Program-made: the position numbers and the translations under genes
From: Elusimicrobiota bacterium
GTDB taxonomy: Bacteria; Elusimicrobiota; Elusimicrobia; UBA1565; UBA9628
Length of the DNA stretch: 64,000 bases
NCBI GenBank assembly: GCA_030696455.1
Contig: JAUYSH010000120.1
Location: 42,317 to 106,316 of the forward strand
Direction of reading: 5' to 3'
In this document: one piece after another, positions 1-64,000 of the stretch
Layout: each line of letters opens with the position of its first letter
Numbering within the stretch: the first letter of the stretch is position 1
The notes under the pieces: model-generated
Told to the model about the DNA's origin: nothing
Database searches by the model: none
What the model saw: only the letters and a program-made list of their open reading frames with translations

Positions 1-435
1 TCGCACCTCGGCGACGATTATATACGCAGGACCGGCGATCAGGGCTTCCGCTACTCGATCGACGGCCTGAGGCTGACCTTATCCCACGACCTGACGGGCT
101 GGGCGCGCGCGTACGCCGGCGGGACCTACCTGCTTCATACGGTGCCGGACCCAGCGCGAAAGTCGGCGCAGGCGGGCGTGGAGCTGACGTCGGGGAAGCT
201 GGGCTGGTCCCGGATGTATCCGCTGAGGCTGTTCGCCGCCCAGGACCTGCAGTTCAAGGAGGCCACGCGCTACCGGACGAACTCCCGCACGGTCGCGGGC
301 GTGATCATCGGCTTCGACAGCGTGCCGCGCTCGATGAGGATCTACGGCGGGAGGTATGAAGGATGCTCCTCCTTCGGCCAGCTGTACCGGAGGAAGGAGA
401 GCTACACCGATATCGGCATCAGCTTTCATTTCTAG
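1..435 (+). CDS. DUF1207-like outer-membrane protein, C-terminal part (5' end lies outside the window)
   Basis: Frame 1 is open from base 1 to the TAG at 433-435. The product ends ...GISFHF, a C-terminal aromatic residue typical of beta-barrel proteins, and its HLGDD motif resembles HLGDE in the convergent neighbour. Confidence 0.5.
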   Translation, partial: SHLGDDYIRRTGDQGFRYSIDGLRLTLSHDLTGWARAYAGGTYLLHTVPDPARKSAQAGVELTSGKLGWSRMYPLRLFAAQDLQFKEATRYRTNSRTVAGVIIGFDSVPRSMRIYGGRYEGCSSFGQLYRRKESYTDIGISFHF

Positions 436-1247
436 AAGTAGGCGTGCAGGCCGAGCCCGGCCTCCTCGACGATATCGGCGAAGAACTGGCCGTTGGGATC
501 GCGGCCCCGGTAGTACTGGAGGAGGAGCTGCAGGCGGCGCGTGCGCAGCAGGAGGTTCTCCATCTGGACTCCGGCGCGCAGGGAGACGCCGGTGGTCTCC
601 CAGCCGTGCTGCTGCCGCTTTTGAAGGTCCGCCGCCGCGATCGGGCGCAGCAGGCCCCGGAGGAATTTCGGGCCGAGCGCCTCGCCGCCGAGCTGGAAGA
701 ACAAGGGCTTGATCTCCGGCGGGTGCTTGCGGATCATCGAGCCGCCCCCGCCGTAGGCGCGCAGGCCGCGGTCGAAGTCGTAAGAGAGCTTGGCGTCGAG
801 CGCCTCGTAGCTGAGGTTGACGCGCGCCACGTCGCGGTTGGCGATGACGAACTCATCGCCGAGGTGGGTGCTGACGTGGAAGAGGCGGTACATCCCCGTC
901 CAGCGCCCGCGTCGCCAGGTGTAAGGGAAGCCGACGATGAAGTCGGTGTTGATGAGCTCCTGGGATTCGGTCTGCACGTCCCATATGGTGAACACCGCCG
1001 CCTGCAGGCCGAACTGCCATCTCTCGCTGCCGCGGCTGCCGGCGAACGGGAAGGACTCTCCGAAGCTGGCGGCCCAAAGCACGCGCGAGCCGGGGCGACG
1101 GAAATATTTCTGCATGGCCCCGGAGAAGGCGGGCCAGCGCGGGTCGGCCGAGAGCGGCTGGAAGATGAGGGTCCGCGGAAAAGCCTCGGCCGCCCGGGCG
1201 GGCGCGACGAGGAAGAGGAGGAGCAGCGGCAAAATAGCGCGGAGCAT
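432..1247 (-). CDS. DUF1207-like outer-membrane beta-barrel protein
   Basis: The ATG at 1247 gives a signal peptide (MLRAILPLLLLFLVAPARA). The product ends ...GLHAYF with a C-terminal Phe. It is a paralogue of the convergent ORF 1-435, which it overlaps by 4 nt. Confidence 0.5.
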   Translation of the reverse strand: MLRAILPLLLLFLVAPARAAEAFPRTLIFQPLSADPRWPAFSGAMQKYFRRPGSRVLWAASFGESFPFAGSRGSERWQFGLQAAVFTIWDVQTESQELINTDFIVGFPYTWRRGRWTGMYRLFHVSTHLGDEFVIANRDVARVNLSYEALDAKLSYDFDRGLRAYGGGGSMIRKHPPEIKPLFFQLGGEALGPKFLRGLLRPIAAADLQKRQQHGWETTGVSLRAGVQMENLLLRTRRLQLLLQYYRGRDPNGQFFADIVEEAGLGLHAYF

Positions 1248-1329
1248 CGGCGCTAGGATAGCACCCTCGGGGAGCGGACCCATATTGCCGCCGCGCGTCA
1301 TTTTGGTAACTATTTGCGCCGATTGCCGG

Positions 1330-1390
1330 AAATTGGACATTTTGTTGCATGTCTTTGCGCCCGTCACATCCTCTTTGATAGAATCATCCC
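1330..1390 (+). promoter_or_regulatory. Putative coxB promoter region (extended -10 TGaTAGAAT at about 1376-1384)
   Basis: An AT-rich island in otherwise 70% GC DNA, with TTGGAC and TTGCAT -35-like hexamers. The coxB ATG follows with a GAGAGGA Shine-Dalgarno sequence. The -35 spacing is not canonical. Confidence 0.3.
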
Positions 1391-1419
1391 CGCGCAGATA
1401 TTTCATCTGAGAGGATCGA

Positions 1420-2277
1420 ATGGGACAATACGGATGGTCGCTGCCGGTCGCCGCTTCCAGCTACGCCGGCAAGATCGACTTCGGCATCTGGCTGATCCAC
1501 GCGGCGATGCTCGGCATCTTCGTGCTGTGGGGCGCCTTCTTCGTCTATCTGCTCGTCAAGTTCCGCGCCCGCCCCGGCCACCGCGCCGAGCGCGAGGATC
1601 ACGCCGACACGCCGGCGCATATCTCGGTGCCCGACTCGATCTCCAAGTTCCCCTTCGCTCAGATCCTGTACAAGAACAAGGGCGAGCTGAAGTCTCTGAT
1701 CCCCGACATGGTCATCATGACCTTCGAGGTCGCGCTGATCGTGTTCTACGCGATCCCGGTCTGGAGCAGCATCAAGATGAGCGTGCCCGAGACGGCGGAC
1801 CCGATCCGCCTCGAGATCGTCTCCGAGCAGTTCGGCTGGAGCGTCCACTACGCGGGCCCCGACGGCAAGCTCGGCAAGCGCAAGATGCCGCTCGTGCACT
1901 TCAGCAACCCGATCGGGCTCGACCTGGCGGACCCGGCGTCGGCCGACGACATCGTCATGGGCAACGAGCTGCGCCTGCCGGTGGACCGGACCGCGGTCAT
2001 CGACCTGCTGTCCAAGGATGTGATCCACAGCTTCTTCGTTCCGGAGTTCCGCATCAAGCAGGACGCCGTGCCGGGCCTCAGCATCCCGATCTGGGTCACT
2101 CCGACCAAGGTGGGCAAATACGAGATCACCTGCGCCCAGCTGTGCGGCTTCGCCCACAGCCTGATGCGCGGCGACGTGTACGTGCAGACCCAGGAGGAGT
2201 TCGACGCCTGGTATCAAAGCCGCCTCGCGCAGATCCCCGCGGCGGCCACGGCGTCCAACCCCGCGGAGGAGTTCTAG
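1420..2277 (+). CDS. coxB: Cytochrome c oxidase subunit II
   Basis: Two N-terminal TM helices. CuA centre motif H-x34-CAQLCGFAHSLM and the DVIHSFFVPEF signature. Confidence 0.9.
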   Translation: MGQYGWSLPVAASSYAGKIDFGIWLIHAAMLGIFVLWGAFFVYLLVKFRARPGHRAEREDHADTPAHISVPDSISKFPFAQILYKNKGELKSLIPDMVIMTFEVALIVFYAIPVWSSIKMSVPETADPIRLEIVSEQFGWSVHYAGPDGKLGKRKMPLVHFSNPIGLDLADPASADDIVMGNELRLPVDRTAVIDLLSKDVIHSFFVPEFRIKQDAVPGLSIPIWVTPTKVGKYEITCAQLCGFAHSLMRGDVYVQTQEEFDAWYQSRLAQIPAAATASNPAEEF

Positions 2278-4011
2278 ATGAGCCACGACGAGCACGGCCA
2301 GCACGCCCACCACGAGCTTAGCTTCTGGGAGCGATATGTCTTCTCCGTCGACCATAAGGTGATCGGGCTCCAATACCTGATCACCTCGTTCATCTTCCTC
2401 CTCGTGGGCTTCGCCCTGATGGGGCTGATGCGCTGGCAGCTCGCCTGGCCCGGCACGCCGATCCCTTTCTTCGGCGCGCTGTTCCCGTCCGACCTGGCGC
2501 CGAATGGGGTCATGAGCGGTGAATTTTATAACTCGCTCGGCGCCATGCACGGCACCATCATGGTGTTCCTCGGGGTCGTGCCGCTCGCGGTCGGCGCCTA
2601 CGGGAACTACGTCCTGCCCCTGCAGATCGGCGCGCCCGACATGGCCTTCCCGCGCATGAACATGATGTCATACTGGACCTACCTGCCCGGCGGCATCCTG
2701 ATGCTGGCCTCGTTCCTGATGCCCGGCGGCGCCGCGCAGTCCGGCTGGACCTCCTACCCGCCCCTGTCGATCATCAACCCCGGGCAGACGGTGTGGCTGC
2801 TGTCGATGGTCATCCTGATCACGTCGTCCTTGCTGGGTGCCATCAACTTCCTGGTCACGACGATCAACATGCGCGCGCCGGGCATGAGCCTGTGGCGCAT
2901 GCCGATCTTCGTCTGGGCGCAGTTCGTCTCCTCGGTCCTGCTCCTGCTGGCCTTCCCCCCGCTCGAGGCGGCCTCGATCCTGCAGCTGATGGACCGGGTG
3001 TTCCACACGAGCTTCTACATGCCCAAGGACATCCTCATCCTCGGCCAGGCGTACGCGGGCTCGGGCGGCGGCCAGCCCCTGCTGTGGCAGCACCTGTTCT
3101 GGTTCCTGGCGCACCCCGAGGTCTACGTCCTCGTGCTGCCGCCCATGGGCATCGTCGCCGAGATCATCGCCAACAACACGCGCAAGCCCCTGCACGGCTA
3201 CAAGACGATGGTCTTCTCCATGATCGCCATCGGCGTGATGAGCTTCATGGTCTGGGCCCACCACATGTTCATCTCCGGCATGAGCGCGAGCTTGAGCAAC
3301 TTCTTCCTGGTGACCACGATGATCATCTCGGTGCCGTCGGTGGCGCTGATGACCTGCCTCGTGTTCAGCCTCAAGGGCGGCTCGATCCGCTTCAACCTGC
3401 CGATGCTCTACGCGCTCGCGTTCATCCCGCTGTTCGCGATCGGCGGTCTGACCGGCCTGCCGCTGGGCCTGACCGTGACGGACATCTACCTGCACGACAC
3501 CTACTACGTGATCGGCCACTTCCACTTCGTCGTGGTCTCGGGCTCGATCATCGCGCTGATGGGCGGGACCTACTACTGGTTCCCGAAGTGGTACGGGCGC
3601 AAGATGAACGACACCCTGGGCCACATCCACTTCTGGGGCTCCGTGATCACGATGTGCGGCATCTTCGCGCCGATGCTGTTCATGGGCATGGGCGGGGCGT
3701 CGCGCCGCCTGTACGACCCGACGGCGCAGCTGCACAACCTGCCGGTGCAGGGCTGGAACGTGGTGGCGACCTATTCGGCCTACGCCCTCGCGCTCTTCCA
3801 GATCCCGTTCATCTACAACTTCTTCAACAGCATGTGGCGCGGCGAGAAGACCGTCGAGAACCCGTGGCAGGCCACGACGCTCGAGTGGGCCTGCCCGTCG
3901 CCGCCCCCGCACGGCAATTTCGAGAAGACGCCGACGGTGTATCGCGGCCCGTACGAGTATTCCGTCCCCGGACGCAAGGACGACTTCTGGATGCAGTCGG
4001 ACAAGAACTAA
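2278..4011 (+). CDS. coxA: Cytochrome c oxidase subunit I (haem-copper oxidase)
   Basis: 577 aa, 12 TM helices. Conserved WAHHMF and GHFHFVV motifs. The ATG directly abuts the coxB TAG. Confidence 0.95.
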   Translation: MSHDEHGQHAHHELSFWERYVFSVDHKVIGLQYLITSFIFLLVGFALMGLMRWQLAWPGTPIPFFGALFPSDLAPNGVMSGEFYNSLGAMHGTIMVFLGVVPLAVGAYGNYVLPLQIGAPDMAFPRMNMMSYWTYLPGGILMLASFLMPGGAAQSGWTSYPPLSIINPGQTVWLLSMVILITSSLLGAINFLVTTINMRAPGMSLWRMPIFVWAQFVSSVLLLLAFPPLEAASILQLMDRVFHTSFYMPKDILILGQAYAGSGGGQPLLWQHLFWFLAHPEVYVLVLPPMGIVAEIIANNTRKPLHGYKTMVFSMIAIGVMSFMVWAHHMFISGMSASLSNFFLVTTMIISVPSVALMTCLVFSLKGGSIRFNLPMLYALAFIPLFAIGGLTGLPLGLTVTDIYLHDTYYVIGHFHFVVVSGSIIALMGGTYYWFPKWYGRKMNDTLGHIHFWGSVITMCGIFAPMLFMGMGGASRRLYDPTAQLHNLPVQGWNVVATYSAYALALFQIPFIYNFFNSMWRGEKTVENPWQATTLEWACPSPPPHGNFEKTPTVYRGPYEYSVPGRKDDFWMQSDKN

Positions 4012-4012
4012 C

Positions 4013-4618
4013 ATGAGCCAAACCTACGACCCCGCCGCAATCATGAACAACCCGGACACGCACAGCGGCGTCACGAACGCGAAGCTCGGCGTGTGGCTGT
4101 TCCTCGCCTCCGAGATCATGCTGTTCGCGACTTTGTTCACGAGCTACATCGTCCTGCGCATGGCCTCGACCTCCTGGCCGTGGGGCTGGGACGTGCTCAA
4201 CGTGCCGCTGGCGACGGTGAACACGGTCGTCCTGATCGGGTCGTCGATGACGATCGTGATGGCGTACGCGCGGGCCTACGACAAGGACAAGGGCGGCTTT
4301 CAGAAGTGGATGGCCGCGACCATCCTGCTCTCGCTGGCGTTCCTCGTCATCAAGGGCTTCGAATACGGCCCCAAGTTCGCGGCGGGCATCGGGCCGCACA
4401 CGAGCGTCTTTTACGCGATCTACTTCACGATGACGGGCCTGCATGCCATCCACATCGTCGGCGGCATCGCGGTCAACGCCGGCCTGCTGTACATGAGCAC
4501 GGTCGACGGTCATTGGAAGAACCCGCTGTTCCTCGGACGCGTCGAGGGCGCCGGGCTGTACTGGCACTTCGTCGACATCGTCTGGATCTTCCTGTTCCCG
4601 GCGCTGTATCTGCTCTAG
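4013..4618 (+). CDS. coxC: Cytochrome c oxidase subunit III
   Basis: The FLASEIMLFATLF ... WHFVDIVWIFLF ... LYLL pattern typical of subunit III, with 5 TM helices. Confidence 0.9.
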   Translation: MSQTYDPAAIMNNPDTHSGVTNAKLGVWLFLASEIMLFATLFTSYIVLRMASTSWPWGWDVLNVPLATVNTVVLIGSSMTIVMAYARAYDKDKGGFQKWMAATILLSLAFLVIKGFEYGPKFAAGIGPHTSVFYAIYFTMTGLHAIHIVGGIAVNAGLLYMSTVDGHWKNPLFLGRVEGAGLYWHFVDIVWIFLFPALYLL

Positions 4619-4627
4619 GAGGCGATC

Positions 4628-5008
4628 ATGTCCAAGAATCCCGACGCCGCGACGCACGACGAGCACCGCCCGAACGTGGCGCTCTACGTCAAGGTGTTCG
4701 CCGCGCTGATGGCGCTGACCTTGATCACCGTCGCGATCTCGAAGATCCATCTTCCCCCAGCCCAGGCCGTCTCCCTCGGGCTGTTCGTGGCCCTGATCAA
4801 GGCGGCCCTGGTCGCGGCGCTGTTCATGCACCTGTGGGGCGAGAACAAGCTCATCCACAAGGCGCTGTGGGTCACCGTGGGCCTGGGCGCGGCCCTCATC
4901 CTGCCGATCATCGACTTCGTCTTGATCTCCGGCCAGCACACGAGCCGGGCCGACGTCGCCAATCAGCATCCCCCCGGGCACGCCGAGCCCGCGACGGAAG
5001 GGCACTGA
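4628..5008 (+). CDS. Prokaryotic cytochrome c oxidase subunit IV (COX4_pro family)
   Basis: A 126-aa 3-TM protein (VKVFAALMALTLITVAI..., FMHLWGENK) positioned as caa3 subunit IV. Confidence 0.65.
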   Translation: MSKNPDAATHDEHRPNVALYVKVFAALMALTLITVAISKIHLPPAQAVSLGLFVALIKAALVAALFMHLWGENKLIHKALWVTVGLGAALILPIIDFVLISGQHTSRADVANQHPPGHAEPATEGH

Positions 5009-5009
5009 C

Positions 5010-5204
5010 ATGTCTCTCAAGATATTCCATCGCTTCTTCGTCGTGCTGTGCCTGTTCCTTTTCGCCTTCACCGGCTACTGGGCCGCGGGCGGCAACGCCA
5101 CGGCCCTCGTGACGCCGTGGCTCCTGTGGGCCAGCGCCGCCGGCGCCGCCGCGACGGCCGGCTACTTCGTCTGGCACGTCCGCAAGGTCCGGCTGCCCGC
5201 ATGA
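5010..5204 (+). CDS. Small 2-TM membrane protein in the cox operon
   Basis: A 64-aa hydrophobic ORF tightly packed between subunit IV and the next small ORF. Confidence 0.35.
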   Translation: MSLKIFHRFFVVLCLFLFAFTGYWAAGGNATALVTPWLLWASAAGAAATAGYFVWHVRKVRLPA

Positions 5205-5422
5205 GAGCTCTCGGGGCCGCCGCTTTGCTCGCCGCCCTGCCCGGCTCCGCCGCGGCCTGCGCGGTGTGCTTCGGCAACGACCCCGGGAATAAGGGCCTCT
5301 TCGATGGAATCTGGTGGGGCATCGTCGTGCTCCTGACGGTCACGATGTGCATGGTCGGCGGCATCGGCTGGCTGTTGTACAAGGTCGAGAAGGACCGCCC
5401 CGCGGACGAGAACGGAGGATGA
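5201..5422 (+). CDS. Small membrane protein with a CxxC motif (signal/TM ... AACAVCFGNDPG ... TM)
   Basis: The ATG at 5201 overlaps the preceding stop (ATGA) and the ORF ends overlapping the ctaA start. The 73-aa product has two hydrophobic segments. Confidence 0.3.
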   Translation: MRALGAAALLAALPGSAAACAVCFGNDPGNKGLFDGIWWGIVVLLTVTMCMVGGIGWLLYKVEKDRPADENGG

Positions 5423-6303
5423 ACACCTTGGCCGCCCGGCCGGCTCGCCCGAACGTCCGCCCCGCCTCCGGCGACTCGCTGTTCACCGCCTGGGCCAAGG
5501 CCACGGCCGCCGCCGCCTTCTTCCTGCTGTTCGCGGGCGGGATGGTGACCTCGACCGGCTCCGGGCTCGCCGTTCCCGACTGGCCCCTCTCCTTCGGCGG
5601 CATGAACCCGCCCATGGTCGGCGGCATCTTCTACGAGCACGGCCACCGCCTGATTGCGGGTACCGTTGCCGTTATGACCTTCGTCTTGCTGGTCCTCTCT
5701 CGCCGTCCTGGCGTTCCCTCGGGCGCCCGGACCGCGACCAGCATCGCATCAGCCGGGATCCTGCTCCAGGCTCTGCTCGGGGGCTTGACGGTCCTCCTCA
5801 AGCTCCCGCCGGCCGTTTCTATCTCCCACGCCTGCCTCGGCCAGGCCGTATTCCTCGTCCTGCTCGCCGCCGCGGTCCTCTCGGTCCCCGGAACGACGTT
5901 CGGGCCGGGCTACTCCCGCGTGTTCAAGTTCTCCGTCCTGGGCCTCGGCGCCGCCTACCTTCAGCTGGCCCTCGGCGCGCTCGTCAAGCACACGGGCCAG
6001 GGCCTGGGCTGGCATATCCTGTGGGCAAGCGCCGTTGTCGTTCTGGCCTCATTGGCGGGCTTCACCGCGTTCCGGTCCCGCGCGGCCGTGCTGAAGGGCC
6101 CGGCTTCGCTGCTCGCCTTCGCCGTACCCCTGCAGCTGGCCCTCGGCCTCTTCGCCATGCTCGTGCGCGTGGATTCGACCCTCGTCCTCGGCTTCCGCGA
6201 GGCCGCCGCCTGGCGCACCGCGCATTTGTCCGGCGGCGCGCTGACTTTGGCCGCCTTCCTCCTTCTTGCCCTCAAGTCGCGCCGGACCGCGGAGGCGCCG
6301 TGA
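5419..6303 (+). CDS. ctaA: Haem A synthase (COX15/CtaA family)
   Basis: GGAGG-ATG start. Polytopic, with FFLLFAGGMVTSTGSGLAVPDWPLSFG and HRL motifs typical of CtaA. Confidence 0.8.
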   Translation: MNTLAARPARPNVRPASGDSLFTAWAKATAAAAFFLLFAGGMVTSTGSGLAVPDWPLSFGGMNPPMVGGIFYEHGHRLIAGTVAVMTFVLLVLSRRPGVPSGARTATSIASAGILLQALLGGLTVLLKLPPAVSISHACLGQAVFLVLLAAAVLSVPGTTFGPGYSRVFKFSVLGLGAAYLQLALGALVKHTGQGLGWHILWASAVVVLASLAGFTAFRSRAAVLKGPASLLAFAVPLQLALGLFAMLVRVDSTLVLGFREAAAWRTAHLSGGALTLAAFLLLALKSRRTAEAP

Positions 6304-7139
6304 AGACCTATCTTCAGCTCGCCAAGCCCCGCATCGCCTTGATGGTGGCGCTGACGGTCTGGCTCGGCTGGGCCCTCGCCGGCGGCGGGTCGACGGCGGC
6401 CCTTTTCTTCGTCACGCTCGGCGCGTCCTTGGCCGCCGGCGCGTGCGGGGCGCTCAACCAGCGCCTCGAGATCGTCGAGGACGGCCTCATGAACCGGACG
6501 CGCAACCGCCCCCTGCCGACCGGGCGGGTCACGCCGCGCGCCGCGCTCGTCTTCGGCCTGGTCCTCGCGGCCGTCGGCCCCGCCATGGTCTGGGCCGCCG
6601 GCGGCGCCCTGGCCGGGGGCCTCACGATCGCCACGATCGTCCTTTACGTGCTCGTCTACACCCCGCTCAAGAAGGTCACGCCGCAGACCACCTGGATCGG
6701 CGCCGCGGCCGGGGCGACCTCCCCCCTGATCGGCTGGACTGCGGCCGGCGGACCTCTTGATGAACGCGCCTTCACCTTGTTCGCCATCCAGTTCCTCTGG
6801 CAGATCCCGCACTTCCTCGCGCTGTTCTGGATCTACCGCGAGGAGTACGCGCGCGCCGGCTTCAAGGTGATGCCCGTCGTGCACCCCAGCGGCGGCACCA
6901 CCGCCATCCAGATCGCCGTCCATTCCTTCACCTTGCTGCCGGCCACGGTCGCGCCGTCGCTCGTCGGCCTGACCGGTCCGGGCTACGCGATCGGCGCCTT
7001 CGCCGTCTCCGGCTCCTTCCTGCTGCTCGGCCTGCGCGCGAGCTGGACGATGACCGTCGCCGATAACCGCCGCCTGTTCCTGGCCTCGCTCGCTTTTCTT
7101 CCGCTCATCTTCGGCATGATTCTCTTCGGAGGCGTCTGA
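6300..7139 (+). CDS. ctaB: Protohaem IX farnesyltransferase (haem O synthase)
   Basis: The GTG start overlaps the ctaA stop. UbiA-family motifs NQRLEIVEDGLMNRTRNRPLPTG and YTPLKK. Confidence 0.85.
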   Translation: MKTYLQLAKPRIALMVALTVWLGWALAGGGSTAALFFVTLGASLAAGACGALNQRLEIVEDGLMNRTRNRPLPTGRVTPRAALVFGLVLAAVGPAMVWAAGGALAGGLTIATIVLYVLVYTPLKKVTPQTTWIGAAAGATSPLIGWTAAGGPLDERAFTLFAIQFLWQIPHFLALFWIYREEYARAGFKVMPVVHPSGGTTAIQIAVHSFTLLPATVAPSLVGLTGPGYAIGAFAVSGSFLLLGLRASWTMTVADNRRLFLASLAFLPLIFGMILFGGV

Positions 7140-7140
7140 C

Positions 7141-7839
7141 ATGAACCGCTGGCTTATACCCGCTTTGCTCCTCTCCCTGGCCGCCTGCTCCCGGCAGCCC
7201 CAGCTCACCGACCCCGTCGCCCGCGGCGAACGCGACTTCAACGGCCTCGGCTGCGTCAAATGCCACGTCGTCGGAGATAAGGGCAACAACTGGGGCCCCG
7301 ACCTGACCAACCTGGGCTTTCGCAAGTCCGCGGACTGGATCGATCATTGGCTCAAGGATCCTCACGCCTGGAACCCGAAGACGGTCATGCCCAACTTCAA
7401 CCTGAAGGACAACACGCGCGCCGACCTCGTCGCCTACCTCTCCGCGCAGAAGGGGCAGGCCTGGAAGGTCAAGCCGTGGGAGACGGCGGCGGCGAAGGCC
7501 CTCCCCGCCCCCGAGCGCGGCCGCATCGTCTTCGACTCCGTCGGCTGCGTCTCCTGCCACGCCAAGGACGGCTACGGCGGCTACCCGAACAACAACGTGG
7601 CCGGCGGCCTCATCAGCTCTCTGACCAAGGTCACCGAGGGCTACAGCAAGTCCGAGTTGGCCGACAAGATCAAGCACGGCGCCGTGCCCATCCCGAACGA
7701 CACGAAAGCTCCGGCGCCGATGCTGCAGATGCCGAAGTGGGGCGACCAGCTCAGCGCCAAGGAAATCGACCTGCTCGTCGAGTACCTCTTCTCGGTGGCG
7801 CCGAAAAGCTCCGGGCCGGCCTCCGCGGACGACTTCTAG
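7141..7839 (+). CDS. Dihaem c-type cytochrome lipoprotein
   Basis: Lipobox LSLAAC. Two CxxCH motifs (CVKCH, CVSCH). Last gene of the cox operon. Confidence 0.8.
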   Translation: MNRWLIPALLLSLAACSRQPQLTDPVARGERDFNGLGCVKCHVVGDKGNNWGPDLTNLGFRKSADWIDHWLKDPHAWNPKTVMPNFNLKDNTRADLVAYLSAQKGQAWKVKPWETAAAKALPAPERGRIVFDSVGCVSCHAKDGYGGYPNNNVAGGLISSLTKVTEGYSKSELADKIKHGAVPIPNDTKAPAPMLQMPKWGDQLSAKEIDLLVEYLFSVAPKSSGPASADDF

Positions 7840-9056
7840 CGCTTCAGGCGCTTGCGCAGCGCGTCGACGTAGGCGTTGGGCCCCATGCCCCGCAGCGCGT
7901 GGGTGTCCTGTCGAGCGAAGACCTTGCGCGCGCGCTCGGGACGCCCCGCGGCGAGCTCGGCCTCGATGACGGCCCACTGGTCGCTCGGCCAGTCCTCGAG
8001 CCCTCCGGGCGAGCGCAGGACCCGCCCGTCGCGCACGAAGCGCGTCCAGATGAAATCGAGCGTGCGCCGGGCATGAGCCTTCTGGGCGGGCGTGGACGCC
8101 GGCGAGAGCAGGACGGCGCGGGCCATGTCCGCGTTCGGTCCCGCGAACAGCCGCCGATCGACCTCGGGCAGGCCCGATGCCCGGCGGGCGGCGTCGTCCT
8201 TGGCGAAGTAGGAGGCCCCCTCTTCGATGCGCCCGTCGGCGAGCGCGACCTCCCCCATGACGGAGGAGGCATAGCCGCCGCCGGGGAGGGTCATGAAAGC
8301 CTCGACGAAGCGCAGGACGGCCGCGGCGCGCGCGGCGTCGGTGGACAGGACGACGGCCGCCTGATCGCCCAGGGTCTTGGCGAACTCCGTCGGAGAACGG
8401 CGAACGCCGCCCCACACCGCGTCGTCGGGCCCGGGCGCCGGCTCGGGACGGCGCCTCACGGCCTCGAGACGCCGCCGGGCGTCGGCGGCGAAGCCGTCCG
8501 CCTTGGCGGGATCGGCCGTCACCGTGCTCGCGATCAGGCTCGCCCACGGGATGAGCAGCTTCGAGGTCAGCCGCGCCGCACCGGCCAGCTCCCGCCCGTC
8601 GGGGTGGATCAGGGCCGTCGTCGGCCAGGCGCCGACGCCGTACATGAACGCCAGGTCGGGCCGCTCGTCCGTGTCCGCGCGCGTCGCCGCCAGGTTCTCG
8701 GCGATCCATTTCGCCGTCTTCGGATCGGCGTAGGCCGTCTCCTCCATGAGCCGCGCCTCGCGCGACCAGACCGGCGCCAGGTGCAGCAGCACGAGCTTGT
8801 TCTGCGCCCGGGCCCGCGACAGCGCCCCCGGATAGAACTCGCCGAACTCCACAAGCATTCGCGACGGCGTCCTGTACGCCGGCGCCTTCCCGCGCCCCCA
8901 GCCCCCGGTCATCCACGACGGAAAAACGCCCGGGCTGATGGCGATAAGACCGGCGGCCAACGCGCAGAGGGACATGATCCCGCCGAGGATCATCATGACC
9001 AGCGCATGCGTCCGTTTGGATTTGAGCTTCTGTTCTTCCGTTCGGTTGTCGGCCAT
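7836..9056 (-). CDS. Membrane-anchored DUF255/thioredoxin-fold protein lacking the CxxC motif (redox-dead YyaL paralogue)
   Basis: N-terminal TM helix. The region aligning to the YyaL CHWCH motif reads LLHLAPVWSREARLMEETAY. It lies directly downstream of yyaL. Confidence 0.5.
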   Translation of the reverse strand: MADNRTEEQKLKSKRTHALVMMILGGIMSLCALAAGLIAISPGVFPSWMTGGWGRGKAPAYRTPSRMLVEFGEFYPGALSRARAQNKLVLLHLAPVWSREARLMEETAYADPKTAKWIAENLAATRADTDERPDLAFMYGVGAWPTTALIHPDGRELAGAARLTSKLLIPWASLIASTVTADPAKADGFAADARRRLEAVRRRPEPAPGPDDAVWGGVRRSPTEFAKTLGDQAAVVLSTDAARAAAVLRFVEAFMTLPGGGYASSVMGEVALADGRIEEGASYFAKDDAARRASGLPEVDRRLFAGPNADMARAVLLSPASTPAQKAHARRTLDFIWTRFVRDGRVLRSPGGLEDWPSDQWAVIEAELAAGRPERARKVFARQDTHALRGMGPNAYVDALRKRLKR

Positions 9057-9059
9057 AGA

Positions 9060-11123
9060 TCAGGTCAACCCCAGTCGCAATTCATCGGCGGATTCGATCG
9101 GCAGGCCGCAGGCCCGTTCCACGCACAAGTAGGCTCGTGCGCCGGCCCCTTCAGAGAACTCCCCGACTATCGGCATCGTCGCCGTCAACGCCGCCTTGTC
9201 GGCTCGCCGATAGGCGGCGAAAACGAGTCCCGGTCGAATCCGTTCGCGCACGACTCCCAGCAATTCCTTCCCTCCCGGCAGATCCACGTCGGCGATGATC
9301 AAGGTCCGCCTCTTCCCGGCCGCTCTGTCCCAAGCGGCCAAAAGAAAAGGCATCGCGAGCGGCCGCGAAGATAAGGAAGGCCCGAAGCGTTCTAAAGTCT
9401 CGTTCGCGAAACGATTGAAATCGTCGTTGCCGGTGAGCTCCCACAGCCGCAAGCACACATCGGCCATCACCGAACTCGGAGACGGTTCTACCCCGTCGTG
9501 GTTCTCGATCGCCCGCGTAAAAAGTTCGCCGCCGTCATTTTGGCCCGTCTGAAAGAGCCCCCCGCCGTCCGCCGCGAAGCGGCGAATGGTTTCCATCGCG
9601 AGGTCGTTCGCCCAAGCGATATGCTCGGGTTTCAAGGAGGCCTCATACAGCCCCAGCATCCCATACGCCATGTTCGCGTAATCATCCGCCATGCCGTTGA
9701 TCGCCTTTTCCCCGTCGCGCCATCGTCGCCGCAAGGCCTTTCCGTCAGGCGACGATAATTCGCGCCTGACGAAGTCCGCCGCTCCTTCCGCGAGTCCCAG
9801 ATATTTCCCGTTGCCGGTCGCGCCGTAAGCGCGCGAAAGCCCCGCGATCGCGAGCCCGTTCCACGAAGCCAATATCTTGTCGTCCAGCGCGGGCCTCGGC
9901 CGCTTCGCTCGTTCCTCGAACAGCGCGCCCCGCGCCTTCTCCGCGTCCCCCTCCGCCATCGCCCCCGGGTCCATGTCGTACAGCACGCACTTCCCGGCGA
10001 ACTCCCCCTGCGGGTCGGCCAGCGCGTTCGTCCCCTCGACCACGCCGTACCTCGCGCAGAACTCCGGAGCAGCGTTCCCTAAGACGGCCTCCACCTCGGA
10101 TCTCCGCCACAGGTAGAACGCCCCCTCCGCCTTATTCCCGTGGGGCTCATCATGCGGCAGGCTGTCGGCATCCTCAGCCGAATAGAACCCCCCGTCCGGC
10201 GCCCGCAGGTCCCGCTCGAGATACGCGATCGTCCGTTCGAGCGCTCGTAAAAGCTCGCCGTCATTCGTGACGATCACCGCATCCGCCAGATTTTCCACCA
10301 GCTGCGCGTTGTCGTACAACATCTTCTCGAAGTGCGGCACCCGCCACGCGTGATCCGTCGAGTACCGCGCGAACCCGCCCCCGAGCTGGTCGAAGAGCCC
10401 CCCCCGCGTCATCGACCGCAGCGTTTCCACCGCCATGCCCCGCGCGTCGGCGTTCCCGGTCCGCGCGTGCCTGCGCAGCAGGAAGCGGATGTTCGCCGGC
10501 ATCGGGAACTTGGGCGCCTCGCCGAAGCCGCCGTGCTCCGCGTCGAACGCCGCCCTCAGGGCGCGCTCCCCCGCCTCGAGCGCCGCTTCCTCGGGACGGC
10601 CGCGCGCCTCGGCGGAGGCGGAGGCGTAGGCCGTCACGGCGCGCGCCAGCCCCTGGGCGTCGTTCTCGATGTCGGCGCGCCGGTCCTTCCAGAGAAGGGC
10701 CAGGCGCTCCAACAGGCTCGTCCACGAGGGACGCCCGTAGCGCGAGTCCGGCGGGAAGTAGGTCCCCCCGTAGAACGGCTTGAGGTCCGGCGTCAGAAAG
10801 ACGTTCAGCGGCCAGCCCCCTTGACCGGACATCGCCTGCACGGCGGTCATGTACACCTTGTCGACGTCGGGGCGCTCCTCGCGGTCGAGCTTGACGCAGA
10901 CGAAGGCGCGGTTCATGACCTCGGCGACGGCGGGGACCGAGAAGCTCTCGTGCTCCATGACATGGCACCAATGACAGGTCGAATAGCCGATCGAGAGCAG
11001 GATCGGCTTGTCCTCGGCCTTGGCCCGGGCGAAGGCCTCGGGCCCCCACGGGTACCAGTCGACGGGGTTGTCCTTGTGCTGGAGCAGGTACGGGCTTTTC
11101 TCGGCGGCGAGGCGGTTGGCCAT
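9060..11123 (-). CDS. yyaL: Thioredoxin-domain protein YyaL (DUF255 plus six-hairpin glycosidase-like domain)
   Basis: The ATG at 11123 ([31 protein letters not shown]...) and the [20 protein letters not shown] active-site motif. The longer track ORF is an upstream wrong-frame extension. Confidence 0.8.
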
Positions 11124-11494
11124 CAGCGGCCGCCGAGCGCGGCGCCGACGCGGAACAGCGCCAGGCCCGCCGCGACGCTGAGGAGCGCGTAGCCCCCGCC
11201 GCGCAGGGGCGCGACGCGCAGGAGGGCGTCGAGCTCGAGGATCAGGGCGGAGAAGGTGGTGAAGGCGCCGCAGAACCCCGTCATGAGCAGCATGCGCCCG
11301 TGCGTGCCGCCGAAGCCGCGCTTGGCGGCGGCCGCGTCGACGAACCCGATCAGCAGGCAGCCGCTGAGGTTGACGGCCATGGTGCCCCAGGGCAGCCAGC
11401 CCCCGAGCAGGCGGAACAGGCCGGCCGACAAGGCCCAGCGCGCGAGCACGCCCGCGGTCCCGCCCGCCAGAAGGGCGCCCATGCTCTCGATCAT
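11123..11494 (-). CDS. crcB: Fluoride ion channel CrcB/Fluc
   Basis: 123 aa, 4 TM helices, with the [10 protein letters not shown] motif. Its stop overlaps the yyaL start. Confidence 0.8.
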
Positions 11495-11538
11495 GGAGCC
11501 ATTCTATCATCCTCATCGGGCGAATGATATAATCGCCC

Positions 11539-12543
11539 ATGGCCGTCGACAAACGATTCGTCCTCACCGGCGCGAAGAGGGTCTTGGACTCCCGGCCCAT
11601 GTACGCCCAGGTCGTCGTCACCGACGACTGCAACCTGACCTGCTCCTACTGCGACGAGTACACCCCGGGCGCGCCGATCATCCCGCTCGAGACGATGATG
11701 GCGCGCATCGACAAATTGGACGAGCTCGGGGTTCTGGTCTACGATTTCCTGGGCGGCGAGACGATGATGCATCCAGGTATCGCGGAATTGGTCGCCCACG
11801 TGAAGTCCAAGCGCGGCGGCTCCAACCTGGCCACCATCATCACCAACGGGTTTCTGCTGACGAAGAAGAATATCCTCGATCTGAACGGTGCCGGTCTTGA
11901 TTTCATGCAGGTCTCGGTCGATACCCTCCATCCCACCGACTGGTCGGACAAGTCGTTGAAGTCGGTCCTGCCGAAGCTGAAGCTCCTCGCGGAGACGGCC
12001 AAATTCCAAGTCGAGATCCAATCGGTCCTCAACGAAGAGAACCTCCACAACTACGACGAATTCCGGTCTACTTTGAAGGACCTACCCTTCGCCTTCGGCT
12101 TCTCGATCATGCACGGCAAAGGCGGCCAGATCGCGATCAAGGGCGAGAAGTACCTCGCGCTGCTCGACAAATACGGGGTCTTCGAGGGCGTGAACTTCTA
12201 CGGCGAGCATCTCAAGGAGATGCTCGCGGGCGATTTCTCCCGCCCGTGGAAGTGCCTCGGCGGCTTCAAGTTCCTCTACGTGACAGCCGCCGGTTCGATT
12301 CAATGGTGCGCCCAGCAGCGCGGCGTCGCCTTCGACCTGATGACCGCGACCCCCGAGCGCCTGCGGACCAACGACGTGCACAAGCCCTGCGAGGCCGGCT
12401 GCTCCTTGGGCTGCGTGCGCATGGTCTCCCACACCCTCGGCGAGCCCCTCAAGACCTTCGGCGCCAGCGTCAAGCTCGCCATCGGCATGAGCAAACCGAA
12501 GGCCAAGGCCCCCGTGCCGGACAAATCCGCCGCCTTGGCCTGA
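11539..12543 (+). CDS. Radical SAM enzyme with a C-terminal Cys cluster (twitch/SPASM-like)
   Basis: The CNLTCSYC CxxxCxxC motif, a GGE motif, and C-terminal CLGG...CEAGCSLGC cysteines. Confidence 0.8.
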
Positions 12544-12630
12544 CGCCGACGACTATCCTCAAGGATCGTTCTTAGACCCTCCGAAAAAAAGCCTGGCGGA
12601 TTTCGAGAGCACCTGTTAGACTGTTCTCCC

Positions 12631-13503
12631 ATGATCCTCGCCTTCGCCGCCGTTCTGCTGTCCGCGCCGGCCGCCGCGAACCCCGCGCTCGCGCCGTATC
12701 CCCGCTACGCGTCGGCGGCGGCTCGCGCGGAGGATTTCCCCCCCAACGCCAAGCTCCTGGGCGAGGCGGAGGACCCCCTCGCGGCGCTGACCGCCGAGGA
12801 TGACGACCTTCGGGACGCGCTGAACTCGCCCCCGTCCCCGGCGTGGCTGATGGGCGGCCTGCGCGCTTCGAACCCGGCCGACCGGCTCTCCGCGGTCAAT
12901 TCCGCCGCCGTTCCCCGCCACGTCTCCGCGGTTCCGTCGCTCTCGGCCGTGATGCTCCGCCTCGACGAGCTCCCCGAGATCCGCGCCGCCGCGGCCACCG
13001 CCCTGGGCCGCATCGGCGACGCGGTCGCCGCCCCCGCCCTCGGAGAGGCCCTCAACGACCCCGCTCCCGACGTCCGCTACGCCGCCGCCCTGGCCCTAGG
13101 CCGCATCCCCGCCGACGGCGCCGCGACCCGGCTGACGCGCGCCCTGCGCTCCGATACCTCCTGGTGGGTGCGCTACGCGGCCGTGCTGGCCCTGGGCCGC
13201 ACCAAGAAGGGCTTCGTGGTGGGCGCCCTCGAGGACACCTTGCGCCTCGAGCCGAAATGGCAGATCCGAATGCTCGCCGTCCGCTCCTTGCAGGACGTCG
13301 GCTCCCACCGCGCCGCCGAGGCCGTCGTCCTGGCCCTGCGCGACCGCGACAGCGGCGTGCGCACCGCCGCCGCCCTGGCCCTGGCCGATATCGGCGAGGA
13401 ATCCCACCTTCCCTTCCTGAGCGCGGCCCTCAAGACCGAGACCGACCTCTCCGCCCGCTCCGCCCAATCCGCCGCCTTCCGCCGCATCCTCGCCAAGCCT
13501 TAA
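12631..13503 (+). CDS. Secreted HEAT-repeat (PBS-lyase-type) protein
   Basis: Signal peptide. Repeated ...AAAALGRIGD..APAL...D.VR..AA.ALG.. units. Confidence 0.6.
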   Translation: MILAFAAVLLSAPAAANPALAPYPRYASAAARAEDFPPNAKLLGEAEDPLAALTAEDDDLRDALNSPPSPAWLMGGLRASNPADRLSAVNSAAVPRHVSAVPSLSAVMLRLDELPEIRAAAATALGRIGDAVAAPALGEALNDPAPDVRYAAALALGRIPADGAATRLTRALRSDTSWWVRYAAVLALGRTKKGFVVGALEDTLRLEPKWQIRMLAVRSLQDVGSHRAAEAVVLALRDRDSGVRTAAALALADIGEESHLPFLSAALKTETDLSARSAQSAAFRRILAKP

Positions 13504-14330
13504 TCGAGGACGCGGTCGAGCCAGGCGAGGAGCGGGGGGCGGTACCGGGAGGCGCGGGCGTAGAGGGCCTCGGTGTGGCCGGCGCTGTCGAGCTTCCAGA
13601 ACTCCTTCGGGCCGGGGGCCAGGTCGAAGAGCTTGCGGCCCTGGGCATAGGGGACGACGGGATCGTTCACCGCGTGGAGCACCAGAAGCGGCACCGGCTT
13701 GCGGCGGGCGATGAGGCGCTTGGGCGCCCAGCGGTCGGAGATCAGCAGGGTCGACAACGGATACTGGAAGAGCCAGGTCGGCCAGACGCTCCCGAGCTTG
13801 AGGCGGGCGGTCTCGCGGTAGGACGCGAAGGTCGAGTCGAGGATCACGCCGCGCACGCCTTCCCCCCCGTCGCGGTCAAGCGCCGCCAAGGCGAGCGCGC
13901 CGCCGAGGCTTTGTCCCAGGACGATCAGGCGCTCGCGCGAGCCGCCGGCGCGGCCGCGGGCCAGGCGCAGGGCCGCGGCCGAGTCCTCGACCGAGCCGTT
14001 CAGCGACTTTTTTCCGCCCGAGCCGCCGTAGCCGCGGTAGTCGAAGGTGAACACGTCGTAGCCCTCGCCCGCCAGCCAATAGACGAACAGGTAATGGCTG
14101 GTCATGTTCTCGCCGTTGCCGTGGAAGTGCACGATCACGCCCTTGGACGGCGTCTTGCGGGCGTTGAACCAGATCCCCAGCAGTTCCGTTCCATCGGCCG
14201 ATTTAAAGCGGGCCTCCTGCCAGTTCCCTTCCTCGCGGGTCGGGAGGTAGCGATGAACCTGGTCGGGCTGCAGGAAAATATTCGTGCACCCGGACAAAAC
14301 GATCGCGGTCAGGAGGATCAATCGTTTCAT
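13500..14330 (-). CDS. Alpha/beta hydrolase lipoprotein
   Basis: The ATG at 14330 and lipobox LSGC. GQSLGG nucleophile-elbow motif and HFHGNGEN. The track ORF is over-extended at the 5' end. Confidence 0.7.
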   Translation of the reverse strand: MKRLILLTAIVLSGCTNIFLQPDQVHRYLPTREEGNWQEARFKSADGTELLGIWFNARKTPSKGVIVHFHGNGENMTSHYLFVYWLAGEGYDVFTFDYRGYGGSGGKKSLNGSVEDSAAALRLARGRAGGSRERLIVLGQSLGGALALAALDRDGGEGVRGVILDSTFASYRETARLKLGSVWPTWLFQYPLSTLLISDRWAPKRLIARRKPVPLLVLHAVNDPVVPYAQGRKLFDLAPGPKEFWKLDSAGHTEALYARASRYRPPLLAWLDRVLD

Positions 14331-16219
14331 CAAAAGAAGAGGAAGAACATCGCTCCCGCCTCCTCGTCGGGCACGCGCCGGTCGAGGGTGACCCGGAATT
14401 CCGAGTTGCGCGTCAGGCGCACGGAGCTCGTCAGACGCAGCCTTTGGCGCGCCGCGGAGCGCCGGGCGTACTCGATATACGTCGCCTCGCCGAGGACGCG
14501 CCAGCGCGCGCTCAGGTCGACGATCACCCCGGCGGTGCCGCCCGCCCCGGCGCGCCAACCCAAGGGAAGAACGGGGCCGAAGCCGAAATCCGTTTCGGCC
14601 AGGGCGTAGTAAACCTCGCGCCGCAGCAGGCGGCTCTGCGCCGAGACGCCCATGCCGCCGTTGAGAGCGTAGTACATGCAGGCCGCACCCGAGCAGCCGA
14701 GCTCCTTGGCCTGGTCCACACCGGTGGAGAGCTTCCAGGACGGCTTGCGCACCCACGGGTCCAGCGGCGAGAGCGAGACGATGCTCGCGATGTCGAGCCG
14801 CTCGACATAGAGCTGTCGGTCGGCGTGGTCTATGCGCAGGCGCCCGGCGCCCATCTCGAGTTGGCTGTCGGGGATATAGCCCTCGTCGGCCGAGGAGAGG
14901 TCGTGCAGCGAGGGCCTCCAGGCCAACTCGGTGAACGAGCCGCTGCGCGCCACGCCGCCGCCGACGCCCGCGCGCGTCGTGTCATGGCCCGCCTCGAGCG
15001 GGGTGGGCCGCTCGACAGCGGCCGGGGCCGGGGGCAGGCCGAGGCGTCCGCGCGCGCGCAGCAAGGTATGGATGGCGGTCAAGGTCTCGGTGCTCTGCTC
15101 GAGGTAATACCCCTTGCGGTAGCGCAGGTAGTCGTTAGCGGACTCCAGGATCAGGGCCTGTCGGTCCTTGGGATAGGCCGTTACGCGCTTAAGGTCCGCG
15201 TCCGAGATCTCCCTTCCCAGCCGGGTGGCGAGAGCGAGCTCGTCGGCGGCCTGCCGCGCGCGCCTCGCCTTGATCTCGGAGACGAACGAGGGCCGGTACA
15301 GCGGAGGCGCGACGAAGCCCGGACGCTCCTGCAGCACCCGGACGGTGTCGCCCGGGATGACGCCCCAGAAGAAGCGGGAGCTGACCTCGAGGGTCTCGTC
15401 GGCCGCCTCGAGCAAGGTCAGCAGCTGGTAGGAGCAGTTCTTGGTGAAGAAGTAATAGTTGAAGTAAGTGCTGCCCATCTCCCAGCCGTGGCGGATAAGG
15501 TCGTCGATCTGGGCCGGCGCGAGGTTCAGGCGGTAGTCCCACAGATCGCGCATCTCGAGGCTGCCGTACTCCTGCGTCTTCATGTAAAAAGGAAGCAACG
15601 AGTATTCGCCCTTGAAAGAACCGTTGAGGCCCTTGAGCGTATAGATCAGGGCATTGCTCGTGTCCGGAGTGGCGGCGAAGTTGATCGTGTAGTCGAGCAA
15701 GGCGTCCCCGCCGCCGCGGCGGTGCAGGCGCAGGAAGGTGTGCCCGTACATCGAGGCGGGGTTGTTCAGGAAGGCGCTGGCGAAGACCACGGAGACGGCC
15801 TCCGCGTCGATGGCCCCCCTCCAGGCCTCGAAATCCGGGCAGGCGCGCTCAGGCAGGCGGGCCGGATCGAAGGCCAGCCTCTCCTTGAGCCACCGGTAGC
15901 GCGCCGGGAAACGGCACTGCGGGTGCTGGCCCTCGGCGGGCTCCGGCTCGAAAAAAGCCGCGAGAGCGGCCTCGAGTTCGGCCGCCGGGTCCGTCCGCCC
16001 GCCGGGGGAGAGGAAGAAGAGCGCCCCGTCGGCCTCGGAGCGCCAGCCCTTGCCCTTGGAGCGGTAGTGCAGGAGCTTGAGCCACTTGCGCTCGCCGGCG
16101 AGGCGGAGCTCGCGCGCCCGCGCGGCCAGCTCCCCCGCATAGGCGTCCCCCGGCGCGGCGGAGGCGCCGAGAGGGACGATGAGTAAGGCGAGCGCCAGGA
16201 GGACGCGAGGGGTCGTCAC
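14330..16219 (-). CDS. Large secreted protein, DUF4105-like
   Basis: 629 aa with a signal peptide, ending FFLFF. Its stop overlaps the hydrolase start by one base. The family assignment is from memory only. Confidence 0.45.
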   Translation of the reverse strand: MTTPRVLLALALLIVPLGASAAPGDAYAGELAARARELRLAGERKWLKLLHYRSKGKGWRSEADGALFFLSPGGRTDPAAELEAALAAFFEPEPAEGQHPQCRFPARYRWLKERLAFDPARLPERACPDFEAWRGAIDAEAVSVVFASAFLNNPASMYGHTFLRLHRRGGGDALLDYTINFAATPDTSNALIYTLKGLNGSFKGEYSLLPFYMKTQEYGSLEMRDLWDYRLNLAPAQIDDLIRHGWEMGSTYFNYYFFTKNCSYQLLTLLEAADETLEVSSRFFWGVIPGDTVRVLQERPGFVAPPLYRPSFVSEIKARRARQAADELALATRLGREISDADLKRVTAYPKDRQALILESANDYLRYRKGYYLEQSTETLTAIHTLLRARGRLGLPPAPAAVERPTPLEAGHDTTRAGVGGGVARSGSFTELAWRPSLHDLSSADEGYIPDSQLEMGAGRLRIDHADRQLYVERLDIASIVSLSPLDPWVRKPSWKLSTGVDQAKELGCSGAACMYYALNGGMGVSAQSRLLRREVYYALAETDFGFGPVLPLGWRAGAGGTAGVIVDLSARWRVLGEATYIEYARRSAARQRLRLTSSVRLTRNSEFRVTLDRRVPDEEAGAMFFLFF

Positions 16220-16281
16220 GCGGGAAATGAAGCGGGCGGGACGCCGAGGGCGCCCCGCCCGCTGATCATGAGTCGTCTCGC

Positions 16282-16773
16282 TTAGAGCGTCGCGAGCTTG
16301 GGGTTCACGGCCATCTCCGCGCGGAGGTTGCGCAGCATGGTCGCCGAGTCCGTGTTCGCCGAGGGGAACAGGGTCTCGTACTTCTCCTGGGTCAGCGAGA
16401 TGAAGGCCTTCTTGGAGGCCTCATCGTTGGCGCCCATGAGCGAGGCGAAGGCGTTGAGGTACTCGCCGCCGCCCTGAGCCATCTCGGTGGAGAGCTTCTG
16501 CAGGTTGACTTCCGCGTACGCGGCCTGCTTCTTCTCGTTGCGCACCCAGCCGCCCTTGACGTTGCAGCCCGCGGTCTCGGAGCTGATGCCGAAGGTCTGA
16601 GTGTAGGTCCCGTTGGTCGTCGCGCCGAGAAGGGCGAAGACCTTCTTGTCGAGCTTGCCCGCGAACAGCTCGGTGCCGAGTCCGCAGCCGATGTTCGGAT
16701 CGCTGCCGCCCGCCGCGTGAGCCGCGGAAACGAAAGACGTCAGAACCAACATCGCCAACAGTGCTTTTTTCAT
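16282..16773 (-). CDS. Small secreted protein (DUF3015-like)
   Basis: 163 aa with a signal peptide and no recognisable catalytic motifs. Confidence 0.35.
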   Translation of the reverse strand: MKKALLAMLVLTSFVSAAHAAGGSDPNIGCGLGTELFAGKLDKKVFALLGATTNGTYTQTFGISSETAGCNVKGGWVRNEKKQAAYAEVNLQKLSTEMAQGGGEYLNAFASLMGANDEASKKAFISLTQEKYETLFPSANTDSATMLRNLRAEMAVNPKLATL

Positions 16774-16880
16774 GTTTTCTCCTGTTTACGGAAACGACGC
16801 GTGCGCCGGGATTAGTCTAGCCCCGGCGTTCAAGCTTGTCAAGAGCGGCCGGGCGCCAATTCGGCGTCGAAAAAACAAAG

Positions 16881-17564
16881 CTACCAGCCTTCCTCCCTGG
16901 CCGGATACGCGGCGTCGAGGTTCGTCGTATCCTCGATCGTTCCCGCCTCGGCGTCCATGTTCCAGTTGAGCTTACGCGTCCAGTCGTAGGCCTTCGGCTT
17001 CGTCAGATCGAGGCCGCCCTTGATCATCACCCCGGTCCCCGCCTCCACCAGCAGGCCTTTCTCGGACTTGTCCGTGGTGACCTCCACGGCGCCCGCGTTG
17101 ACGCAGAGCCAAAGGTCCTTGGACTTACCGCGGGGACGCCCGTATGCCGTGAAGAACTCGGTGCCGCGCACGGCGGCGACCGCGGACGGCGTGCGGATGC
17201 GGAAGCCGCGGCCCGCGGTCTGCTTCGCGATCTTGGCGAACACGGAGCCGGCGGACAGAAAGGCCGTGGTTTCCCGGATCTTCCCCTTCGGCAGTTCGAC
17301 GGCGACCCGGCTCCCCGCGCGCAGCTTGAGGCGCGAGCCGTCGGGCAGGGCGATGACCGCCACGGACTTCTCCGCGGTCGCCACCGCGTCGCCCGGAGCG
17401 AGGCGCGCCCCGGCCTTCCCGGGGCGCGCGCCGGACTTCGATTCGATGGTGACGGCCCCCCACGCGTGGACCAGGCGCGCCGGGCCGCCGGGCTCGGCGG
17501 CGAGGACGGACCCCGCGGGGAGCACGACGGCCGCGGCGAGAAGAAGTCGGATGATGGAGGTCAC
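16881..17564 (-). CDS. FecR-domain periplasmic protein
   Basis: A GTG start 15 nt after the YceI stop, a signal peptide, and the ...AAVRGTEF... FecR motif. The upstream part of the track ORF is spurious. Confidence 0.55.
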   Translation of the reverse strand: MTSIIRLLLAAAVVLPAGSVLAAEPGGPARLVHAWGAVTIESKSGARPGKAGARLAPGDAVATAEKSVAVIALPDGSRLKLRAGSRVAVELPKGKIRETTAFLSAGSVFAKIAKQTAGRGFRIRTPSAVAAVRGTEFFTAYGRPRGKSKDLWLCVNAGAVEVTTDKSEKGLLVEAGTGVMIKGGLDLTKPKAYDWTRKLNWNMDAEAGTIEDTTNLDAAYPAREEGW

Positions 17565-17578
17565 CCGCCGGCCCCCCG

Positions 17579-18172
17579 CTACTTCTTGGCCGGGGCCTTG
17601 AGGACGGCCTCGATGTCGAGGGTGATCGCGACCTCGTCGCCGAGCATCACGCCGCCGGCGTCGAGCGCCTTGTTCCAGACGATGCCGAAGTCCTTGCGGT
17701 CGATCTTGCCCGTCGCGGAGAAGCCGACGCGGATGTTCCCCCACGGGTCCTTGGTCGTGCCGCCGACCTCGAGGTCGAGGACGACGGGCTTGGTGACGCC
17801 GTGCATGGTCAGGTCGCCATGGAGCTTGGCGGTGTCGTTCTTGATGTTGGTCACCTTGGTGGACTTGAAGGTCATCGTCGGGAAATACTCCACGTCGAAG
17901 AAATCCGCGTTCCTCAGGTGGCCGTCGCGCTTCTCGTTGTCGGTGTTGATCGAGGCCGGGTCGATCGCGGCTTCGACCTTCCACGACTTCGGCTTGTCGG
18001 ACTTATACTCGACGGTGCCGGAGAATTTGGTGAAGCGTCCCGGGACCTTGCCGACGAGGTGGCGGATGCGGAAGCCGACCTGGGAGTGAGACGCGTCTAT
18101 CTCATAGGTTTCGGCGCGGACGGCGGGCGCGGCGACGAAGAGAAGGGCGGCGAGGGCGAGGGACTTGCGCAT
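17579..18172 (-). CDS. YceI-family periplasmic protein
   Basis: Signal peptide and the YEIDASHSQVGFRIRHLVGKVPGRF YceI-like signature. Confidence 0.85.
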   Translation of the reverse strand: MRKSLALAALLFVAAPAVRAETYEIDASHSQVGFRIRHLVGKVPGRFTKFSGTVEYKSDKPKSWKVEAAIDPASINTDNEKRDGHLRNADFFDVEYFPTMTFKSTKVTNIKNDTAKLHGDLTMHGVTKPVVLDLEVGGTTKDPWGNIRVGFSATGKIDRKDFGIVWNKALDAGGVMLGDEVAITLDIEAVLKAPAKK

Positions 18173-18226
18173 GGTGTGACCTCCTGTGCTGATGTGGCTA
18201 TATGTAACAGATTTGATTACATCTTG

Positions 18227-19495
18227 TCAAGAGGGGCTTGATCGAGAATACGCGCGGGCGCCGGAGCGAAGAACGAAGCCCCCGGCCAGCACGGCGACGC
18301 AAGCGGCGACCTGCAGCCAGCCCCCCTGGGCGCCGAGCCAGAGGGTCGCCGCGATCCCGGCGACGGGGATCGCCGCGCCCTGCAGCGCGCCCGGGCCGCC
18401 CTTGGAGCGCCGCAGGCGGCGGCTCAGGACGACGGCGCAGGTCGACAGGAACTGGGCGCCGATGACGACGTTGGAGAAATCCACGAGCCCGTCGAAATCG
18501 AGCAGGAGCGCGGCGGCCAACGCGCTGCCGGTCGACCAGGCGATCGACGACGAGGGCGTCGCGAAGCGGGGATGGGGCGCGGCGAGGCTCTTGGGAAGAT
18601 GCCCCTCTTCGGCCAGGGCCACCAGGTAGCGCGGGCCGCCCAAGGCCGAGCCGGCCACGAAGCCGGTCATCGAGACCACGGCCCCGCCCATGACGAAGGT
18701 CCCGCCCCACGGGCCCATCAAGGCCGCCGCGGCGTCGGCCAGCGGGCGCTCGGAGAGAGCCAGCTCCGGAACCAAGGACAGCGCCGCGATCTGCACGAGG
18801 ACATAGAGGACGGCGGAGCCGACGAGCGCGGCCAGCACGGCGAAGGGCACGTCGCGCTTGGGGTCCTTGGCCTCGCCGGCGGGAACGGGGACGGTCTCGA
18901 AGCCTTGAAAGGCGAAGTAGGCCAGGAAGCACGCGGCCCCGAGCGGGCGCCAGCCCTCCGGCGGCGCCTCCGGGCGCCACGCGGGCAGCGCGTGCAGGCC
19001 GGCCAGGGCGATCAGGCCGATCGGGATGAGCTTGGCGACCGTGAAGAGATCCGTGGTCCAGGCGCCCAGGCGCACCCCGCGCCAGTTCAGGGCGCCGAAG
19101 CCGCCGATCGCGAGGCAGGCGATGGCCTTCCCGAGCTCCGGACGCCCCGTCGCCCAGGGCAGGTACGAGGCGATGCCGTTGGCGACCGCAGCCCAGGCCA
19201 CCACCATCGTGACCCAGCACAGCCAGCCGATGGCGAAGCCCCAGCCTGGCCCGAACTCGGCATGGGCGTAGAGCGCGGGCCCGCCGGGCCCGTCGTGCTC
19301 CGAGGCGGCCTCCGCGAAGCACAGCGCCACCGGAGCCAGCAGCAAGGCGGTCAGGGCGAAGGCCAAGGGCGAGGCCGAGCCGAGATGGCCGGCGAGGCGG
19401 CCGGGGAAGAGGAAGATGCTCGAGCCGACCACGGCGTTGACGCCGAGGCAGACCAGGTCGAAGCGCGTCAGCTGGCGGCGGGCAGGGGGCGTCAC
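18227..19495 (-). CDS. APC-family amino acid permease
   Basis: 12 TM helices with the FDLVCLGVNAVVGSSIF motif. The GTG at 19495 overlaps the upstream stop (GTGA). The alternative ATG at 19585 would overlap the upstream gene by 94 nt. Confidence 0.7.
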   Translation of the reverse strand: MTPPARRQLTRFDLVCLGVNAVVGSSIFLFPGRLAGHLGSASPLAFALTALLLAPVALCFAEAASEHDGPGGPALYAHAEFGPGWGFAIGWLCWVTMVVAWAAVANGIASYLPWATGRPELGKAIACLAIGGFGALNWRGVRLGAWTTDLFTVAKLIPIGLIALAGLHALPAWRPEAPPEGWRPLGAACFLAYFAFQGFETVPVPAGEAKDPKRDVPFAVLAALVGSAVLYVLVQIAALSLVPELALSERPLADAAAALMGPWGGTFVMGGAVVSMTGFVAGSALGGPRYLVALAEEGHLPKSLAAPHPRFATPSSSIAWSTGSALAAALLLDFDGLVDFSNVVIGAQFLSTCAVVLSRRLRRSKGGPGALQGAAIPVAGIAATLWLGAQGGWLQVAACVAVLAGGFVLRSGARAYSRSSPS

Positions 19496-20274
19496 GGCTT
19501 GGCGTCCGCGGAGAGGAGGATCTTCGTGCCGATGAAGCTGCGCATATAGAGACGGCTCGCCGCGGCCCGCGGCAAAGAGAGGCACAGGTGCGGGAAGGCC
19601 TCATGCTCGGGCGCCTTGAGGGGCGGCCCGTGCAGCACGAGCCCCTCCTTCGTGAACAGCACGAATTCGCCCAGGGCGTTGGCGCGCACGGAGGTGCCGG
19701 CCTGAGGCGGCTCCCACTGCAGCAGCCCGCCGACCTCGGCGGATCTCGGGCGCTCGGTGGCGGCGAAGCGCTCCTTGCTGACGATCACCGCGGCGCGGGG
19801 CAGGGGGCGCGCCGGCGCGCCCACGGCGCGCGCCCGGGCGCCTTCGAGGGGGCGGGATTCGACGGTCTGATCTCCGCTCATCAAATTAAGCCTGTCGGAA
19901 TCCTCATCGACCCGGACCCAGAAGGTCATGATCTCGAGCTGCTTCTCGAGGAGGCGCTTCTCCTCGGACAGAGCCAGCCCCCCCTCGAACAGGGCCTTGC
20001 GCGCGCGCGACAAGGTCGTGGCACTCGCCTTCGCCCGCGCGAAATCACGGGACACCAGGGCGTTGAGCGCCTGGCGCTCCGCCAGGTCCAGTTCGAGGTC
20101 CTCGCGCGCGACCGACAGCGAGACGCGCTCGTCCGCCGCCCGCTCGACGTGCGAAGACACCCAGCGGCCCGCCAGCCAAAGCCCGGCGAGCACGGCGGCT
20201 CCGGCGGCGGCGAGCTCCAGGGCGCCGACGCGGCGGTCGAGCGAGCGCAGCTTGGCCTCGAGGGGTCCGTTCAT
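19492..20274 (-). CDS. Membrane-anchored coiled-coil protein with a degenerate YkuD (L,D-transpeptidase-like) C-terminus
   Basis: Its C-terminus (LVLHGPP...FPHLCLSLPRAAASRLYMRSFIGTKILL) aligns with SHGCVRVGAADLERLYASVPNGTRVFI of the adjacent transpeptidase. Confidence 0.45.
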   Translation of the reverse strand: MNGPLEAKLRSLDRRVGALELAAAGAAVLAGLWLAGRWVSSHVERAADERVSLSVAREDLELDLAERQALNALVSRDFARAKASATTLSRARKALFEGGLALSEEKRLLEKQLEIMTFWVRVDEDSDRLNLMSGDQTVESRPLEGARARAVGAPARPLPRAAVIVSKERFAATERPRSAEVGGLLQWEPPQAGTSVRANALGEFVLFTKEGLVLHGPPLKAPEHEAFPHLCLSLPRAAASRLYMRSFIGTKILLSADAKP

Positions 20275-21047
20275 TCGAAGATGAACACCCGCGTTCCGTT
20301 CGGCACGGACGCATACAGCCTCTCGAGGTCCGCCGCGCCCACGCGCACGCAGCCGTGCGAGGCGGGGCGTCCGAGCAGCTCCTCGCGCTTGGTCCCGTGG
20401 ATCAGGTAGCCGTCGCCCAGGTTCATCACGAAGGCCCCGAGCTCTCCGGACACCATTCGCGAGGGGTCTCCCGGCGGGGGCACCGGCTCACCGGCCTCCA
20501 CATAGGCCCAGTCGGGCTTGCGCCACAGAGGGTTGACCGCCTTGCCGATGACGCGGAACTCGCCCCGCGGCGTGACGAACTCCCACTTGCGGCCGCTCTT
20601 GGCGTCCTTGAGGACTCCGCCCCGTCCGACCGAGACGTCGGCCTGCCAAAGCAGCCGTGCGCCCTTCTTGACGTAGAGCTTGTTGGCCTTCGCGTCGATG
20701 ACGAGGTGCGAAACGCCCTTCAGGCGCTTGGCGACCTTCGCGCGCAGCAGGCCGACCTCCCCTTCGATGGCCTTCTGAGTCCTCAGGTAGCCCTTATCCT
20801 CGGGAAGAATATTGGGGATGTCCTGAAGGAAGCGCGCGTCGCCCGCCCGCTCCCCGGATTCCCGCACCAGCTCCCCCAGCCGGCGCGCGCCCTCGTCGAG
20901 CGCGCGGGACTCGTCCTCGAGCCGCTGCGCCTCGCGCGCCAGGGCCGCCCCGTCGCGGGAGAGCGCGCACGCCCGCCAGCCGAACGCGCCGGTCCAGAGG
21001 ACCAGCGCCAGGGGGTAGAGCGTCCGTCCGAAGGGGACCTCGCTCAC
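20271..21047 (-). CDS. L,D-transpeptidase (YkuD domain) with N-terminal TM and coiled coil
   Basis: GTG start at 21047 (GTGA overlap). YLIHGT...SHGCVRV catalytic motif. Confidence 0.8.
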   Translation of the reverse strand: MSEVPFGRTLYPLALVLWTGAFGWRACALSRDGAALAREAQRLEDESRALDEGARRLGELVRESGERAGDARFLQDIPNILPEDKGYLRTQKAIEGEVGLLRAKVAKRLKGVSHLVIDAKANKLYVKKGARLLWQADVSVGRGGVLKDAKSGRKWEFVTPRGEFRVIGKAVNPLWRKPDWAYVEAGEPVPPPGDPSRMVSGELGAFVMNLGDGYLIHGTKREELLGRPASHGCVRVGAADLERLYASVPNGTRVFIFE

Positions 21048-21580
21048 GGGAGCGGGAGCTCGTCGACGGGAACGTCGGTGGCGGTGGCGCGGGGCGCGCG
21101 GCGCTCGGCGGCCAGGGGCGAAAGGGCGCGGCTCGCGGCCTCGGCGACCTCGGCGGCTCCGGCGAAGGCGTCGCCGCGGGGGTGCGCGGCGGAACGGAGC
21201 ACGGCGTCCCCGGTGCGGGCGTCGAGCGCGGAGACCTCGAGCGAGCGCCACGACGGGTCGAGGGAGAGGAAGACGACCGCGTCCGCGCCGGTCGCGCGGC
21301 GGATCTCGTCGAGCAGGCGCGGGTTGCGCGCCGCCTCGAGCCCGATGGCCGAGCCGGCCAGGACGCTGTCGGACTCCTCGAGGGCGGAAGCGCTCAGGCC
21401 CAGGCCCTCGAGACGGGAGACGAGCTCGCGCGAGATCTCCACGCCCTTGCCGCGCGCGCCGCGCGTGGCGGCGACGGCGACGTTCCGGGCCCGGAAGGAA
21501 GGCGCGCGGGAAAGCTCCTCCCGGCGGTCGCCGAGGCCGCAGCCGGCGAGCAGGAGAAGCGGCAAGAGGAACCGCCTCAT
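21044..21580 (-). CDS. Lipoprotein of unknown function
   Basis: Lipobox LLLAGC. Ala/Arg-rich, 178 aa. First gene of the 4-gene operon. Confidence 0.4.
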   Translation of the reverse strand: MRRFLLPLLLLAGCGLGDRREELSRAPSFRARNVAVAATRGARGKGVEISRELVSRLEGLGLSASALEESDSVLAGSAIGLEAARNPRLLDEIRRATGADAVVFLSLDPSWRSLEVSALDARTGDAVLRSAAHPRGDAFAGAAEVAEAASRALSPLAAERRAPRATATDVPVDELPLP

Positions 21581-21587
21581 CCGGCCG

Positions 21588-22100
21588 CTACCAGCCGTCG
21601 TTGTCGTCGTCTTCGTGGCCTTTGCCCTTCTTGCCGCCCTTGCCGCCGAAGCCGCCCTTCTTCTCGAAGCCCTCGCCGCGGGGCTTCTTCTTGTTGTCGT
21701 AGCGGTTCTTGCGGTCGGAGAAGGCCTTGCTGTCCGCGCCGAAGTTGGGGTTGCGCTCGCCGAAGCCGCCGCCGGAAGGACGGGGTGCGCCGCCGCCGCC
21801 GGGGGCGCCGCCGAAGGCGGGGCGGGGCGGGTAGCCGCCGGCCGGGCGCGGCTCCATCGGGCGGGCCTCGTTGACCATGATGCGGCGCGTGCCCAGGCTG
21901 AAATTGTTGTACTTGAGAAGAGCGGCCTGGGCCTGCTCGTCGGTCGTCATCTCGACGAAGCCGAAGCCCTTCGAGCGGTTGGTGGCCTTGTCGATGATCA
22001 CCTTCGCGCTCACCACGACCCCGCACGCGGCGAACAGCTCCTTCAGCTGGGCATCATTCGTCTCATACGGCAGGCCGCCCACGAACAGCTTCTTACCCAT
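21588..22100 (-). CDS. RRM-type RNA-binding protein with a Gly-rich tail
   Basis: The RNP2 KLFVGGL and RNP1 KGFGFVEM motifs, and a GGxGG/RGG-like C-terminus. Confidence 0.85.
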   Translation of the reverse strand: MGKKLFVGGLPYETNDAQLKELFAACGVVVSAKVIIDKATNRSKGFGFVEMTTDEQAQAALLKYNNFSLGTRRIMVNEARPMEPRPAGGYPPRPAFGGAPGGGGAPRPSGGGFGERNPNFGADSKAFSDRKNRYDNKKKPRGEGFEKKGGFGGKGGKKGKGHEDDDNDGW

Positions 22101-22147
22101 TATCGGTTAGTCTCCTTGCGCTTTGACCGTCGACAAATTATACACCA

Positions 22148-22531
22148 TCATCCCCGCCCCAGGGCTATCCAACCGAGGGCGGCCAGGGCCTGGGATAGGG
22201 CCGTGCCGTACAGCGGCACGTAGGCGATCCAGGCGCGGTCGCCGCTTTTCATCCAGGCCCGGGCCCAGCGGGTCGAGGGCACCTTGTCGATCCAGGCCGC
22301 TCCCCTGCGTATCTCCGGCTCGCCGTACCTCGCGAGCGCGAAGCACGCCAGGCCCACCGCGGCCTTGCCCAGAACAAGCGCGTTGACGATCCCGATGCGC
22401 GCCATCAACGCCCGCATGACCGGGTTGCCCTCGAGCGACAGGTCCCCGCCCATCCCTGACATGGTCCAGCGCATGTCGGCGAGCGCGGCGGCGCAGTAGA
22501 AGACGGCGCCGAGGGCCAGGGCTTTTTTCAT
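22148..22531 (-). CDS. Small membrane protein co-transcribed downstream of the RES toxin
   Basis: 127 aa with 3-4 hydrophobic segments. Its start overlaps the RES stop. Confidence 0.4.
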   Translation of the reverse strand: MKKALALGAVFYCAAALADMRWTMSGMGGDLSLEGNPVMRALMARIGIVNALVLGKAAVGLACFALARYGEPEIRRGAAWIDKVPSTRWARAWMKSGDRAWIAYVPLYGTALSQALAALGWIALGRG

Positions 22532-23043
22532 TCCCCCACGGGGCCGACGGCATCCACTTCTATCAGGCAGCCTTCCGCCAGGTTGTTCACGAAGACGACC
22601 AGATTGACGCCGCTCCCGGCGGCCGAAGGGACCAAGAGCCCTTGGAATCCGGCCTTTCGGGCCTGATGACTGACGGCTTGGGTGAGGGAGCAGTCCGGCG
22701 AAATCAACGCCTCCTTCGAGAGGCCCAGCTTGGCCAGGACAACCGCTTGCGTCAGATCGAGTACCTTCTGAAGCTTGACCTTGATCTTGCCGGCGGCAAG
22801 ACCTCCTTGCAAATCGGCGCGGGCGGCATGCCGTCCGAGTTCCCGGATCGCCAGGTCCCTCTCAAGAGAGGTATAGAGAATTCCCGTCTCTCCGGCGGCA
22901 TGGTAGCGGCCGGGGTAATAACGATTCCCCTCGGTCGACAGGATTTTGTCGCGCAATGCCCCGGGGACGACCCGATAGACCGAATCCGAAAAGGATATCG
23001 AGCCAAGGCCTGCGATCGCCGCGAGGTTGGGACGGGCCGGCAT
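22528..23043 (-). CDS. RES-domain toxin (NAD+-targeting; MbcT/ParT-like)
   Basis: Conserved R, S and E in GNRYYPGRY...GILYTSLERDLAIRE. Sits directly after the Xre-type antitoxin. Confidence 0.8.
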   Translation of the reverse strand: MPARPNLAAIAGLGSISFSDSVYRVVPGALRDKILSTEGNRYYPGRYHAAGETGILYTSLERDLAIRELGRHAARADLQGGLAAGKIKVKLQKVLDLTQAVVLAKLGLSKEALISPDCSLTQAVSHQARKAGFQGLLVPSAAGSGVNLVVFVNNLAEGCLIEVDAVGPVGE

Positions 23044-23394
23044 TTAGGAGTAGATTCCCCATTCCAGCATGCCGAGGACGTTTCGCACCTGGTCCAGTTC
23101 GCCGCGGCTCAGCAGGTCCGCCGGGCGCTCGCCCCCCAAAGTCTCGTTGGGCGATTGGAACCAGGGCTTCAGGGCGGCCTTCTTGAGCAGCCGCGCCGCC
23201 AGTTGGTAGATAGCCTCCAGCTTCTCCAGAGCGCGCAGCCCTCCCTCGTTGGGATGGGCGCTGCCCTCTTGCCACCGCTGAACGGTCTTGGGGTTCACGG
23301 CCAGGCAGGATGCCAGTATATTCGAGTCGAGGCCCAGCGCTTCGCAATGCTTCAGGATCTGCTTGGGCTGCGTTCTCTCCAGGACTTTGGCCAT
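23044..23394 (-). CDS. Xre/MbcA/ParS-type antitoxin (DUF2384 C-terminal domain)
   Basis: The ATG at 23394 has a GGAGGA Shine-Dalgarno sequence. Helix-turn-helix region plus DUF2384-like C-terminus. The longer ORF start at 23442 lies upstream of the promoter. Confidence 0.8.
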   Translation of the reverse strand: MAKVLERTQPKQILKHCEALGLDSNILASCLAVNPKTVQRWQEGSAHPNEGGLRALEKLEAIYQLAARLLKKAALKPWFQSPNETLGGERPADLLSRGELDQVRNVLGMLEWGIYS

Positions 23395-23403
23395 AAATCC
23401 TCC

Positions 23404-23442
23404 GCTCGTTTTTAGTATAGCGGGCCGATGGACATTTGTCAA
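23404..23442 (-). promoter_or_regulatory. Sigma70 promoter of the toxin-antitoxin operon with an overlapping palindromic operator
   Basis: On the minus strand: TTGACA, 17-nt spacer, TATACT. The 10-bp inverted repeat GACATTTGTC/GACAAATGTC spans the -35. GGAGGA lies 5 nt before the ATG. Confidence 0.6.
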
Positions 23443-23467
23443 GACAAATGTCTAATGGCGAAGCCTC

Positions 23468-24874
23468 TTACCGCAGCCGGACCTCGGCCCCGCCCGCTCC
23501 CGCCGAAAATTGCGGGGATTGGGTGCGATTGACGCGGTTGGCTTCGTCGGCGACCTTAGGTGAGAGATAGTCGTGGAGGCCCTGGGCGGTGACTCGGCCC
23601 TGGGCATCGGCGGCCGCGCCGTCCAGGCCCTTCAGGAAGTAATAGGTGAATAAGCCGTGCCCCTGGGAGTCGAAAGTTCCCGAGATCTGATTGCCGCCCG
23701 AGGCCGTGAAGACCACGAGCTTGCCGAGGTTCGCCGCCGAGCCCAGGTCGACCTTGTTGACCAGGGGCCGGGTCCCCTTCTGCAGGACGGATCTTCCGCC
23801 CGCGCCGGAAAAACAGGAGTCCAGGGCCACGAGAACCCTCTTCGCTTTGAGCGCGTTCAGGCTTGCGTAGAGGCGCTTCAGCGGGTAGGCCGTGCGCGAG
23901 AGGTAGGCGGGATCGCCGTCCCACGGCACGAGGTAGGCCTGGCCCGACTCGGGGTCGGGCGCGCCATGCCCGGAAAAATAAACGAAGACGGTCCCGTTCG
24001 TGTTGACGTTCTTCGGCAGCCAATCCTCGAGGTAAGCCTCGAGGGAGGACCGCACGGCGCGGCTGCCTTGCAGCAGCTTGATATTGCGCTCAGGATAGCC
24101 CATCGCGAGCAAGTGGGCCTTCATGGACTGAGCGTCGCGCTCCGCGAATTGAGCATCCGGAAGCTCGTTCGAGTACTTCTCCACGCCGATGACTAACGCG
24201 AAGTTGTCCGGGTTCTCGGGCAGCTTAAAGCGGGGCTCATCCACCCTCGAAGCCGGGGTAGCGGGCGCAGCCTCGGGTTTCTTCGCTTCGGAGGCCTCCC
24301 GCAAGGTCTCGAGCATGAGCCGCTTCATCTCTTCCTTATCGAGGCCGCCGGAAGGGGCGGCCGAGGCGACGGCCGCGCCCCGGACCCTCCTCGGCTCGAG
24401 CGCGAATTCGGCGACCTTCGGCGAGGCCGCTAGCTTGGCGGCGAGATGCGGGGCGATGCTGTTCGCGATCCACTCCTGGTAGCCGCTTCCGGACATCCTG
24501 TTGCCGATGGCCCCGCCGTTCAAGTCCACGGTCTCGATCTTCTTTCCGTCGGCGGTCAATCGCAGAGAAGTGAAATACGTCCCGCCGTCCTTCGTCTCGA
24601 CGCTCAAATCGAGGAGGGCGTCGGAGGCGGCCAGGTCAGCCGAAAGGTGAAATCCGGACTCGATCAAAGCCGCCTCTATTGCCGCGCGCAGCGGCGCGGT
24701 CAGCGCGTGGTTGACCGGATTCGTCACGGAACGAAGATGGAGTTTGAGCCCTTGTACGGATACGGGAGCCATGATCAGAGGTGGCTTGGGAGGGATCGGT
24801 GTGACGCAGCCGCTCAGCGTCGCCGCTACCGCGAGCAGGGATAGGGTGAATCTCTGAGAACCAGTGGTTATCAA
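23468..24874 (-). CDS. Caspase-family (peptidase C14) lipoprotein
   Basis: The His/Cys dyad YFSGHGAP ... ALDSCFSGAG and lipobox LSGC. TTG start 12 nt after the ferredoxin stop. Confidence 0.75.
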   Translation of the reverse strand: MITTGSQRFTLSLLAVAATLSGCVTPIPPKPPLIMAPVSVQGLKLHLRSVTNPVNHALTAPLRAAIEAALIESGFHLSADLAASDALLDLSVETKDGGTYFTSLRLTADGKKIETVDLNGGAIGNRMSGSGYQEWIANSIAPHLAAKLAASPKVAEFALEPRRVRGAAVASAAPSGGLDKEEMKRLMLETLREASEAKKPEAAPATPASRVDEPRFKLPENPDNFALVIGVEKYSNELPDAQFAERDAQSMKAHLLAMGYPERNIKLLQGSRAVRSSLEAYLEDWLPKNVNTNGTVFVYFSGHGAPDPESGQAYLVPWDGDPAYLSRTAYPLKRLYASLNALKAKRVLVALDSCFSGAGGRSVLQKGTRPLVNKVDLGSAANLGKLVVFTASGGNQISGTFDSQGHGLFTYYFLKGLDGAAADAQGRVTAQGLHDYLSPKVADEANRVNRTQSPQFSAGAGGAEVRLR

Positions 24875-24886
24875 AGGTAGGGCGGT

Positions 24887-25339
24887 CTACTTCGGGCTCA
24901 TGAGCCCCGGAACGACGGGGTTCTGCTTGCCGAACAGCTCGAGGACGACGGGATCGGCCTTGGGGGCCTTGTTCACGAAGCCGCGCAGCTCCTCTGGCAC
25001 GAGCTCGGGCGCCTGGAAGACGGCGTGGTCGTGGGTCAGCTGGGAGTCGAGAGAGGTCAGGTCCCCGGCGACGGACGGCGTGGGCACCATGCGGATCGTG
25101 TCCCACGGGCAGTCTTTGGCGCACAGGTTGCAGCCGATGCAGATATCGTAGTTGACGTAGACGCCCTTGGCCGCGGGCTCGTCGTCGCCGAACTTTTCGA
25201 TGCACGACGGGACGGGGCAGACGGCGATGCAGACCTCGCAGCCGGTGCAGGCGTCGAGGTTGATGAGCGCCTTGATCTTGGCCTTGGACGCGCCCTTGAC
25301 GAGGGCGGCGCGGCGCGAGTCGTTCTGAGGAGCGGGCAT
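24887..25339 (-). CDS. 2x[4Fe-4S] ferredoxin
   Basis: Two motifs: CTGCEVCIAVCP and CIGCNLCAKDCP. Confidence 0.85.
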   Translation of the reverse strand: MPAPQNDSRRAALVKGASKAKIKALINLDACTGCEVCIAVCPVPSCIEKFGDDEPAAKGVYVNYDICIGCNLCAKDCPWDTIRMVPTPSVAGDLTSLDSQLTHDHAVFQAPELVPEELRGFVNKAPKADPVVLELFGKQNPVVPGLMSPK

Positions 25340-25809
25340 TATTTCACGGCCTCCAGGATGGCTTCGGCGTGGCCGGCGACGGACACCTTGCGCGCGGCCT
25401 GCATGATCCGGCCCGTGGGCCCGATCACGAAGGTCGAGCGCACGACGCCCATGAACTTGCGGCCGTAAAGGGTCTTCTCCTGCCAGACGCCGTAGGCGCG
25501 GCAGATGTCCTTGTCCTCGTCGACCAGCAGCGGGAAGGGCAGGCCGTGCTTGGCCTTGAAGCCGGCGTGGGACTTGGCCGCGTCGGGGCTCACGCCGAGG
25601 ATGCGCGCGCCTTTCTTGACGAAGGCGTCGTAATGGTCGCGGAAGTCGCAGGCCTCGGCCGTGCAGCCCGAGGTGTTGTCCTTCGGATAAAAATAGAGCA
25701 CCACCGTCTTGCCCTTCAAGGCCTTGAGCGACCAGGTGCGCCCGGTCTCATCCTGCGCGGAGAAATTGGGGGCCCTATCGCCGGCGGCGACGGCCTTCGC
25801 TTTGATCAC
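25339..25809 (-). CDS. bcp: Peroxiredoxin Bcp (thiol peroxidase)
   Basis: VLYFYPKDNTSGCTAEAC motif. Probable GTG start at 25809 (KAKAVAAGDRAPNF aligns with the Bcp N-terminus). The track ATG at 25851 is an alternative. Confidence 0.75.
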   Translation of the reverse strand: MIKAKAVAAGDRAPNFSAQDETGRTWSLKALKGKTVVLYFYPKDNTSGCTAEACDFRDHYDAFVKKGARILGVSPDAAKSHAGFKAKHGLPFPLLVDEDKDICRAYGVWQEKTLYGRKFMGVVRSTFVIGPTGRIMQAARKVSVAGHAEAILEAVK

Positions 25810-25860
25810 GGACACCCGTTGATTGTAACAGGAATGGCCGGGGGCGGTCAAACGCCGGCG

Positions 25861-27942
25861 TCAGGAAAGGAGGCGCCGGGCGGCCTGGCGGAGTTCGTCG
25901 ATGTCGAAGGGCTTGGCGAGAAACTCGGAATTCGTCTTGGAGAGGAACTCGAGCACCTTCGGGTTGAGGATGTCCCCCGTCACGAAGAGCATCTTGGCGC
26001 TCGAGCCGCCCGCGCGGACGCGCTCGTAGATGTCCGAGCCCTTGATCCGCTCCATCTCCATGTCGGAGATGACCAGGTCGAAGGACCCCGCTTCGAGGAG
26101 CTTCAGCGCCTCGGCGCCGCCGTGGGCGACCAGCACCTCGTCGCCGTCCTCCCGCAGCAGGCGGGCGATCACCTCGGCGATGTCGGCCTCGTCGTCGGCG
26201 ACCAGCACGCGCCTGCCCCCCACGGCGGGGTGGCGGACCGGCGCTTCCACCGCTTCGAGCCGCTCGAAGTCCTCGTCGCGGCCCTCGGGCAGGTCGAGCG
26301 TGAACGCGCAGCCGAGGCCGGGGCGGTTCTCGAGGGTGACGTCCCCGCCGTGCTCGCGGGCGATCTGGCGGCAGATCGACAGGCCCAGGCCCGTTCCCCG
26401 TCCGGGCTCCTTCGTCGTGAAGAACGGCTCGAACATCCTTTCCGCCTCCCCGGGCGGGACGCCGGGGCCGTTGTCCTCCACGCGGATGAACGCGCGGCCC
26501 GCCCGCGCCCCGGTCCGCACGACCAGGCGTTTGCCCTCGGGATAGCGCACGACGCCGGCCATCGCGTCGCAGGCGTTGTTGATCAGGTTGACCAGGACCT
26601 GGACGACCTGCTGGAAATCCCCGACGATCAGCGGCGCCCGCTCGGAGGCGTCCTTGGTCACCGTAACGTCGTCGGTCTTGTGCAGGCGGTACTCGAGCAG
26701 CTCCAGCGCCGAGTCCAGCGCCGCATTGAGGTCCACCTTGCCGCGCTCGCGGCGGCTCTGGCGGACGAAGAACAGGAGGTTGTCGACGACTTTGCGGCAG
26801 CGCAGCACGTTGGCGTAGATATGCTCGAGGTCGCGGCGCAGGCCGGGCGGGCAGCCCTCCTGCTGGGCCAGCTGCACGTAGCCGGAGATCGCGCCGAGGG
26901 GGTTGTTGAGCTCGTGGGCCACCGCCGAGATCAAGGTGCCGACCGCGGAGAGCTTCTCGGCCTGGATCAACTGGGACTGGAGCTCGACGGTGCGTCGGCG
27001 GTTGTCCTCGAGGCGCTCGCCCATCTCGTTGAACGCCCCGGACAAGGTGCCGAGCTCGTCGGTCCCGACGTCGGGTATGCGCCGGGTGAAGTCCCCCCGT
27101 CCGAATTTCTCCGCGGCGTCGACCAAGGCCGCGATCGGGCGCGTGATCGAGCGCACCATGACCAGCAGGAGGACGATGAGCCCGACGAGGCCGAGCAAGG
27201 TCGTCAGCAAGGCGGCGTTGCGCACCGTGCGCAGGGGTCCCAGGAAGTCGTCGAGCGGAGCCTCGACGACGACCGCCCAGGGGCGGCCCCTCAGGGGGCT
27301 GCGCGCCGTCAGCAACTCGAGGCCGCCCTCGTTGGCGGGCCGTCCCTCGACGCGCGCCCCGCCGTCCGCCTCGAGATAGGCCCTTCCGCGTCGCCCCACG
27401 ACGACGCCGCCGAGCTGCTCGCGCAGGCGGGTCAGGTCGTAGCTGAAGGCCAGGACCCCCTTGAACTTCCCGACTTCGTCGAACACGGGCTTGGCGTAAT
27501 AGACCGCGGGCGCCGCCCCCGGGCGCGGCTCGAGCCCCGAGGTCCAGAGTCCGCCGGGCCCCGACTCGCGCGCCTTCGAGAAGGCGGGCTCCCGCGGTGA
27601 AGGACTTCCGGCCGCGGCCACGACGGCGCCGCCCGCGTCGAGGTAGGCGATGCGCGCGTAGACCCCGGTGCGCGCGGAGAAGTTGCCCAGGTAGCGGGCC
27701 AGCTCCTTGCGGTAGGCGCCGGCCTCGTCGAGCAGGCCGAAGTCGACGTTGCGGTAATAGTCCGCGATCAGCGGCGTCTCGGCCAAGGTGAGCATGTCGC
27801 GCCGCCGCTGGTCGAAGAGCTCGTCGACCTCGGAGGCCAGGCGCTTGGCCGTCGACGAGGCCTCTTTATTGATCGCGCCGAGGATCTCCCGGCGCGCCAT
27901 CACGTACTGGAACCAGACGAGGCCGCTCACGGCGAGCAGCAC
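25861..27942 (-). CDS. Hybrid sensor histidine kinase (periplasmic Cache-like sensor, HisKA, HATPase, C-terminal receiver)
   Basis: H-box AVAHELNNPLGAI, N/G boxes NLINNACDAM / GTGLGLSICRQI, and the receiver RVLVADDE...DLVISDMEM. The true start may lie upstream of the GTG at 27942. Confidence 0.85.
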   Translation of the reverse strand: MLLAVSGLVWFQYVMARREILGAINKEASSTAKRLASEVDELFDQRRRDMLTLAETPLIADYYRNVDFGLLDEAGAYRKELARYLGNFSARTGVYARIAYLDAGGAVVAAAGSPSPREPAFSKARESGPGGLWTSGLEPRPGAAPAVYYAKPVFDEVGKFKGVLAFSYDLTRLREQLGGVVVGRRGRAYLEADGGARVEGRPANEGGLELLTARSPLRGRPWAVVVEAPLDDFLGPLRTVRNAALLTTLLGLVGLIVLLLVMVRSITRPIAALVDAAEKFGRGDFTRRIPDVGTDELGTLSGAFNEMGERLEDNRRRTVELQSQLIQAEKLSAVGTLISAVAHELNNPLGAISGYVQLAQQEGCPPGLRRDLEHIYANVLRCRKVVDNLLFFVRQSRRERGKVDLNAALDSALELLEYRLHKTDDVTVTKDASERAPLIVGDFQQVVQVLVNLINNACDAMAGVVRYPEGKRLVVRTGARAGRAFIRVEDNGPGVPPGEAERMFEPFFTTKEPGRGTGLGLSICRQIAREHGGDVTLENRPGLGCAFTLDLPEGRDEDFERLEAVEAPVRHPAVGGRRVLVADDEADIAEVIARLLREDGDEVLVAHGGAEALKLLEAGSFDLVISDMEMERIKGSDIYERVRAGGSSAKMLFVTGDILNPKVLEFLSKTNSEFLAKPFDIDELRQAARRLLS

Positions 27943-28004
27943 CGGCGGCAGGATGGCCGCCAGCAGCTTCCAGGACAGGCTCGACGGGGGGGCAGGCGGA
28001 TCAT

Positions 28005-28388
28005 TCAGCCAATATGGATGTCCGCGCCGGGTCCGATCTTCAGCGCCGGGCTGAAGATCGAGATCGCCTCGCAGGAGACGGCGCCCGTGGAGAATTGATG
28101 CCGCACCCCGCGCGGGATCAGGAGGACGCTGCCCGCGGCCATGCGGTATTTCCGGCCTCCCAAAAGGGCGGACATCGAGCCCGAGACGCAGTAAACGAAC
28201 TCAGACGTGCGCCGGTGATGGATTTCCGGCAAGGTCGTGCGGGGCGGTAGATGCTCGTGCAGAATGGAGACGTCGCCGAGCAGGCCGCCGTCCTCGAGGG
28301 CGCGCGTCACCAGCTTGCCGAAGCGGGAGCCGCGGATGCGGTTCACATGCGTCACGAGAAGGCGCTTACGGGTTCTTTTTCGGATCAT
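28005..28388 (-). CDS. Cupin-domain protein (127 aa)
   Basis: The ATG at 28388 overlaps the binding-protein stop (ATGA). Cupin motifs HEHLPP...E...GS...G..Y....G.VLLIPRGVRHQF. It is hidden in the C-terminus of a long wrong-frame track ORF. Confidence 0.6.
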   Translation of the reverse strand: MIRKRTRKRLLVTHVNRIRGSRFGKLVTRALEDGGLLGDVSILHEHLPPRTTLPEIHHRRTSEFVYCVSGSMSALLGGRKYRMAAGSVLLIPRGVRHQFSTGAVSCEAISIFSPALKIGPGADIHIG

Positions 28389-29860
28389 TCGATCTCGGCT
28401 CCGTAGAAATAGGGCATCCCGGAAACGTATGGAGCGAACTTGACTCCGCGCCTCAGCCCGTAGGTACGAATGCGCTGATAGGTGGGCAGGGCGAGGAATT
28501 CCGAGTGGATATAAGCGTCGAGCTCCTCGGACGCCTCCCGCTGCTCGCCGGCGTCGAGCGTCTTGACCATCCTTTCCAGCCGCTCGTCGATCCCCTTGTC
28601 GGACGACAGCGAGAAAGGAGAGTTGCCCGCCAGGAAGATCGAGCGGATGAAAAAGGCGTGATGCATCGGGTCCGGGCAGTCGTAGATGGCGATATCCCAC
28701 TGATCCCGAGTCTTGAGATTCTCGAAGAGCTGCGCGTCGGTGACCAAGGTCGGCTCGAGACGGATGTCGATCCGCTCGAGCTGTTTGGCCAGGATCTGCC
28801 CCGTGCGGACGGCGTTGACCTTCAGCAGAACCTTCAACGCGAACCCCTTCGGATACCCCTCTTCCCGAAGGATCCGTCGCGCCTTCGCGGGGTCGTATGG
28901 GTAAGGCGCCAACTTCGCATTGTGGCCGAATTCCCCGGGCAAGGTGAGCGTCCCGATCGGCACGCCGTTGCCGAGGATGTCGTAGCGCACCAGGGCCTTG
29001 CGGTCGATGCCCAGGTTCAACGCCTCCCGTATTCTCCGATTGGACAGAGGCTTGCGGGAGAGGTTGAAGTTTCCCGCCACCGTGTAGAACGTCGGCTTCT
29101 TGACCACCGCCGTCCGGGAGGAGGCCTGCACCTCCAGCGTGCGCGTTCCGGGAAGGTTCGTCAGGATGTCGAGTTCGCCGGAGAGCAGCGCCTCGACCTG
29201 ACGGGCGGCCGCGATGAACCGGAATTCCAGCCGGTCGACCTTCGGATAGCCGCTTTTCCAATAGTCGGGGTTGGCGTCCAGGACGATGCGGTCGCCCTTC
29301 ACCCACTCCTTGAACACGAACGCCCCGCTGCCGACGGGCTTCTCCCGCAGCGACGCCGCGTCGTGTTTCCCGTAATGCTTCGGCGCGACCATGACCATGA
29401 AGCCCGCGAGGCGGTTGAGCAGCAGGCCGTCGGGGAACCTGGTGACGACGTCGACCTCGAAATCCGAGACGATCTCGGCCCTCGCGATGGAGTCGATGAA
29501 CCCGAGGGCCGGGAAGCCCGTGGCGGGGTCGAGGTAGCGCTCGACGTTGAACTTCACGCTTCTCGCGTCGAAGGGCTCGCCGTTGTGGAACTTCACTCCC
29601 TCGCGCAAAGTGAACCGCATCGTGTTCGCGTCGAGTCGGCGCCACCGCGTCGCGAGCGCCGGTTCGATCTCCCCCTCCGGAGTGAAGCGCACAAGGCCCT
29701 CGAACAGTTGCTGGACGAGCGTATGATTCTTCTCGGAGAACTGCTTGTGGGGATCCAAGGTGAGCGGGTCCTGCACGTCGTCGCACACGGTCAGGACGGA
29801 GGCGGCGGGCGCGGCGAAGGCCGGCGGGAGCAGGAGCAGCAGCGCCAGCAAGGTCGGCAA
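28385..29860 (-). CDS. ABC-type family-5 (peptide/nickel/opine) substrate-binding protein, orphan
   Basis: 491 aa with a signal peptide. TTG start with an AAGGA Shine-Dalgarno sequence. Typical family-5 length and sequence character. No permease or ATPase genes are nearby. Confidence 0.8.
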   Translation of the reverse strand: MPTLLALLLLLPPAFAAPAASVLTVCDDVQDPLTLDPHKQFSEKNHTLVQQLFEGLVRFTPEGEIEPALATRWRRLDANTMRFTLREGVKFHNGEPFDARSVKFNVERYLDPATGFPALGFIDSIARAEIVSDFEVDVVTRFPDGLLLNRLAGFMVMVAPKHYGKHDAASLREKPVGSGAFVFKEWVKGDRIVLDANPDYWKSGYPKVDRLEFRFIAAARQVEALLSGELDILTNLPGTRTLEVQASSRTAVVKKPTFYTVAGNFNLSRKPLSNRRIREALNLGIDRKALVRYDILGNGVPIGTLTLPGEFGHNAKLAPYPYDPAKARRILREEGYPKGFALKVLLKVNAVRTGQILAKQLERIDIRLEPTLVTDAQLFENLKTRDQWDIAIYDCPDPMHHAFFIRSIFLAGNSPFSLSSDKGIDERLERMVKTLDAGEQREASEELDAYIHSEFLALPTYQRIRTYGLRRGVKFAPYVSGMPYFYGAEIE

Positions 29861-29861
29861 A

Positions 29862-30881
29862 TTATTTTTCCTTTACGCCGATGAGGATGCGCGACGAGTT
29901 CCGGGATTCTACCGCAATCGGATGCTCCGTGAGGCGGGAGAAGCCCGCGCGGCGCAGCCACCCCGCGTATTCCCCGGCCGTGTAGGTGCGGCCGCCTTCG
30001 GTGTAGGCCAGCATGTGCACGGAGAACAGCGCCCCGAACACGGGCCGCACCCGGTCCGGCTCGAGCATGAAGTCGTGGATGATGATTTTCCCCCCGGGCT
30101 TGAGCGCCCTCCGGCTTTCCTCGATGAGGCGGCGGTTGACCTCGGGGCTCTCGTCGTGGGTGATGTGGGAGAGCAGGACGAGGTCGTACTCGCCGCGCCC
30201 GAAGCAGGCGTCGCGGTAATTCCCCGCCTTGAGCCGCGTCCGGGCGGCCAGGCCCGGGAACTCGGCGAGCATCCGGCGCGTGACCTTCAGCGTGCTCGGC
30301 AGATCGAGCAAGGTCGCGCTCATCTCCGGGTTGGCGCGCAGGAAGGCGAGGCTGTACGTGCCGGGTCCGGCGCCGACGTCGAGCAGGCGGCTTCCGGGCG
30401 CGGGGGCCGCGAGCGCCGCGATCTCCGCGGCGGGACCGCGCGCGATGTTGTCCATGCCCTTGATGTATTCCTGCGTGAACCCCTTGTGGCGCAGGAGCCA
30501 ATACTCGAGAGGCCGGACCGCGCCCCCCTTGCCGATGGAATGGCGCAGGTCGCCCCAGGCGTCCCAGATCATCTCCTGGTACTTGAGGTTGTCGCCCATG
30601 TAGCCGGGCTTGCCGCGGACCAGGTAGCGCGCGGAGATCGGGGCGTTGGCGTAGAGCCTTCCGCGCTTGTGAAGGTAGCCGATGGCGGTCAGCGCGTCGA
30701 GCAGGATCTCCATCGCGCGCGGGTCGAGCTTCAGGCGCCGCGCCATGGCCGCGGCGGTGCGGGGAGTCGTCAGCGGGGTGAAGACGTCGATGTAGGCGGC
30801 GACCATGAGGATCTTGGCCTTGCGATAGCCCATGATCTCGTCGATGAGACGGTCGGGGCTCACGGGGGCAGAAGTCTTCAT
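29862..30881 (-). CDS. Class I SAM-dependent O-methyltransferase (family 2, with N-terminal dimerisation domain)
   Basis: The LLDVGAGPG motif and N-terminal winged-helix dimerisation region. Its start overlaps the ThDP-enzyme stop. Confidence 0.85.
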   Translation of the reverse strand: MKTSAPVSPDRLIDEIMGYRKAKILMVAAYIDVFTPLTTPRTAAAMARRLKLDPRAMEILLDALTAIGYLHKRGRLYANAPISARYLVRGKPGYMGDNLKYQEMIWDAWGDLRHSIGKGGAVRPLEYWLLRHKGFTQEYIKGMDNIARGPAAEIAALAAPAPGSRLLDVGAGPGTYSLAFLRANPEMSATLLDLPSTLKVTRRMLAEFPGLAARTRLKAGNYRDACFGRGEYDLVLLSHITHDESPEVNRRLIEESRRALKPGGKIIIHDFMLEPDRVRPVFGALFSVHMLAYTEGGRTYTAGEYAGWLRRAGFSRLTEHPIAVESRNSSRILIGVKEK

Positions 30882-32611
30882 TTATTGTCTCCCGCGAACA
30901 GCTTATCGAGCGCGCGCACGCGCGAGTGGATCGGCGGCGCCTCGGCGGCATCGACTCGCACGTCGAGCACCGCCGGCCGCCCCGAGGCCAGGGCCGCGGC
31001 GACGGCGGCCGCGAGGTCCCCCGGGTGCAGCACGCGCCGCGTCCAGGCGCCGAGGGCCGAGGCCACGCCCGCGACGTCCATGCGGCGGAACTCCGTCCCG
31101 ATCGTACGCCCCGCGTACTGCATGGCTTGGCCGTGGTAAACCGCGTTGAGGCGCGCGTCGTTGAGCACGATCCAGACGACGGGGACGTTCTCCGTGACCG
31201 CGGTGGAGACCTCCATCCCCGCCATCGCGAAGCCGCCGTCGCCGACGATCGCGATCACCGGGCGCTCCGGCGCGGCGAGCTTGCCTCCCACCGCCGCGGC
31301 CACGCCGTAGCCCATCGCCGCGAACTCGCCCCAGTTGTGGATGAAGGCGTTGCGGCCCGTGGCGGTCAGGTAGTGCGTGGCCCAGAGCGTGTTGGCGCCG
31401 ACGTCGAGGAAGATAAGCGCGTCGCCGGGGAGCGCCGCGTCGAGCTCGGCGATCAGGCGCTGCGGCTTGATCGGCACGGCGTCCGACGCCATCGCGGCGG
31501 GGTCCAGGAAAGACGGCACGCCCGCCTTGAAGCGGGCGAAGGCCCCGCGCGCGCCCGCCGCGGGAGACTCGCCGCGGGCGAGGCGACGGCGCAGCTCGAA
31601 GAGCAGCTCGCGCAAGGTCGTTTTCGCGTCGCCCGCCATGGCGACCGCGACCGGATAGTTCCGGCCGATGACCGCCGGCTCGATGTCCTGCTGCAGCACG
31701 AGCCCGGCGCCGAGCCGCGGGTCCCAGCCGGAGGTGGAGTTCTCGTGCAGGCTGCTGCCGAGGACGAGCAGCGCGTCCGTTCCCTCGTCGAGCAGGTAGC
31801 GTTCGGAGCACGGAGAGCTGGCCAGACCGAACACGCGCAGGGACAGCGGATGCGTCTCCGGGAAGGCGCCCTTGCCTTTCGGGGTGGTCGCCACGGGAAT
31901 CCAGAGAAGCTCCGCCAGCTCGAGGAGCTCCGCCTGCGCCCCGGCAAGATTGACGCCGTGCCCGGCGAGCGCGGCCGGGCGGCGGGCGTCGAGCAGGACG
32001 GCGGCGCAGCGGCGGACCGCGTCCCGGTCGAAGAGCCGCGGCTCCGAGCGGTACATCCCCGGCGCCGCGCTTTCGCCGACGGCCGGGCGACGCATGAAGT
32101 CGGTCGGAACGCTGAGATGCACCGGGCCGCGTCGGCCCGTCAACGCGATTCTCAAGGCCTGGCGCAGGACGCTTCCGGCGGCGGCCGGATTGGCGAGCAT
32201 CGCGCTCATCTTGGTCACGGGGCGAAACAGCGCGACGGTGTCGACGCCGCTCTCGGTGGAATCCTGCAGCGAGCCCTTCCCGAAGGACGAAGTGGCCGTC
32301 TGGGCCGTGAGCACCAGGACCGGCAGCCCGTCGGCCCGCGCCGCGGCGACCGCCGTGATCGCGTTGGCGGCGCCGGGCCCCGTGGTCAGCAGGCAGACGC
32401 CGAGGCCGCCGCGCACGCGGGCGTCGCCCAGGGCCATGAAGGCGGCGCCGGCCTCGTGCCGCGGGGCGACCAGGCGCAGGGCAGGCTCATCGTGAAAGGC
32501 GTCGAACAGCGGGGTCGCCGGCCCCCCGGGAATGCCGTAGACGGTCCGCACGCCTTCGCGCTTCAACTGGTCGAGAATGAGCCTCGAGACGGTGATGACT
32601 TCGCTGGGCAT
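30878..32611 (-). CDS. Thiamine-diphosphate-dependent enzyme (acetolactate synthase / benzoylformate decarboxylase superfamily)
   Basis: N-terminal GVRTVYGIPGGPATPLFDAF, the ThDP motif GDGGF...N-x, 577 aa. Confidence 0.85.
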   Translation of the reverse strand: MPSEVITVSRLILDQLKREGVRTVYGIPGGPATPLFDAFHDEPALRLVAPRHEAGAAFMALGDARVRGGLGVCLLTTGPGAANAITAVAAARADGLPVLVLTAQTATSSFGKGSLQDSTESGVDTVALFRPVTKMSAMLANPAAAGSVLRQALRIALTGRRGPVHLSVPTDFMRRPAVGESAAPGMYRSEPRLFDRDAVRRCAAVLLDARRPAALAGHGVNLAGAQAELLELAELLWIPVATTPKGKGAFPETHPLSLRVFGLASSPCSERYLLDEGTDALLVLGSSLHENSTSGWDPRLGAGLVLQQDIEPAVIGRNYPVAVAMAGDAKTTLRELLFELRRRLARGESPAAGARGAFARFKAGVPSFLDPAAMASDAVPIKPQRLIAELDAALPGDALIFLDVGANTLWATHYLTATGRNAFIHNWGEFAAMGYGVAAAVGGKLAAPERPVIAIVGDGGFAMAGMEVSTAVTENVPVVWIVLNDARLNAVYHGQAMQYAGRTIGTEFRRMDVAGVASALGAWTRRVLHPGDLAAAVAAALASGRPAVLDVRVDAAEAPPIHSRVRALDKLFAGDNK

Positions 32612-32628
32612 GGGCTTGAGCCCGCGGG

Positions 32629-33228
32629 TCAGCGCGCCGCCCGTACGGCTTCGCCCGACGCGGGCTCGCCCGTCAGCAATTGGGCGGCCCGGGCCATCAG
32701 GTCCTTATAGATCAGGGGTTTACGGAAGAACCCGTCGACCTTGAGCTCCGCGAGCTTCTTGGCCGAGAACGGAAGCTTTTGGCCGCTGACGGCGATGATT
32801 TTGAGGCCCTTCGTATGCGGCTGGCTCTTGAGGACCCGGCACACCTGCAGGCCGTCGAGCTTGGGGATGACGATGTCGAGGATGACGAGGTCCGGAGGCG
32901 CCTGCCCGATGCGGATCAGGGCGGTGAGGCCGTCGCCGCAGGTCTCCACGTCGTAGGCGCCGCGGCGGGAGAAGGCCCGCGAGAGAAGCTTGGCCTGCTC
33001 GGCGTCGTCCTCGACGATGAGCACGCGCTTGCGCGCGACGAGCTCGTTGGGCAGGCGGATGCTCAGGCGCTGGAGAAAGTCGATGACGTTCTCCCGCGTC
33101 ACGCGGTAGTGGCCGCCCTCGGTCCGCTGGGTGATCAGCTTGCCGGCCTTGATCCAATGCAGGACGCTCGAGGGGTACACGTCGCAGAATTCGGCGATGT
33201 CGTGGGTCGTGTAGGTTTTTTCGGGCAT
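32629..33228 (-). CDS. Response regulator with an N-terminal excisionase/MerR-type HTH and C-terminal receiver
   Basis: HTH THDIAEFCDVYPSSVLHWIKAGKL, then the receiver RVLIVEDDAEQ...LVILDIVIPKLDG. It ends 17 nt before the ThDP-enzyme start. Confidence 0.8.
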   Translation of the reverse strand: MPEKTYTTHDIAEFCDVYPSSVLHWIKAGKLITQRTEGGHYRVTRENVIDFLQRLSIRLPNELVARKRVLIVEDDAEQAKLLSRAFSRRGAYDVETCGDGLTALIRIGQAPPDLVILDIVIPKLDGLQVCRVLKSQPHTKGLKIIAVSGQKLPFSAKKLAELKVDGFFRKPLIYKDLMARAAQLLTGEPASGEAVRAAR

Positions 33229-33297
33229 GGGCTCTCTATGCTTCGTTTACTTCGTTTACTGAGTATACACCGATTCCCCCCTTGCGGTCAAGGCTGA

Positions 33298-34026
33298 TTG
33301 CGTCTACACTCAGGCATGGACCCATCGAAGCGGAAGCGGACCTTGGTCGTCGAGGATGATCCCGCGATGCGCGCGCTGTACGCCCGCCTGTTCGACCGCC
33401 TCTGGGACGAGGGCTTCGCCTCCGTCATCGTGGAGAACGGGGAACGGGCGCTCGACATCCTGCGGCGCGAGCCGGTGGACCTCATCCTGCTCGACTGGAA
33501 TCTGCCGGGAATCTCCGGGCAGACGGTCCTGCGCGCCGTGCGCGCCCATCCGAAGACCCTCACGATCGGCGTGCTCATGGTCACGGGCAAGTGCTCGCCC
33601 GACGAGGAGATCGAGGCGCTCGACTCGGGCGCCGACGATCACCTGGCCAAGCCGTTCGACGAGAACGTGCTTCTCGCCAGGCTGAGGAGCCTGGGCCGGC
33701 GCCGCGAGCTCGAGACCGCCGCCCCGCCCGCCGACCGTTTCCCGGGACTCGAGTTCGACCCCGGCGCGGACCTGCTTCTCATCGACGGCCGGCGCGTGCG
33801 CCTGACGCCCAAGGAGCTGGGCCTGCTCGGCATTTTCCTGCATCGGCCGAACCGCCTCCTCACGCACGATTACCTTTGGGCCACTTTATGGGGCTACGAG
33901 TCCGAGCGCTGGGAGAACCTCCTCATCGTCACGCTGTCGTCCCTGCGCCGAAAGCTCGGGGAAAAATGGGGCTCGCGCCTGATGTGCCGCAAAGGCCGGG
34001 GGTACATTCTCGAGAGCCCGCCTTGA
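33298..34026 (+). CDS. OmpR-family response regulator (receiver plus winged-helix)
   Basis: TLVVEDDPAMR...LILLDWNLPGISG receiver and a trans_reg_C-like C-terminus (LTPKELGLLGIFLHRPNRLLTHDYL). The start could instead be the ATG at 33316. Confidence 0.85.
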   Translation: MRLHSGMDPSKRKRTLVVEDDPAMRALYARLFDRLWDEGFASVIVENGERALDILRREPVDLILLDWNLPGISGQTVLRAVRAHPKTLTIGVLMVTGKCSPDEEIEALDSGADDHLAKPFDENVLLARLRSLGRRRELETAAPPADRFPGLEFDPGADLLLIDGRRVRLTPKELGLLGIFLHRPNRLLTHDYLWATLWGYESERWENLLIVTLSSLRRKLGEKWGSRLMCRKGRGYILESPP

Positions 34027-34033
34027 TGTTGCT

Positions 34034-34558
34034 TTGACTTCCATCTTCTATCTTATGCCGGCGAGAATATCGGCCCTCGTCTTCGCGCTCGTCTGCGCCT
34101 CCACCATCGTCCGCGCGGCGGACGAGCCGGACGAAAACGCCCGCAAGTTTCAGGAGGGCGTGAGCCGCTACGCCGAAGGCGACGCGGAGGCCGCGCTGGC
34201 CTTGTTTCGGGAAGTCGCGCGCCGGGACCCGCACGATCGCGCCGCGCGCGCCGCGATCCGGCGTCTCGAGATCGAGGGCACTCCTCGGGCGGCGAAGCCG
34301 GCGGCGCCCGGGCCGCGCCCCGGGGCTTTCGAGCGGTTTTTCCTCGGGACGCTTCCGCGTTGGTATTACTTCGAACGCACCGTGGGCGACGGCCTCCGCG
34401 ACGTCGGGACGCTGAGCGCCCTCAACGCCCAAGTCGCTCAATTATTGGGCGAACGAAAGTTCGCCCTCGCCGCGGGCCGCCCTTTCCGCAAGGACGTCCG
34501 CCTGCGCGAGCTGCTTCGCAGGGCGCCGCTCGCGGCGAGGAGCGGGGACGAAGTCTAG
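34034..34558 (+). CDS. Secreted hypothetical protein
   Basis: Signal peptide, 174 aa, follows the regulator by 8 nt. Confidence 0.4.
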   Translation: MTSIFYLMPARISALVFALVCASTIVRAADEPDENARKFQEGVSRYAEGDAEAALALFREVARRDPHDRAARAAIRRLEIEGTPRAAKPAAPGPRPGAFERFFLGTLPRWYYFERTVGDGLRDVGTLSALNAQVAQLLGERKFALAAGRPFRKDVRLRELLRRAPLAARSGDEV

Positions 34559-34622
34559 CGCCCTCGCCGGCCTGCTGGCCCTGGGAGCCGGCTCCGCCCG
34601 GGGCGGCGAGGCGCTCGTCGTC

Positions 34623-35321
34623 GTGAGCGAGCCTCTCGCCCCGGCCTACCGAGAGGCGCTCGAAGGCGCGCGGGAGGAATGGGGGCGCCCGCTCGACGTC
34701 GCGGCCGCCGACGGGCTTTTTCCTCAGGGCCCGCCCGGCGTGATCATCGCGCTCGGCGGGAGCGCCGCTGCGTCGGCGCGACGGCACGGCGCCCCGCTGG
34801 TCGTGGCACTCGCCCCGTCCGACCGCGGCGCGACGGTCTTCATCGCGATGACCCCTTCGCCCGAACGTCTCGTGAGCCTCCTCGCCGCGCGAGGCGTGCG
34901 CCGCCTCCTCGCCGTGCGCGCGGCTCCGGCCGAGTCGGAGTTCTCCCGGCGGACGGTCGCCGCCGGACGAGCGGCCGGGGTCCGCATCGAGGCCGCCGTG
35001 CTTTCTTCGCCGCGCAGCATGCCTGGGCTGTTGCGCCGCGCCGGGATGAAGGCGGACGCGCTATGGCTCGCGCCCGATCCGGACTCGGTCACGCCCGGAA
35101 CCTTCGCCGCGGCGAGGGAGTTCTCGCGCGCCCGGGGAATTCCGTTCTTCGCGCCCGCCGCGGGGCTCGTTTCGGAAGAGAGCCTCGGCGACCTGGCCGT
35201 TTCCTTCCGCGACTGCGGACGGGAGGCCGCGCGCGCGGCCCGGGAGCTTCTCGCCGGGCGCCCCGTGGCGAAAGTCGTCTATCCCGGCGAGACCCCGGCG
35301 GCCGCCGATCCCCCCCGCTGA
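34623..35321 (+). CDS. Periplasmic-binding-like protein (ABC_sub_bind / PF04392-like)
   Basis: Sequence character of the two-component-associated ABC substrate-binding family. First canonical start is the GTG at 34623. A signal-peptide-like in-frame stretch upstream has no start codon. Confidence 0.45.
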   Translation: MSEPLAPAYREALEGAREEWGRPLDVAAADGLFPQGPPGVIIALGGSAAASARRHGAPLVVALAPSDRGATVFIAMTPSPERLVSLLAARGVRRLLAVRAAPAESEFSRRTVAAGRAAGVRIEAAVLSSPRSMPGLLRRAGMKADALWLAPDPDSVTPGTFAAAREFSRARGIPFFAPAAGLVSEESLGDLAVSFRDCGREAARAARELLAGRPVAKVVYPGETPAAADPPR

Positions 35322-36445
35322 CTCGCAAGCAGGGCGGCGATCTCGGAGACGGCGTCGTCGGCCGCGCCGGGGCGTCCCGCCGCCCGCGCGCGCTCGCTCA
35401 GCTCGGCGAGCGCCGCGCGGTCCAAGAGAAGGGCGGCCGCGGCCCGCGCGGCGCGCTCCGGGGAGCCGCCGTCGATCGCGGCGCCGGCTCCGAGGAGGAA
35501 GCGGGCGTTGGCCTCCTCCTGCCCCGGCAGCGGCTCCGTCAGGACCATGGGCAGGCCGGAGGCGAGGCTTTCGGCCGCGCTGAGCCCGCCGGGCTTGCCA
35601 ACGTGCAGGTCTGCGGCCGCCATCATGGCGGCGACGAGTTCCGAAGGCTGGGGGCCGAAGACGCGCAGGCGGGCGCCGGACTCGCGGTGAGCGCAGAGGG
35701 CCGCGCGAACGCGGTCGTTGGCGCCGCACAGGACGAGCAGGTGCGCGCGCGGGCTCGCGCTCAGGAGAGCGAGCGCCAGGCGGTCGAGGCCGCCAAGCCC
35801 CTTGCCGCCGCCCGACAGCAGGGCCGCCGGGGCCGACGGAGGCAGGGCCAAGAAGCGCCGCGCCTGCTCCCGGGGAAGGCGCTCCGCGAAGGCGGGGCTC
35901 ACGGGTATGCCGGTCGCGCGCAGGCGGCTTCGAGGGACGCCGTGCGCAGCCAAGGCGGCGACGGCGACTTCATCCGGCGCCAAGATGAGGTCGGCCGGCG
36001 GGTCGGCCCAGAACGGATGCGCGCCGTAGTCGGTGAGCACGGAGACGACCGGAATCTCGAGGTCTCCCCGCCGCCGGGCCTCGGCGAGCACGGCCGCCAC
36101 CGCGGCCTGAGGGCAGACGACGACCGCCGCGCCGGACCGGCGCACCCCCTTCCTCAGCCGCCGGGCGCCCCCGAGGCTCAGGTACGCGCCGCGCACGGCC
36201 TTCAGGACCGAACGGGCCCAGGGGCCGCGGTACAGCGCCCCGTACAGCCCCGGCGCCGCGCGAAGCAAGCCATGATAGCCTTGAGCGATGGCCGATCCGG
36301 CCGCCGGATGATGGTCCGCCGCTATGTTTATTGAAGAAAAGGCGAAGCCGGCCTTTCGGCCGGCCTCTTCGATGGCGAAGGCCGCCGCGGAGTGCCCGCT
36401 CGGCTGATAGCCGTAGACGAGCAGCGCCCGCGACGCCTCGTTCAA
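35279..36445 (-). CDS. GT28-family glycosyltransferase (MGDG synthase / MurG-like)
   Basis: 388 aa with an N-terminal Rossmann GT-B pattern (LLVYGYQPSGHSAAA) and a C-terminal domain like UDP-sugar transferases. Confidence 0.65.
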   Translation of the reverse strand: MNEASRALLVYGYQPSGHSAAAFAIEEAGRKAGFAFSSINIAADHHPAAGSAIAQGYHGLLRAAPGLYGALYRGPWARSVLKAVRGAYLSLGGARRLRKGVRRSGAAVVVCPQAAVAAVLAEARRRGDLEIPVVSVLTDYGAHPFWADPPADLILAPDEVAVAALAAHGVPRSRLRATGIPVSPAFAERLPREQARRFLALPPSAPAALLSGGGKGLGGLDRLALALLSASPRAHLLVLCGANDRVRAALCAHRESGARLRVFGPQPSELVAAMMAAADLHVGKPGGLSAAESLASGLPMVLTEPLPGQEEANARFLLGAGAAIDGGSPERAARAAAALLLDRAALAELSERARAAGRPGAADDAVSEIAALLASQRGGSAAAGVSPG

Positions 36446-36449
36446 TCGA

Positions 36450-37046
36450 TTAAAGGTCCTTCGCTTCCTTCAGCTCTTCGTATCGCTTCGGATTCTTCGT
36501 CTTGAGCTGGTCGATGAGGCCCTTGCGGTGCGCCGCCCAAGCCTTGGCGTTCTCTCCGGTCTTGCGCTTGATCGAGTCGTAGGCGAGGAACTCATAGATG
36601 GACTTGCCGTCGGCCTTCTGGATGCCGCAGCCGGGCTTGTTCATCATGCGCTTGACGTAGCGGCTCCAGATCTTCGTCTCGATCTGCCACACGGAGGCGT
36701 CGGTGAACAGCTCGGGCTGGGCCTTTTTGAGGGCGGCGAGCGCGGCCTCCTGCTTCTTATCGTCGATGCCGCCTTCGGGCTCGACGAAGCGGCTGTTGAG
36801 CGGCCGCGCTGCGGAATGGCACTGGGCGCAGCCGCCCTTCGTGCTGATCATCTTCTTGTACCCGGCCTGGACGTTGGCGGGGTAGGTCTTGAGCAGCGCG
36901 TCGGGGATCGTCTCCGGCCCGAAATCGTTCGGATACGGATTGGTGAGAGCCTTTTCCTTCTCCGTCATCTCGGCCGCGCGAACGGGCGACGCGAAGGCCG
37001 CGCCCAGCAGGGCGACGGCGGCAAGCAACGTCAATTTGCGGTTCAT
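36450..37046 (-). CDS. Monohaem c-type cytochrome, periplasmic
   Basis: Signal peptide and the CAQCH haem-binding motif. Confidence 0.8.
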   Translation of the reverse strand: MNRKLTLLAAVALLGAAFASPVRAAEMTEKEKALTNPYPNDFGPETIPDALLKTYPANVQAGYKKMISTKGGCAQCHSAARPLNSRFVEPEGGIDDKKQEAALAALKKAQPELFTDASVWQIETKIWSRYVKRMMNKPGCGIQKADGKSIYEFLAYDSIKRKTGENAKAWAAHRKGLIDQLKTKNPKRYEELKEAKDL

Positions 37047-37075
37047 ATTTATTCCCCCTAAGTGGTACGGCGTCG

Positions 37076-37333
37076 TTAAAACCCGCTGTCGTCCTTATCG
37101 GCGATGCTGATCAGCCAGGTCGCGAGGTCCTCGAGCTCCTTCTTGGAGATCTTACCTTTCCAACCGGGCATATAGACCATCGGCATGGGGCCTTTCGGGC
37201 TCCACTTCTGGACTTCGCCGGCCGGCACGCCCGCCTCGATCTTGTGGATGAGCTCGTCCTTCGTGTAGGTCCCCACGAGCTTGGGCAAGGTCGGCTCGGC
37301 GCCGAGGTTCATCTGGGCCAACTGCTCATCTTC
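37076..37333 (-). pseudogene. Met-ligand half of a class-I cytochrome c domain, cut off from the upstream multihaem cytochrome by an in-frame TAA
   Basis: Same frame as 37334-38461. The product reads ...PKGPMPMVYMPGWKGKISKKELEDLATWLISI and has no CxxCH of its own. The only start in the fragment is a TTG. Confidence 0.5.
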
Positions 37334-38461
37334 TTAGAGCTTCTCATCGTACTCCTTCTGGCCCTCGCCCGCCGCGTTGAAGCGGCGCCGGCCCTGCTTG
37401 GCGTCGAGGCCGTGGCAGCCTTGGCAGCCGTACTTCTCATAGACCCGCTTGCCGTTCGCCGCGCCCGTCAGCTGCGGCTCGCGCGCTTTCGCCGCCGTCA
37501 CATGGTAGCGGTACGGGATGATCTCTTCCTTGGTCAGGCCCGAGAGGTAGGTGGTGATCGCCTCGGCGCCCTCGGCGCTGAGCTCCTCGCGGAAGTCGGG
37601 CATGCCCGACGGCGGGATCGGCTCGGCGTTGTAGTGCGCGAACGGGTCGTTGGGCGTGACGGCGGCCGGATCGTTGACGAGGTGGGCGCGGATCCAGTTC
37701 TGGAGGTTCCAGTGGTTGTTATGGTGCTCGTTGGGCAATTCCTTGCCGTCGATGCGGATCTTCTTGAAGTTGTAGCCCGCGATGCGCTCGAAGGGCTTGT
37801 CGGCGATGTCGCCGAGTTCGACGGAAACGACGCCGCCCACGCCGTTGATCGCGTGGCAGCCCTGGCAGCCGTGCTTATTGAACAGCTTCTTGCCTTCGGC
37901 CGCGATCTCCGCGCCCTTGAGGGTCTCGAAGTTGTCGTGGCACTTCACGCAGGAGCCCTGGATGGTGGCGCCCTTGAGCATGGGCTTTTCCCAGTGCTTG
38001 ACCCAGCCGTGGGCGGCGTCCACCTGTGTCGCGAGCCCCTGGCCGGAGTGGCACGAGGTGCAGCCGAACTTGGAGAACGGGTGAGCCTTGATCAGCGCCG
38101 TGTCCACCTTCGGGTGGGCCTTGTACGGATGCTCGGTGAAGCTGTTCTTGAGCGTGGTGTTCGTGTACTCGTCCATGCCCACGTGACAGGTCACGCAGCG
38201 GTCGAAGCGCCCCAGATCGTTCGCGATGATCTGCTTGATCTCGAGCGGCGTGCGGCGCATCTTGCGCGCCTCGGCCTTAAGCTCCGCGGCCTTCTTCTCG
38301 TCCTTCTCGGCCGCCGCCTGCTTCTCCATCTCGTCGGCGGCCATTTGGTAGTACTGCTTCTGGTACGGCTTCCACTCCGCGTTGAAGTCCTTGGCGAAGG
38401 CCCAGACGAAGGCCGCCAGCATCAGCGCGTTGGAGGCGATAAAGGCTTTTCGGTAGCTCAT
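37334..38461 (-). CDS. Multihaem c-type cytochrome (5 CxxCH) of the Rieske/cytochrome b complex
   Basis: N-terminal TM helix. Motifs CVTCH, CTSCH, CVKCH, CQGCH, CQGCH. It ends at TAA (37334-37336) 30 residues after the last CxxCH. Confidence 0.8.
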   Translation of the reverse strand: MSYRKAFIASNALMLAAFVWAFAKDFNAEWKPYQKQYYQMAADEMEKQAAAEKDEKKAAELKAEARKMRRTPLEIKQIIANDLGRFDRCVTCHVGMDEYTNTTLKNSFTEHPYKAHPKVDTALIKAHPFSKFGCTSCHSGQGLATQVDAAHGWVKHWEKPMLKGATIQGSCVKCHDNFETLKGAEIAAEGKKLFNKHGCQGCHAINGVGGVVSVELGDIADKPFERIAGYNFKKIRIDGKELPNEHHNNHWNLQNWIRAHLVNDPAAVTPNDPFAHYNAEPIPPSGMPDFREELSAEGAEAITTYLSGLTKEEIIPYRYHVTAAKAREPQLTGAANGKRVYEKYGCQGCHGLDAKQGRRRFNAAGEGQKEYDEKL

Positions 38462-38462
38462 G

Positions 38463-40118
38463 TCAGAAGTTCATGCTGAGCGCGGGGATGGTCAGCACGT
38501 ATTTGATGTCGAAGGCGAGGCTCGCGCACATCTTAAGAAGAATGCTCATCGTGCTGGTCACCAGGACCATCGTGACGAGATACCTCGGCCAGTCCAACGT
38601 CCGGATGTGCCGCTGCGGCAGGACGAAGCCGTAATAGAAGGAGGCGCCGACCAGGAACAGCAGGAAGCCCGCCTGGGTCGCGTTCATGCGGCCCATGGCC
38701 ATCCCGACCGCGGCGAACAGCGCCAAGAGGCCCAGGAAGCCGCCCATCAGCTTCTTGCCGTCGAGCTCCTTCTGGATCAGCTTCGGCAGAAGCATCCACG
38801 CGGCGCCGACCGCGCCGAGCAGCGGGATGCCGATGAGCATGCTGTAGGCTCCCACTCCCTTCGGGCCGAACACGCTCCAGGTGGGAGGCGGCGCGGGCTT
38901 ATTGAGGAACCAGGACTCCCACGGCCAGTACCACGCGTAGTTCGGCCCGCGCAGGGCGTAGCCGATGTAGATCAGCGCGAACCACATCACGACGCCGAGC
39001 ATGAACATGGTGTTCGCGAACGGGCGCTCCTTCCAGGCGTAATAGCCGACGCCTTTCGGGTTCGTGTCGATGTAAGGAATGGCGATCAAGCCGACGACGA
39101 TCAGCCCGGGCATGACGACGCCGGCGATCCACGGGTCGAAGTACACGAGCAGTTCCTGCAGGCCGACGAAATACCAGGGGGCCTTGGAGGGGTTCGTGGT
39201 GACATTGGGGTTGGCGATCGCCTCGAGCGGGGCGTCCTGCAGGATCGACCAGATCATGATGAAGATCACGGTCGCCGCGGCGGCGATGTACTCGCGCTTG
39301 ACGAGGTGCGGCCACACGTCCACCTTCTCCTCGTTGGCGACGTAGGGCGCGGCCGAGAAGCTGTCCTTGCGGATCCTCCAAAAGTGCAGAATAAGAAGGA
39401 TGCCGACGACGAGCGGCACCGCCACGCAGTGCATGACATAGAAGCGCAGGAGCGTGTTCTCGCCGACCATGGTGCCGCCGAGCAAGGTGAAGCGGACGTC
39501 GTTGTTGATGCGCATGCCCATCAGCGAGCCCAGGGGGCCCTCGTTGCCGAGGACGGGGGTGGCGCCGGCCATGTTCGTGCCGACGGTGACGGCCCAGATA
39601 GCCAGCTGGTCCCAGGGCAGCAGGTAGCCGGTGAACGAGAGGAACAATGTCAAGGTGAGCAGAAGGACGCCGATGCCCCAGTTGAACTCGCGGGGCTTCT
39701 TGTACGCGCCGGTCAGGAACACGCGCACCATGTGCGCGATGACGGCCACGACCATCGCCTGGGCGGCCCAGCGATGGGCGTTGCGCAGGAACATGCCGAG
39801 CGTGACCGCGAACTCGAGGTCCTTGATGTCGCGATAGGCCAGTCCAATAGTGGGTCTGTAGTAAAACATCAGCGCCACGCCGGTGAGCGTCAGGATCAGG
39901 TACAGCGCGAAGGAGATGCCGCCCATGCCCCAGGTGTAGAGCCACTCGAGGGCGCGAGGGCGGACCTTGACGGGGTGAAGGTGGAGCCAGACGTTGCCGA
40001 TGATGTGGCCGGCGCGGTCGCGCGGGGTGTCCTTCCAGACGCCGCCGCGGAAGACGGACCGCCAGAGCTGGGAGTCGATGATCTCTTTCTTGATCTTCTC
40101 GAGGTCTAACGTGGGCAT
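38463..40118 (-). CDS. Cytochrome b (bc-complex b subunit, long form)
   Basis: Typical b/b6 N-terminus ([13 protein letters not shown]...[47 protein letters not shown]). 551 aa, polytopic. Confidence 0.85.
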
Positions 40119-40131
40119 TATTTTATAGTCC

Positions 40132-40707
40132 TCAGGCGGACGCGTAGTTCGCGAAATAGGGTGCGTGCTCGCGCTTGCCGGGCTTGTTCTCGAGGATGGC
40201 CTTGTCGACGATCAGATCACCCGTCGCAGCCAGCTCGACCTTGGTGCGCCACAGCGGCATCGGCGCGGGGCCGGCGATCACGTCGCCGCCGAGCGTGAAG
40301 TTGGAGCCGTGGCACGGACACTTGAAGCGGTTCTGGTCGTCCCACCAGTTGGGCGTGCAGCCGAGGTGCGTGCAACGCGCCCACATCGCGTAAAAGCCGG
40401 AAGGCGTCCGCACGATCCAGACGCGCTGCTCGTTGAGCCACTTCGTGGAGACGCCGACGTCGTAGCTCGCGGCGGGTCCCGCGTTGAACTTCTGCGACGG
40501 CTCGTAGATCACGTTCGGGAACATGAAGCGGGCGCCGGCGGCCGCGGAGGCGGCGAAGAAGGCGGCGAGCATGCCCCAGCCGGCCCAGAGGAAGTCTCCG
40601 CGCGAGATGGGCTTGACGGGGGCGGGCGCCGCAGGCGCGGGGGCCGTCGCGGCGGGCGCGGGCTTCGGGTCGGAGTCGGGAGCCGGATTCGGAGTGGGTT
40701 CGCTCAT
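40132..40707 (-). CDS. Rieske [2Fe-2S] protein
   Basis: [10 protein letters not shown]...CPCHGSNF boxes. Pro/Ala-rich N-terminus with a degenerate Tat-like SRGDFL motif. Confidence 0.9.
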
Positions 40708-40768
40708 TTTTGTCGTTTCTTACCTATGCCAGTTTTGAGAAAAAGTTAACGCGAAGCGTCACAAACTA

Positions 40769-41716
40769 TCAATTAGCGCGAGCTCCTGTCAAACCGCCTC
40801 GTCCGGCGCGCTCCGCGTCGGCCGCCCGTTCGAGGACCCAGGCGTCGAAGCCGTCGTGGGGCATCAAAGTCTCGCCGCTCCAGGCGTAGTCGAGCCCGGC
40901 GAGATCCTTGACGATCTTGCGCTCGATGCCGCCGCGGGCGATCAGCACCGGCAGCACGAGGGCGCGGGACTTCTCCCCCTTCGCGCCCGCGACCATGGCG
41001 CGTATCTCGGCGACGGCGGCCGCGCGGATCGCCGGCGCGGCGTCGTCGCGCAGCAGGCCGTAGCCGCAGCTGCGGAAGCTCTTCAGCGCCCCGCACAGCG
41101 AGCGCATCGAGCCTCTCCAAGACTCGAGGGCCGCCTCGTCGACGGGACCGTGCGCGACGAGGACCACCCGCTCGCGCGCCGGGTCCCGGCTCAGCGCCTT
41201 GGCGCGCGCGTTGAGGATGCGGCCGACGAGCTCGTGATCGTCGAGAGCTCGGGCCAGGGCGATGGGCCGGCGCGCCTTGACCCGCTCCGTGGAGAACTCC
41301 ATCGAATGGCCGTGGGCCGGCGCGGCGTGAGCGCCGTGCGCGGCGTGAGCGCCGTGGGCCTTGGCCATGCGCTCGAGCCCGGCCCGCAGCGCCTCGGACG
41401 GCGTGTCCGAGAGCCCGAGCGCGTAGGCCGTCTGATCGAGCACCTCGGAGCGGCTTTGCACGAACAGGGGCACGGCGACGATGCGCGCGACCTTGCGCTT
41501 CTCGAGGCGATCGACCGCGGCCTGAAGCGACTTCGGGTCGGCCATCCCGAGCGCGGTCTCGGTCGGGACCTTCGCGTTCACGCGGACGCGGAGGTCCTCG
41601 ACCTCCTTGTTCCACGAAGCGTCCCCCCCGTGCGCGAGAAGGAGTATGCCGTACGGGGCCTTCGCGCGGGCGGGCGCGGCGAGGAGCAGGAGCGACAGGA
41701 CCGCCGCGGACCTCAT
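40769..41716 (-). CDS. CbiX/SirB-type chelatase, long two-domain form
   Basis: Signal peptide, then two repeats (GILLLAHGG... and VVLVAHGP...). His-rich linker HGAHAAHGAHAAPAHGH. Confidence 0.6.
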   Translation of the reverse strand: MRSAAVLSLLLLAAPARAKAPYGILLLAHGGDASWNKEVEDLRVRVNAKVPTETALGMADPKSLQAAVDRLEKRKVARIVAVPLFVQSRSEVLDQTAYALGLSDTPSEALRAGLERMAKAHGAHAAHGAHAAPAHGHSMEFSTERVKARRPIALARALDDHELVGRILNARAKALSRDPARERVVLVAHGPVDEAALESWRGSMRSLCGALKSFRSCGYGLLRDDAAPAIRAAAVAEIRAMVAGAKGEKSRALVLPVLIARGGIERKIVKDLAGLDYAWSGETLMPHDGFDAWVLERAADAERAGRGGLTGARAN

Positions 41717-42792
41717 CCGGGATATTCCGCGTCTAAGACCCGACCATCCGTTCGGTCGGCGTGCTTGAGGCTGAGCTCAGGGCCCGACGACAGGGACCGC
41801 GCCCAGGCGGCGAACTCGGCGGCCTTGGCGTCGACGATGCGGCGCGCCGCGGCGACGGCCTCCGCACGCGAGGCCATGTTCTTGGCGACGATCGCCTCGA
41901 GGTCCTCGAGGCGGTATAAATACACGCCATCGATCGCGTGCACCGACTCCTCGATGTCGCGCGGCATCGCGATGTCGATCAGGAACAGCGAGCGTCCCCC
42001 GCGGCGGCGCACGGCCTCCGACACGATGGCGCGCGTGAGCACCGCGGCCGGCGCGCCGGTCGAGGAGATGACGACGTCGGCGCGCTCGAGCTCGGCGGGG
42101 AAGGTCTCCCACTTGACGGCCTCGCCCTGGTAGCGGGCGGCCAACTGATAGGCGCGGTCCCAGGTGCGGTTGGCGACGACGAGCTTGCTGACGCCGCGCG
42201 CGGCGAGGTGCTTGGCGGCGAGCTCGGACATCGCCCCCGCTCCCAGGATCAGCGCGCACTTCCCCTCGAGACGGCCGAAGATGGTCTCGGCCAGCTGGAC
42301 GGCGACGGAGGGGACCGACAAGGAGCCGGAGGCGAGCGCGGTCTCGGTGCGGACCTTCTTCCCGACGAACAACGCGCGCTGGAACAGCACATTGAGGCGC
42401 TTGCCGGTCATGCCCGCGGCCATCGCCTTCTCGTAGCCGGTCTTCACCTGGCCGAGGATCTCGGTCTCGCCCACGACCAGGGAGTCGAGGCCCGCGGCGA
42501 CCGCTAAGAGATGGTCGACCGCGGCGGCGTCCTCCCGGATCTCGGCCTGCGGGCCGAGGCTCGTTTCCGCCAGCTCCTCGAGGATGGCGACCAGCCCCGC
42601 CGCCGCCAGGTCCTGATCGGCTTGCCCGGCGACATATAATTCGAAGCGGTTGCAGGTGGACACCGCGACGGCCTCCGCGAAGCCGCGCGTCTTGAGCTCG
42701 AGCAGCACCCGCTCCACGGGGACGGAGGCGAGCGCCTCGCGCGCCGCGCACACGCGGTCGCGATGGCTCCAGCTCAGGCAAACGAGCTTCAC
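41713..42792 (-). CDS. hemA: Glutamyl-tRNA reductase
   Basis: GTG start (GTGA overlap). Active-site region AVSTCNRFELY, HLLAVAAGLDSLVVGETEILGQVK, and the NADPH-binding GAGAMSELAAKHL. Confidence 0.85.
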   Translation of the reverse strand: MKLVCLSWSHRDRVCAAREALASVPVERVLLELKTRGFAEAVAVSTCNRFELYVAGQADQDLAAAGLVAILEELAETSLGPQAEIREDAAAVDHLLAVAAGLDSLVVGETEILGQVKTGYEKAMAAGMTGKRLNVLFQRALFVGKKVRTETALASGSLSVPSVAVQLAETIFGRLEGKCALILGAGAMSELAAKHLAARGVSKLVVANRTWDRAYQLAARYQGEAVKWETFPAELERADVVISSTGAPAAVLTRAIVSEAVRRRGGRSLFLIDIAMPRDIEESVHAIDGVYLYRLEDLEAIVAKNMASRAEAVAAARRIVDAKAAEFAAWARSLSSGPELSLKHADRTDGRVLDAEYPG

Positions 42793-43637
42793 TTCCCCCC
42801 CAGGTAGTCGTGGCTGTCGGAGAAGACCCCGGCGCCGAAGAAGGTCAGCAGGATGCACGCGAAGCCGGCCATGGACACGTAGACGGGGGTGCGTCCGCGC
42901 CGGCCGGAGACGTAGCGCAGCCAGATGAACGCGGCGTAGAATCCGACCGTGACCAGCGACATGATCTCTTTGGCGTCCCCGGACCAGGCTCGGCCCGAGG
43001 ACTGGTACGCCCACACGGCGCCCATCACCAGGCCGAGGACGAGGATGGGAAGCGTGATGGCGATGATGCGGCTGTTGAGGGCGTCGAGCTCGTCGAGAGA
43101 GGGCAGCCGGTAGCACAGCTCGCTCGGCGTGCGCGACTTGATCTGGCGCTCCTGGATCAGCAGCGCCAGGGCCACGCCGAAGGCGTTGGTGAACGTGGCG
43201 TAGGCGGTCATCAGAATCATCGGATGAATATTGAGCCAGTAGCTGCGCAGCTTGGGCTCGAGCGGCGCGAGCTCGGGATTGGCCAGGATCACGGCGAGGC
43301 CGAGGCCGAGGGCGGCCATGGGCAGGACGAAGGCCCCGAGTATGCCCAGGTGCCGTCTGACCTCGATCGTGAAGAACGCGCCGGCCAGGGCGAAGGACAT
43401 GTAGGAAAGCGCGCCGAAGAAGTTGTTGATCGGCAGGAACCAGCGGTTCTCCGGGAAGGCCCAGAACGCGGCGAGGTGGATGCCGAAGGAGAGGAACTGC
43501 AGGACGAGGCCGCAGCCGACGAAGGTCAGCATGAGACGGCTGGCGCGCTCGTTCTTCGTCAGAAGGTAATGGAGGGCCGCGACGGAGGCGGCGGCGTAGA
43601 GAGCGAACGCGGACCACGATAGGACCATCTTGATCAT
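42789..43637 (-). CDS. Cytochrome c assembly protein (CcsA/HemX family)
   Basis: 8-TM protein with a W-rich motif GAVWAYQSSGRAWSGDAKE (WWD-like). Upstream of hemA, as in hemAX arrangements. Confidence 0.65.
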   Translation of the reverse strand: MIKMVLSWSAFALYAAASVAALHYLLTKNERASRLMLTFVGCGLVLQFLSFGIHLAAFWAFPENRWFLPINNFFGALSYMSFALAGAFFTIEVRRHLGILGAFVLPMAALGLGLAVILANPELAPLEPKLRSYWLNIHPMILMTAYATFTNAFGVALALLIQERQIKSRTPSELCYRLPSLDELDALNSRIIAITLPILVLGLVMGAVWAYQSSGRAWSGDAKEIMSLVTVGFYAAFIWLRYVSGRRGRTPVYVSMAGFACILLTFFGAGVFSDSHDYLGGK

Positions 43638-43688
43638 GCCGGAGACTATTCTAGCATGTGGCTGAAGGGCGCCGCGAGAGCGGCGGGG

Positions 43689-46600
43689 TCAGTCGCCGGA
43701 CCAGGGGTTGAAGCGGCCGCCGATGACCGGGGCCTCGTCGCACAGCTTCTTGAACAGTTCGAGCTGGGCCTTCGTGGCGCCGCGGGACTTCAGGCTCTCG
43801 AGCGTGTTGTAGTAGGCCATGTTGTACTCGGTGTGAGACCAGATCCCGCCCTTGGAGGAGGCCACTGACCTCGCGGCCGCGGAGATATCATCGTTGGTGA
43901 GCTTGGTCTTCTTGCCGCGCAGCGTGCCGGCGAGCAGGCCCAGGCCGAGGACCCCGCCCATGCCCCGGAAGAATTCCTCGATGGACGGGATCGGGCCCTG
44001 CCAGCCCTCGGGGACGGTCGGCACCGCGACGGGGGCATTGGTCGCCGCCCAGAAGATGGCTGCGTAGATCGCCGCGACGAGGGAGGCGGCGCCGAGCCAG
44101 AGCAGGAAGAGCTTGAGCGCCGATTCCTTCGGCGCGGCGGGCGGGCCGCGGCGGATCTCGCCGGTGCGCGCGTTCATCCTGAAGAGCTCGTCGCGGGAGT
44201 CCTGATAGGAGTACCATAGATCCCTTTCCCTGTCGCCGTTGGGCCGCTGGACGCGCGGCAGGAGGCTGACCCGAGTGACGCCGTCGACGCCCTTGAGCCC
44301 CGCGTCCGGCCCCAGCTTCACGCTCAGGTCGAAGTACGCGGCACCCATGCCTTCGGCGAGCCGCTCGGCCGAGACCATGCCCTTGAGCTCCGGCTCGAAG
44401 GCGTCCATCATCGTCTCGGAGACCGTCGTGCGGCGCGCGGGAACCATGTACTCGACGCCGCCGCTCTCCCCGCCCCAGCCGAAATGGAACCGCCACTCGT
44501 CGCCGACCGCGGCGCCGTTGAAGAAACGGGTCTCGTGCACGCCGGACAGGAAGGTGATCCGGTTGACCGGAACGCCGGCCGAAGCCGCCTTGGCCGTGAT
44601 CTTCTCCAACGCCAGCGCGTAAAGCTCGTTGGGCGCGACGGCATGGGTCAGGCCGGCCGCCTTCGCCGCGGCCCGCGAGGCCTTGTCGGACAGCTTATCG
44701 ACGCGAACGAAGGCGCCGGAGGCGCCGACCGTGCCCACGCTGCCGGCATCGTCGTAGAAGCGGTAGGAGAACTGGGAGCCGTTGCCGTCCAACGCGGGGC
44801 GCGCGGCGAGCGAGACGGACACGCCCGAGCCGAAGCCGGGGACCTCGTTCTTGAGGAGGAGCAGCGCGGCTTCAGGGGTGAGAGCGACGAAGGACTTGAA
44901 GCCCTCCGCCGAGATCGGATGGGACTTCCGCGTCGGGGCCGCGCCCGTAAAGACGCTCGTCTTGAAGTCCTGGCCGTTGCCGAGGAAGGTCGAGAAGTCC
45001 ACGTAGATGAGGGCGTTGGGGACGGAGAACTTGTAGTGCCACTGGGCGCCGTCTCGTATCGGCATCGAGGCGGTCGCCTCGACGAACTCCACCTGGTCGG
45101 CCGGCACGCCGCGCTTGGCCGCGGCCTCGCGGGCCTGCTTGAGCGCCGTCGCGTAAGACTCGTTCGGGTCGGAGAGGACCGACGGGCGCCAGGCGCTCAT
45201 CATCCCGGCCATGCCGAGCGCGGTCGCGCCGAGGAAGAAGCCGGCGTCTTCGCCGAAGGGCGAGAGCTGCCAGTTGCGCACGGCCTCCTCGCCCATGCGG
45301 ACGATGTCGCCGAGCGCGGAGGCGAGGGCGTACCAGCCCAGGGCGCCGAGGCCGATGATCGTGCCGATCATGCCGAGCTGGATCGCCGTGCCGACCTTGT
45401 CGCCGCCCTTGGACGCCGGAGCGGCGGGCTTGGAGGCGACGGACTCGAGTACCTTCTGCGCGACCTCCGGGCCGTGGCCCGCGAGGTTCCAGCCGTTGGG
45501 GATGCGCGGATCCATCTTGCGGCCGACGCCGATCGCGAGCGCGCCGGGCAGGCCCTTGGCCATGTTGCGATCGGTCTCGTTGCCGGTCTCGCCGATCGGC
45601 AGGCCGCTGAGCTTGAGGCCCAGGCGCGTCAGCCAGGAGTCCTTCTTCGCGGCGCGCGGCACGTACATCATGTCGCCGATGACGAGGGCCTGGGAGGCGG
45701 AGAGGCCGAGCTTCGAAGCGATCTTCGCGGTGGCCGGGGACTTCGTGATGATCGAGAACGTGGCGTAGCCGGGGTTCTTGAGGTCCTTCGGAAGGCGGCC
45801 GGAGACCTCGACCTCGATGCCGCGCTTGGCGAGTTCCTCGCCCATGATGCCGGCGACCTGCTTCATCTGCGCCGGGGTGGCGCCGACCTTGATCATCAGG
45901 GCGTAGCCGTAGGTGTTGTAGGACTCCTTGGGGTTGAGCGAGTCGCCGGGGTGCTGCTCGACGCCGGCCTCGGAGAGCCGCGCGATCGTCGCGGCGGAGG
46001 CTTCCTTGACGGCCTCGAGCTTCTCGGCCGCGAGCGCCTCGGCCTCCCAGACCTTCACGGGAGCTCCGTTTTGATATTGGTAAAGCCGGCCGCCGCTGTT
46101 GGCGGCGACGTACATGCCCTCGGTCACGTCGGCCGGCAGGCTCGCCATCGACTCGAAGACCGTGAGCTGGGTGGAGCCCGCGCGCTTCTCGTCGCCGCGG
46201 TCGCTGACGACGGCGAAGTGCTTGCCGGCCTTGCGGATGGCGCGGATGGCGTCGATCTTCTCCTGGGACAGGACTGCGTTGTAGCCGGCGAGGGTGTCGT
46301 CGAAGTCGGAGACCACGAGCTGCTTGTCGGCGGCGGAGGCGATGATCTTGGCGGAGAGGGCGGTCCCGGCCTGCGGCAGGGAGAACACGGCGCCGGTCAC
46401 GGCCGCGATGGTCTTCAGGGCGAGGCGGTGGAAGCTATAAGAGGAAGAGGACTCGACCGTCTTGGGCGCGTCGGCCTTCGGAGCCGCGGCGGGGACGACC
46501 GACGGCTTGGGCGCCTCGGGCGCGGAGGGCGCCGGCAGAGCCGGAGCCAGAGCGGACGGCGCGGCGGCGACGGCGTCTGAGAGCTCCGAGCGCCGCGAGG

Positions 46601-47027
46601 TCGCGACGCCGGTCAGGACGCTCTCGAGGTCTCGGCCCGCGGTCGCGGCGGCGGAGCCGCCGGTCTCGGACTTCGCCATCGCCTGCAGGGCGGGCGCGGC
46701 GGCAAGGATCTTCCCGGCGATCGCGGCGGTGGGAGCCGCGGGCTTGAGCGCGGCGGGCGCGGCGGCGACGGGAGCGCCGAGCCGCGGCGACGCGGACAGC
46801 AGGGAGGGCGCCGACAGAGAGGGAGCCGTCAGGGACATCGCGGGCGCGGCCAAGGACGGCGGCGGCGCGTTCAGGGAGCCGAGGCCGACCTGCGGGGCGG
46901 CGGACACGGGAGTCGCGCGGCCGATGACGGCTTGCGCGAAGGCCTGCTGCGCGTCGATCCCCACGGAGAGGACGACGAGCGCGGCGGAGAGTGCGATCGA
47001 GACGAGGCGTTTGAGGCGTCGGGCCAT
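43689..47027 (-). CDS. Large secreted/membrane protein: signal peptide, Ala/Pro-rich linker, HAD-type phosphatase, 2 TM helices, tandem PepSY-like domains, C-terminal TM and domain
   Basis: HAD motif I VVSDFDDTL, motif II VVSDR, K/GDMMY motifs. TM helices near residues 560-620. Two about 80-aa repeats (AAKRGVPADQVEFVEA...WHYKF...LIYVD and AASAGVPVNRITFLSG...WRFHF...EYMVPA). Confidence 0.55.
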   Translation of the reverse strand: MARRLKRLVSIALSAALVVLSVGIDAQQAFAQAVIGRATPVSAAPQVGLGSLNAPPPSLAAPAMSLTAPSLSAPSLLSASPRLGAPVAAAPAALKPAAPTAAIAGKILAAAPALQAMAKSETGGSAAATAGRDLESVLTGVATSRRSELSDAVAAAPSALAPALPAPSAPEAPKPSVVPAAAPKADAPKTVESSSSYSFHRLALKTIAAVTGAVFSLPQAGTALSAKIIASAADKQLVVSDFDDTLAGYNAVLSQEKIDAIRAIRKAGKHFAVVSDRGDEKRAGSTQLTVFESMASLPADVTEGMYVAANSGGRLYQYQNGAPVKVWEAEALAAEKLEAVKEASAATIARLSEAGVEQHPGDSLNPKESYNTYGYALMIKVGATPAQMKQVAGIMGEELAKRGIEVEVSGRLPKDLKNPGYATFSIITKSPATAKIASKLGLSASQALVIGDMMYVPRAAKKDSWLTRLGLKLSGLPIGETGNETDRNMAKGLPGALAIGVGRKMDPRIPNGWNLAGHGPEVAQKVLESVASKPAAPASKGGDKVGTAIQLGMIGTIIGLGALGWYALASALGDIVRMGEEAVRNWQLSPFGEDAGFFLGATALGMAGMMSAWRPSVLSDPNESYATALKQAREAAAKRGVPADQVEFVEATASMPIRDGAQWHYKFSVPNALIYVDFSTFLGNGQDFKTSVFTGAAPTRKSHPISAEGFKSFVALTPEAALLLLKNEVPGFGSGVSVSLAARPALDGNGSQFSYRFYDDAGSVGTVGASGAFVRVDKLSDKASRAAAKAAGLTHAVAPNELYALALEKITAKAASAGVPVNRITFLSGVHETRFFNGAAVGDEWRFHFGWGGESGGVEYMVPARRTTVSETMMDAFEPELKGMVSAERLAEGMGAAYFDLSVKLGPDAGLKGVDGVTRVSLLPRVQRPNGDRERDLWYSYQDSRDELFRMNARTGEIRRGPPAAPKESALKLFLLWLGAASLVAAIYAAIFWAATNAPVAVPTVPEGWQGPIPSIEEFFRGMGGVLGLGLLAGTLRGKKTKLTNDDISAAARSVASSKGGIWSHTEYNMAYYNTLESLKSRGATKAQLELFKKLCDEAPVIGGRFNPWSGD

Positions 47028-47247
47028 GCGAGGTTCTCTCCCTACTGCTGGTCTAACGTCTGCTTCTATTGTAGCCGCTCGCGCCGCCGCCGCCCTGGGC
47101 CGTACGGGGAAGCGCGCCCAGGCATTCGGTCTAGGCCTAAGGTTCTACGTGCGCGATGACAAAAGTGATAGATAGGCCTTTGGGCCCACCAGGACCTGGG
47201 CCTCATGGCCCAAGCGCGGGCCTAAGGTCCCGGCTCATAATAGGCCC

Positions 47248-48486
47248 ATGAGCCCCCTCCCCCTCGCCGCCGCCGTGATGCTCTCTCTGATCGCCTCCAA
47301 CGCCCGGGCGCAGTTCTGCCCGCTCGACGCCGGCGATACGATTCAAAAGATCGTGGCCTGCAAGCCGGAGGTGAGCACGGCCGATTGCCGCGCGCTCGCG
47401 CAAAGCGTGGGCTGCTCGGTCGTGCGCGAGCTCCCGTCCATCAACGCGATCGTCATCGAGCTCCCCGCCTTCAAGGCGGACGGCGCCCAGGCCAAGCTCC
47501 TCGCCACCACGCAGGTGGATTTGGTCGAGACCGATAAGACCGTCAACTGGCTCAAGGGCGTGACCGTCGCCCCGCCCGCCGCCGCCGCCCACTTCGAGTT
47601 CGGAGACATCGCCCGCGGCATACTCAAGGGGATCAACAGCCTCAAGCCCGTCGCCGTCGCCGACCCCGAGCAGCCCTGGGGCATCCGCCGCGTCAACGCC
47701 GAGGCGTCCTGGACCTCCCCCCGCGGCCAGGGCCAGAGCGCGGCCGTCGCGATCATCGACACCGGCATCTCGCGGTCGCACCCCGACCTGGCGGGCCTCG
47801 TCCTGGGCGGCTTCAACGCGCTCGATCCGAAGAAGCCCGACGCGTGGGACGACGACCAGGGCCACGGCTCGCACGTCGCCGGCACCGTGGCGGGCAAGCG
47901 CGACGGCAAGGGCGTCGTCGGCGTGGCCCCGATGGCCCGCCTTTACGCGGTCAAGGTCCTCGACGCGGACGGCAACGGCGGCTACTCGAGCGTCATCGCC
48001 GGCATCGAGTGGGCCGTCAAGCGCGGCATCAAGGTCGCCAACATGAGCCTCGGCGCCGACGAGGGCAGCGAGGCGCTGCGCCGCGCCGTCTCGGCCGCGA
48101 GCAAGGCGGGCCTGACCATCGTCGCCGCCTCCGGCAACGGAGGCGCCGCCGTCGGCTACCCGGCGAGCTACCCCGAGGTCCTCGCCGTCGGCGCCTCCGA
48201 CATCAAGGACGGCGTCGCCGAGTTCTCGAGCCGCGGGCCCGAGGTCGATTTCATCGCCCCCGGAGTCAACGTGAAGTCGGTCCGCATGGAAGGCGGCTGG
48301 GAGGAGCTCTCCGGCACCTCGATGGCGACCCCGCACGTCGCGGGCCTCGCGGCCCTGGCGGTCGCCCGCGGGGCGTCGTCTCCGGCGGCGGTGCGCGCGA
48401 TGCTCAAGCGCGCCGCGACGCCGCTTCCCGGCCTGAGCGCCGCCGTGCAGGGCGCGGGCATGATCGACGCCGGCAAGCTGCAGTAA
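47248..48486 (+). CDS. Subtilisin-like serine protease (S8) with an N-terminal I9 propeptide
   Basis: The Asp/His/Ser triad motifs AIIDTGI, HGSHVAGTVAG and GTSMATPHVAG. Signal peptide present. Confidence 0.9.
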   Translation: MSPLPLAAAVMLSLIASNARAQFCPLDAGDTIQKIVACKPEVSTADCRALAQSVGCSVVRELPSINAIVIELPAFKADGAQAKLLATTQVDLVETDKTVNWLKGVTVAPPAAAAHFEFGDIARGILKGINSLKPVAVADPEQPWGIRRVNAEASWTSPRGQGQSAAVAIIDTGISRSHPDLAGLVLGGFNALDPKKPDAWDDDQGHGSHVAGTVAGKRDGKGVVGVAPMARLYAVKVLDADGNGGYSSVIAGIEWAVKRGIKVANMSLGADEGSEALRRAVSAASKAGLTIVAASGNGGAAVGYPASYPEVLAVGASDIKDGVAEFSSRGPEVDFIAPGVNVKSVRMEGGWEELSGTSMATPHVAGLAALAVARGASSPAAVRAMLKRAATPLPGLSAAVQGAGMIDAGKLQ

Positions 48487-48499
48487 GACGGCCGAATTC

Positions 48500-48557
48500 G
48501 ACGGGCGCCGGTCCGCGGGGCTTTACCCCGAATTCCCGCGGGCAACCGGCGCCCGTC
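48500..48557. terminator. Bidirectional stem-loop between convergent genes
   Basis: A 12-bp perfect inverted repeat GACGGGCGCCGG...CCGGCGCCCGTC encloses an inner hairpin CGGGGctttaCCCCG. It sits between the stops at 48486 and 48560. Confidence 0.5.
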
Positions 48558-48559
48558 CT

Positions 48560-49660
48560 CTATTTATCGGGAGCGGTGTAGATGACCTCGGAGCCCGGCA
48601 GAAGGTCGCCCTTGCCGAAGCCCGCGGTGCGCAGGTCGTAGAAGTCGCGGTAGGCCCGGAAGCGCGTGCCGCCCGCGGCGGGCACCTCGAGGAGGATGAA
48701 GTCCCCCTCGGCGTCCTTGCGCAGGCCGAAGAAGCGGCCCGTCACCGTCTTGCCGCCATGAAGCACGACCTCGACCGGAGCGCCGTCGGGAAGCTTGTCC
48801 CGGACATCCGAGATCGAGGAGATCTTGCCCCGCGACGCGTAATGCTCGGTGCGCAGCGCGACCTTATCCACCCGGTGATACTCCCGGGAGAGGTGGACCT
48901 CTCCTTTGGGTCCCTCCAGGAGGATCTCATTGCCGTCGGCCTTCACGATCCGCCCGGAGACGGTCTGCGCCGACCACTTCAGATCGTCGAGGTCGCGCGT
49001 GTCGATGTCGACGAAGCGGCCGTGATGGCGGGCGAGGTCCCGGAACGGATCGGCCACGGGCGCGCGGCTGTGCACGACGACCTCGTCCGGACGCAGGCTG
49101 GCTCCGTCGAACAGGACGTCCACCGTGCGGCGGACCTCGGCGATGCCGCCCGCGGCCATGTCGAGGCCGACGAGCTTGTCTCCCGTCTGGAAGATCATCT
49201 TCCCGCCGGCCAGGCCCCGGAACGCGCCGTCGACTCGCTCGCCGTTGGCGAGCGTGACTGAGAGGCGCGGATCGGCGGGATTGTCGCCGAGCGCGGAGTT
49301 GAGCACGGCCTTCGTGCCCTCGTCCTTGGCGCCCGAGACGAGCCTGCTCCACTCCGCGGACGTGTAGCCGGCCCCCGCGGCGGGGAGCAGCTTCGGGTCC
49401 ACCGGGGAGATCAAAGACGGGGCCAGCACGGGGACGGGGGCTCCCGGGGCCGGCGCGGCGGCGGGCGCGGCCAGCGAAGTGCCCTGAAGCCCGGGCGCCA
49501 GCGACGGGCTCAGCGCGGGAACGGCAAGGCCCCCGGGCACCGCGCTGACCGCGGCGCCGGCGGCCGAGGAGCCCTTGGCCGCGGAGGCGGCCTCGCCGAC
49601 GACCTGCGCGGGAGCCGGGACGGCCAACAGGCACGCGAAAAGCGCCGGGAGGGGTCTCAC
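48560..49660 (-). CDS. Secreted hypothetical protein (Ala/Pro-rich N-terminus)
   Basis: Signal peptide, 366 aa. Lies downstream of copA on the same strand. Confidence 0.4.
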   Translation of the reverse strand: MRPLPALFACLLAVPAPAQVVGEAASAAKGSSAAGAAVSAVPGGLAVPALSPSLAPGLQGTSLAAPAAAPAPGAPVPVLAPSLISPVDPKLLPAAGAGYTSAEWSRLVSGAKDEGTKAVLNSALGDNPADPRLSVTLANGERVDGAFRGLAGGKMIFQTGDKLVGLDMAAGGIAEVRRTVDVLFDGASLRPDEVVVHSRAPVADPFRDLARHHGRFVDIDTRDLDDLKWSAQTVSGRIVKADGNEILLEGPKGEVHLSREYHRVDKVALRTEHYASRGKISSISDVRDKLPDGAPVEVVLHGGKTVTGRFFGLRKDAEGDFILLEVPAAGGTRFRAYRDFYDLRTAGFGKGDLLPGSEVIYTAPDK

Positions 49661-49742
49661 GGGAGGAGTGTAAGCCCGGCTTTCGGCCCCGTCAAGGGGG
49701 GCCAGGATTATCTCAAGATAATCGAACGCCTCAGCGCCCCCT

Positions 49743-52112
<2,370 letters not shown>

Positions 52113-52153
52113 AGGCAATTCATTCCCGTGCGCCGGCAAGCCCAACGCTCTGT

Positions 52154-52169
52154 CGATTGTAGTCAATCG
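52154..52169. promoter_or_regulatory. Palindrome CGATTG-tagt-CAATCG in the copA / type III PKS divergent intergenic region
   Basis: A perfect 6-bp inverted repeat with a 4-nt spacer, 42 nt upstream of the copA ATG. It may be an operator. Confidence 0.3.
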
Positions 52170-52226
52170 GGGGCGCCGGACGCCAAGACCCGCGGGATCG
52201 ACGCTCGAAAAAGCTACGCTGTGGAC

Positions 52227-53282
52227 ATGCCCAATATCCTGTCGGCGGCGACGGCCGTGCCGGCGCACCGCTACGATCAGGAGGCGGTACGCCAAGCCTG
52301 CCGGACGGCGTTCGGACCGCTGCTCGAGTCTCCGGGGCGTGAAGCCATCTTCGACCACGCGGGAGTGCGCTCCCGCGCCCTCGTCGAGCCGATCGAACGC
52401 TACCTTTCTCCGCGCCCGTTCGAGGAAAAAAACGCCGCCTACTTCACGCACGCGCGCGAGCTCTCCGAGAGGGCCCTGCGCTCCGCGCTCGAAAAGTCGG
52501 GGCTTGATTTCCCCGACATCGGCCACATCATCTCGGTGACGACGACCGGGCTGCTCACGCCGAGCCTCGAGGCCCACCTGGCCCAAGCCCTCCCCTTTCC
52601 GCGCGGGGTCAAGCGGACCCCCCTCTTCGGCTCCGGCTGCGCCGGGGGCGCCGTCGCGCTCGCGCGCGCGGCCGACTTCCTGCTGGGAAGGCCCGAGGAA
52701 GCCGTCCTCGTGCTCTCCGTCGAGCTGTGCAGCCTGACCTTCATGCCGCAGGAGCAGGAGACGACGCAGATCGTGGCCGCCGCGCTGTTCGGCGACGGCG
52801 CGTCCGCGGTGGTCCTGGCCGGAGACCGCCACCGGAGCCGAAGCCGCGCTGAGATCGTCGACTCGGCCAGCGAGCTCCTTCCGGACTCGCTCGACGTCAT
52901 GGGCTGGGACTTCACCGATCAAGGCATGCGCCTGGTCCTCTCTCCGAGGGCGGTGACGCTCGTCGAGGACGGCTTCGCCGCGGCGGTGGAGCCCTTCCTC
53001 GCGCGCCATGGCCTGAAGACGGGAGACATCGAGCACTTCCTGCTCCACCCCGGGAGCGCTAAAATCCTGGACGCATGCGAGCGGTCTCTCGGGATCGATG
53101 CGCGTAAGACTTGGCTGTCGCGTGAATTCCTGGCCGCGAACGGGAACCTCTCTTCCTCGTCGCTGCTTTTCATCCTGGAGGACGCCTTCGTAAAAGCCAG
53201 GCCTCGATCAGGCTCGCATGGACTCATGGCCGCGTTCGGCCCGGGGTTTTCCTGTGAACTCCTGCTTCTCCGGTTTTCCTAG
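52227..53282 (+). CDS. Type III polyketide synthase (chalcone/stilbene synthase family)
   Basis: Active-site Cys context [13 protein letters not shown], a C-terminal AFGPGFS motif, 351 aa. It is the real C-terminal part of a long wrong-frame track ORF. Confidence 0.85.
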
Positions 53283-53749
53283 CGCGGAACGCGGCCTTGC
53301 CATAAAGCCCTGAACGCCTCGGGCTTGAGCGCGGAGAGGTGATGGCGAAACTCGATCCTGCGGTCCCGGTCCAGGATGAAAAGGTTGTGCAGCGGGCACG
53401 TCTGGGGCGGATGAGTCAATCCGAGCTTGCGGCCCACGATGTCCTCCGGGTCCAGCAGGATCGGGAAGCCGCATTGAGCGGATACCTGGCGCGGCAGGGT
53501 TTCGTCGTCGCCGAGCAGGCTGACGGCGAGTATGCGGAAGCGGTCGTCCGCCTTCAGCCGCAGTTCCTCGAGCAGCGGCACTTTCGAGCGGCAGTCCTCG
53601 CAAAGATTCGTGAGCCAGACGACGGTTTTCTTGCCGGCGGGATTGTGCGACAACGAGCACGAGCGTCCGGCCTCGTCGTCGAGAGCGAAGTCGGGGAAAT
53701 AGCGTCCGACCTCCAGGCCTTTGTGCCACCAGGCGCGGAGGGGCCACAT
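53279..53749 (-). CDS. Redoxin/AhpC-TSA-like thioredoxin-fold protein (156 aa)
   Basis: The ATG at 53749. Motifs VVWLTNLCEDC and CPLHNLFILD. The track ORF is over-extended into the methyltransferase gene. Confidence 0.6.
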   Translation of the reverse strand: MWPLRAWWHKGLEVGRYFPDFALDDEAGRSCSLSHNPAGKKTVVWLTNLCEDCRSKVPLLEELRLKADDRFRILAVSLLGDDETLPRQVSAQCGFPILLDPEDIVGRKLGLTHPPQTCPLHNLFILDRDRRIEFRHHLSALKPEAFRALWQGRVPR

Positions 53750-53775
53750 CAGCTTCCAGATTCCCCTCGTCAGGC

Positions 53776-54969
53776 TCAAGGCGCCGCCTCTCGGAGAACG
53801 ACCCCGCGCCGGTCCGCCGCCTTGCGGTAAGCCTTGACCGTCCAATAGCTGCCCGTGCGAAGATTGTGGACGCGGATGCCCTGCTCGGCCGGCGCGAGCC
53901 CTTCCAGCCGGCGCCAGATCAGCTTCGCCTTGAGGTTCCGGTTCATGGAGACGATCAGCGTCCCGCCCGGCGCCAGCCGCGCCAGAGCGTGGGCGAAGAC
54001 CTTCTCGATCTCCGACAGCGGATAATAATAGAGCACCTCGTTGAGGACGAGCGCGTCGAACCCGCCGCCCTCGAACTTCTCGAACGGCTCGTGCGCGAAG
54101 CCGACGCCGGGCTCCGCGCCGTAGGCCGCCGCCGCCTTCTTGAGGGCCTCCTCGGAGAGATCGAGGCCGACGTACTCGGACGCGTGCCCGCGCAGGAGCG
54201 GATAGAGCGTGGCCAAGCCGCAGCCCGCGTCCAGGACGCGCCCGCCCTCGCGCGGAAGGCGGTCGGCCAATAAACCCGCGATCGCGTAGTGGCGCGGCCG
54301 CTGGTCCGTCGAGTCGAGGAAGTCCCAATGGCCGCAGGCGTAGGAGTCGTCCCACGACGAGCGCCGATTATCGGCGACCAGGTTGCGCAGCTGCCCAAGC
54401 TCGTGGCGCAGCGCGCTCCAGGGGTCGTCCCTATGGAGGAAAGCCAGGTCGCGCCAATCGGCGAAAGCGGCGGCGGCCCAGCCCAAGGCGCCTCCCGCCA
54501 GAAAATCGGCGAACGAGTGGCGCTCCGTCGCGGCCATCGCGACGATGGTCGCGGCCAGCAGCGCCAGCCCGGCGGCGACGGCCGCCTTCTGACCGCGGCG
54601 GGCGCAGAAGATCACGATCAAAGTCATGCCCGCGACCTGCAGGCACGGCGCGGCGTCGAGGCCCAACAGCTCCCACGGGGGCAGAAGAAGGACGAGCCCG
54701 GCCAAAAGCAGCGCCGCGAACGCCATGAGCAGGCGCCGCAAAGCGCCGGCCTCCAGCCGCGTCGCGCTCAACCCCAGCGGAACGAAGTAGACGACGCAGC
54801 CCAAGGCGTAGACGCCGTCCCAGAACGGCGCCGCGCTCACCCCGGAATGCCGGGAGTGCAGCGCCGCCTCGAGCGCGAGGAAGCCCGCCGTCAGGGCGGC
54901 GCCGGTCGCCCAGACTGGGCGCTCATAACGGAGAGGGAAGAACGCGGCCAATGGCGGGCGCGTGCTCAA
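53776..54969 (-). CDS. Polytopic membrane domain fused to a class I SAM-dependent methyltransferase
   Basis: About 5 TM helices in the first 200 aa, then the RVLDAGCGLATL motif I and a methyltransferase type 11/12-like C-terminus. Confidence 0.75.
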   Translation of the reverse strand: MSTRPPLAAFFPLRYERPVWATGAALTAGFLALEAALHSRHSGVSAAPFWDGVYALGCVVYFVPLGLSATRLEAGALRRLLMAFAALLLAGLVLLLPPWELLGLDAAPCLQVAGMTLIVIFCARRGQKAAVAAGLALLAATIVAMAATERHSFADFLAGGALGWAAAAFADWRDLAFLHRDDPWSALRHELGQLRNLVADNRRSSWDDSYACGHWDFLDSTDQRPRHYAIAGLLADRLPREGGRVLDAGCGLATLYPLLRGHASEYVGLDLSEEALKKAAAAYGAEPGVGFAHEPFEKFEGGGFDALVLNEVLYYYPLSEIEKVFAHALARLAPGGTLIVSMNRNLKAKLIWRRLEGLAPAEQGIRVHNLRTGSYWTVKAYRKAADRRGVVLREAAP

Positions 54970-55772
54970 GGCTTCGCCTCGGGCCGCTTGCGCGTCGACG
55001 ACTGGACGCGGCCGTCCCGTGCCTTCGGCTTGTTCCAGGAGGTATGCAAAGATTCATGGGCCTCGCGCATGTACCGCGCGTAGACTTCCTCGAAATCGTA
55101 CCGCGGGAGAACCCGAGGAGTCCTCTGGTATTCATACTGCCGATGCCAAGGGTCGGAAGGGGCCGCGCCGGCCTTCGGGAACTCCTTCGCCAGATAGGCG
55201 TAAACATCCCGCTGCACGAAGTCGAATTCTTCCTGGAGCTTCTCGATCTCGATATCGATGGCTTCGACCCGGCCGACGATCCCGCGCAGTCCGTTCTTGA
55301 GGACATCGAACCCCCCCGCCGTGTTCTGCACGTCTCCTTCGGCGCCGGCTTCATTCTGCAGGGCCTTTCGAAGCTTCCACCATGAGGCCTCCTGCTTCTG
55401 AATCTCGCCGGACGCGCTTTTCAATCTCTCAATTAGACGGCTCACGCGGGTCATGAGACGCCAGGCCGAAGCGCTCTCGCCGCCCGCGGAGGCGGCGCCG
55501 CCGCCCGCGATGCCCCGCCATTCTTCGTACATAGTCCGGGAATCCCGCTCGAGGTAGCTGAGCTCGCTTTGAAGAATCTGCGTCCGGCTCGACAGGTCGT
55601 TGATGACGCCGCGCGCGCTCAACAGTTCGCATCCCGGGAAACGAATCCCCTGAGTCTTCGCCTCGTCCATAACCCGCGGATCACCCAGCGCGGCGCTCGG
55701 CGCGGCCGCGGACGCGGCCGGTCCTGCGACGGCGAACGCCAACGCACCCATCAGTAAAATCCCTTCCCTCAT
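54966..55772 (-). CDS. Secreted coiled-coil hypothetical protein
   Basis: Signal peptide from M15 (MREGILLMGALAFAVAG). Its stop overlaps the methyltransferase start (ATGA). The earlier ATG at 55814 would overlap the DUF2231 gene. Confidence 0.4.
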   Translation of the reverse strand: MREGILLMGALAFAVAGPAASAAAPSAALGDPRVMDEAKTQGIRFPGCELLSARGVINDLSSRTQILQSELSYLERDSRTMYEEWRGIAGGGAASAGGESASAWRLMTRVSRLIERLKSASGEIQKQEASWWKLRKALQNEAGAEGDVQNTAGGFDVLKNGLRGIVGRVEAIDIEIEKLQEEFDFVQRDVYAYLAKEFPKAGAAPSDPWHRQYEYQRTPRVLPRYDFEEVYARYMREAHESLHTSWNKPKARDGRVQSSTRKRPEAKP

Positions 55773-55797
55773 CTTCCCCTCCTTGAAACGGCCGGCC

Positions 55798-56244
55798 TCA
55801 CGGCGTCCCGACACCGACGGCGAACCCGTAGACGAGCTCCGCGCCGTGCAAGGCCGTCGAGATGAGCAGGCCGAGCCCGAGAACCCACAGCAAGGCCTGG
55901 GCGACGCGGACTTTCCCCTCGTCGCGCCCGTTCTTCACCGCGAACAGCCTCAGGCACGACAGCGCGCTGAAGACGGCGCAGGTCCACCACGCGAACTCCT
56001 CATGCTCGGCCTGGACCTCCCAGGCCAGCGCCCTGTGAGGCGCCGTCTTCTCCGCGAGAAGCCCCAGGCCGAGCGTCGCCCAGGCGGACAGCGTCCCCAG
56101 CCAAAGAAGCCATGATTCGGCCTTCGCCAGCCACTCCGGCGCGGCCTTGCGCAGCCGCAGCCCGGCGGCCGCCGCTCCCGCGATCAGGAACGCGATCGGG
56201 AAGTGGACGGCCGCCGGATGCAGATGGTAGAGCTTGAACTCCAC
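55798..56244 (-). CDS. DUF2231 membrane protein
   Basis: 4 TM helices and the N-terminal HPAAVHFPIAFLIA pattern. This family is often found beside copper genes. Confidence 0.6.
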   Translation of the reverse strand: MEFKLYHLHPAAVHFPIAFLIAGAAAAGLRLRKAAPEWLAKAESWLLWLGTLSAWATLGLGLLAEKTAPHRALAWEVQAEHEEFAWWTCAVFSALSCLRLFAVKNGRDEGKVRVAQALLWVLGLGLLISTALHGAELVYGFAVGVGTP

Positions 56245-56625
56245 CTACTGCTTCTCCGCCGACTTCACGATGACGGCCGTCAAGCCGCCGCGCGTGTAGA
56301 CCATGCCGGAGATCTTCGCGTTGGCGCCCGCGAGCGCCTTGGCCTCGAGGTAGGGCTTCTCGTTCTCATGGTCGCCCACGACGAGGTAGACCTTGCCTTC
56401 CTTCGTCAGCAGGCCGATGGGGGCCCCGCCCGCCACGCAGGCGGCGGCGCACTTCGCGTGCTTCTTGCCCTTGCCCTCGTGGGCCATGTAGCAGCCCATG
56501 TCGAGAATCTCTCCCGAGATCGTCTCGGACTTTCCCTTCGGATCCAGATGCGAATGCGCGCCCGCGGCCCAGGCGCTTGCGGCGACGGCGGCTACGATGA
56601 CCGCGGCGCTGATCAGCTTTCTCAT
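56245..56625 (-). CDS. Secreted Cys/His-containing small protein, possibly metal-binding
   Basis: Signal peptide. HSHLD, GCYMAHEGKGKKHAKCAAAC. Start chosen at the second ATG (56625) from Shine-Dalgarno spacing. Its stop abuts the DUF2231 start. Confidence 0.4.
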   Translation of the reverse strand: MRKLISAAVIVAAVAASAWAAGAHSHLDPKGKSETISGEILDMGCYMAHEGKGKKHAKCAAACVAGGAPIGLLTKEGKVYLVVGDHENEKPYLEAKALAGANAKISGMVYTRGGLTAVIVKSAEKQ

Positions 56626-56669
56626 GTTCATTCTCCTTTTCTATTTTTTGAGCGGCTATTCTCTTGATT

Positions 56670-56840
56670 TCAGTGCCGATGGCGGCCTGAATCGGGCTCC
56701 GTTCCTTGGACCGGCGACGATGAGACGGCGACGGGCGCCTGCGCGGACTTCTCCGCGTGCTTCTTATGGGCGCCCTTCATTCCCAGCATCATGCCGCCCA
56801 TCATGACGACCATCAATGCGATTCCTGCTGCTGTGAGCAT
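56670..56840 (-). CDS. Met-rich membrane micropeptide (56 aa) with MMGGMM motifs and a His-rich tail
   Basis: Not in the ORF track because it is under 60 aa. GGAGG lies 3 nt before the ATG. One TM helix (AGIALMVVMMGGMMLGM) followed by KGAHKKH...GRHRH. Confidence 0.35.
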   Translation of the reverse strand: MLTAAGIALMVVMMGGMMLGMKGAHKKHAEKSAQAPVAVSSSPVQGTEPDSGRHRH

Positions 56841-57121
56841 ATGCCTCCATTTTCACCGACGTCTTAATGCTGATGCGCGCCATGGCCGTGATGCTCGCCG
56901 TCGTCCTTGGCCCGAGCGGCTTCGATCAGCTTGTTCTTGTTTTCGAGCTGCTTCTTGAGCTTGCCTCGAGCTTCTTGCGCTTGGCGGGCTTGAGGTCCGT
57001 CCTCTCCAACTCGGCGTCGAGCGCGTCGATCTTTTCCTGGAGCGACGAGGCGGCCTTCGTCTTCTTGTCCCGCGCTTCCTTGGCCCGCGCCTCTGCTTCC
57101 TCCTTGTCATTTGCGGCGGAC

Positions 57122-60100
57122 TTAGTGCTGCATGACCTGCAGATCGTCGGGGTTCGGCACGACGGTCCCCTTCTTCATGTCGCCGTGCCACTTCCAGAGC
57201 AGGAAGAGCGGAGGGAACACGAGCAGCTCCATCGTGAAGCTCGTCATCAGGCCGAAGAAGATCGGCGCCGAGATGCGCTTCATCACGTCCGCCCCGGTGC
57301 CGATCGACCACATGATCGGCAGCAGGCCCAGCATCGTCGTGCAGACGGTCATCATCTTGGGACGGATGCGCTTGACCGCGCCGTGGACGACGGCCTCCAC
57401 GAGGTCCTTGAAGGTTCTCATTTTCCCCTCCTTGACCGCCTGCCCGTAGGAGAGGTCGAGGTAGAGCAGCATGAACACGCCCATCTCCGCGTCGAGGCCC
57501 ATCAGCGCGATCATGCCGACCCACGCCGCGATGGAGAGGTTGTAGTCGAGGAGGTAGAAGCCCCACACCGCGCCGATCAAGGAGAAAGGCACGGCCAGCA
57601 TCACGATCGCGGTCTTGACCCAGGACTTCGTGTTGGCGTAGAGGAGGAGGATGATGAGCACGACGGTCAAGGGCAGCACGAGCTTGAGGCGCTCGCGCAC
57701 GCGGGCCATGTTCTCGTATTGGCCGCTCCACTGCAGGGCGTAGCCCGTGGGGAGCTTCACCGCGTGGGCGACCTTCTTCTTGGCCTCGACGACGTAGCTG
57801 CCGATGTCGCGGCCCGCCACGTCGACGTAGACGTAGCCCGCCAGCATCCCGTTCTCGTTGCGGATCATGGACGGCCCGAGCGTCAGCTCGATGTCGGCCA
57901 GCTGGGCGAGCGGGATCTGCGCCCCGTCCATCGTCGACACCAGCACGCGCCGCAGCTTGGGGAGGTTGTCGCGCAGCTCGCGCGGGTAGCGCACGTTGAC
58001 CGAGTAGCGCGCCCGCCCGTCGATGATCGTCGTCACGTTCTCGCCGCCGATGGCCGACATGATGACCATCTCGACCTCCTTGACGCTGAGGCCGTAGCGC
58101 GCGAGCTGGTCGCGCTTGAGCGTGAAGTCGACGAAGTAGCCGCCGGCGGTGCGCTCGGCGAAGACGGAGCGGGTGCCCGGGATGTTCCGCAAAACCGCCT
58201 CGAGCTCCGCGCCGACCTCCTCGATGGTCTTGAGGTCCGCGCCGAAGACCTTGATGCCGATGGGGGTGCGCACGCCGGTGGTGAGCATGTCGATGCGGCC
58301 CTTGATCGGCATCGTCCACGCGTTCGTGGCGCCGGGGAAGCGCATCTTGGAGTCCATCTCGGCGACGAGCTCGTCCCAGGTCAGGCGGTCCCACCAGATA
58401 TGGCGCAGGGGCTTCTGCAGCAATTCGGGCAGCCAGGAGGAGTACCAGCGCTCCTTCTTGCGCCACTCCTCCTTGGGCTTGAGGACGACGGTCGTCTCCA
58501 TCATGGAGAAGGGCGCGGGGTCGGTCGAGGACTCCATGCGGCCCGCCTTGCCGAAGACGCTCTCCACCTCGGGAAAGCTCTTGAGCACGCGGTCCTGCGC
58601 CTCGAGCAGCTTCGAGGCCTCGGTCACGGATATGCCGGGCAAGGTCGTCGGCATGTAGAGCATCGTGCCCTCGTTGAGCGGGGGCATGAACTCCGAGCCG
58701 AGCCTCATATAGACCGGGATCGTGGTGAGCACGACCAAGGCGGCCGTCGCGATGACCTTCCAAGGATGCTCGAGCGTCCAGCGGCAGGCCGGGTCGTAGA
58801 CCGCGTAGAGGCGGCGGCTGACCGGGTGCTTCTCCTCGGGATAGTAGCGCCCGACGGTGACCGTGTTGTAGAGGGAGGCGAGCAAAGCGGGCTTGAACGT
58901 CGCGTAGTCCATGCGCGAGAAGAGCATGCGCACCGCCGGGTCGAGCGTGACCGCGAGGAAGGCGGCCACGAACATGGTCAGGTTCTTGGTGTAGGCCAGG
59001 GGCTTGAAGAGGCGGCCCTCCTGGTCGAGAAGGGTGAAGATGGGCAGGAAGGCGACGGCGATGACGAGCAGGGAATAGAACACCGACGGTCCGACCTCCT
59101 GCATCGCCTCGAGGCGCACCTGGTGGAAATCCCCCTTGCGCCCGCCCGCGTCCCAGAGCTGCAGCTTTTTATAGGCGTTCTCGACCTCGATGATGGCGCC
59201 GTCGACCAGGACGCCGATGGAGATCGCGATGCCCGAGATCGACATGATGTTGGCGCTCACACCCATGAAGTACATCGGGATGAACGCGAGCAGGACCGCG
59301 ACCGGGATGGTGACGATGGGGACGACCGCCGAGGGGATGTGCCAGAGGAAGACCAGGATCACGAGGCTCACGATGCAGAGCTGAAGGAAGAGCTCGTGCT
59401 TGAGCGTGCCGATAGCGCCCTCGATGAGCTCGGAGCGGTCGTAGGTCTGGCGCAGCTCGACGCCCTCGGGCAAGGACGGCTTGATCTCCTCGAGGCGGGC
59501 CTTGACGCGCTCGATGACCTTGAGGGCATTTTCGCCGTGACGCATGACGACGGTGCCGCCGACGGCGTCGCCCTCGCCGTCGAGGTCGAGCACGCCGCGG
59601 CGGATGTCGGGGCCGAGCGTCACCTTGGCCACGCTCTTGACGAGTATGGGCGTGCCCTTCGCGTCGCGCCCGACGACGATCTTCTCGAGGTCCTCGACCG
59701 ATCTGGCGTAGCCGCGCCCGCGGATCATGTACTCGGCGCCGCCGAACTCCACGAGGCGGCCGCCCACGTCGTTGTTGCCGTCGCGGATCGCGTCGACCAC
59801 CTTCGAGAGCGGGACGCGGTACGCGGACAGCGCGTTGGGATCGACCTGCACCTGATACTGCTTCTGGAAGCCGCCGATGGAGGCGACCTCGGCCACGCCG
59901 GGAACGGACTGGAGGTAGTAGCGCAAGGTCCAGTCCTGGAAGGAGCGCAGATCGGCCAGGCTGTGGCGGCCGGTCTTGTCGACGAGCGCGTACTGATAGA
60001 TCCAGCCGACGCCGGTCGCGTCGGGGCCGAGCTCGGTGCGCACCCCCTCGGGCATCTGGGGCAGGATCTTGCTCAGGTACTCGAGCACGCGGGAGCGCGC

Positions 60101-60412
60101 CCAGTAGATGTCGGTCCCGTCCTCGAAGATGACGTAGACATAGGAGAAGCCGAAGTCGGAGTAGCCGCGCACCGCCTTCACCTTCGGCGCGCCGAGGAGC
60201 GCGGTGACGATGGGGTAGGTGACCTGGTCCTCGAGGATGTCGGGGGAGCGGTCCCAGCGGGAGTAGACGATGACCTGGGTGTCGGAGAGGTCCGGGATGG
60301 CGTCGAGGCTGATGTTCTTGACGCAGTACCAGGAGCCGGCCAAGGCGACCGCGGTCAGAATGATGACCAGGAACTTGTTGTGGACCGACCAACTGATGAG
60401 TTTTTTGATCAT
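57122..60412 (-). CDS. cusA: Heavy-metal efflux RND pump (CusA/CzcA family)
   Basis: 1096 aa, 12 TM helices, N-terminus MIKKLISWSVHNKFLVIILT typical of the HME-RND family. Confidence 0.95.
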   Translation of the reverse strand: MIKKLISWSVHNKFLVIILTAVALAGSWYCVKNISLDAIPDLSDTQVIVYSRWDRSPDILEDQVTYPIVTALLGAPKVKAVRGYSDFGFSYVYVIFEDGTDIYWARSRVLEYLSKILPQMPEGVRTELGPDATGVGWIYQYALVDKTGRHSLADLRSFQDWTLRYYLQSVPGVAEVASIGGFQKQYQVQVDPNALSAYRVPLSKVVDAIRDGNNDVGGRLVEFGGAEYMIRGRGYARSVEDLEKIVVGRDAKGTPILVKSVAKVTLGPDIRRGVLDLDGEGDAVGGTVVMRHGENALKVIERVKARLEEIKPSLPEGVELRQTYDRSELIEGAIGTLKHELFLQLCIVSLVILVFLWHIPSAVVPIVTIPVAVLLAFIPMYFMGVSANIMSISGIAISIGVLVDGAIIEVENAYKKLQLWDAGGRKGDFHQVRLEAMQEVGPSVFYSLLVIAVAFLPIFTLLDQEGRLFKPLAYTKNLTMFVAAFLAVTLDPAVRMLFSRMDYATFKPALLASLYNTVTVGRYYPEEKHPVSRRLYAVYDPACRWTLEHPWKVIATAALVVLTTIPVYMRLGSEFMPPLNEGTMLYMPTTLPGISVTEASKLLEAQDRVLKSFPEVESVFGKAGRMESSTDPAPFSMMETTVVLKPKEEWRKKERWYSSWLPELLQKPLRHIWWDRLTWDELVAEMDSKMRFPGATNAWTMPIKGRIDMLTTGVRTPIGIKVFGADLKTIEEVGAELEAVLRNIPGTRSVFAERTAGGYFVDFTLKRDQLARYGLSVKEVEMVIMSAIGGENVTTIIDGRARYSVNVRYPRELRDNLPKLRRVLVSTMDGAQIPLAQLADIELTLGPSMIRNENGMLAGYVYVDVAGRDIGSYVVEAKKKVAHAVKLPTGYALQWSGQYENMARVRERLKLVLPLTVVLIILLLYANTKSWVKTAIVMLAVPFSLIGAVWGFYLLDYNLSIAAWVGMIALMGLDAEMGVFMLLYLDLSYGQAVKEGKMRTFKDLVEAVVHGAVKRIRPKMMTVCTTMLGLLPIMWSIGTGADVMKRISAPIFFGLMTSFTMELLVFPPLFLLWKWHGDMKKGTVVPNPDDLQVMQH

Positions 60413-60419
60413 GAAGGGC

Positions 60420-61475
60420 TCAGTGATGCTCCTTGGCGGGCGCGGCCAGCGATTTGAGCTTCGACTCGGAGTCGATGAGGAAGTTCGCCGACGTCACCAC
60501 GCTCTCCCCCTCCTTCACGCCCGACAGGAGCTCGTAATAGCCGTCGGCCTCGCCGCCGACGCGGACCTCACGGGGCTCGAGACGGCCTTCCCCCAGGTCG
60601 ACGAAGACGAGCTTGCGCTCGCCGCTGTCGAGGAGAGCGCTCTCGGGCAAGGCGAGTGCTACGCCAAGGTCGACCTTGATCGCGGCGTTGACGAACATCT
60701 CGAGCTTGAGCAGTCCCCCGGGATTGGGCACCTCGATGCGCACCCTGAGGGAACGGGTCTCGGGCGAGATGTTCGGGTCGATGGTCTTCACCTTGCCGCG
60801 GAAGGTCCGGCCCGGGTAGGCGGGTGTGGTGATCTCCGCGGCGAGGCCGGGGCGGACCTTGGAGATCTCGTACTCGTAGATCTGCGCGTACACCCACACC
60901 GTCCCGCCGTCGCCGGCGAGGAGAAGGTTCTCGGGCACCTCCTCCTCCCCCGTGAAGGCCTCGATCGAGGACTCGGCGAGCCCGAGCTGACGCAGACGCA
61001 GGGCCGAGGCGCGCACCAGCGCGTCGGCCCGCTCGAGGGCGTCGGGCCAGGGGCTGTCCTTGACCTTCTCGCGCGCGACCATGGCGGAGTGATGCTCGGC
61101 GATGGCGTTGTAGAGGTCGGGATCGTACGCCACGCTGCCGGAGGCGCGCACGGTGAACGTGAGGCGCCGCTTTCCGAGCTTTTCGGTTTTCATTCCGATG
61201 AGCGAGCGCTTCTGCTCGGAGACGACGGCGGACGCCTGGCCGGCGACGCCCGTGTCCTCTCCGGCGGCGGGCTCCCGCAGGACGAGGTCCATCCCGCAGA
61301 TCGGGCACTCCCCCGGCTTGTCCGAGGTGATGGCCGGATGCATCGGGCAATGGTAGACCCCGGCCTGATGGGCCTCGTGCGGCGCATGGCCGCGGTGATA
61401 GAGGAAGTAGGAGCCGAAGGCCGCCGCGCCGGCGGCGAGGAGCGCGATCAAGACGTATTTTCTGTTCATGGTCAT
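60420..61475 (-). CDS. cusB: RND periplasmic adaptor (CusB-like) with an N-terminal CPxCG heavy-metal-binding domain
   Basis: YHCPMHPAITSDKPGECPICGMDL motif, then a membrane-fusion-protein beta-barrel/lipoyl fold. Confidence 0.9.
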   Translation of the reverse strand: MTMNRKYVLIALLAAGAAAFGSYFLYHRGHAPHEAHQAGVYHCPMHPAITSDKPGECPICGMDLVLREPAAGEDTGVAGQASAVVSEQKRSLIGMKTEKLGKRRLTFTVRASGSVAYDPDLYNAIAEHHSAMVAREKVKDSPWPDALERADALVRASALRLRQLGLAESSIEAFTGEEEVPENLLLAGDGGTVWVYAQIYEYEISKVRPGLAAEITTPAYPGRTFRGKVKTIDPNISPETRSLRVRIEVPNPGGLLKLEMFVNAAIKVDLGVALALPESALLDSGERKLVFVDLGEGRLEPREVRVGGEADGYYELLSGVKEGESVVTSANFLIDSESKLKSLAAPAKEHH

Positions 61476-61479
61476 ATCC

Positions 61480-62709
61480 TCAGGGAACCGTCTCGCGTCC
61501 GACGGCCCGCGACAAAGCCGCCAGCGCCCTCTCGAGATCCGCGTCGTGCCGCACCGACTCCAGGCGCGCGGTGATCAAGGATCGTCCCGCGTCGAGCAGG
61601 TCGAGGAAACCGGCCCGGTCCGACTGGTAGGCCGCCTCCGCCGAGCGCAGGGCCGACTCCGCCTGGGGGATCACCGTCGTGCGATAAGCCTCGCGCAGGC
61701 GGCTCTCGGTCAGGACGGAGGCGTGCGCCCCGCGCAGCGCGGCGAGCAGGTCGAGCTTCTCGCCGTCGCGCAGGGCCTCGGCGTAGCGGGCCTCGTAGCC
61801 GGCGTGCGACGCCGTCCCGGCCTGCTTCCAGAACCACACGGGCAGGGACAGGCCCAAAGACGCGTCGTGGGAGCGCATGCCGTTCTCGGCGCGCCGGCGG
61901 TAGCGCAGGGTCACGTCGGGCAGCCACTCGGAGCGCTTCATGCCCAGCTCGGCGCGGGCCTTGCCGGCCTCCCCGGCGGCGGCGGCGAGGCCGGGGTTCT
62001 CGGCGAGCGCGAGCGCGCGCAGCTCGGTCCAGGAGGCCGAGGGCGGCGCGGACGCCGGCGGCGCCAGGGCGGGCAGCGGGGCGTCCTCCTCGCGACCCAT
62101 CGCGGCGTTGAGCGCGGCGCGCGCGCCCGCGACGGCGGCCGAGGCGAGCGCCTTCTCGTTGAGCATGCGCGTCAGTTCCAGCTGGGCCTTCAGCGCGTCG
62201 GTCTGCGTCCCCTTGCCCGCGGCGTATTTGGCTTCGGCGACGCGCGAGAACCGGCGGAGCAGGTCGACGATCTCGTCGAGGAAGATCAGCGACCTCTCGG
62301 CCTCGTAGAGGTCCGCGTAGGCCTCCCGCGCCCGCGCCGAGGCCTCGACGACGGCCCGCCGGTGCAGCGCGGCGGCCGCGTCGGCCTCGAAGGAGGCGGC
62401 GCGGCCGCGGTAGAACAGCGCCGTCGGGAAGGGGAGCTGCTGGCTCACCGACCAGGTCCTCTCCGGTCCGGCGAGCGGGCTTCCCCCGATCGGAGCGCGC
62501 ATCCGCTCGAGCTCGAGCATGGGCTTCTCCGGCGTGGCCTCGCTCTTGACGAGCGCGCGCTCCGCGTCGCGATGCATCGCGGCGGCGCGCACGGACGGCG
62601 CGTCGCGGCGAGCCGCCTCGAGCACGGCGGGCAAGGTCAGGTCGGGCGCCTGGGCGCGTGACGGGACGGCGGTCCAGCACAGAAAGACGGCTGACAAGAA
62701 TCGAAGCAC
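61480..62709 (-). CDS. cusC: TolC-family outer-membrane efflux protein (CusC-like)
   Basis: Signal peptide and long coiled-coil helices with repeated structure. 409 aa. Confidence 0.85.
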   Translation of the reverse strand: MLRFLSAVFLCWTAVPSRAQAPDLTLPAVLEAARRDAPSVRAAAMHRDAERALVKSEATPEKPMLELERMRAPIGGSPLAGPERTWSVSQQLPFPTALFYRGRAASFEADAAAALHRRAVVEASARAREAYADLYEAERSLIFLDEIVDLLRRFSRVAEAKYAAGKGTQTDALKAQLELTRMLNEKALASAAVAGARAALNAAMGREEDAPLPALAPPASAPPSASWTELRALALAENPGLAAAAGEAGKARAELGMKRSEWLPDVTLRYRRRAENGMRSHDASLGLSLPVWFWKQAGTASHAGYEARYAEALRDGEKLDLLAALRGAHASVLTESRLREAYRTTVIPQAESALRSAEAAYQSDRAGFLDLLDAGRSLITARLESVRHDADLERALAALSRAVGRETVP

Positions 62710-62769
62710 GGTTCCTCCGGGAATGACGGCTTACGGCGTCGCCCATAAGACGCGGGCGAGCGGCGGACC

Positions 62770-63126
62770 TTACAGCCCGGAGGAAGGAGGCGACAGCCCG
62801 GAGTGCGTCCCGGGAGGCGCCTGCGGCGCCGAGGCGACGATGCGCGCGGGCGCGAAGCGGACCGCGGCGGGCGCCGCGGCGACGAAAACGGCGGAAGACG
62901 GCAGCGCCGGGGCGGGAGCGGCGACGGAAACGGCGGCGGGCAAAGGCGGGGCGTCGGCCGGGCGGCAGCAGGCCGGCGCGCTATCAGAAGGGGCGGAGGC
63001 CGGGGCTTTCCCGCCGGGGCAGCAGGCGTGGCTCGGCGCGGCGGCCTCGGCGCACAGAGGAGCCGCCCAGGAGAAGGACAGGGCCGCCGCGAACAGCAAT
63101 CCGAACGCCTTGCGAGTCATCATCAA
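62770..63126 (-). CDS. Secreted Cys-rich Ala/Pro-rich small protein
   Basis: Signal peptide, then CAEAAAPSHACCPGG...APACCRP (two CC pairs). Lies immediately upstream of cusC. Confidence 0.4.
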   Translation of the reverse strand: MMMTRKAFGLLFAAALSFSWAAPLCAEAAAPSHACCPGGKAPASAPSDSAPACCRPADAPPLPAAVSVAAPAPALPSSAVFVAAAPAAVRFAPARIVASAPQAPPGTHSGLSPPSSGL

Positions 63127-63217
63127 AGCATACCATGCAACGGAAATTCCCGCAAGGCGCTATGGTCTCCAAGTTCACGGAGTTTTAGCGGTGAAGCAGC
63201 CGGTTCCCCCCTGGGTG

Positions 63218-63964
63218 CTACGGGCCGTCCTCGGGAGCCGGCTCGCTCAGGGGCGCTCCGTTGGCCTCGCGCCGGAAGGTGGAGACCGCCTCGTAGACGA
63301 CCTTCCGGGTCCGGTTGATATTGCCCAGCGGCCGATGGGCGGGCAACGCATGCCACGGCGTGAAGGCGAGGTCCTCGCACCAGCGGGCGTGCGCCTCGCC
63401 GGTGAATTCCTGCACGGGAATCGATACGGTCGCCACGGGCACGAACGGAGATTTCTCCTGGTCCCAGGGTATGCGCGAGTCCTCCACCGGCATCGTCTCC
63501 GGCTCGGAGCGCCGCTGCACCATGAACTGGAAGCAGGCGGGCGCGCCCTCCCGGATCTCCAGGGACTTCATCATCGCCAGGCGCAGGTAGTCCGGGGAAT
63601 CGGCGCGGCGGGCGCGAAGGCGCGCGGGCTCGCAGGGGCGGACGGCGTATTTGACCACGTTCCGCTCGCCGAGCTGATAGGGGGTCGCGCTGAAATACGG
63701 CGCCAGCAGGGGATTGTCGACCTCGCCGCCTCTTTTCACGATCTGGCGGGCGGCCCGGAACTCGGTCCAGCGCCAGGGCAGCCGCCCGAAGAAGAACCAG
63801 GCCGGGTTGGAGCCCCTCTCCAGCCTCTTGAAGAACTCGAGGTAATCCTTGCCGTCCTTGATGAAGAAGGCGTCGTGCGTGATCAGCAGGAAATCCTGGG
63901 TTTGGGCGTTCCGTTCGCTTTCAAGGAGCTTCTCGCCTTCGACTCCCATGAGCTTGATCGCCAT
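63218..63964 (-). CDS. Hypothetical protein (frame stays open upstream to the window edge)
   Basis: A 248-aa ORF from the ATG at 63964. No family recognised. It may extend past base 64000. Confidence 0.35.
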   Translation of the reverse strand: MAIKLMGVEGEKLLESERNAQTQDFLLITHDAFFIKDGKDYLEFFKRLERGSNPAWFFFGRLPWRWTEFRAARQIVKRGGEVDNPLLAPYFSATPYQLGERNVVKYAVRPCEPARLRARRADSPDYLRLAMMKSLEIREGAPACFQFMVQRRSEPETMPVEDSRIPWDQEKSPFVPVATVSIPVQEFTGEAHARWCEDLAFTPWHALPAHRPLGNINRTRKVVYEAVSTFRREANGAPLSEPAPEDGP

Positions 63965-64000
63965 GCCGCGGGCGTCGCTTTTCTTGTCGGAACGAATCTC

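Follow-up and report, generated by a model that had tools for sequence, protein, structure and literature searches.

What does a gene for a periplasmic binding protein do when it is packed between small-molecule enzymes and a two-component system, with no transporter beside it? The question is raised by a stretch of 64,000 nucleotides from an uncultured Elusimicrobiota genome (hereafter the window), in which six minus-strand genes form a tightly packed cassette (33228-25861; Table 1). Open reading frame (ORF) calls and Pfam searches give the order HTH_17-receiver regulator, ThDP-dependent enzyme, family-2 O-methyltransferase, family-5 solute-binding protein (SBP; SBP_bac_5), cupin, and dCache-HAMP hybrid kinase; all six genes and their domains lie where an earlier note on this DNA had placed them. 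The sequence also bears out the close junctions that it described. The regulator and ThDP genes are 17 nt apart, ATGA overlaps join the ThDP gene to the methyltransferase gene and the SBP gene to the cupin gene, and the TTG start of the SBP gene follows the methyltransferase TAA after one spacer base. The cupin-kinase junction is closer than the ORF finder suggests: an ATG at 28004-28002 directly abuts the cupin stop (TGAATG).

Table 1. Features of the cassette and its flanks, in coordinates of the window
Feature	Coordinates	Strand	Basis
Promoter-like site downstream of the kinase gene	25822..25851	-	TTGACC, 18 nt, TACAAT, with TG
Hybrid sensor kinase	25861..28004	-	Pfam; TM, dCache_1, TM, HAMP, HisKA, HATPase_c, receiver (Response_reg)
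C7 homopolymer, kinase frame break	27986..27992	-	N-terminus comparison with relatives
Small cytoplasmic cupin	28005..28388	-	Pfam Cupin_2
Exchangeable block, mature SBP and cupin	28005..29780	-	Nucleotide and protein identity to L171, allele trees
Family-5 solute-binding protein	28385..29860	-	Pfam SBP_bac_5, E 2e-75
Family-2 SAM-dependent O-methyltransferase	29862..30881	-	Pfam Dimerisation and Methyltransf_2
ThDP-dependent carboligase, BbmA-like clade	30878..32611	-	Pfam TPP_enzyme_N, M, C
Response regulator	32629..33228	-	Pfam; N-terminal HTH_17 (MerR/excisionase-type), C-terminal receiver (Response_reg)
Tandem 9-bp direct repeats	33241..33268	-	GTATACTCA / GTAAACGAA / GTAAACGAA / G; overlap -10 box
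Sigma-70-like promoter of the cassette	33262..33291	-	TTGACC, 18 nt, TATACT; promoter scan, 10/12 positions matched
OmpR-type response regulator, divergent	33298..34026	+	Pfam

One promoter is common to the regulator, the enzymes, the receptor and the kinase, and a promoter and terminator scan found no terminator-like sites on the coding strand inside the cassette. The same promoter layout is present upstream of the regulator gene in six related loci (L001, L091, L092, L094, L171 and L023). In these same loci, which represent the close clade only, a divergent OmpR-type regulator adjoins the cassette as it does here, and it is possibly a second output; in L004 an OmpR-type regulator directly follows the kinase. 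The 9-bp repeat is unique within the 64-kb window (chance expectation, 0.01 matches) and is kept in close relatives. Different repeats of 9-bp period occupy the same place in L011 and L012 (CTAACAnnn, 3-5 copies), and another lies at the corresponding place in L003 and L096 (AGTTAC). We regard the repeats as a candidate operator for the cassette's own regulator, and the shared promoter suggests an autoinduction-type layout in an operon that looks autoregulated. The downstream promoter-like site lies immediately after the kinase stop, ahead of a Bcp peroxiredoxin gene, and likely marks the 3' end of the operon.

We propose that the ThDP-dependent enzyme is the synthase of a small molecule. Its best match in the PDB is Brevibacillus BbmA (8x3x; E 1e-136, 460 bits), with which it shares 43-50% identity in a full-length alignment; CsmA scores 275 bits, acetolactate synthases (AHAS) about 220 bits and oxalyl-CoA decarboxylase about 160 bits. 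The catalytic Glu53 and the cofactor motif G457-D458...N484 are invariant in an alignment of 14 family members, BbmA included. The earlier note had asked whether this enzyme clusters with acyloin-forming carboligases, and the scores suggest that it does, grouping it with the acyloin-type carboligases of secondary metabolism; it would be expected to carboligate 2-oxo acids to an acyloin. In the published CybE/CybF, NzsH and ScyA pathways, the first step is likewise the condensation of 2-oxo acids by a ThDP carboligase (PMC12395478; PMC9822442). KAS III genes adjoin the ThDP homologues of Brevibacillus, Thermosporothrix and Nitrospirota, and KAS III was not found in the window or in any SBP-type cassette. 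In some of the CybE/CybF, NzsH and ScyA pathways, the carboligase is reportedly paired with a KAS III-like enzyme.

The same enzyme could be taken for a housekeeping acetolactate synthase of branched-chain amino-acid synthesis, since generic acetolactate-synthase models match it with E values of about 1e-107 and some source databases label its homologues in this way. For assignment to AHAS, we used the curated NCBIfam equivalog cut-off of TIGR00118, 538 bits or more. The enzyme scores 356 bits against this model and is under the cut-off of every other NCBIfam AHAS model as well. A check of the scanned window ORFs and of the gene lists for related loci found no ilvN, ilvC or ilvD neighbours, and the sequence is far nearer to BbmA than to any AHAS. 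Where AHAS enzymes carry an RFDDR motif, the aligned stretch reads SLHEN. The housekeeping role, which the earlier note had named among the findings that would overturn its reading, was therefore rejected on the cut-offs, the neighbours and the closeness to BbmA, and we give it almost no probability.

The O-methyltransferase scores 75.7 and 39.1 bits in Pfam against cut-offs of 22.3 and 25.6, respectively. A search for the SAM-binding DxGxGxG motif located LLDVGAGPG, and of the solved structures those of small-molecule methyltransferases (RedM, MfnG, SibL and MmcR among them) are nearest. The gene is missing from four related cassettes (L003, L004, L012 and L172), and the methyltransferase is thus an accessory tailoring enzyme outside the conserved core. 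Of the enzyme trio that the earlier note had described, the ThDP enzyme and the cupin do belong to the core, whereas the methyltransferase does not. The cupin was compared with the metal-binding motifs G(X)5HXH(X)3-4E(X)6G (motif 1) and G(X)5PXG(X)2H(X)3N (motif 2). In an alignment of 11 cassette cupins, His58, Glu63 and His97 are invariant in all 11, and I, V, S or G stands where the HxH pair would begin; of the four ligand positions of YxaG, the cassette cupins thus keep three. The best PDB match of the cupin profile is Bacillus subtilis quercetin 2,3-dioxygenase (E 1e-19), with further matches to gentisate and acireductone dioxygenases. We propose that this cupin is a metal-dependent tailoring or turnover enzyme.

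The N-terminus of the SBP, MPTLLALLLLLPPAFA/AP, reads as a signal peptide, and we propose that the protein is a periplasmic ligand receptor or co-sensor. Could it instead simply serve the uptake of peptides, nickel or opines, with its permease and ATPase encoded elsewhere and only a loose functional tie to the neighbouring enzymes and kinase? Its best family matches are GsiB- and NikA-type binding proteins, and its closest solved structures bind peptide, agropinic acid, agrocinopine and nickel, as this explanation would predict. Yet every NCBIfam match falls far under its cut-off (GsiB, for example, 151 bits against 594). ABC ATPase signatures (LSGGQ, Walker A) are absent from all frames of the 64 kb, a Pfam scan of 46 window ORFs found no permease or ABC domains, and no related locus has an ABC partner beside the SBP gene; the only ABC genes seen in related loci, those of L025, belong to another type that has a TOBE domain. 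The absence of an ABC partner on which the earlier note had remarked thus extends through the window and its relatives. Moreover, the genes on either side overlap the SBP gene or lie directly against it, and the linkage of the SBP gene is kept in nine of nine loci with a close ThDP orthologue. We consider an ordinary uptake role very improbable.

A transporter-less periplasmic SBP beside a hybrid kinase with a periplasmic Cache-type domain is an arrangement of the LuxPQ or CBP-ChiS type, in which physical contact between the SBP and the kinase would change kinase activity. Periplasmic binding proteins reportedly gate hybrid sensor kinases in CBP-ChiS of Vibrio cholerae, TorT-TorS and ChvE-VirA. 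CBP is said to be a family-5 (Dpp/Opp-type) binding protein that also serves an ABC importer, and the binding proteins of all three systems reportedly sense nutrients, with no linked genes for ligand-making enzymes.

The longest ORF of the kinase (25861-27942) starts at a GTG at 27942. Translation from the ATG at 28004 gives MIRL..., in agreement with the kinase N-terminus in the relatives compared (L094, L171 and others), and the C7 tract shifts this ancestral start out of frame by one base. A hypothetical eighth C would give MIRLPPPSSLSWKLL..., which is close to MIRLRPPSSLSWKLL of L171. The frameshifted kinase start in this window was counted against the signalling model presented below. A further point against the model is that hybrid kinases usually require an Hpt protein, whereas neither the cassette nor the window ORFs that were scanned include one. 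The HTH_17-receiver regulator is present in every full cassette, in a different position in L004.

The earlier note had asked whether the cassette is conserved as a unit, and it does recur across divergent genomes. It is kept together in at least 14 independent Elusimicrobiota loci, which range from 45 to 69% in GC content and from 41 to 94% in ThDP enzyme identity and which differ in their flanking genes. The conserved core comprises the ThDP enzyme, SBP, cupin, regulator and kinase. Gene order is altered in L004 with membership unchanged, and in L101 a B12-radical-SAM gene is inserted, an addition limited to one lineage. A constant core with variable tailoring genes (the O-methyltransferase and the B12-radical-SAM gene) is a pattern typical of a biosynthetic pathway. 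Among 43 loci with a ThDP enzyme at least 40% identical, 20 have an SBP_5 gene no more than 6 kb from the ThDP gene; among 93 loci with a more distant enzyme, none has. The association exceeds chance, in counts of loci that share phylogeny and are not independent. Searches started from the SBP returned the same cassette in three of three new look-ups, and about 30 SBP matches lie on contigs of exactly the same length as contigs with ThDP matches. Its recurrence as a set in many related loci makes the cassette a good candidate for a kind of cell-to-cell or chemical-cue signalling system that is not yet described.

Comparison with L171 reveals that the mature SBP and the cupin have been exchanged in one piece between cassettes that are nearly identical elsewhere. 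At the nucleotide level, the window and L171 are 76-97% identical (mostly 85-95%) between 33300 and about 29780, 47-75% (mostly 55-60%) across the SBP gene and about 40% in the cupin gene. Protein identities are 94% for the ThDP enzyme, 92% for the methyltransferase, 84% for the kinase, 55% for the SBP and 34% for the cupin. Two SBP-cupin alleles are spread over the clade, and their trees conflict with that of the backbone. The kinase dCache domain, 87% identical to that of L171, was not exchanged along with the SBP, and therefore any SBP-kinase interface must tolerate both SBP alleles. If the SBP and cupin handle one ligand, a joint swap is expected, as in pherotype systems. In the comQXPA (Bacillus) and agrBDCA (Staphylococcus) pherotypes, the genes that specify and receive the signal are likewise replaced jointly in an otherwise near-identical operon. 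However, their signals are peptides and their variable block includes the kinase sensor domain, whereas the block of the cassette consists of the SBP and cupin and the kinase sensor is conserved. Co-replacement of adjacent genes can also come from a single recombination event without functional meaning.

We propose that the cassette is a complete signalling module for a small molecule, with synthase and receptor in one autoregulated operon, by analogy with LuxS/LuxPQ; in our judgement the chances for and against this proposal are even. In the cytoplasm, the BbmA-like carboligase would join two 2-oxo acids, probably at least one of them aromatic or branched-chain, to an alpha-hydroxy-beta-keto acid or acyloin. 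The cupin, putatively metal-dependent, would turn this into the final molecule, possibly by decarboxylation, isomerisation or oxidation, and in some lineages the O-methyltransferase or the B12-radical-SAM enzyme would decorate it further. The product would leave the cell (no exporter was found within the Elusimicrobiota cassette) and be bound by the orphan periplasmic SBP, and the ligand-loaded SBP would act upon the dCache domain of the hybrid kinase. The kinase would in turn set the phosphorylation state of the HTH_17-receiver regulator, which would bind the 9-bp repeats over its own operon's -10 box, presumably among other targets. We infer the chemistry, export, SBP-ligand and SBP-kinase contacts, phosphotransfer and operator function from the genes and their sequences. 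The putative outcome would be quorum sensing, with a product of the cell building up outside it, binding to the receptor and switching on the operon; the single operon that looks autoregulated, the promoter repeats and the SBP-cupin allele exchange support this indirectly.

This scheme resembles the Vibrio AI-2 system, where a cytoplasmic enzyme (LuxS) makes a small signal, a periplasmic solute-binding protein with a non-transport role (LuxP) binds it, and the binding protein controls a hybrid kinase (LuxQ) with a tandem-PAS/dCache-like periplasmic domain and a C-terminal receiver. In contrast to LuxS/LuxPQ, the synthase of the cassette is a ThDP carboligase, the binding protein is of the SBP_bac_5 family, synthase, receptor, kinase and regulator share one operon, the cupin is an obligatory member, and there is no linked Hpt protein equivalent to LuxU. 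The expected acyloin or alpha-hydroxyketone would fall into the chemical class of CAI-1, and the receptors of the CqsA/CqsS and LqsA/LqsS systems (CAI-1, LAI-1; PMC3285556) are also membrane kinases with a receiver domain. However, CqsA is a PLP-dependent acyl-CoA transferase, CqsS binds its ligand directly in the membrane without an SBP, and both systems are unrelated in sequence to all cassette components. With the pathways to CybE/CybF furanolides, NzsH carbazoles and ScyA scytonemin, and with BbmA and CsmA, the cassette shares the enzyme superfamily and probably the first reaction, the condensation of two 2-oxo acids; those acyloin synthases are paired with KAS III-like or other scaffold-building enzymes, whereas the Elusimicrobiota clade pairs its enzyme with an SBP, a cupin and a two-component system.

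It may be instead that what the SBP and kinase detect comes from outside the cell, for instance a phenolic from plants or lignin, a flavonoid-like molecule or a 2-oxo acid, and that the ThDP enzyme, methyltransferase and cupin detoxify or transform this compound inside the cell. The matches of the cupin profile (quercetin 2,3-dioxygenase as the closest, and also gentisate and acireductone dioxygenases) and the similarity of the methyltransferase to phenol O-methyltransferases agree with this, a shared external substrate explains the SBP-cupin co-swap equally well, and nutrient-sensing SBP-dependent kinases (CBP-ChiS, TorT-TorS) are said to exist. Nevertheless, an importer is absent from all loci, the ThDP clade is one of biosynthetic carboligases and not of catabolic decarboxylases or lyases, and regulators within the enzymes' transcription unit are rarer in catabolic operons; the MFS transporter beside the ThDP gene in Rokubacteria variants also speaks against it, although transport in either direction is possible. 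We regard this explanation as unlikely, though deserving of some weight. The earlier note had proposed a module that links synthesis to sensing. Its composition and conservation are borne out, and the computational checks that the note had suggested all came out on its side. That the enzymes' product is the molecule sensed by the SBP and kinase is something we infer from the genes; much of the evidence would also suit a metabolic response set off by a cue from outside.

Alternatively, the cassette may make a secondary metabolite, for example an antibiotic or allelochemical of acyloin or butenolide-like structure, with the SBP and two-component system answering an unrelated signal. Furanolides and sattazolins of this enzyme class are described as bioactive (PMC12395478; PMC9822442), relatives of the ThDP enzyme occur with KAS III in natural-product-type contexts, and tailoring genes differ among loci. 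Against this, the orphan SBP and hybrid kinase are invariant members of the core while the tailoring enzymes vary, the SBP allele shifts jointly with the cupin and not independently, and the cassette has no resistance or export gene. This makes a product that is not the ligand improbable in our view.

Returning to the signalling module, we advance more tentatively, and with the balance somewhat against it, that it represents a new class of cell-cell signalling, in which a ThDP carboligase would serve as autoinducer synthase for an acyloin-type molecule, a small metal cupin would finish the signal, and a matched orphan family-5 SBP would read it and gate a hybrid kinase of the dCache type. Cupin and SBP would then be an exchangeable specificity pair with at least two 'pherotypes' in one species-level clade of Elusimicrobiota, and the ThDP/SBP/hybrid-kinase sets of Rokubacteria, Nitrospirota and Nitrospinota would belong to the same broad family. 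We know of no autoinducer synthase that uses thiamine diphosphate, nor of any chemical communication system in the Elusimicrobiota, a widespread and almost uncultured phylum. If true, the proposal would extend bacterial signalling by a new class of synthase and a new pairing on the receptor side, that of a family-5 SBP with a dCache hybrid kinase, and orphan solute-binding proteins presently annotated as parts of ABC transporters would gain a function. It would also provide a compact six-gene unit that is testable in a heterologous host. In the two SBP-cupin alleles, carried on nearly identical backbones, nature has already set up a test of specificity. The Rokubacteria carry a reduced trio of ThDP enzyme, SBP_5 and dCache kinase, plus the MFS transporter, whose gene is divergent and adjoins the ThDP gene; this transporter was counted in favour of the signalling module, as was an AI-2E-family transporter encoded nearby in L018.

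The six cassette genes lie on the minus strand, all with high third-position GC, in a window whose G+C content is approximately 68%. The junctions described in the earlier note (a 17-nt gap, ATGA overlaps and a TTG start after a stop) were borne out from the sequence: 17 nt separate the regulator gene from the thiamine-diphosphate (ThDP) enzyme gene, ATGA overlaps are found both between the ThDP and O-methyltransferase (OMT) genes and between the family-5 binding protein (SBP) and cupin genes, and the OMT stop codon, TAA, is followed by one spacer base and then by the SBP start codon, TTG. A sigma-70-like promoter (TTGACC, 18 nt, TATACT) lies 5' of the regulator gene, and a second promoter-like site lies straight after the kinase stop codon and before the Bcp gene. 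The operon therefore has a plausible start and end, with the kinase probably its last gene. We found no terminator-like sites on the coding strand within the cassette, and a repeat search there returned weak coding-sequence repeats and nothing else. No Rfam family matched between positions 23000 and 35000, indicating that this region carries no TPP or other riboswitch.

Positions of the cassette and of other features in the window (domain names are Pfam families)
Feature	Position	Strand	Content
Cassette	33228-25861	-	six genes
Regulator	32629-33228	-	HTH_17 + Response_reg
ThDP enzyme	30878-32611	-	TPP_enzyme_N, M and C
OMT	29862-30881	-	Dimerisation + Methyltransf_2
SBP	28385-29860	-	SBP_bac_5
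Cupin	28005-28388	-	Cupin_2
Hybrid kinase	25861-27942	-	dCache_1-HAMP-HisKA-HATPase_c-Response_reg
Repeats after the -10 box	33259-33241		GTAAACGAA GTAAACGAA G
ATG abutting the cupin stop	28004-28002	-	encodes MIRL
C7 run	27992-27986	-	shifts the kinase frame
Genes 3' of the kinase	23468-25851	-	Bcp, ferredoxin, Peptidase_C14
Rieske/cytochrome cluster	35279-41716
1112-aa ORF	43689-47027
366-aa ORF	48560-49660
Heavy-metal export cluster	49743-62709

After the kinase gene, the same strand encodes a peroxiredoxin of the Bcp type, then a 2x[4Fe-4S] ferredoxin and a Peptidase_C14 protein that is caspase-like. The ferredoxin gene overlaps the Bcp gene by 1 nt, and the Bcp start codon may lie almost at the transcript start, which would make this message leaderless. 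We considered these three genes as cassette members and rejected them, since they accompany the cassette in the close clade alone and Bcp is preceded by a promoter-like site of its own.

The earlier note had proposed asking whether the cassette is conserved as a unit in related genomes, and the comparison of related loci by means of gene tables, tblastn and Pfam indicates that it is. Homologues of the ThDP enzyme with 55-94% identity come nearly all from Elusimicrobia MAGs. All six genes are present in loci L091, L092, L093 and L094, and also in L173, where gene calling missed the cupin, which is present in the gap. L001/L002 and L171, the last being the closest relative found, share the order regulator-ThDP-OMT-SBP-cupin; L171 has a three-gene insertion (Trypsin_2, DUF4279 and a hypothetical gene) ahead of the kinase, and the L001 contig stops after Trypsin_2. 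The OMT is missing from L003 and L172 and from L004/L005, in which the regulator is relocated between the cupin and the kinase. The same cassette recurs in L011, L012, L023, L024 and L101, where the ThDP enzyme is just 41-49% identical, and kinases of distant loci have additional GAF and PAS domains. The GC content of the cassette loci ranges from 45 to 69% and their flanking genes are unrelated; the cassette thus moves, or is kept, as a unit. Given the variable presence of the OMT and of a B12-binding radical-SAM gene, which is inserted between OMT and SBP in L101, the core consists of the ThDP enzyme, SBP, cupin, regulator and kinase, and the OMT and radical-SAM enzyme are accessory tailoring genes. 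The Trypsin_2 protease (810-863 aa) is encoded after the cupin at L171 9888-13386 (with the DUF4279 and hypothetical genes) and at L001 14716-17148.

We then binned the fetched loci by the identity of their ThDP enzyme to that of the window and scored SBP_5 and kinase core genes within 6 kb; the background loci were mostly distant acetolactate synthase (AHAS)-like ones, among the matches listed from genome and metagenome contig scans. At identities of at least 55%, all 9 loci have SBP_5 and 7 have a kinase core; at 40-55%, 11 of 34 loci have SBP_5 and 16 a kinase core; below 40%, these numbers are 0 and 16 of 93. With the first two bins combined, the Fisher test gives p = 2e-12 (SBP) and p = 3e-5 (kinase); as the loci are not phylogenetically independent, both values are indicative only. 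Searching from the SBP side gave 570 matches at E <=1e-40, and those labelled by source are all Elusimicrobia. Approximately 30 of the SBP matches sit on contigs of exactly the same size as ThDP matches, and the reciprocal test holds, with all three SBP homologues that were looked up and had no previously matched ThDP gene lying in the cassette. About half of the 16 loci below 40% identity with a nearby kinase core are from Gammaproteobacteria (among them L039, L041, L042, L044, L048, L049 and L062), with ThDP enzymes 33-35% identical; this linkage may represent a conserved association in its own right. ThDP and kinase genes are paired in a second way at L008 10001-13391, where an Elusimicrobia-like ThDP gene of the BbmA family overlaps a gene for a cytoplasmic GAF-HisKA-HATPase kinase and no SBP is present.

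Reduced sets also occur outside Elusimicrobiota. Two Rokubacteria MAG loci (L018, L025) and the unassigned metagenome contigs L019, L103, L108 and L110 combine a ThDP enzyme of 45-50% identity with an SBP_5 protein and a dCache-HAMP-GAF-GAF hybrid kinase, usually together with a divergent MFS transporter. L018 also has an upstream gene for an AI-2E-family transporter (6385-7470), and in L110 (1212-9743) a metallo-beta-lactamase-fold protein and then an aldo-keto reductase are encoded at the end of the set. L006 (Nitrospirota) and L035 (Nitrospinota) each have a BbmA-like gene close to genes for a hybrid kinase and a binding protein of the ABC_sub_bind type, and the L006 set also has a KAS III gene. 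Thus, this ThDP clade and a binding-protein/hybrid-kinase pair recur together in several phyla.

The closest solved structure to the ThDP enzyme is Brevibacillus BbmA (PDB 8x3x), with a full-length alignment at E 1e-136 and 460 bits, versus 275 bits for CsmA and about 220 bits for any AHAS. The question raised in the earlier note, namely whether the enzyme clusters with acyloin-forming carboligases, is thereby answered in the affirmative by sequence, and carboligation is the predicted activity. All 14 family members compared retain the catalytic Glu53 and the G457-D458...N484 residues that bind the cofactor. A KAS III gene adjoins the gene for an 87%-identical BbmA homologue, that for a Nitrospirota ThDP homologue, and that for the Thermosporothrix hazakensis homologue, where a prephenate dehydratase gene stands beside KAS III. 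A KAS III-like protein is the partner of the carboligase in some published ThDP pathways. Our literature search found no relevant description of BbmA or CsmA. In two published accounts (PMC12395478, PMC9822442), the first pathway step is the condensation of 2-oxo acids by a ThDP carboligase: CybE joins ketoisovalerate and 4-hydroxyphenylpyruvate, after which CybF makes the furanolide (PMC12395478), and indole-pyruvate or arylpyruvates are the substrates that NzsH, ScyA and the sattazolin enzymes couple (PMC9822442). Two other identities were rejected: a housekeeping AHAS, given a TIGR00118 score of 356 bits against a cut-off of 538 and, for all other NCBIfam ThDP models, scores under the cut-off, and a catabolic AlsS-type acetolactate synthase (253 bits against 510).

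The cupin, which has no export signal, finds its best PDB profile match in the quercetin 2,3-dioxygenase YxaG of B. subtilis (E 1e-19). Across 11 cassette cupins, with identities down to 20-30%, there is no variation at His58, Glu63, Gly70, Gly86 and His97 and almost none at His44. His58, Glu63 and His97 align to three of the four metal ligands of YxaG, and the HxH pair lacks its first His. It is more likely that the cupin is an enzyme dependent on a metal bound by a 2-His-1-Glu site than that it does no more than bind a ligand. The carboligase product would be expected to offer alpha-hydroxy-carbonyl or enediol groups, on which quercetinases and acireductone dioxygenases work. An AlphaFold model of the cupin from the single sequence was unusable (pLDDT 42). 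The OMT resembles small-molecule, chiefly phenolic, O- and C-methyltransferases (RedM, MfnG, SibL, MmcR).

The SBP has the signal peptide MPTLLALLLLLPPAFA/AP and, as the earlier note had remarked, lacks an ABC partner in the window: a search of all frames of the 64 kb found no signature of an ABC ATPase, and the 46 window ORFs scanned with Pfam include no ABC permease, ABC ATPase or Hpt protein. It scores far under every named NCBIfam model (for example GsiB, 151 bits versus 594), and its nearest solved relatives, at modest scores, bind peptides, glutathione, agropinic acid, agrocinopine and nickel. A lipoprotein was considered and rejected, since the Cys of VLTVCDD is replaced by Ala in L011 and there is thus no conserved lipobox. 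With the kinase sensor region as query, a PDB search gave HAMP matches alone. The ATG that abuts the cupin stop (TGAATG), the ancestral start of the kinase, encodes MIRL, a beginning common to the kinases of L094 and L171 (MIRLRTPSSLSWKLL and MIRLRPPSSLSWKLL). Relative to these two loci, the C7 run in the window introduces a one-base shift into the kinase frame, and the long ORF picks up again at a GTG at 27942, with half of the first transmembrane helix lost. The shift could be an assembly error at the homopolymer, a recent inactivation (pseudogene) or a slippage switch.

Comparison with L171, whose cassette backbone is nearly identical, reveals an exchangeable block. Protein identities are 94% for the ThDP enzyme, 92% for the OMT, 82% for the regulator, 94% for Bcp, 84% for the whole kinase and 87% for its dCache domain, versus 55% for the SBP and 34% for the cupin. 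Nucleotide identity is 76-97% (mostly 85-95%) from 33300 to approximately 29780, just inside the SBP gene, past which it drops sharply to 47-75% (mostly 55-60%) in the SBP gene and about 40% in the cupin gene. The SBP and cupin of L171 share 82-90% identity with their counterparts in L091, L092 and L094, and those of the window group with L001 (78% and 81%) and L093 (67% and 71%); the backbone genes, unlike the SBP and cupin, place the window with L171 instead. Further ThDP/SBP pairs, matched by identical contig size, show the same dimorphism: identities to the window are 94% and 54% (P0001 and P0281), 84% and 55% (P0014 and P0287), 85% and 54% (P0017 and P0297) and 83% and 55% (P0019 and P0291), and P0002 and P0227 (92% and 88%) keep the type of the window. 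These groupings indicate that a single backbone lineage carries two circulating alleles of the SBP-cupin block. In functional terms, the simplest reading, for which the pattern is suggestive, is that cupin and SBP act on the same molecule and must match; a single recombination event over two adjacent genes, without selection, could give the same pattern. The com and agr peptide systems show comparable polymorphisms in specificity.

Straight after the -10 box stands a tandem repeat of GTAAACGAA that is unique in the 64 kb (chance expectation 0.01 matches), and a degenerate copy, in register with the 9-bp period, makes up the -10 region. The layout recurs upstream of the regulator gene in L001, L091, L092, L094, L095 (three copies), L023, L173 and L171 (about five in-phase units). 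Other clades have other repeats of 9-bp period at this position, CTAACAnnn three times in L011 and five times in L012, and AGTTAC...AGTTAC in L003 and L096. The putative HTH recognition helix varies in step with the repeat: YPSSVxxW with GYAAACGAA, AHTTVIRW with CTAACA and FHTTVINW with AGTTAC. We infer that the repeats are the candidate operator of the regulator, in which case the operon would be autoregulated. In the PDB, the regulator matched receiver domains alone.

The best-supported model, to which we give roughly even credence, is a self-signalling module of synthase plus receptor. The ThDP carboligase, the cupin and the optional tailoring enzymes would make a small acyloin-type molecule that would exit the cell; the orphan SBP would capture this molecule and control the dCache hybrid kinase, and the regulator would feed back on the cassette promoter. 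Its architecture parallels that of LuxS/LuxP/LuxQ, and the product would be expected to fall in a class that parallels CAI-1 and LAI-1, which are alpha-hydroxyketone autoinducers (PMC3285556). No cassette component is homologous in either case. The model has weak points: the cassette contains no exporter and no Hpt protein, and the kinase sensor domain is unchanged when the SBP allele switches. Its main rival is a cue-response operon for sensing and converting an aromatic compound from outside the cell. This reading explains why the cupin is dioxygenase-like, why the methyltransferase is of phenol type and why SBP and cupin co-vary, but leaves unexplained both the biosynthetic affiliation of the ThDP enzyme and the absence of any importer, and we regard it as rather unlikely. 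That the cassette is a metabolite cluster under the control of an unrelated signal seems improbable, and all remaining readings have a small probability.

Control of a hybrid kinase by an SBP is known logic; what is new in the self-signalling model is its class of synthase, a cupin as obligatory member, a family-5 protein as receptor and an SBP-cupin pair that can be exchanged. We found no description of such a signalling system in the searchable literature, in keeping with the earlier note, which knew of no described system of this composition, and no paper joining acyloin or ThDP enzymes to quorum sensing. Database labels on the parts are generic: 'acetolactate synthase' or 'thiamine pyrophosphate-binding protein' for ThDP-type homologues, and 'ABC transporter substrate-binding protein' or 'peptide/nickel transport system substrate-binding protein' for SBP-type ones.

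Elsewhere in the window, a Rieske/cytochrome b/multihaem cytochrome c cluster is syntenic with L001 and L171 and suggests that the organism respires; it also includes genes for a CbiX-like protein and for a glycosyltransferase resembling MGDG synthase. The 1112-aa and 366-aa ORFs, between which lies a subtilase gene, have strong coding signal and no Pfam match. The heavy-metal export cluster encodes a CusCBA-like RND pump (OEP, HlyD with HMBD, AcrB family) as well as a P-type ATPase in which YHS and HMBD domains are present.

Follow-up and report, generated by a model that had tools for sequence, protein, structure and literature searches.

Noncanonical Rieske/cytochrome b complexes, among them the actinobacterial bcc complex with its QcrC subunit and the R/b complexes of anammox bacteria, have a cytochrome c gene after the genes for the Rieske protein and cytochrome b, and their c subunits, which are multiheme or diheme, carry a membrane anchor and tandem class-I domains. 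The same gene order and the same two protein features are found in the 64-kb stretch of Elusimicrobiota DNA analyzed here (the window), which comes from a metagenome-assembled genome (MAG) in GenBank. However, the c subunit encoded in the window differs from those of the bcc and R/b complexes in its five predicted hemes, which comprise a c7/c3-like three-heme module and two class-I domains, and in its anchorage by an N-terminal helix; its fold match to QcrC (7qhm_C) is weak (probability, 0.44). Its gene is also interrupted by an in-frame TAA, and the closest described counterparts of that interruption are the premature stops and split open reading frames (ORFs) seen in MAGs as consensus errors or young pseudogenes. 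As in those cases, a conserved gene has become two annotated ORFs through one substitution, the orthologs and an assembly of the same strain are intact, and there is no decay past the stop; the only difference is a closely linked second substitution. The TAA itself is private to the MAG, a one-base lesion of a familiar kind.

The operon lies on the minus strand. A gene for a 191-aa Rieske [2Fe-2S] protein (positions 40132 to 40707) precedes that for a 551-aa cytochrome b of the fused b6 plus subunit IV type (38463 to 40118), which adjoins the start of the cytochrome c gene (TGAcATG). The complete cytochrome c gene extends from 37076 to 38461 and has 461 codons plus a stop, as it does in the orthologs and in Logan contig L005, which encodes the intact protein P0125. 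Downstream is a conserved gene for a 198-aa protein (36450 to 37046) that has a single CAQCH and belongs to no Pfam family; it is syntenic in contigs L001, L003, L004, and L005. The order Rieske, cytochrome b, cytochrome c, and 198-aa protein is found in the window, L002, L003, and L005, and L001 and L004, which are cut by contig ends, show the same order in the part that they hold. On the strength of operon and synteny, the cytochrome c is a putative subunit of the Rieske/cytochrome b complex. The 198-aa protein has a signal-like N terminus and is probably an uncharacterized monoheme cytochrome partner of this bc-type complex. The cytochrome b has a long C-terminal extension, and its best curated matches are to ExtP and ExtQ of a selenite/tellurite reduction operon, both below the cutoff (251 versus 290 bits and 40 versus 150 bits). 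For the cytochrome c, no NCBIfam equivalog scored above its cutoff.

As read in the window, the first ORF of the cytochrome c gene (38461 to 37334, minus strand) starts with an ATG at 38461, has 375 codons, and ends with the TAA at 37336 to 37334. It contains five CxxCH motifs: CVTCH (residues 89 to 93), CTSCH (134 to 138), CVKCH (171 to 175), CQGCH (199 to 203), and CQGCH (346 to 350). A first-pass annotation had described this ORF and its five motifs, and translation of the ORF agrees with it, except that the stop, there placed 30 residues past the last CxxCH, lies 25 residues after the His of that motif and 29 after its first Cys. The residues around stop codon 376 are EYDEKL-X-EDEQLAQMNLGAEPTLPK. 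Past the stop, the frame stays open for 85 sense codons, including GPMPMVYMPGWKGKISKKELEDLATWLISI, until a TAA at 37078 to 37076, and this downstream part has neither further stops nor frameshifts. The continuation, which encodes ...GPMPMVYMPGWKGKISKKELEDLATWLISIADKDDSGF, is 93% identical to the C terminus of the 461-aa ortholog P0001, which makes it homologous sequence rather than a chance open frame.

GenBank holds the two pieces as separate proteins: MDP3543915.1 (375 aa), labeled “c-type cytochrome,” and MDP3543914.1 (81 aa), labeled “hypothetical protein” (Q8T11_15710), which is the translation of an 81-codon ORF with a TTG start (37076 to 37321, minus strand). The latter ORF is the C-terminal half of the second class-I domain rather than a gene in its own right. 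The fragment is devoid of Cys and, as had been noted, has no heme attachment motif of its own. Of the candidate starts in it, the TTG at 37321 to 37319 comes first but is not, as had been thought, the sole one: an ATG at 37312 to 37310, three codons on, and further internal ATGs are also in frame.

Like other class-I domains (PF00034; cytochrome c6, c551, and CcoP types), the last domain of the cytochrome c has a CxxCH after an N-terminal helix, a Met-Pro ligand motif, here invariant and about 80 residues farther on, and a C-terminal helix. It differs from them in an insertion of about 35 residues that separates the heme-binding helix from the ligand loop. The insertion varies among orthologs, with partial deletion in 38 of 120, and the TAA of the window falls inside it. 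On the intact P0125, PF00034 matches residues 334 to 452 (48.4 bits versus a cutoff of 21.3; profile positions 1 to 88 of 90), while the two pieces of the window taken separately give partial matches only. The match indicates one class-I domain, the second of the protein (37106 to 37462, minus strand), that crosses the stop at codon 376, so the proposal that the TAA splits the last class-I domain holds. The heme attachment site of the split domain, the fifth CxxCH (CQGCH; 37412 to 37426, minus strand), is upstream of the stop, and Met431-Pro432 (37166 to 37171, minus strand), with the predicted axial Met ligand of heme 5, is downstream of it; both are invariant in the 120 aligned sequences. 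In cytochrome c6 (9krr_A), the segment MPGFKGRIS..., which contains the axial Met of that protein, is the aligned counterpart of residues 431 to 456 (MPGWKGKISKKELEDLATWLISIADK).

Structural modeling gives the same picture of the domain. In the AlphaFold model of P0001 (pLDDT, 87.6; pTM, 0.85), the last domain has helices at residues 333 to 343, 377 to 385, 401 to 410, and 440 to 452, and a Foldseek search with the modeled domain matched cytochrome c6 structures at a target-normalized TM score of about 0.7. A Foldseek search for a solved homolog of the whole protein found none (best E = 0.02). The N-terminal transmembrane anchor helix (residues 3 to 26; 38384 to 38455, minus strand) is hydrophobic in sequence and is modeled with a pLDDT above 90. 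The product is a predicted membrane-anchored pentaheme cytochrome c, with a c7/c3-like three-heme module and two class-I domains. The distal Met is absent from the 375-aa product of the window and is present in P0125 and in all aligned orthologs. The results support the view that the 375-aa product would keep the attachment site of heme 5 and lose the distal Met and the C-terminal helix. The earlier suggestions that the frame continues with the Met ligand half of the domain and that truncation would leave the fifth heme without its distal ligand are in line with these data, as the 85 codons after the TAA hold the conserved Met-Pro and the C-terminal helix.

A search with the two pieces joined found 471 relatives, and the best 120 of these were examined. 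They are single proteins of 420 to 483 aa with 98 to 100% query coverage, with the exception of P0074 (362 aa; 79% coverage), which sits on a 1,740-nt contig, is probably cut off by its contig end, and was left out of the alignment. The alignment comprised 120 sequences, including 119 orthologs from this set, and all relatives listed with a source name are from Elusimicrobiota/Elusimicrobia. The gene is continuous in all 119 of the aligned orthologs, and none ends at codon 376; the closest among the matches listed are exactly 461 aa long, which equals 375 + 1 + 85. The first-pass annotation had named two observations that would speak against a split domain, namely, orthologs that end at the same position and a downstream piece unrelated to the C terminus of cytochrome c. 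The alignment that it called for shows neither: every ortholog runs through, and the downstream piece is homologous to the C-terminal half of the domain. Downstream of the stop, M384, G387, P390, L392, E403, L404, G424, P425, M431, P432, W434, and L450 are invariant in the 120 sequences.

At the stop column, the 119 orthologs have Ser (30 sequences), Pro (24), Thr (19), Asp (7), Ala (1), or an 11-residue deletion (38). These mixed residues and deletions place the stop in a variable, indel-prone loop. No other part of the last domain is as variable or as rich in indels as this loop, at about residues 366 to 382 (A2 columns 445 to 462, approximately); two aligned sequences have a 4-residue insertion in it, and 38 of 120 are without the 11-residue segment. 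A lesion of another kind occurs in the same C-terminal domain of P0135, a protein in the cluster of P0002 that is encoded on an 11,344-nt ENA contig from a close relative. It equals P0002 through ...PKGPMP and then runs out of frame to 463 aa, with the change just before the Met ligand. This frameshift is another lesion or assembly error in the cytochrome c family.

The most direct evidence on the TAA comes from an independent Logan assembly of run SRR13727523 (contigs L005 to L008), in which the strain came to light solely via exact-protein look-ups. P0125 (461 aa) is from this assembly and falls in the 90% cluster of P0001; it differs from the joined protein of the window solely in having KLSEEEQ where the latter has KL*EDEQ. 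L005 (SRR13727523_16313; 12,512 nt) aligns with positions 47922 to 35411 of the window without gaps and with three mismatches, and L006 (35438 to 31206), L007 (31235 to 29374), and L008 (11128 to 4571) are 100% identical to it. Together, L005 to L008 allow a comparison over 25,107 nt, in which there are 3 substitutions and no indels. The cytochrome b and the 198-aa protein that flank the cytochrome c are also present, and identical, in the Logan assembly.

The three substitutions, given from Logan to window on the minus strand, are as follows. At 37335, the middle base of the premature TAA (codon 376; 37334 to 37336), C to A (G to T on the plus strand) turns TCA (Ser) into TAA; at 37328, 7 nt 3′ of this base, A to T turns GAA (Glu) into GAT (Asp) at codon 378; and at 42505, C to A (again G to T on the plus strand) turns TTC (Phe96) into TTA (Leu) in hemA. 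Phe96 of hemA lies in the HLF motif of glutamyl-tRNA reductase, which reads HLF in M. kandleri (1gpj) and HIF in Arabidopsis (4n7r), so that the Phe is conserved in both. The TTA at 42505 is of a very rare codon type in a genome with a GC3 of about 0.9. The window states are derived, as the outgroup contigs L001 to L004 show for the two cytochrome changes and the match of L005 to the conserved residue shows for all three. The TAA is thus a private, derived one-base change, and the same-strain allele is intact. In an exact-sequence look-up, the truncated 375-aa and 81-aa products were on record from this MAG alone.

Other searches of the public data gave less. When the local sequence was scanned for as an exact pattern, with NNN in place of the stop, genome contigs and metagenome contigs gave 0 matches, and neither coxA nor the RND transporter was matched by exact look-up in the contig index. 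The retrieved Logan contigs end inside genes, and the misses for coxA and the RND transporter may reflect assembly fragmentation. A literature search on the run, the locus tag prefix, and the protein accession returned nothing relevant.

The region after the stop bears no trace of an extended period without selection. For the window and L001, the Nei-Gojobori method gives a dN/dS of 0.10 over codons 1 to 375 and of 0.12 over codons 377 to 461, with the same picture for L002 to L004. The downstream value is close to the upstream one, which indicates that the sequence has spent no measurable time free of selection or as a pseudogene. Of the signs of a pseudogene, we found a premature stop relative to orthologs, and we found neither relaxed constraint nor reproducibility in independent data of the same lineage. 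All three window-specific bases are nonsynonymous, while about 30% of the differences are nonsynonymous in real divergence of the cytochrome c gene; the probability of three of three is about 0.03 at natural divergence and about 0.4 under unfiltered, random mutation. The pattern fits changes that have not yet been filtered by selection. Two of the three substitutions are 7 nt apart (P of about 0.0025 if they were independent), and this spacing suggests one local event.

Several further explanations for the origin of the substitutions were considered and rejected. Against L001, the window has 8 differences within 21 nt, which might be taken for a mutational hotspot or a recombination patch, but 6 of the 8 are the lineage's own allele and 2 are private. 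This lineage allele, KLSEEEQL (CTC TCA GAA GAA GAG CAG TTG), is the one found in L005 and, at the protein level, also in P0122, P0123, and P0131. A templated origin by ectopic conversion or template switching was discarded, as the derived 18-mer has no second copy in the window at up to 3 mismatches. The fact that all three changes are transversions is no error signature, as 63 to 70% of natural divergence in the clade is already transversions. Two of the three substitutions destroy GAAGAG/CTCTTC hexamers (an EarI-type recognition sequence that occurs 12 times in 16.7 kb), the third is 5 nt away from such a hexamer, and both 37335 and 42505 are plus-strand G-to-T changes directly before A(A)GAG. 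Such a context might point to an error tied to the sequence or to a process linked to the motif; with a post hoc P of about 0.04, it is only weakly significant and was not adopted as the basis for a mechanism. Neither the transversions nor the hexamers nor the otherwise clean assembly distinguishes an error from a young allele.

The first-pass annotation had left three explanations side by side: a recent nonsense mutation, a sequencing or assembly error, and read-through. The TCA of the same strain keeps the first two and counts against the third. Because the same-strain assembly reads Ser, the TAA is best seen as an assembly error or a very young mutation, with no recoding signal. Between these, we lean toward an artefact of consensus or assembly, or a minor haplotype among the reads that was taken up by the assembler, and we infer this cause with a confidence only a little better than even. 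The gene would then be an ordinary, continuous 461-codon gene for the cytochrome c subunit of an Elusimicrobiota Rieske/cytochrome b complex, and the TAA would be a private TCA-to-TAA deviation in the MAG consensus, accompanied by a second private substitution 7 nt away, with neither recoding nor gene splitting. The real gene of the organism would read Ser376, as in the Logan assembly, and the 375-aa and 81-aa GenBank proteins would be annotation by-products of one base.

It is quite possible, if not the reading that we would choose, that the TAA is a genuine, very recent nonsense mutation in the sampled population or a subpopulation, perhaps as one multinucleotide event that included codon 378. 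Translation would then end at codon 375, with the anchor and hemes 1 to 4 kept. CQGCH may still bind heme 5, but a domain without Met431 and the C-terminal helix would probably be misfolded; the 85-codon remainder would yield no useful protein, and the allele would be a loss-of-function allele at the start of pseudogenization. The quality of the deposited consensus speaks for such an allele: it otherwise agrees with the independent assembly (3 differences in 25,107 nt and no indels), the MAG has no other sign of poor quality (0 indels in 25 kb and normal ORF junctions), and a base enters a short-read assembly only with several concordant reads behind it. The stop falls within the variable loop described above, the frameshift of P0135 shows that lesions in the last domain do occur in assemblies, and three of three nonsynonymous changes (P of about 0.4) are unremarkable for brand-new mutations. 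A single haplotype would carry two such linked substitutions 7 nt apart, although the pair is as compatible with an error as with a real haplotype, minor or sample specific. However, the same strain carries the intact allele in SRR13727523, the truncated product appears in no other record, the constraint downstream is not relaxed, and the gene is conserved and continuous in every aligned ortholog. Furthermore, this bc operon has only one cytochrome c subunit, and a cost would be expected if its terminal heme domain were lost. A real allele would amount to a loss-of-function polymorphism affecting that domain of a bc complex cytochrome, of local interest to population genetics and without a novel mechanism.

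Programmed read-through or suppression of the TAA, giving the full 461-aa protein, possibly beside the 375-aa form, is very improbable. The locus resembles known programmed read-through in having an in-frame stop with homologous coding sequence after it, and an open frame with a downstream part under purifying selection is also what would be expected if the stop were decoded. However, the stop is not conserved (it occurs in 0 of 119 aligned orthologs, and the same strain has TCA) and is without a stimulatory structure: for a 116-nt stretch around and downstream of the stop, the minimum free energy was no better than that of shuffled sequences (z = +0.29). TAA is, moreover, a normal terminator in the window, where it ends other well-supported genes, such as coxA and the full-length cytochrome gene itself, which argues against codon reassignment. 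The window has four other same-frame ORF junctions, all of them ordinary gene boundaries with start codons, and no other in-frame stop that would be a sign of poor assembly or an altered code; there are no tRNA genes within its 64 kb. UAA followed by G is an efficient terminator in Escherichia coli, and we know of no established case of efficient programmed read-through of UAA in bacteria. Less probable still is a TAA that is real in the population and partly decoded by a near-cognate or suppressor tRNA, with truncated forms of four to five hemes and full-length forms made from one gene; if true, it would be a young, strain-level UAA read-through in a respiratory complex subunit.

Equally far-fetched is a functional split, in which the 375-aa cytochrome and a separately translated polypeptide of 78 to 81 aa reassemble in the periplasm and complete the heme 5 domain: although the TTG (37321) and ATG (37312) are in frame after the stop and the 81-aa ORF is listed as a protein in GenBank, the fragment lacks both a signal peptide and a membrane anchor and so could not reach the periplasm, the site of c-type cytochrome maturation, no Shine-Dalgarno-like sequence precedes the TTG or ATG (GGGGGA precedes the next gene), 0 of the aligned orthologs are split, and the same strain is unsplit.

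The main relevance of the TAA, whether artefact or young allele, is for annotation quality. MDP3543915.1 and MDP3543914.1 are fragments of one conserved 461-aa cytochrome and should be merged or flagged as a disrupted or miscalled gene. The case also shows that, when read pile-ups are not at hand, a suspected recoding site can be settled by comparison with an independent assembly made from public reads. The cytochrome c gene family may merit study for itself, apart from the stop codon.

The surroundings of the operon contain other genes related to cytochromes. Upstream of the Rieske gene, at 40769 to 47027 on the minus strand, are a CbiX-like gene, hemA, a CcsA-type cytochrome c assembly gene (PF01578), and a gene for a 1112-aa protein without a Pfam family. 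With hemA and the CcsA-type gene as neighbors, genes for heme synthesis and cytochrome c maturation are clustered with the bc operon. Farther away, a heme-copper oxidase cluster lies at 1411 to 11128, with coxB and coxA separated only by TAG-ATG at 2275 to 2280. GenBank labels the subunit I gene of this cluster “cbb3-type.” The neighbors of the oxidase in L008 are COX4_pro, CtaA, a UbiA/CtaB-type gene, a class-I cytochrome c, and a DsbH-like thioredoxin, and the cluster looks more like an aa3/caa3-type locus.

Follow-up and report, generated by a model that had tools for sequence, protein, structure and literature searches.

A modular HAD phosphatase candidate, putatively exported and membrane-tethered, encoded beside a subtilase in one Elusimicrobiota clade

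What is the product of the long minus-strand gene at 43689..47027 in a 64,000-nucleotide stretch of Elusimicrobiota DNA (the window, meaning the whole stretch analysed), and what ties it to the subtilase and the haem and cytochrome genes around it? The original prediction saw a secreted protein of 1112 aa that joins a HAD phosphatase, transmembrane (TM) helices and tandem PepSY-like domains. The reading frame, here called X, stands as predicted: it is present in the ORF list, opens with ATG, encodes 1112 aa before its stop and has a GC3 of 0.92 over its full length. A search for the same fusion in other genomes returned more than 30 homologues that are 40-87% identical to X and align with it over its whole length; every one comes from an Elusimicrobiota metagenome-assembled genome. 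GC-rich DNA does yield many long spurious ORFs, several of them overlapping X on the opposite strand, but the chance that X is such an ORF, or two genes fused by a sequencing frameshift, is negligible given the GC3 in its frame, its conservation, the homologues of 1086-1120 aa that match it end to end in many independent assemblies and the 23 Elusimicrobiota species representatives that encode it. Judged by its conservation, X is a real gene under selection, restricted to one Elusimicrobiota clade: more than 30 independent contigs, with identities as low as 40%, preserve the same order of parts. We met no earlier description of a fusion of HAD and PepSY-like domains, in keeping with the claim that it is undescribed; the databases name the homologues only ‘hypothetical protein’ or, automatically, ‘HAD family hydrolase’.

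The reading we favour, with a little less than an even chance, is that X is an exported, membrane-tethered and modular phosphatase specific to this Elusimicrobiota clade. From sequence and structure models, we propose that it is exported by Sec and tethered to the inner membrane, and that it consists, in order, of a cleavable signal peptide, a leader with a GRxLExxLTG motif, a HAD-IIB domain, a helical hairpin, two 175-aa units, a second hairpin and a tail ending in FNPWSGD.

By inspection, residues 1-31 (46935..47027, minus strand) look like a Sec-type signal peptide, with a basic N-terminus (MARRLKR), a 17-residue hydrophobic core (L8-I24) and an A29-F-A31/Q32 cleavage site. The mean hydropathy (KD) of residues 8-26 is 2.2, and R3, R4, A31 and Q32 are at least 90% conserved among the homologues. 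X thus has the basic n-region, h-region and AXA site by which Sec-exported proteins are recognised. The predicted signal peptide is borne out, but ‘secreted’ has to be narrowed, as X appears to be anchored in the membrane rather than released. Behind the signal peptide, residues 32-190 (46458..46934, minus strand) form a leader rich in Ala, Pro and Ser by composition; 30% Ala, 15% Pro and 11% Ser in residues 33-190 agree with the predicted low-complexity linker. AlphaFold2 (AF2) gives the leader a pLDDT below 50, save for two helices at 99-139. It carries the motif G-R-D-L-E-S-V-L-T-G (residues 131-140; 46608..46637, minus strand), which as GRxLExxLTG is nearly invariant and is found in every family member of the fetched loci, including members without a HAD domain (P0145, P0130 and the L035 gene), where an analogous Ala/Pro-rich leader bears it. 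The leader, the first repeat module and the FNPWSGD tail gave no match in Pfam, in NCBIfam or among solved structures.

The phosphatase domain occupies residues 191-535 (45423..46457, minus strand), and its catalytic residues bear out the original prediction, which had listed DFDDTL, SDR, K and GDMMY. Motif I (D241-F-D243-D-T245), motif II (S275, in S275-D-R), motif III (K429) and motif IV (G451-D452 with N483-x-x-D486) are invariant in 33 homologous sequences, with K429 and D486 assigned from their place in the secondary structure of the AF2 model and from the analogous GDxxND. Pfam Hydrolase_3 is the sole family matched above threshold in X (22.2 bits against a cut-off of 20.9), over profile positions 1-40 only, that is, motifs I-II; the homologues P0046 and P0051 match positions 1-213. 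The NCBIfam Cof subfamily reaches 22.7 bits, far under its cut-off of 137, and a sequence profile of whole X found no HAD chain in the PDB. Structure prediction agrees with the assignment: the AF2 model has a per-block pLDDT of ~76-94 and places a cap at residues 306-425, between motifs II and III, and Foldseek matches the model to HAD-IIB structures of the PMM/ISN1/SPP/Cof type in the PDB (E 1.7e-9 to 1e-6), the best of which (4bnd, 6rme, 1s2o, 2hf2, 1rkq and 1rlm; E 1.7e-9 to 4e-7) are all C2B-cap enzymes.

Sequence and model thus support placement of the domain in subfamily IIB of the HAD superfamily. With Cof-type sugar phosphatases (YidA/YbiV/SupH), sucrose-6-phosphate phosphatase, eukaryote-type phosphomannomutase and ISN1 IMP nucleotidase it shares DxDxT, the Ser, the Lys and an acidic motif IV, as well as an alpha/beta cap that lies between motifs II and III. 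Unlike them, it has ~45 additional structured residues at its N-terminus, and its motif IV is split by ~30 conserved inserted residues (GD ... NETD, between G-D452 and N483-E-T-D486); no solved structure is more than 10-17% identical to it. It follows a signal peptide and an Ala/Pro-rich leader of 160 aa, and membrane hairpins and unrelated domains are fused to it. With its catalytic residues all present, the domain is apparently an active phosphatase; we infer that it would hydrolyse a phosphorylated small molecule in the periplasm, the best guess from the subfamily being a substrate of the sugar-phosphate type.

How X would sit in the membrane follows from its hydrophobic segments and from relatives that lack them. 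Hydropathy confirms the two predicted TM helices after the HAD domain (TM1, 545-575; TM2, 595-612), which make up a first helical hairpin (residues 545-612; 45192..45395, minus strand). A further TM helix and a C-terminal domain had been predicted beyond the repeats. Both are there, the helix as a strong segment at 973-995 (TM3), but it is probably not alone, since a weak, Gly-rich hydrophobic helix at 1017-1037 (TM4) would complete a second hairpin (residues 973-1037; 43917..44111, minus strand; by hydropathy). The C-terminal domain (residues 1042-1112; 43692..43904, minus strand), defined by its invariant columns, has three helices in the AF2 model, had no match in Pfam, ends in an invariant FNPWSGD-COOH and is present in HAD-less relatives too. 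Across the family, members have 0-3 repeat units, the hairpin anchors are optional and the HAD domain can be missing. The first hairpin is absent as a unit from P0011, P0017 and P0039; P0080 and P0088 are HAD-only forms of secreted type; P0145 has no TM segment and consists of signal peptide, leader, repeat unit and tail. The number of TM segments must be even, with the HAD and C-terminal domains on the same side, because in P0081 the tail adjoins the HAD domain without an intervening TM segment, and P0042 and P0049 have exactly two. All soluble modules therefore lie on one side of the membrane.

That side is most likely the periplasm. The signal peptide and the TM-less relatives favour a periplasmic HAD domain, as had been predicted, and by the same evidence the repeat units and tail are likely periplasmic. 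The distribution of charge contradicts this placement: over 33 homologues, K+R is 14.0 in the would-be periplasmic flanks versus 1.8 in the two short would-be cytoplasmic loops, and no homologue of the 33 has a K or R in the TM3-TM4 loop. Read from sequence, this bias is the reverse of the positive-inside rule. A second topology would account for it, in which the leader is exported, a crossing at about residues 203-222 returns the chain, and HAD domain, units and tail are cytoplasmic. The periplasmic part would then be limited to the leader and the two short loops of the hairpins, and X would be a membrane-tethered cytoplasmic phosphatase whose leader the subtilase could clip. We consider this unlikely, although the family-wide charge signal speaks for it and characterised HAD-IIB enzymes are mostly cytoplasmic, a periplasmic one being unusual for the subfamily. 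Residues 203-222, the only hydrophobic stretch between signal peptide and HAD core, roughly match the putative TM4 in hydrophobicity (simple-sum dG ~6.4 for both) and are more hydrophobic in some relatives (P0088: FALMVIAALTGAVFTLPQA, KD 1.78). However, D, N or R occurs within the stretch in P0051, P0060 and P0066, and AF2 models it as a helix that leads into an extended segment, the whole continuous with the HAD domain and at a pLDDT of ~88, versus below 50 for the true TM helices. In P0145 the repeat unit and tail follow a signal peptide although the protein lacks any second hydrophobic segment. PepSY-type domains have moreover been described as periplasmic (PMC2954215).

The modules between the hairpins bear on the favoured reading of X as a periplasmic, tethered phosphatase, as they would be its binding or inhibitor-type part. 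The original prediction had two PepSY-like repeats of ~80 aa here. Tandem repetition holds, but the repeat is a unit of ~175 aa in two copies, residues 618-792 (44652..45176, minus strand; AF2 and hhalign) and 796-966 (44130..44642, minus strand; BLASTP and hhalign; ending ...MNARTGEIRR), which hhalign aligns with 99.5% probability (E 2e-22) and BLASTP with an E of 7e-7. Each copy comprises two different modules of a helix plus four strands, without similarity to each other but matched across the units (hhalign, M1/M3 97.8%, M2/M4 98.7%); AF2 models the first unit at a pLDDT of ~85-95. The unit has just 89 matches among 1.84e9 representative proteins. It is undescribed, and its M1/M3 modules are unclassified.

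Any likeness to PepSY is confined to the second module of each unit, M2 (residues 701-790; 44658..44927, minus strand) and M4 (about 887-966). Pfam PepSY did not match X itself and remains sub-threshold in homologues and in the module consensus, at 14-17 bits versus a cut-off of 24: 2 of 11 homologues match (best E 3e-4; P0044 scores 16.9 bits), and the consensus, for which PepSY is the sole Pfam family matched, scores 14.0 bits over profile positions 1-56 of 60. A profile of M2 and M4 has as its best PDB match 9vy3_A (‘Propeptide, PepSY and peptidase M4’; E 0.0011, 22.4 bits), with the whole module aligned. Foldseek with the C-terminal model gave no match at E<0.001 and no PepSY or BLIP structure among the top 50. 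These sequence comparisons weakly support M2 and M4 as PepSY-like, at borderline significance. PepSY/BLIP-like domains have been described as modules for binding or inhibition, arranged in tandem in the periplasm (PMC2954215), and the X modules share with the PepSY (PF03413)/BLIP-like superfamily a length of ~80 aa, apparently the make-up of a helix plus four strands, arrays downstream of a signal peptide and the signature ...sp..Al..a....pg..v.l......g...Y.f.d..G....VnA.TGe. Besides the low Pfam scores and the lack of a Foldseek match, they differ in that M2 and M4 are always paired with an unlike, unclassified module and that M2 of X itself has lost the NARTGE ending (VGASGAF). The resemblance to PepSY-TM proteins that had been suggested does not hold. 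X shares with PiuB/FoxB-type PepSY_TM reductases an alternation of TM helices and PepSY-like extracytoplasmic modules, but its TM segments are optional hairpin inserts, Pfam PepSY_TM gave no match in X and the TM helices carry no conserved haem-ligand histidine, the sole invariant His being H359 in the HAD cap; we rejected this type for X.

Upstream and divergent from X, as predicted, is a secreted S8 subtilase (47248..48486, plus strand; Pfam Peptidase_S8, 2e-55) with a signal peptide (MSPLPLAAAVMLSLIASNARA, cleaved before Q), an N-terminal prodomain and a catalytic domain. The 220 bp between the two genes (47028..47247) yielded nothing in a simple sigma-70 scan. Of 9 look-up loci, 8 have the subtilase as adjacent, divergent neighbour, as have 16 of the 17 genome-scan loci with enough upstream sequence; the pairing extends to HAD-only forms (L006), to a HAD-less form (L010) and to a distant form that lacks haem genes in its vicinity (L007). 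Since HAD-only relatives without the units keep the subtilase, the PepSY-like units cannot explain the pairing. In the favoured reading, the subtilase, which would share a promoter region with X, would be its functional partner, either cleaving the leader or kept inhibited by the PepSY-like units. The clade being narrow, the conserved synteny may be inherited gene order and not function.

Two hydrolases encoded side by side may also simply scavenge nutrients. X and the subtilase would then be co-regulated extracytoplasmic enzymes, a non-specific phosphatase and a protease with no physical interaction, and the neighbouring haem genes an accident of inherited order. Both proteins have signal peptides and a common divergent promoter region of 220 bp, and the HAD-only forms of secreted type (P0080, P0088) fit this explanation, as do the known periplasmic acid phosphatases of the HAD superfamily (class B and class C). 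We find it doubtful, as it leaves the leader motif, repeat units, hairpins and invariant tail unexplained and does not say why HAD-less relatives should occupy the same genomic position beside the same subtilase (L010). To our knowledge, the known periplasmic acid phosphatases do not belong to HAD-IIB.

No other feature of the X locus is as constant as the pairing with the subtilase, a context that the original prediction underrated.

Downstream, the predicted haem and cytochrome-assembly neighbours are present. A CcsA-family gene (PF01578; 42789..43637, minus strand; Pfam 2.4e-35) begins 51 nt after X; its WWD motif is degenerate, as seen in alignment with the intact L010 orthologue. No terminator-like site was found between the two genes, which are probably co-transcribed, judging from the sequence. 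Next is hemA, for glutamyl-tRNA reductase (41713..42792, minus strand; 57-90% identity to GlutR_N/Shikimate_DH-annotated genes in L001-L032), and further neighbours are a CbiX-like gene and Rieske, cytochrome b and cytochrome c genes. This operon is also conserved: in most loci X comes first, then the CcsA-like, hemA, CbiX-like, Rieske, cytochrome b and cytochrome c genes, the last with five CXXCH motifs.

The X family could have an accessory part in haem handling or in System II cytochrome c biogenesis; in the HAD-bearing clade, X would have replaced ResB beside a remodelled CcsA or would compensate for the loss of ResB. Besides the position of X at the head of the operon, the distribution of ResB invites this idea. 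In sister lineages (L010, L035, L036) a HAD-less relative lies directly upstream of ResB and a CcsA with intact WWD. No ResB was found in the ~25 HAD-X loci examined; tblastn with the L010 ResB found nothing in the 64-kb window or in any HAD-X locus, no ResB of the complete genome CP096137.1 is among 109 ResB homologues, and the CcsA WWD is relaxed to varying degree across the HAD-X clade. We nevertheless judge a role in cytochrome c biogenesis improbable. The lack of a conserved TM histidine weighs against it, as do the absence of a ResB match in Pfam and of a CcsBA match in Foldseek. In L005, L007 and L004 the subtilase pairing stays although X is no longer linked to the haem genes, and a PF01578 gene next to hemA can encode a HemX-type regulator instead of a synthetase (PMC5801465). 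Still more of a long shot is the fuller version, in which the family would have gone unrecognised as an accessory component that Elusimicrobiota use in haem trafficking or in System II cytochrome c maturation, HAD-X with a decayed-WWD CcsA would be a ResB-independent variant and the subtilase a quality-control or maturation protease.

We rejected ResB/CcsB (PF05140) as an identity for X itself. The two share the operon slot directly upstream of a CcsA-family gene and are membrane proteins with large soluble domains between TM segments, but X has no sequence or fold similarity to ResB/CcsB and no haem-ligand histidine. The sister lineages also encode a genuine ResB right next to a relative of X.

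The 1112-aa protein X is encoded on the reverse strand at 43689-47027, in a window of 68% GC, and its GC3 is 0.92 throughout, a bias typical of a real gene. A search that covered 5.8 billion protein clusters gave 100 relatives, all named ones coming from Elusimicrobia or Elusimicrobiota metagenome-assembled genomes. Over 30 of them, with lengths of 1086-1120 aa, align with X end to end at 40-87% identity. These homologues stem from independent assemblies, and because the reading frame is kept in so many of them, a frameshift chimera of two genes, raised as a possible refutation in the original prediction, is excluded. When a single genome for each GTDB species was scanned for the pattern, 23 further loci emerged, 20 titled Elusimicrobia or Elusimicrobiota and three just "bacterium", as well as one unrelated Clostridia match to motif I only.

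X begins with a putative signal peptide (residues 1-31), consisting of MARRLKR, a 17-residue hydrophobic core and A-F-A preceding the Q of the cleavage junction, whose residues are conserved across homologues. By inspection we judged this signal to be of the Sec type. A Tat signal was considered and rejected: apart from an RR pair the S/T-RRxFLK consensus is missing, and the h-region is strongly hydrophobic. The leader that follows (residues 32-190; 30% Ala, 15% Pro, 11% Ser) holds a conserved patch of two helices, closed by G-R-D-L-E-S-V-L-T-G (residues 131-140).

The HAD assignment made originally is borne out by invariant motifs, a Pfam match above cut-off and structural matches to HAD-IIB enzymes. 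Residues 191-535 form a confident AlphaFold2 fold (per-block pLDDT about 76-94), in which D241-x-D243-x-T245, S275, K429, G451-D452 and N483-x-x-D486 are invariant and motif IV is split by a conserved insertion of about 30 aa. Hydrolase_3 barely passes its cut-off in X, spanning motifs I-II alone, and in homologues P0046 and P0051 the match extends over profile positions 1-213. Foldseek groups the domain with C2B-cap HAD-IIB enzymes (E 1.7e-9 to 1e-6, 10-17% identity), including a PMM-like phosphoglucomutase, ISN1, sucrose-phosphate phosphatase and YidA/YbiV/SupH. A whole-X profile searched against PDB sequences gave chance nanobody matches alone and left the HAD domain itself undetected. The domain belongs to a known subfamily, as one of its divergent members. 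Its catalytic residues are all invariant across every architecture described below, which argues for a putatively active enzyme, and the subfamily suggests that the substrate may be sugar-phosphate-like.

Behind the HAD domain lie two hydrophobic helices (545-575 and 595-612), two repeat units (618-792 and 796-966) and a probable second hairpin, of which the first helix (973-995) is strong and the second (1017-1037) weak and Gly-rich. The last 70 residues form a tail of three helices with the invariant end GG(S/R)FNPWSGD-COOH. The repeats had been described as two PepSY-like copies of about 80 aa. Two copies are indeed present, yet the repeating unit is 175 aa long, as the comparison of unit 1 with unit 2 demonstrates (BLASTP E 7e-7; hhalign probability 99.5%, E 2e-22). 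In the model (pLDDT about 85-95) each unit consists of a helix and four strands, then helices and four strands. We refer to these halves as modules M1 and M2 in unit 1 and M3 and M4 in unit 2. No relationship between M1/M3 and M2/M4 was detectable by hhalign, ruling out a description of X as carrying four PepSY repeats.

The PepSY likeness itself holds, at a borderline level, for the second half of the unit and fails for the first. X gives no PepSY match even at E up to 5-10, and two of 11 homologues match below threshold (best E 3e-4), P0044 scoring 16.9 bits against a cut-off of 24. The M2/M4 consensus scores just 14 bits against PepSY, aligning with positions 1-56 of the 60 in the profile. 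When 20 diverse M2/M4 modules were combined into a profile, its best PDB sequence match was 9vy3_A, named "Propeptide, PepSY and peptidase M4", with the whole module aligned (E 0.0011). The sequences thus give borderline support for a divergent PepSY-like module. Members of the PepSY/BLIP-like superfamily are described as periplasmic tandem alpha+beta modules that probably bind or inhibit a partner (PMC2954215). The M1/M3 profile found no match among PDB sequences, the two-repeat profile found motif-level cadherin matches only, and a Foldseek search of the C-terminal model against the PDB returned nothing at E<0.001; its weak, low-probability matches were to MHC-like platforms, LppX/LprG and nucleoporins.

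Among 1.84 billion representative proteins, the profile of the two-repeat region had 89 matches at E<=1e-3. Giant proteins among the weakest matches, hit in several stretches, were rejected as relatives, being cadherin arrays that share the common motif D..G....vNa.TGe(v) alone; this identification comes from scans of P0163, P0172 and P0175, drawn from the cross-matched P0151, P0161, P0163, P0164, P0172 and P0175. Pfam PepSY also weakly matches the cadherin protein P0172, and the motif is likely a source of false positives for PepSY-type profiles.

The family to which X belongs is modular. Its members carry zero, one, two or three repeat units, and the first hairpin is missing as a unit in P0011, P0017 and P0039. 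P0080 and P0088 are HAD-only forms, and in P0081 the HAD domain is joined straight to the tail with no TM segments. HAD-less forms (P0145, P0122, P0130, P0127 and the gene at locus L035) have kept the leader motif behind a signal peptide, together with one or two units and, in many cases, the tail. In three HAD-less relatives, at L010 2756-4882, L035 1-837 and L009 5545-6891, a signal peptide, an Ala/Pro leader, GRxIExxLTG and one or two 175-aa units occur with TM segments and the FNPWSGD tail present or absent. Pfam found no match in the HAD-less relatives, in the tail of X or in M1/M3. The leader, M1/M3 and tail fall in no described family; like the architecture as a whole they are undescribed and restricted to a single clade within an uncultured phylum. 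These three modules (the GRxLExxLTG leader, M1/M3 and the FNPWSGD tail) are shuffled within a small set of proteins.

The module variants show that HAD domain, repeats and tail share one side of the membrane, with the hairpins as optional anchors. We favour the periplasm for all three, and consider this placement fairly probable. The signal peptide is conserved and no credible stop-transfer helix precedes the HAD domain, soluble relatives such as P0145 run from the signal peptide directly into leader, unit and tail, and the second-half modules are PepSY-like. Residues 203-222 were rejected as a TM helix, since P0051, P0060 and P0066 have D, N or R in this segment and the model places it contiguous with the HAD domain at pLDDT about 88, while the real TM helices are below 50. 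Charge distribution counts against the periplasm. Across 33 homologues K+R averages 14.0 in the presumed periplasmic flanks versus 1.8 in the two presumed cytoplasmic loops, and the TM3-TM4 loop has no K or R in any of them, the reverse of the positive-inside rule. An inverted topology, which would accommodate these charges, is a less likely alternative. If the periplasmic placement is true, X would be a HAD-IIB enzyme outside the cytoplasm and part of a large modular envelope protein, an arrangement of which we found no description, and it would point to a phosphorylated substrate in the Elusimicrobiota envelope.

The best-supported reading is that X is an exported, hairpin-anchored HAD-IIB phosphomonoesterase with PepSY-like binding units, which would have a co-encoded subtilase as its partner. 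Upstream and divergent from X lies a typical secreted S8 subtilase (47248-48486, forward strand), which has an N-terminal prodomain behind its signal peptide. The two genes are separated by 220 bp, in which a sigma-70 scan found no promoter-like site. The pairing occurs in the window, at 8 of 9 loci from an exact-protein look-up and at 16 of the 17 genome-scan loci with sufficient upstream sequence. It is kept in the HAD-only locus L006, in the HAD-less L010 and in L007, which encodes a distant single-TM form and has no haem genes nearby. The upstream subtilase is missing in L022 and L009, the latter encoding soluble HAD-less P0145, which sits elsewhere with no subtilase nearby. We infer that the leader could be a target of processing by the subtilase, or that the PepSY-like units could restrain the protease. 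Alternatively, X and the subtilase may be a pair of unrelated scavenging hydrolases.

Downstream of X follow, in order, a CcsA-family gene, hemA, a CbiX-like gene, Rieske, cytochrome b and cytochrome c (37334-38470, reverse strand; five CXXCH motifs). X and the CcsA-family gene are 51 nt apart, with no terminator-like site found between them by a terminator scan. This order is retained at most loci, interrupted in L004 and L005 and missing in L007; in L004 X and the CcsA-like gene are separated by an inserted HigB toxin/HTH antitoxin pair (10136-11022). A role for X in cytochrome c and haem handling is unlikely, X having no TM histidines and its haem-gene linkage being breakable.

In sister lineages the same slot holds a HAD-less relative, then a genuine ResB, then a CcsA whose WWD motif is intact (WAYGAWGRFWGWDAKETW). 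L010 reads S8, HAD-less relative, ResB, CcsA, and L035/L036 read HAD-less relative, ResB, CcsA, HemA, CbiX and onwards. The ResB-bearing contig has the length of the L031 contig, 32937 bp, by coincidence; the two are different contigs. The CcsA-family gene of the window (42789-43637, reverse strand) is 56% identical to its orthologue in these lineages (L010 6375-7235; L035 2343-3206), with the WWD motif of the window gene decayed to VWAYQSSGRAWSGDAKEIM and that of orthologues at other loci with HAD-bearing X relaxed to varying, intermediate degrees. No ResB homologue was found in the 64-kb window or, among L001-L033, at any locus with HAD-bearing X, and none of the 109 ResB homologues from a non-exhaustive search comes from the complete genome CP096137.1. 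Lying directly upstream of hemA, the window gene resembles HemX-type PF01578 proteins; HemX adjoins hemA and regulates glutamyl-tRNA reductase abundance (PMC5801465). The CcsA-family gene of CP096137.1 (L001 13404-14248) is apparently frameshifted: tblastn breaks it in two, and past about residue 180 its called protein diverges. A pseudogene or an error of assembly may lie behind this. In the window, a mechanical 634-aa ORF (41713-43617, reverse strand) is a composite, with hemA as its 3' part only (41713-42792) and a 5' part overlapping the real CcsA-family gene in a different frame.

The architecture of X is solid, conserved and odd, and the history of its operon is intriguing. The value of the finding is moderate, its distribution being narrow and its most interesting reading unlikely. 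The location of X between a subtilase and a cytochrome/haem operon, with ResB missing from the cluster and the WWD motif of CcsA decayed just where the HAD-bearing form is found, poses a concrete question for comparison across genomes, namely how cytochrome c is matured in this uncultured phylum.

Two ORFs on the reverse strand, 48560-49660 (366 aa) and 36450-37094 (214 aa), have good GC3 and no Pfam matches. Most related loci carry a gene of about 198 aa, also without a Pfam match, after cytochrome c; it corresponds to the 214-aa ORF in position. The gene at 49743-53048 (reverse strand), two genes past the subtilase, encodes a large P-type ATPase whose N-terminus carries two HMBD stretches and a YHS domain; its probable role is copper or heavy-metal export.
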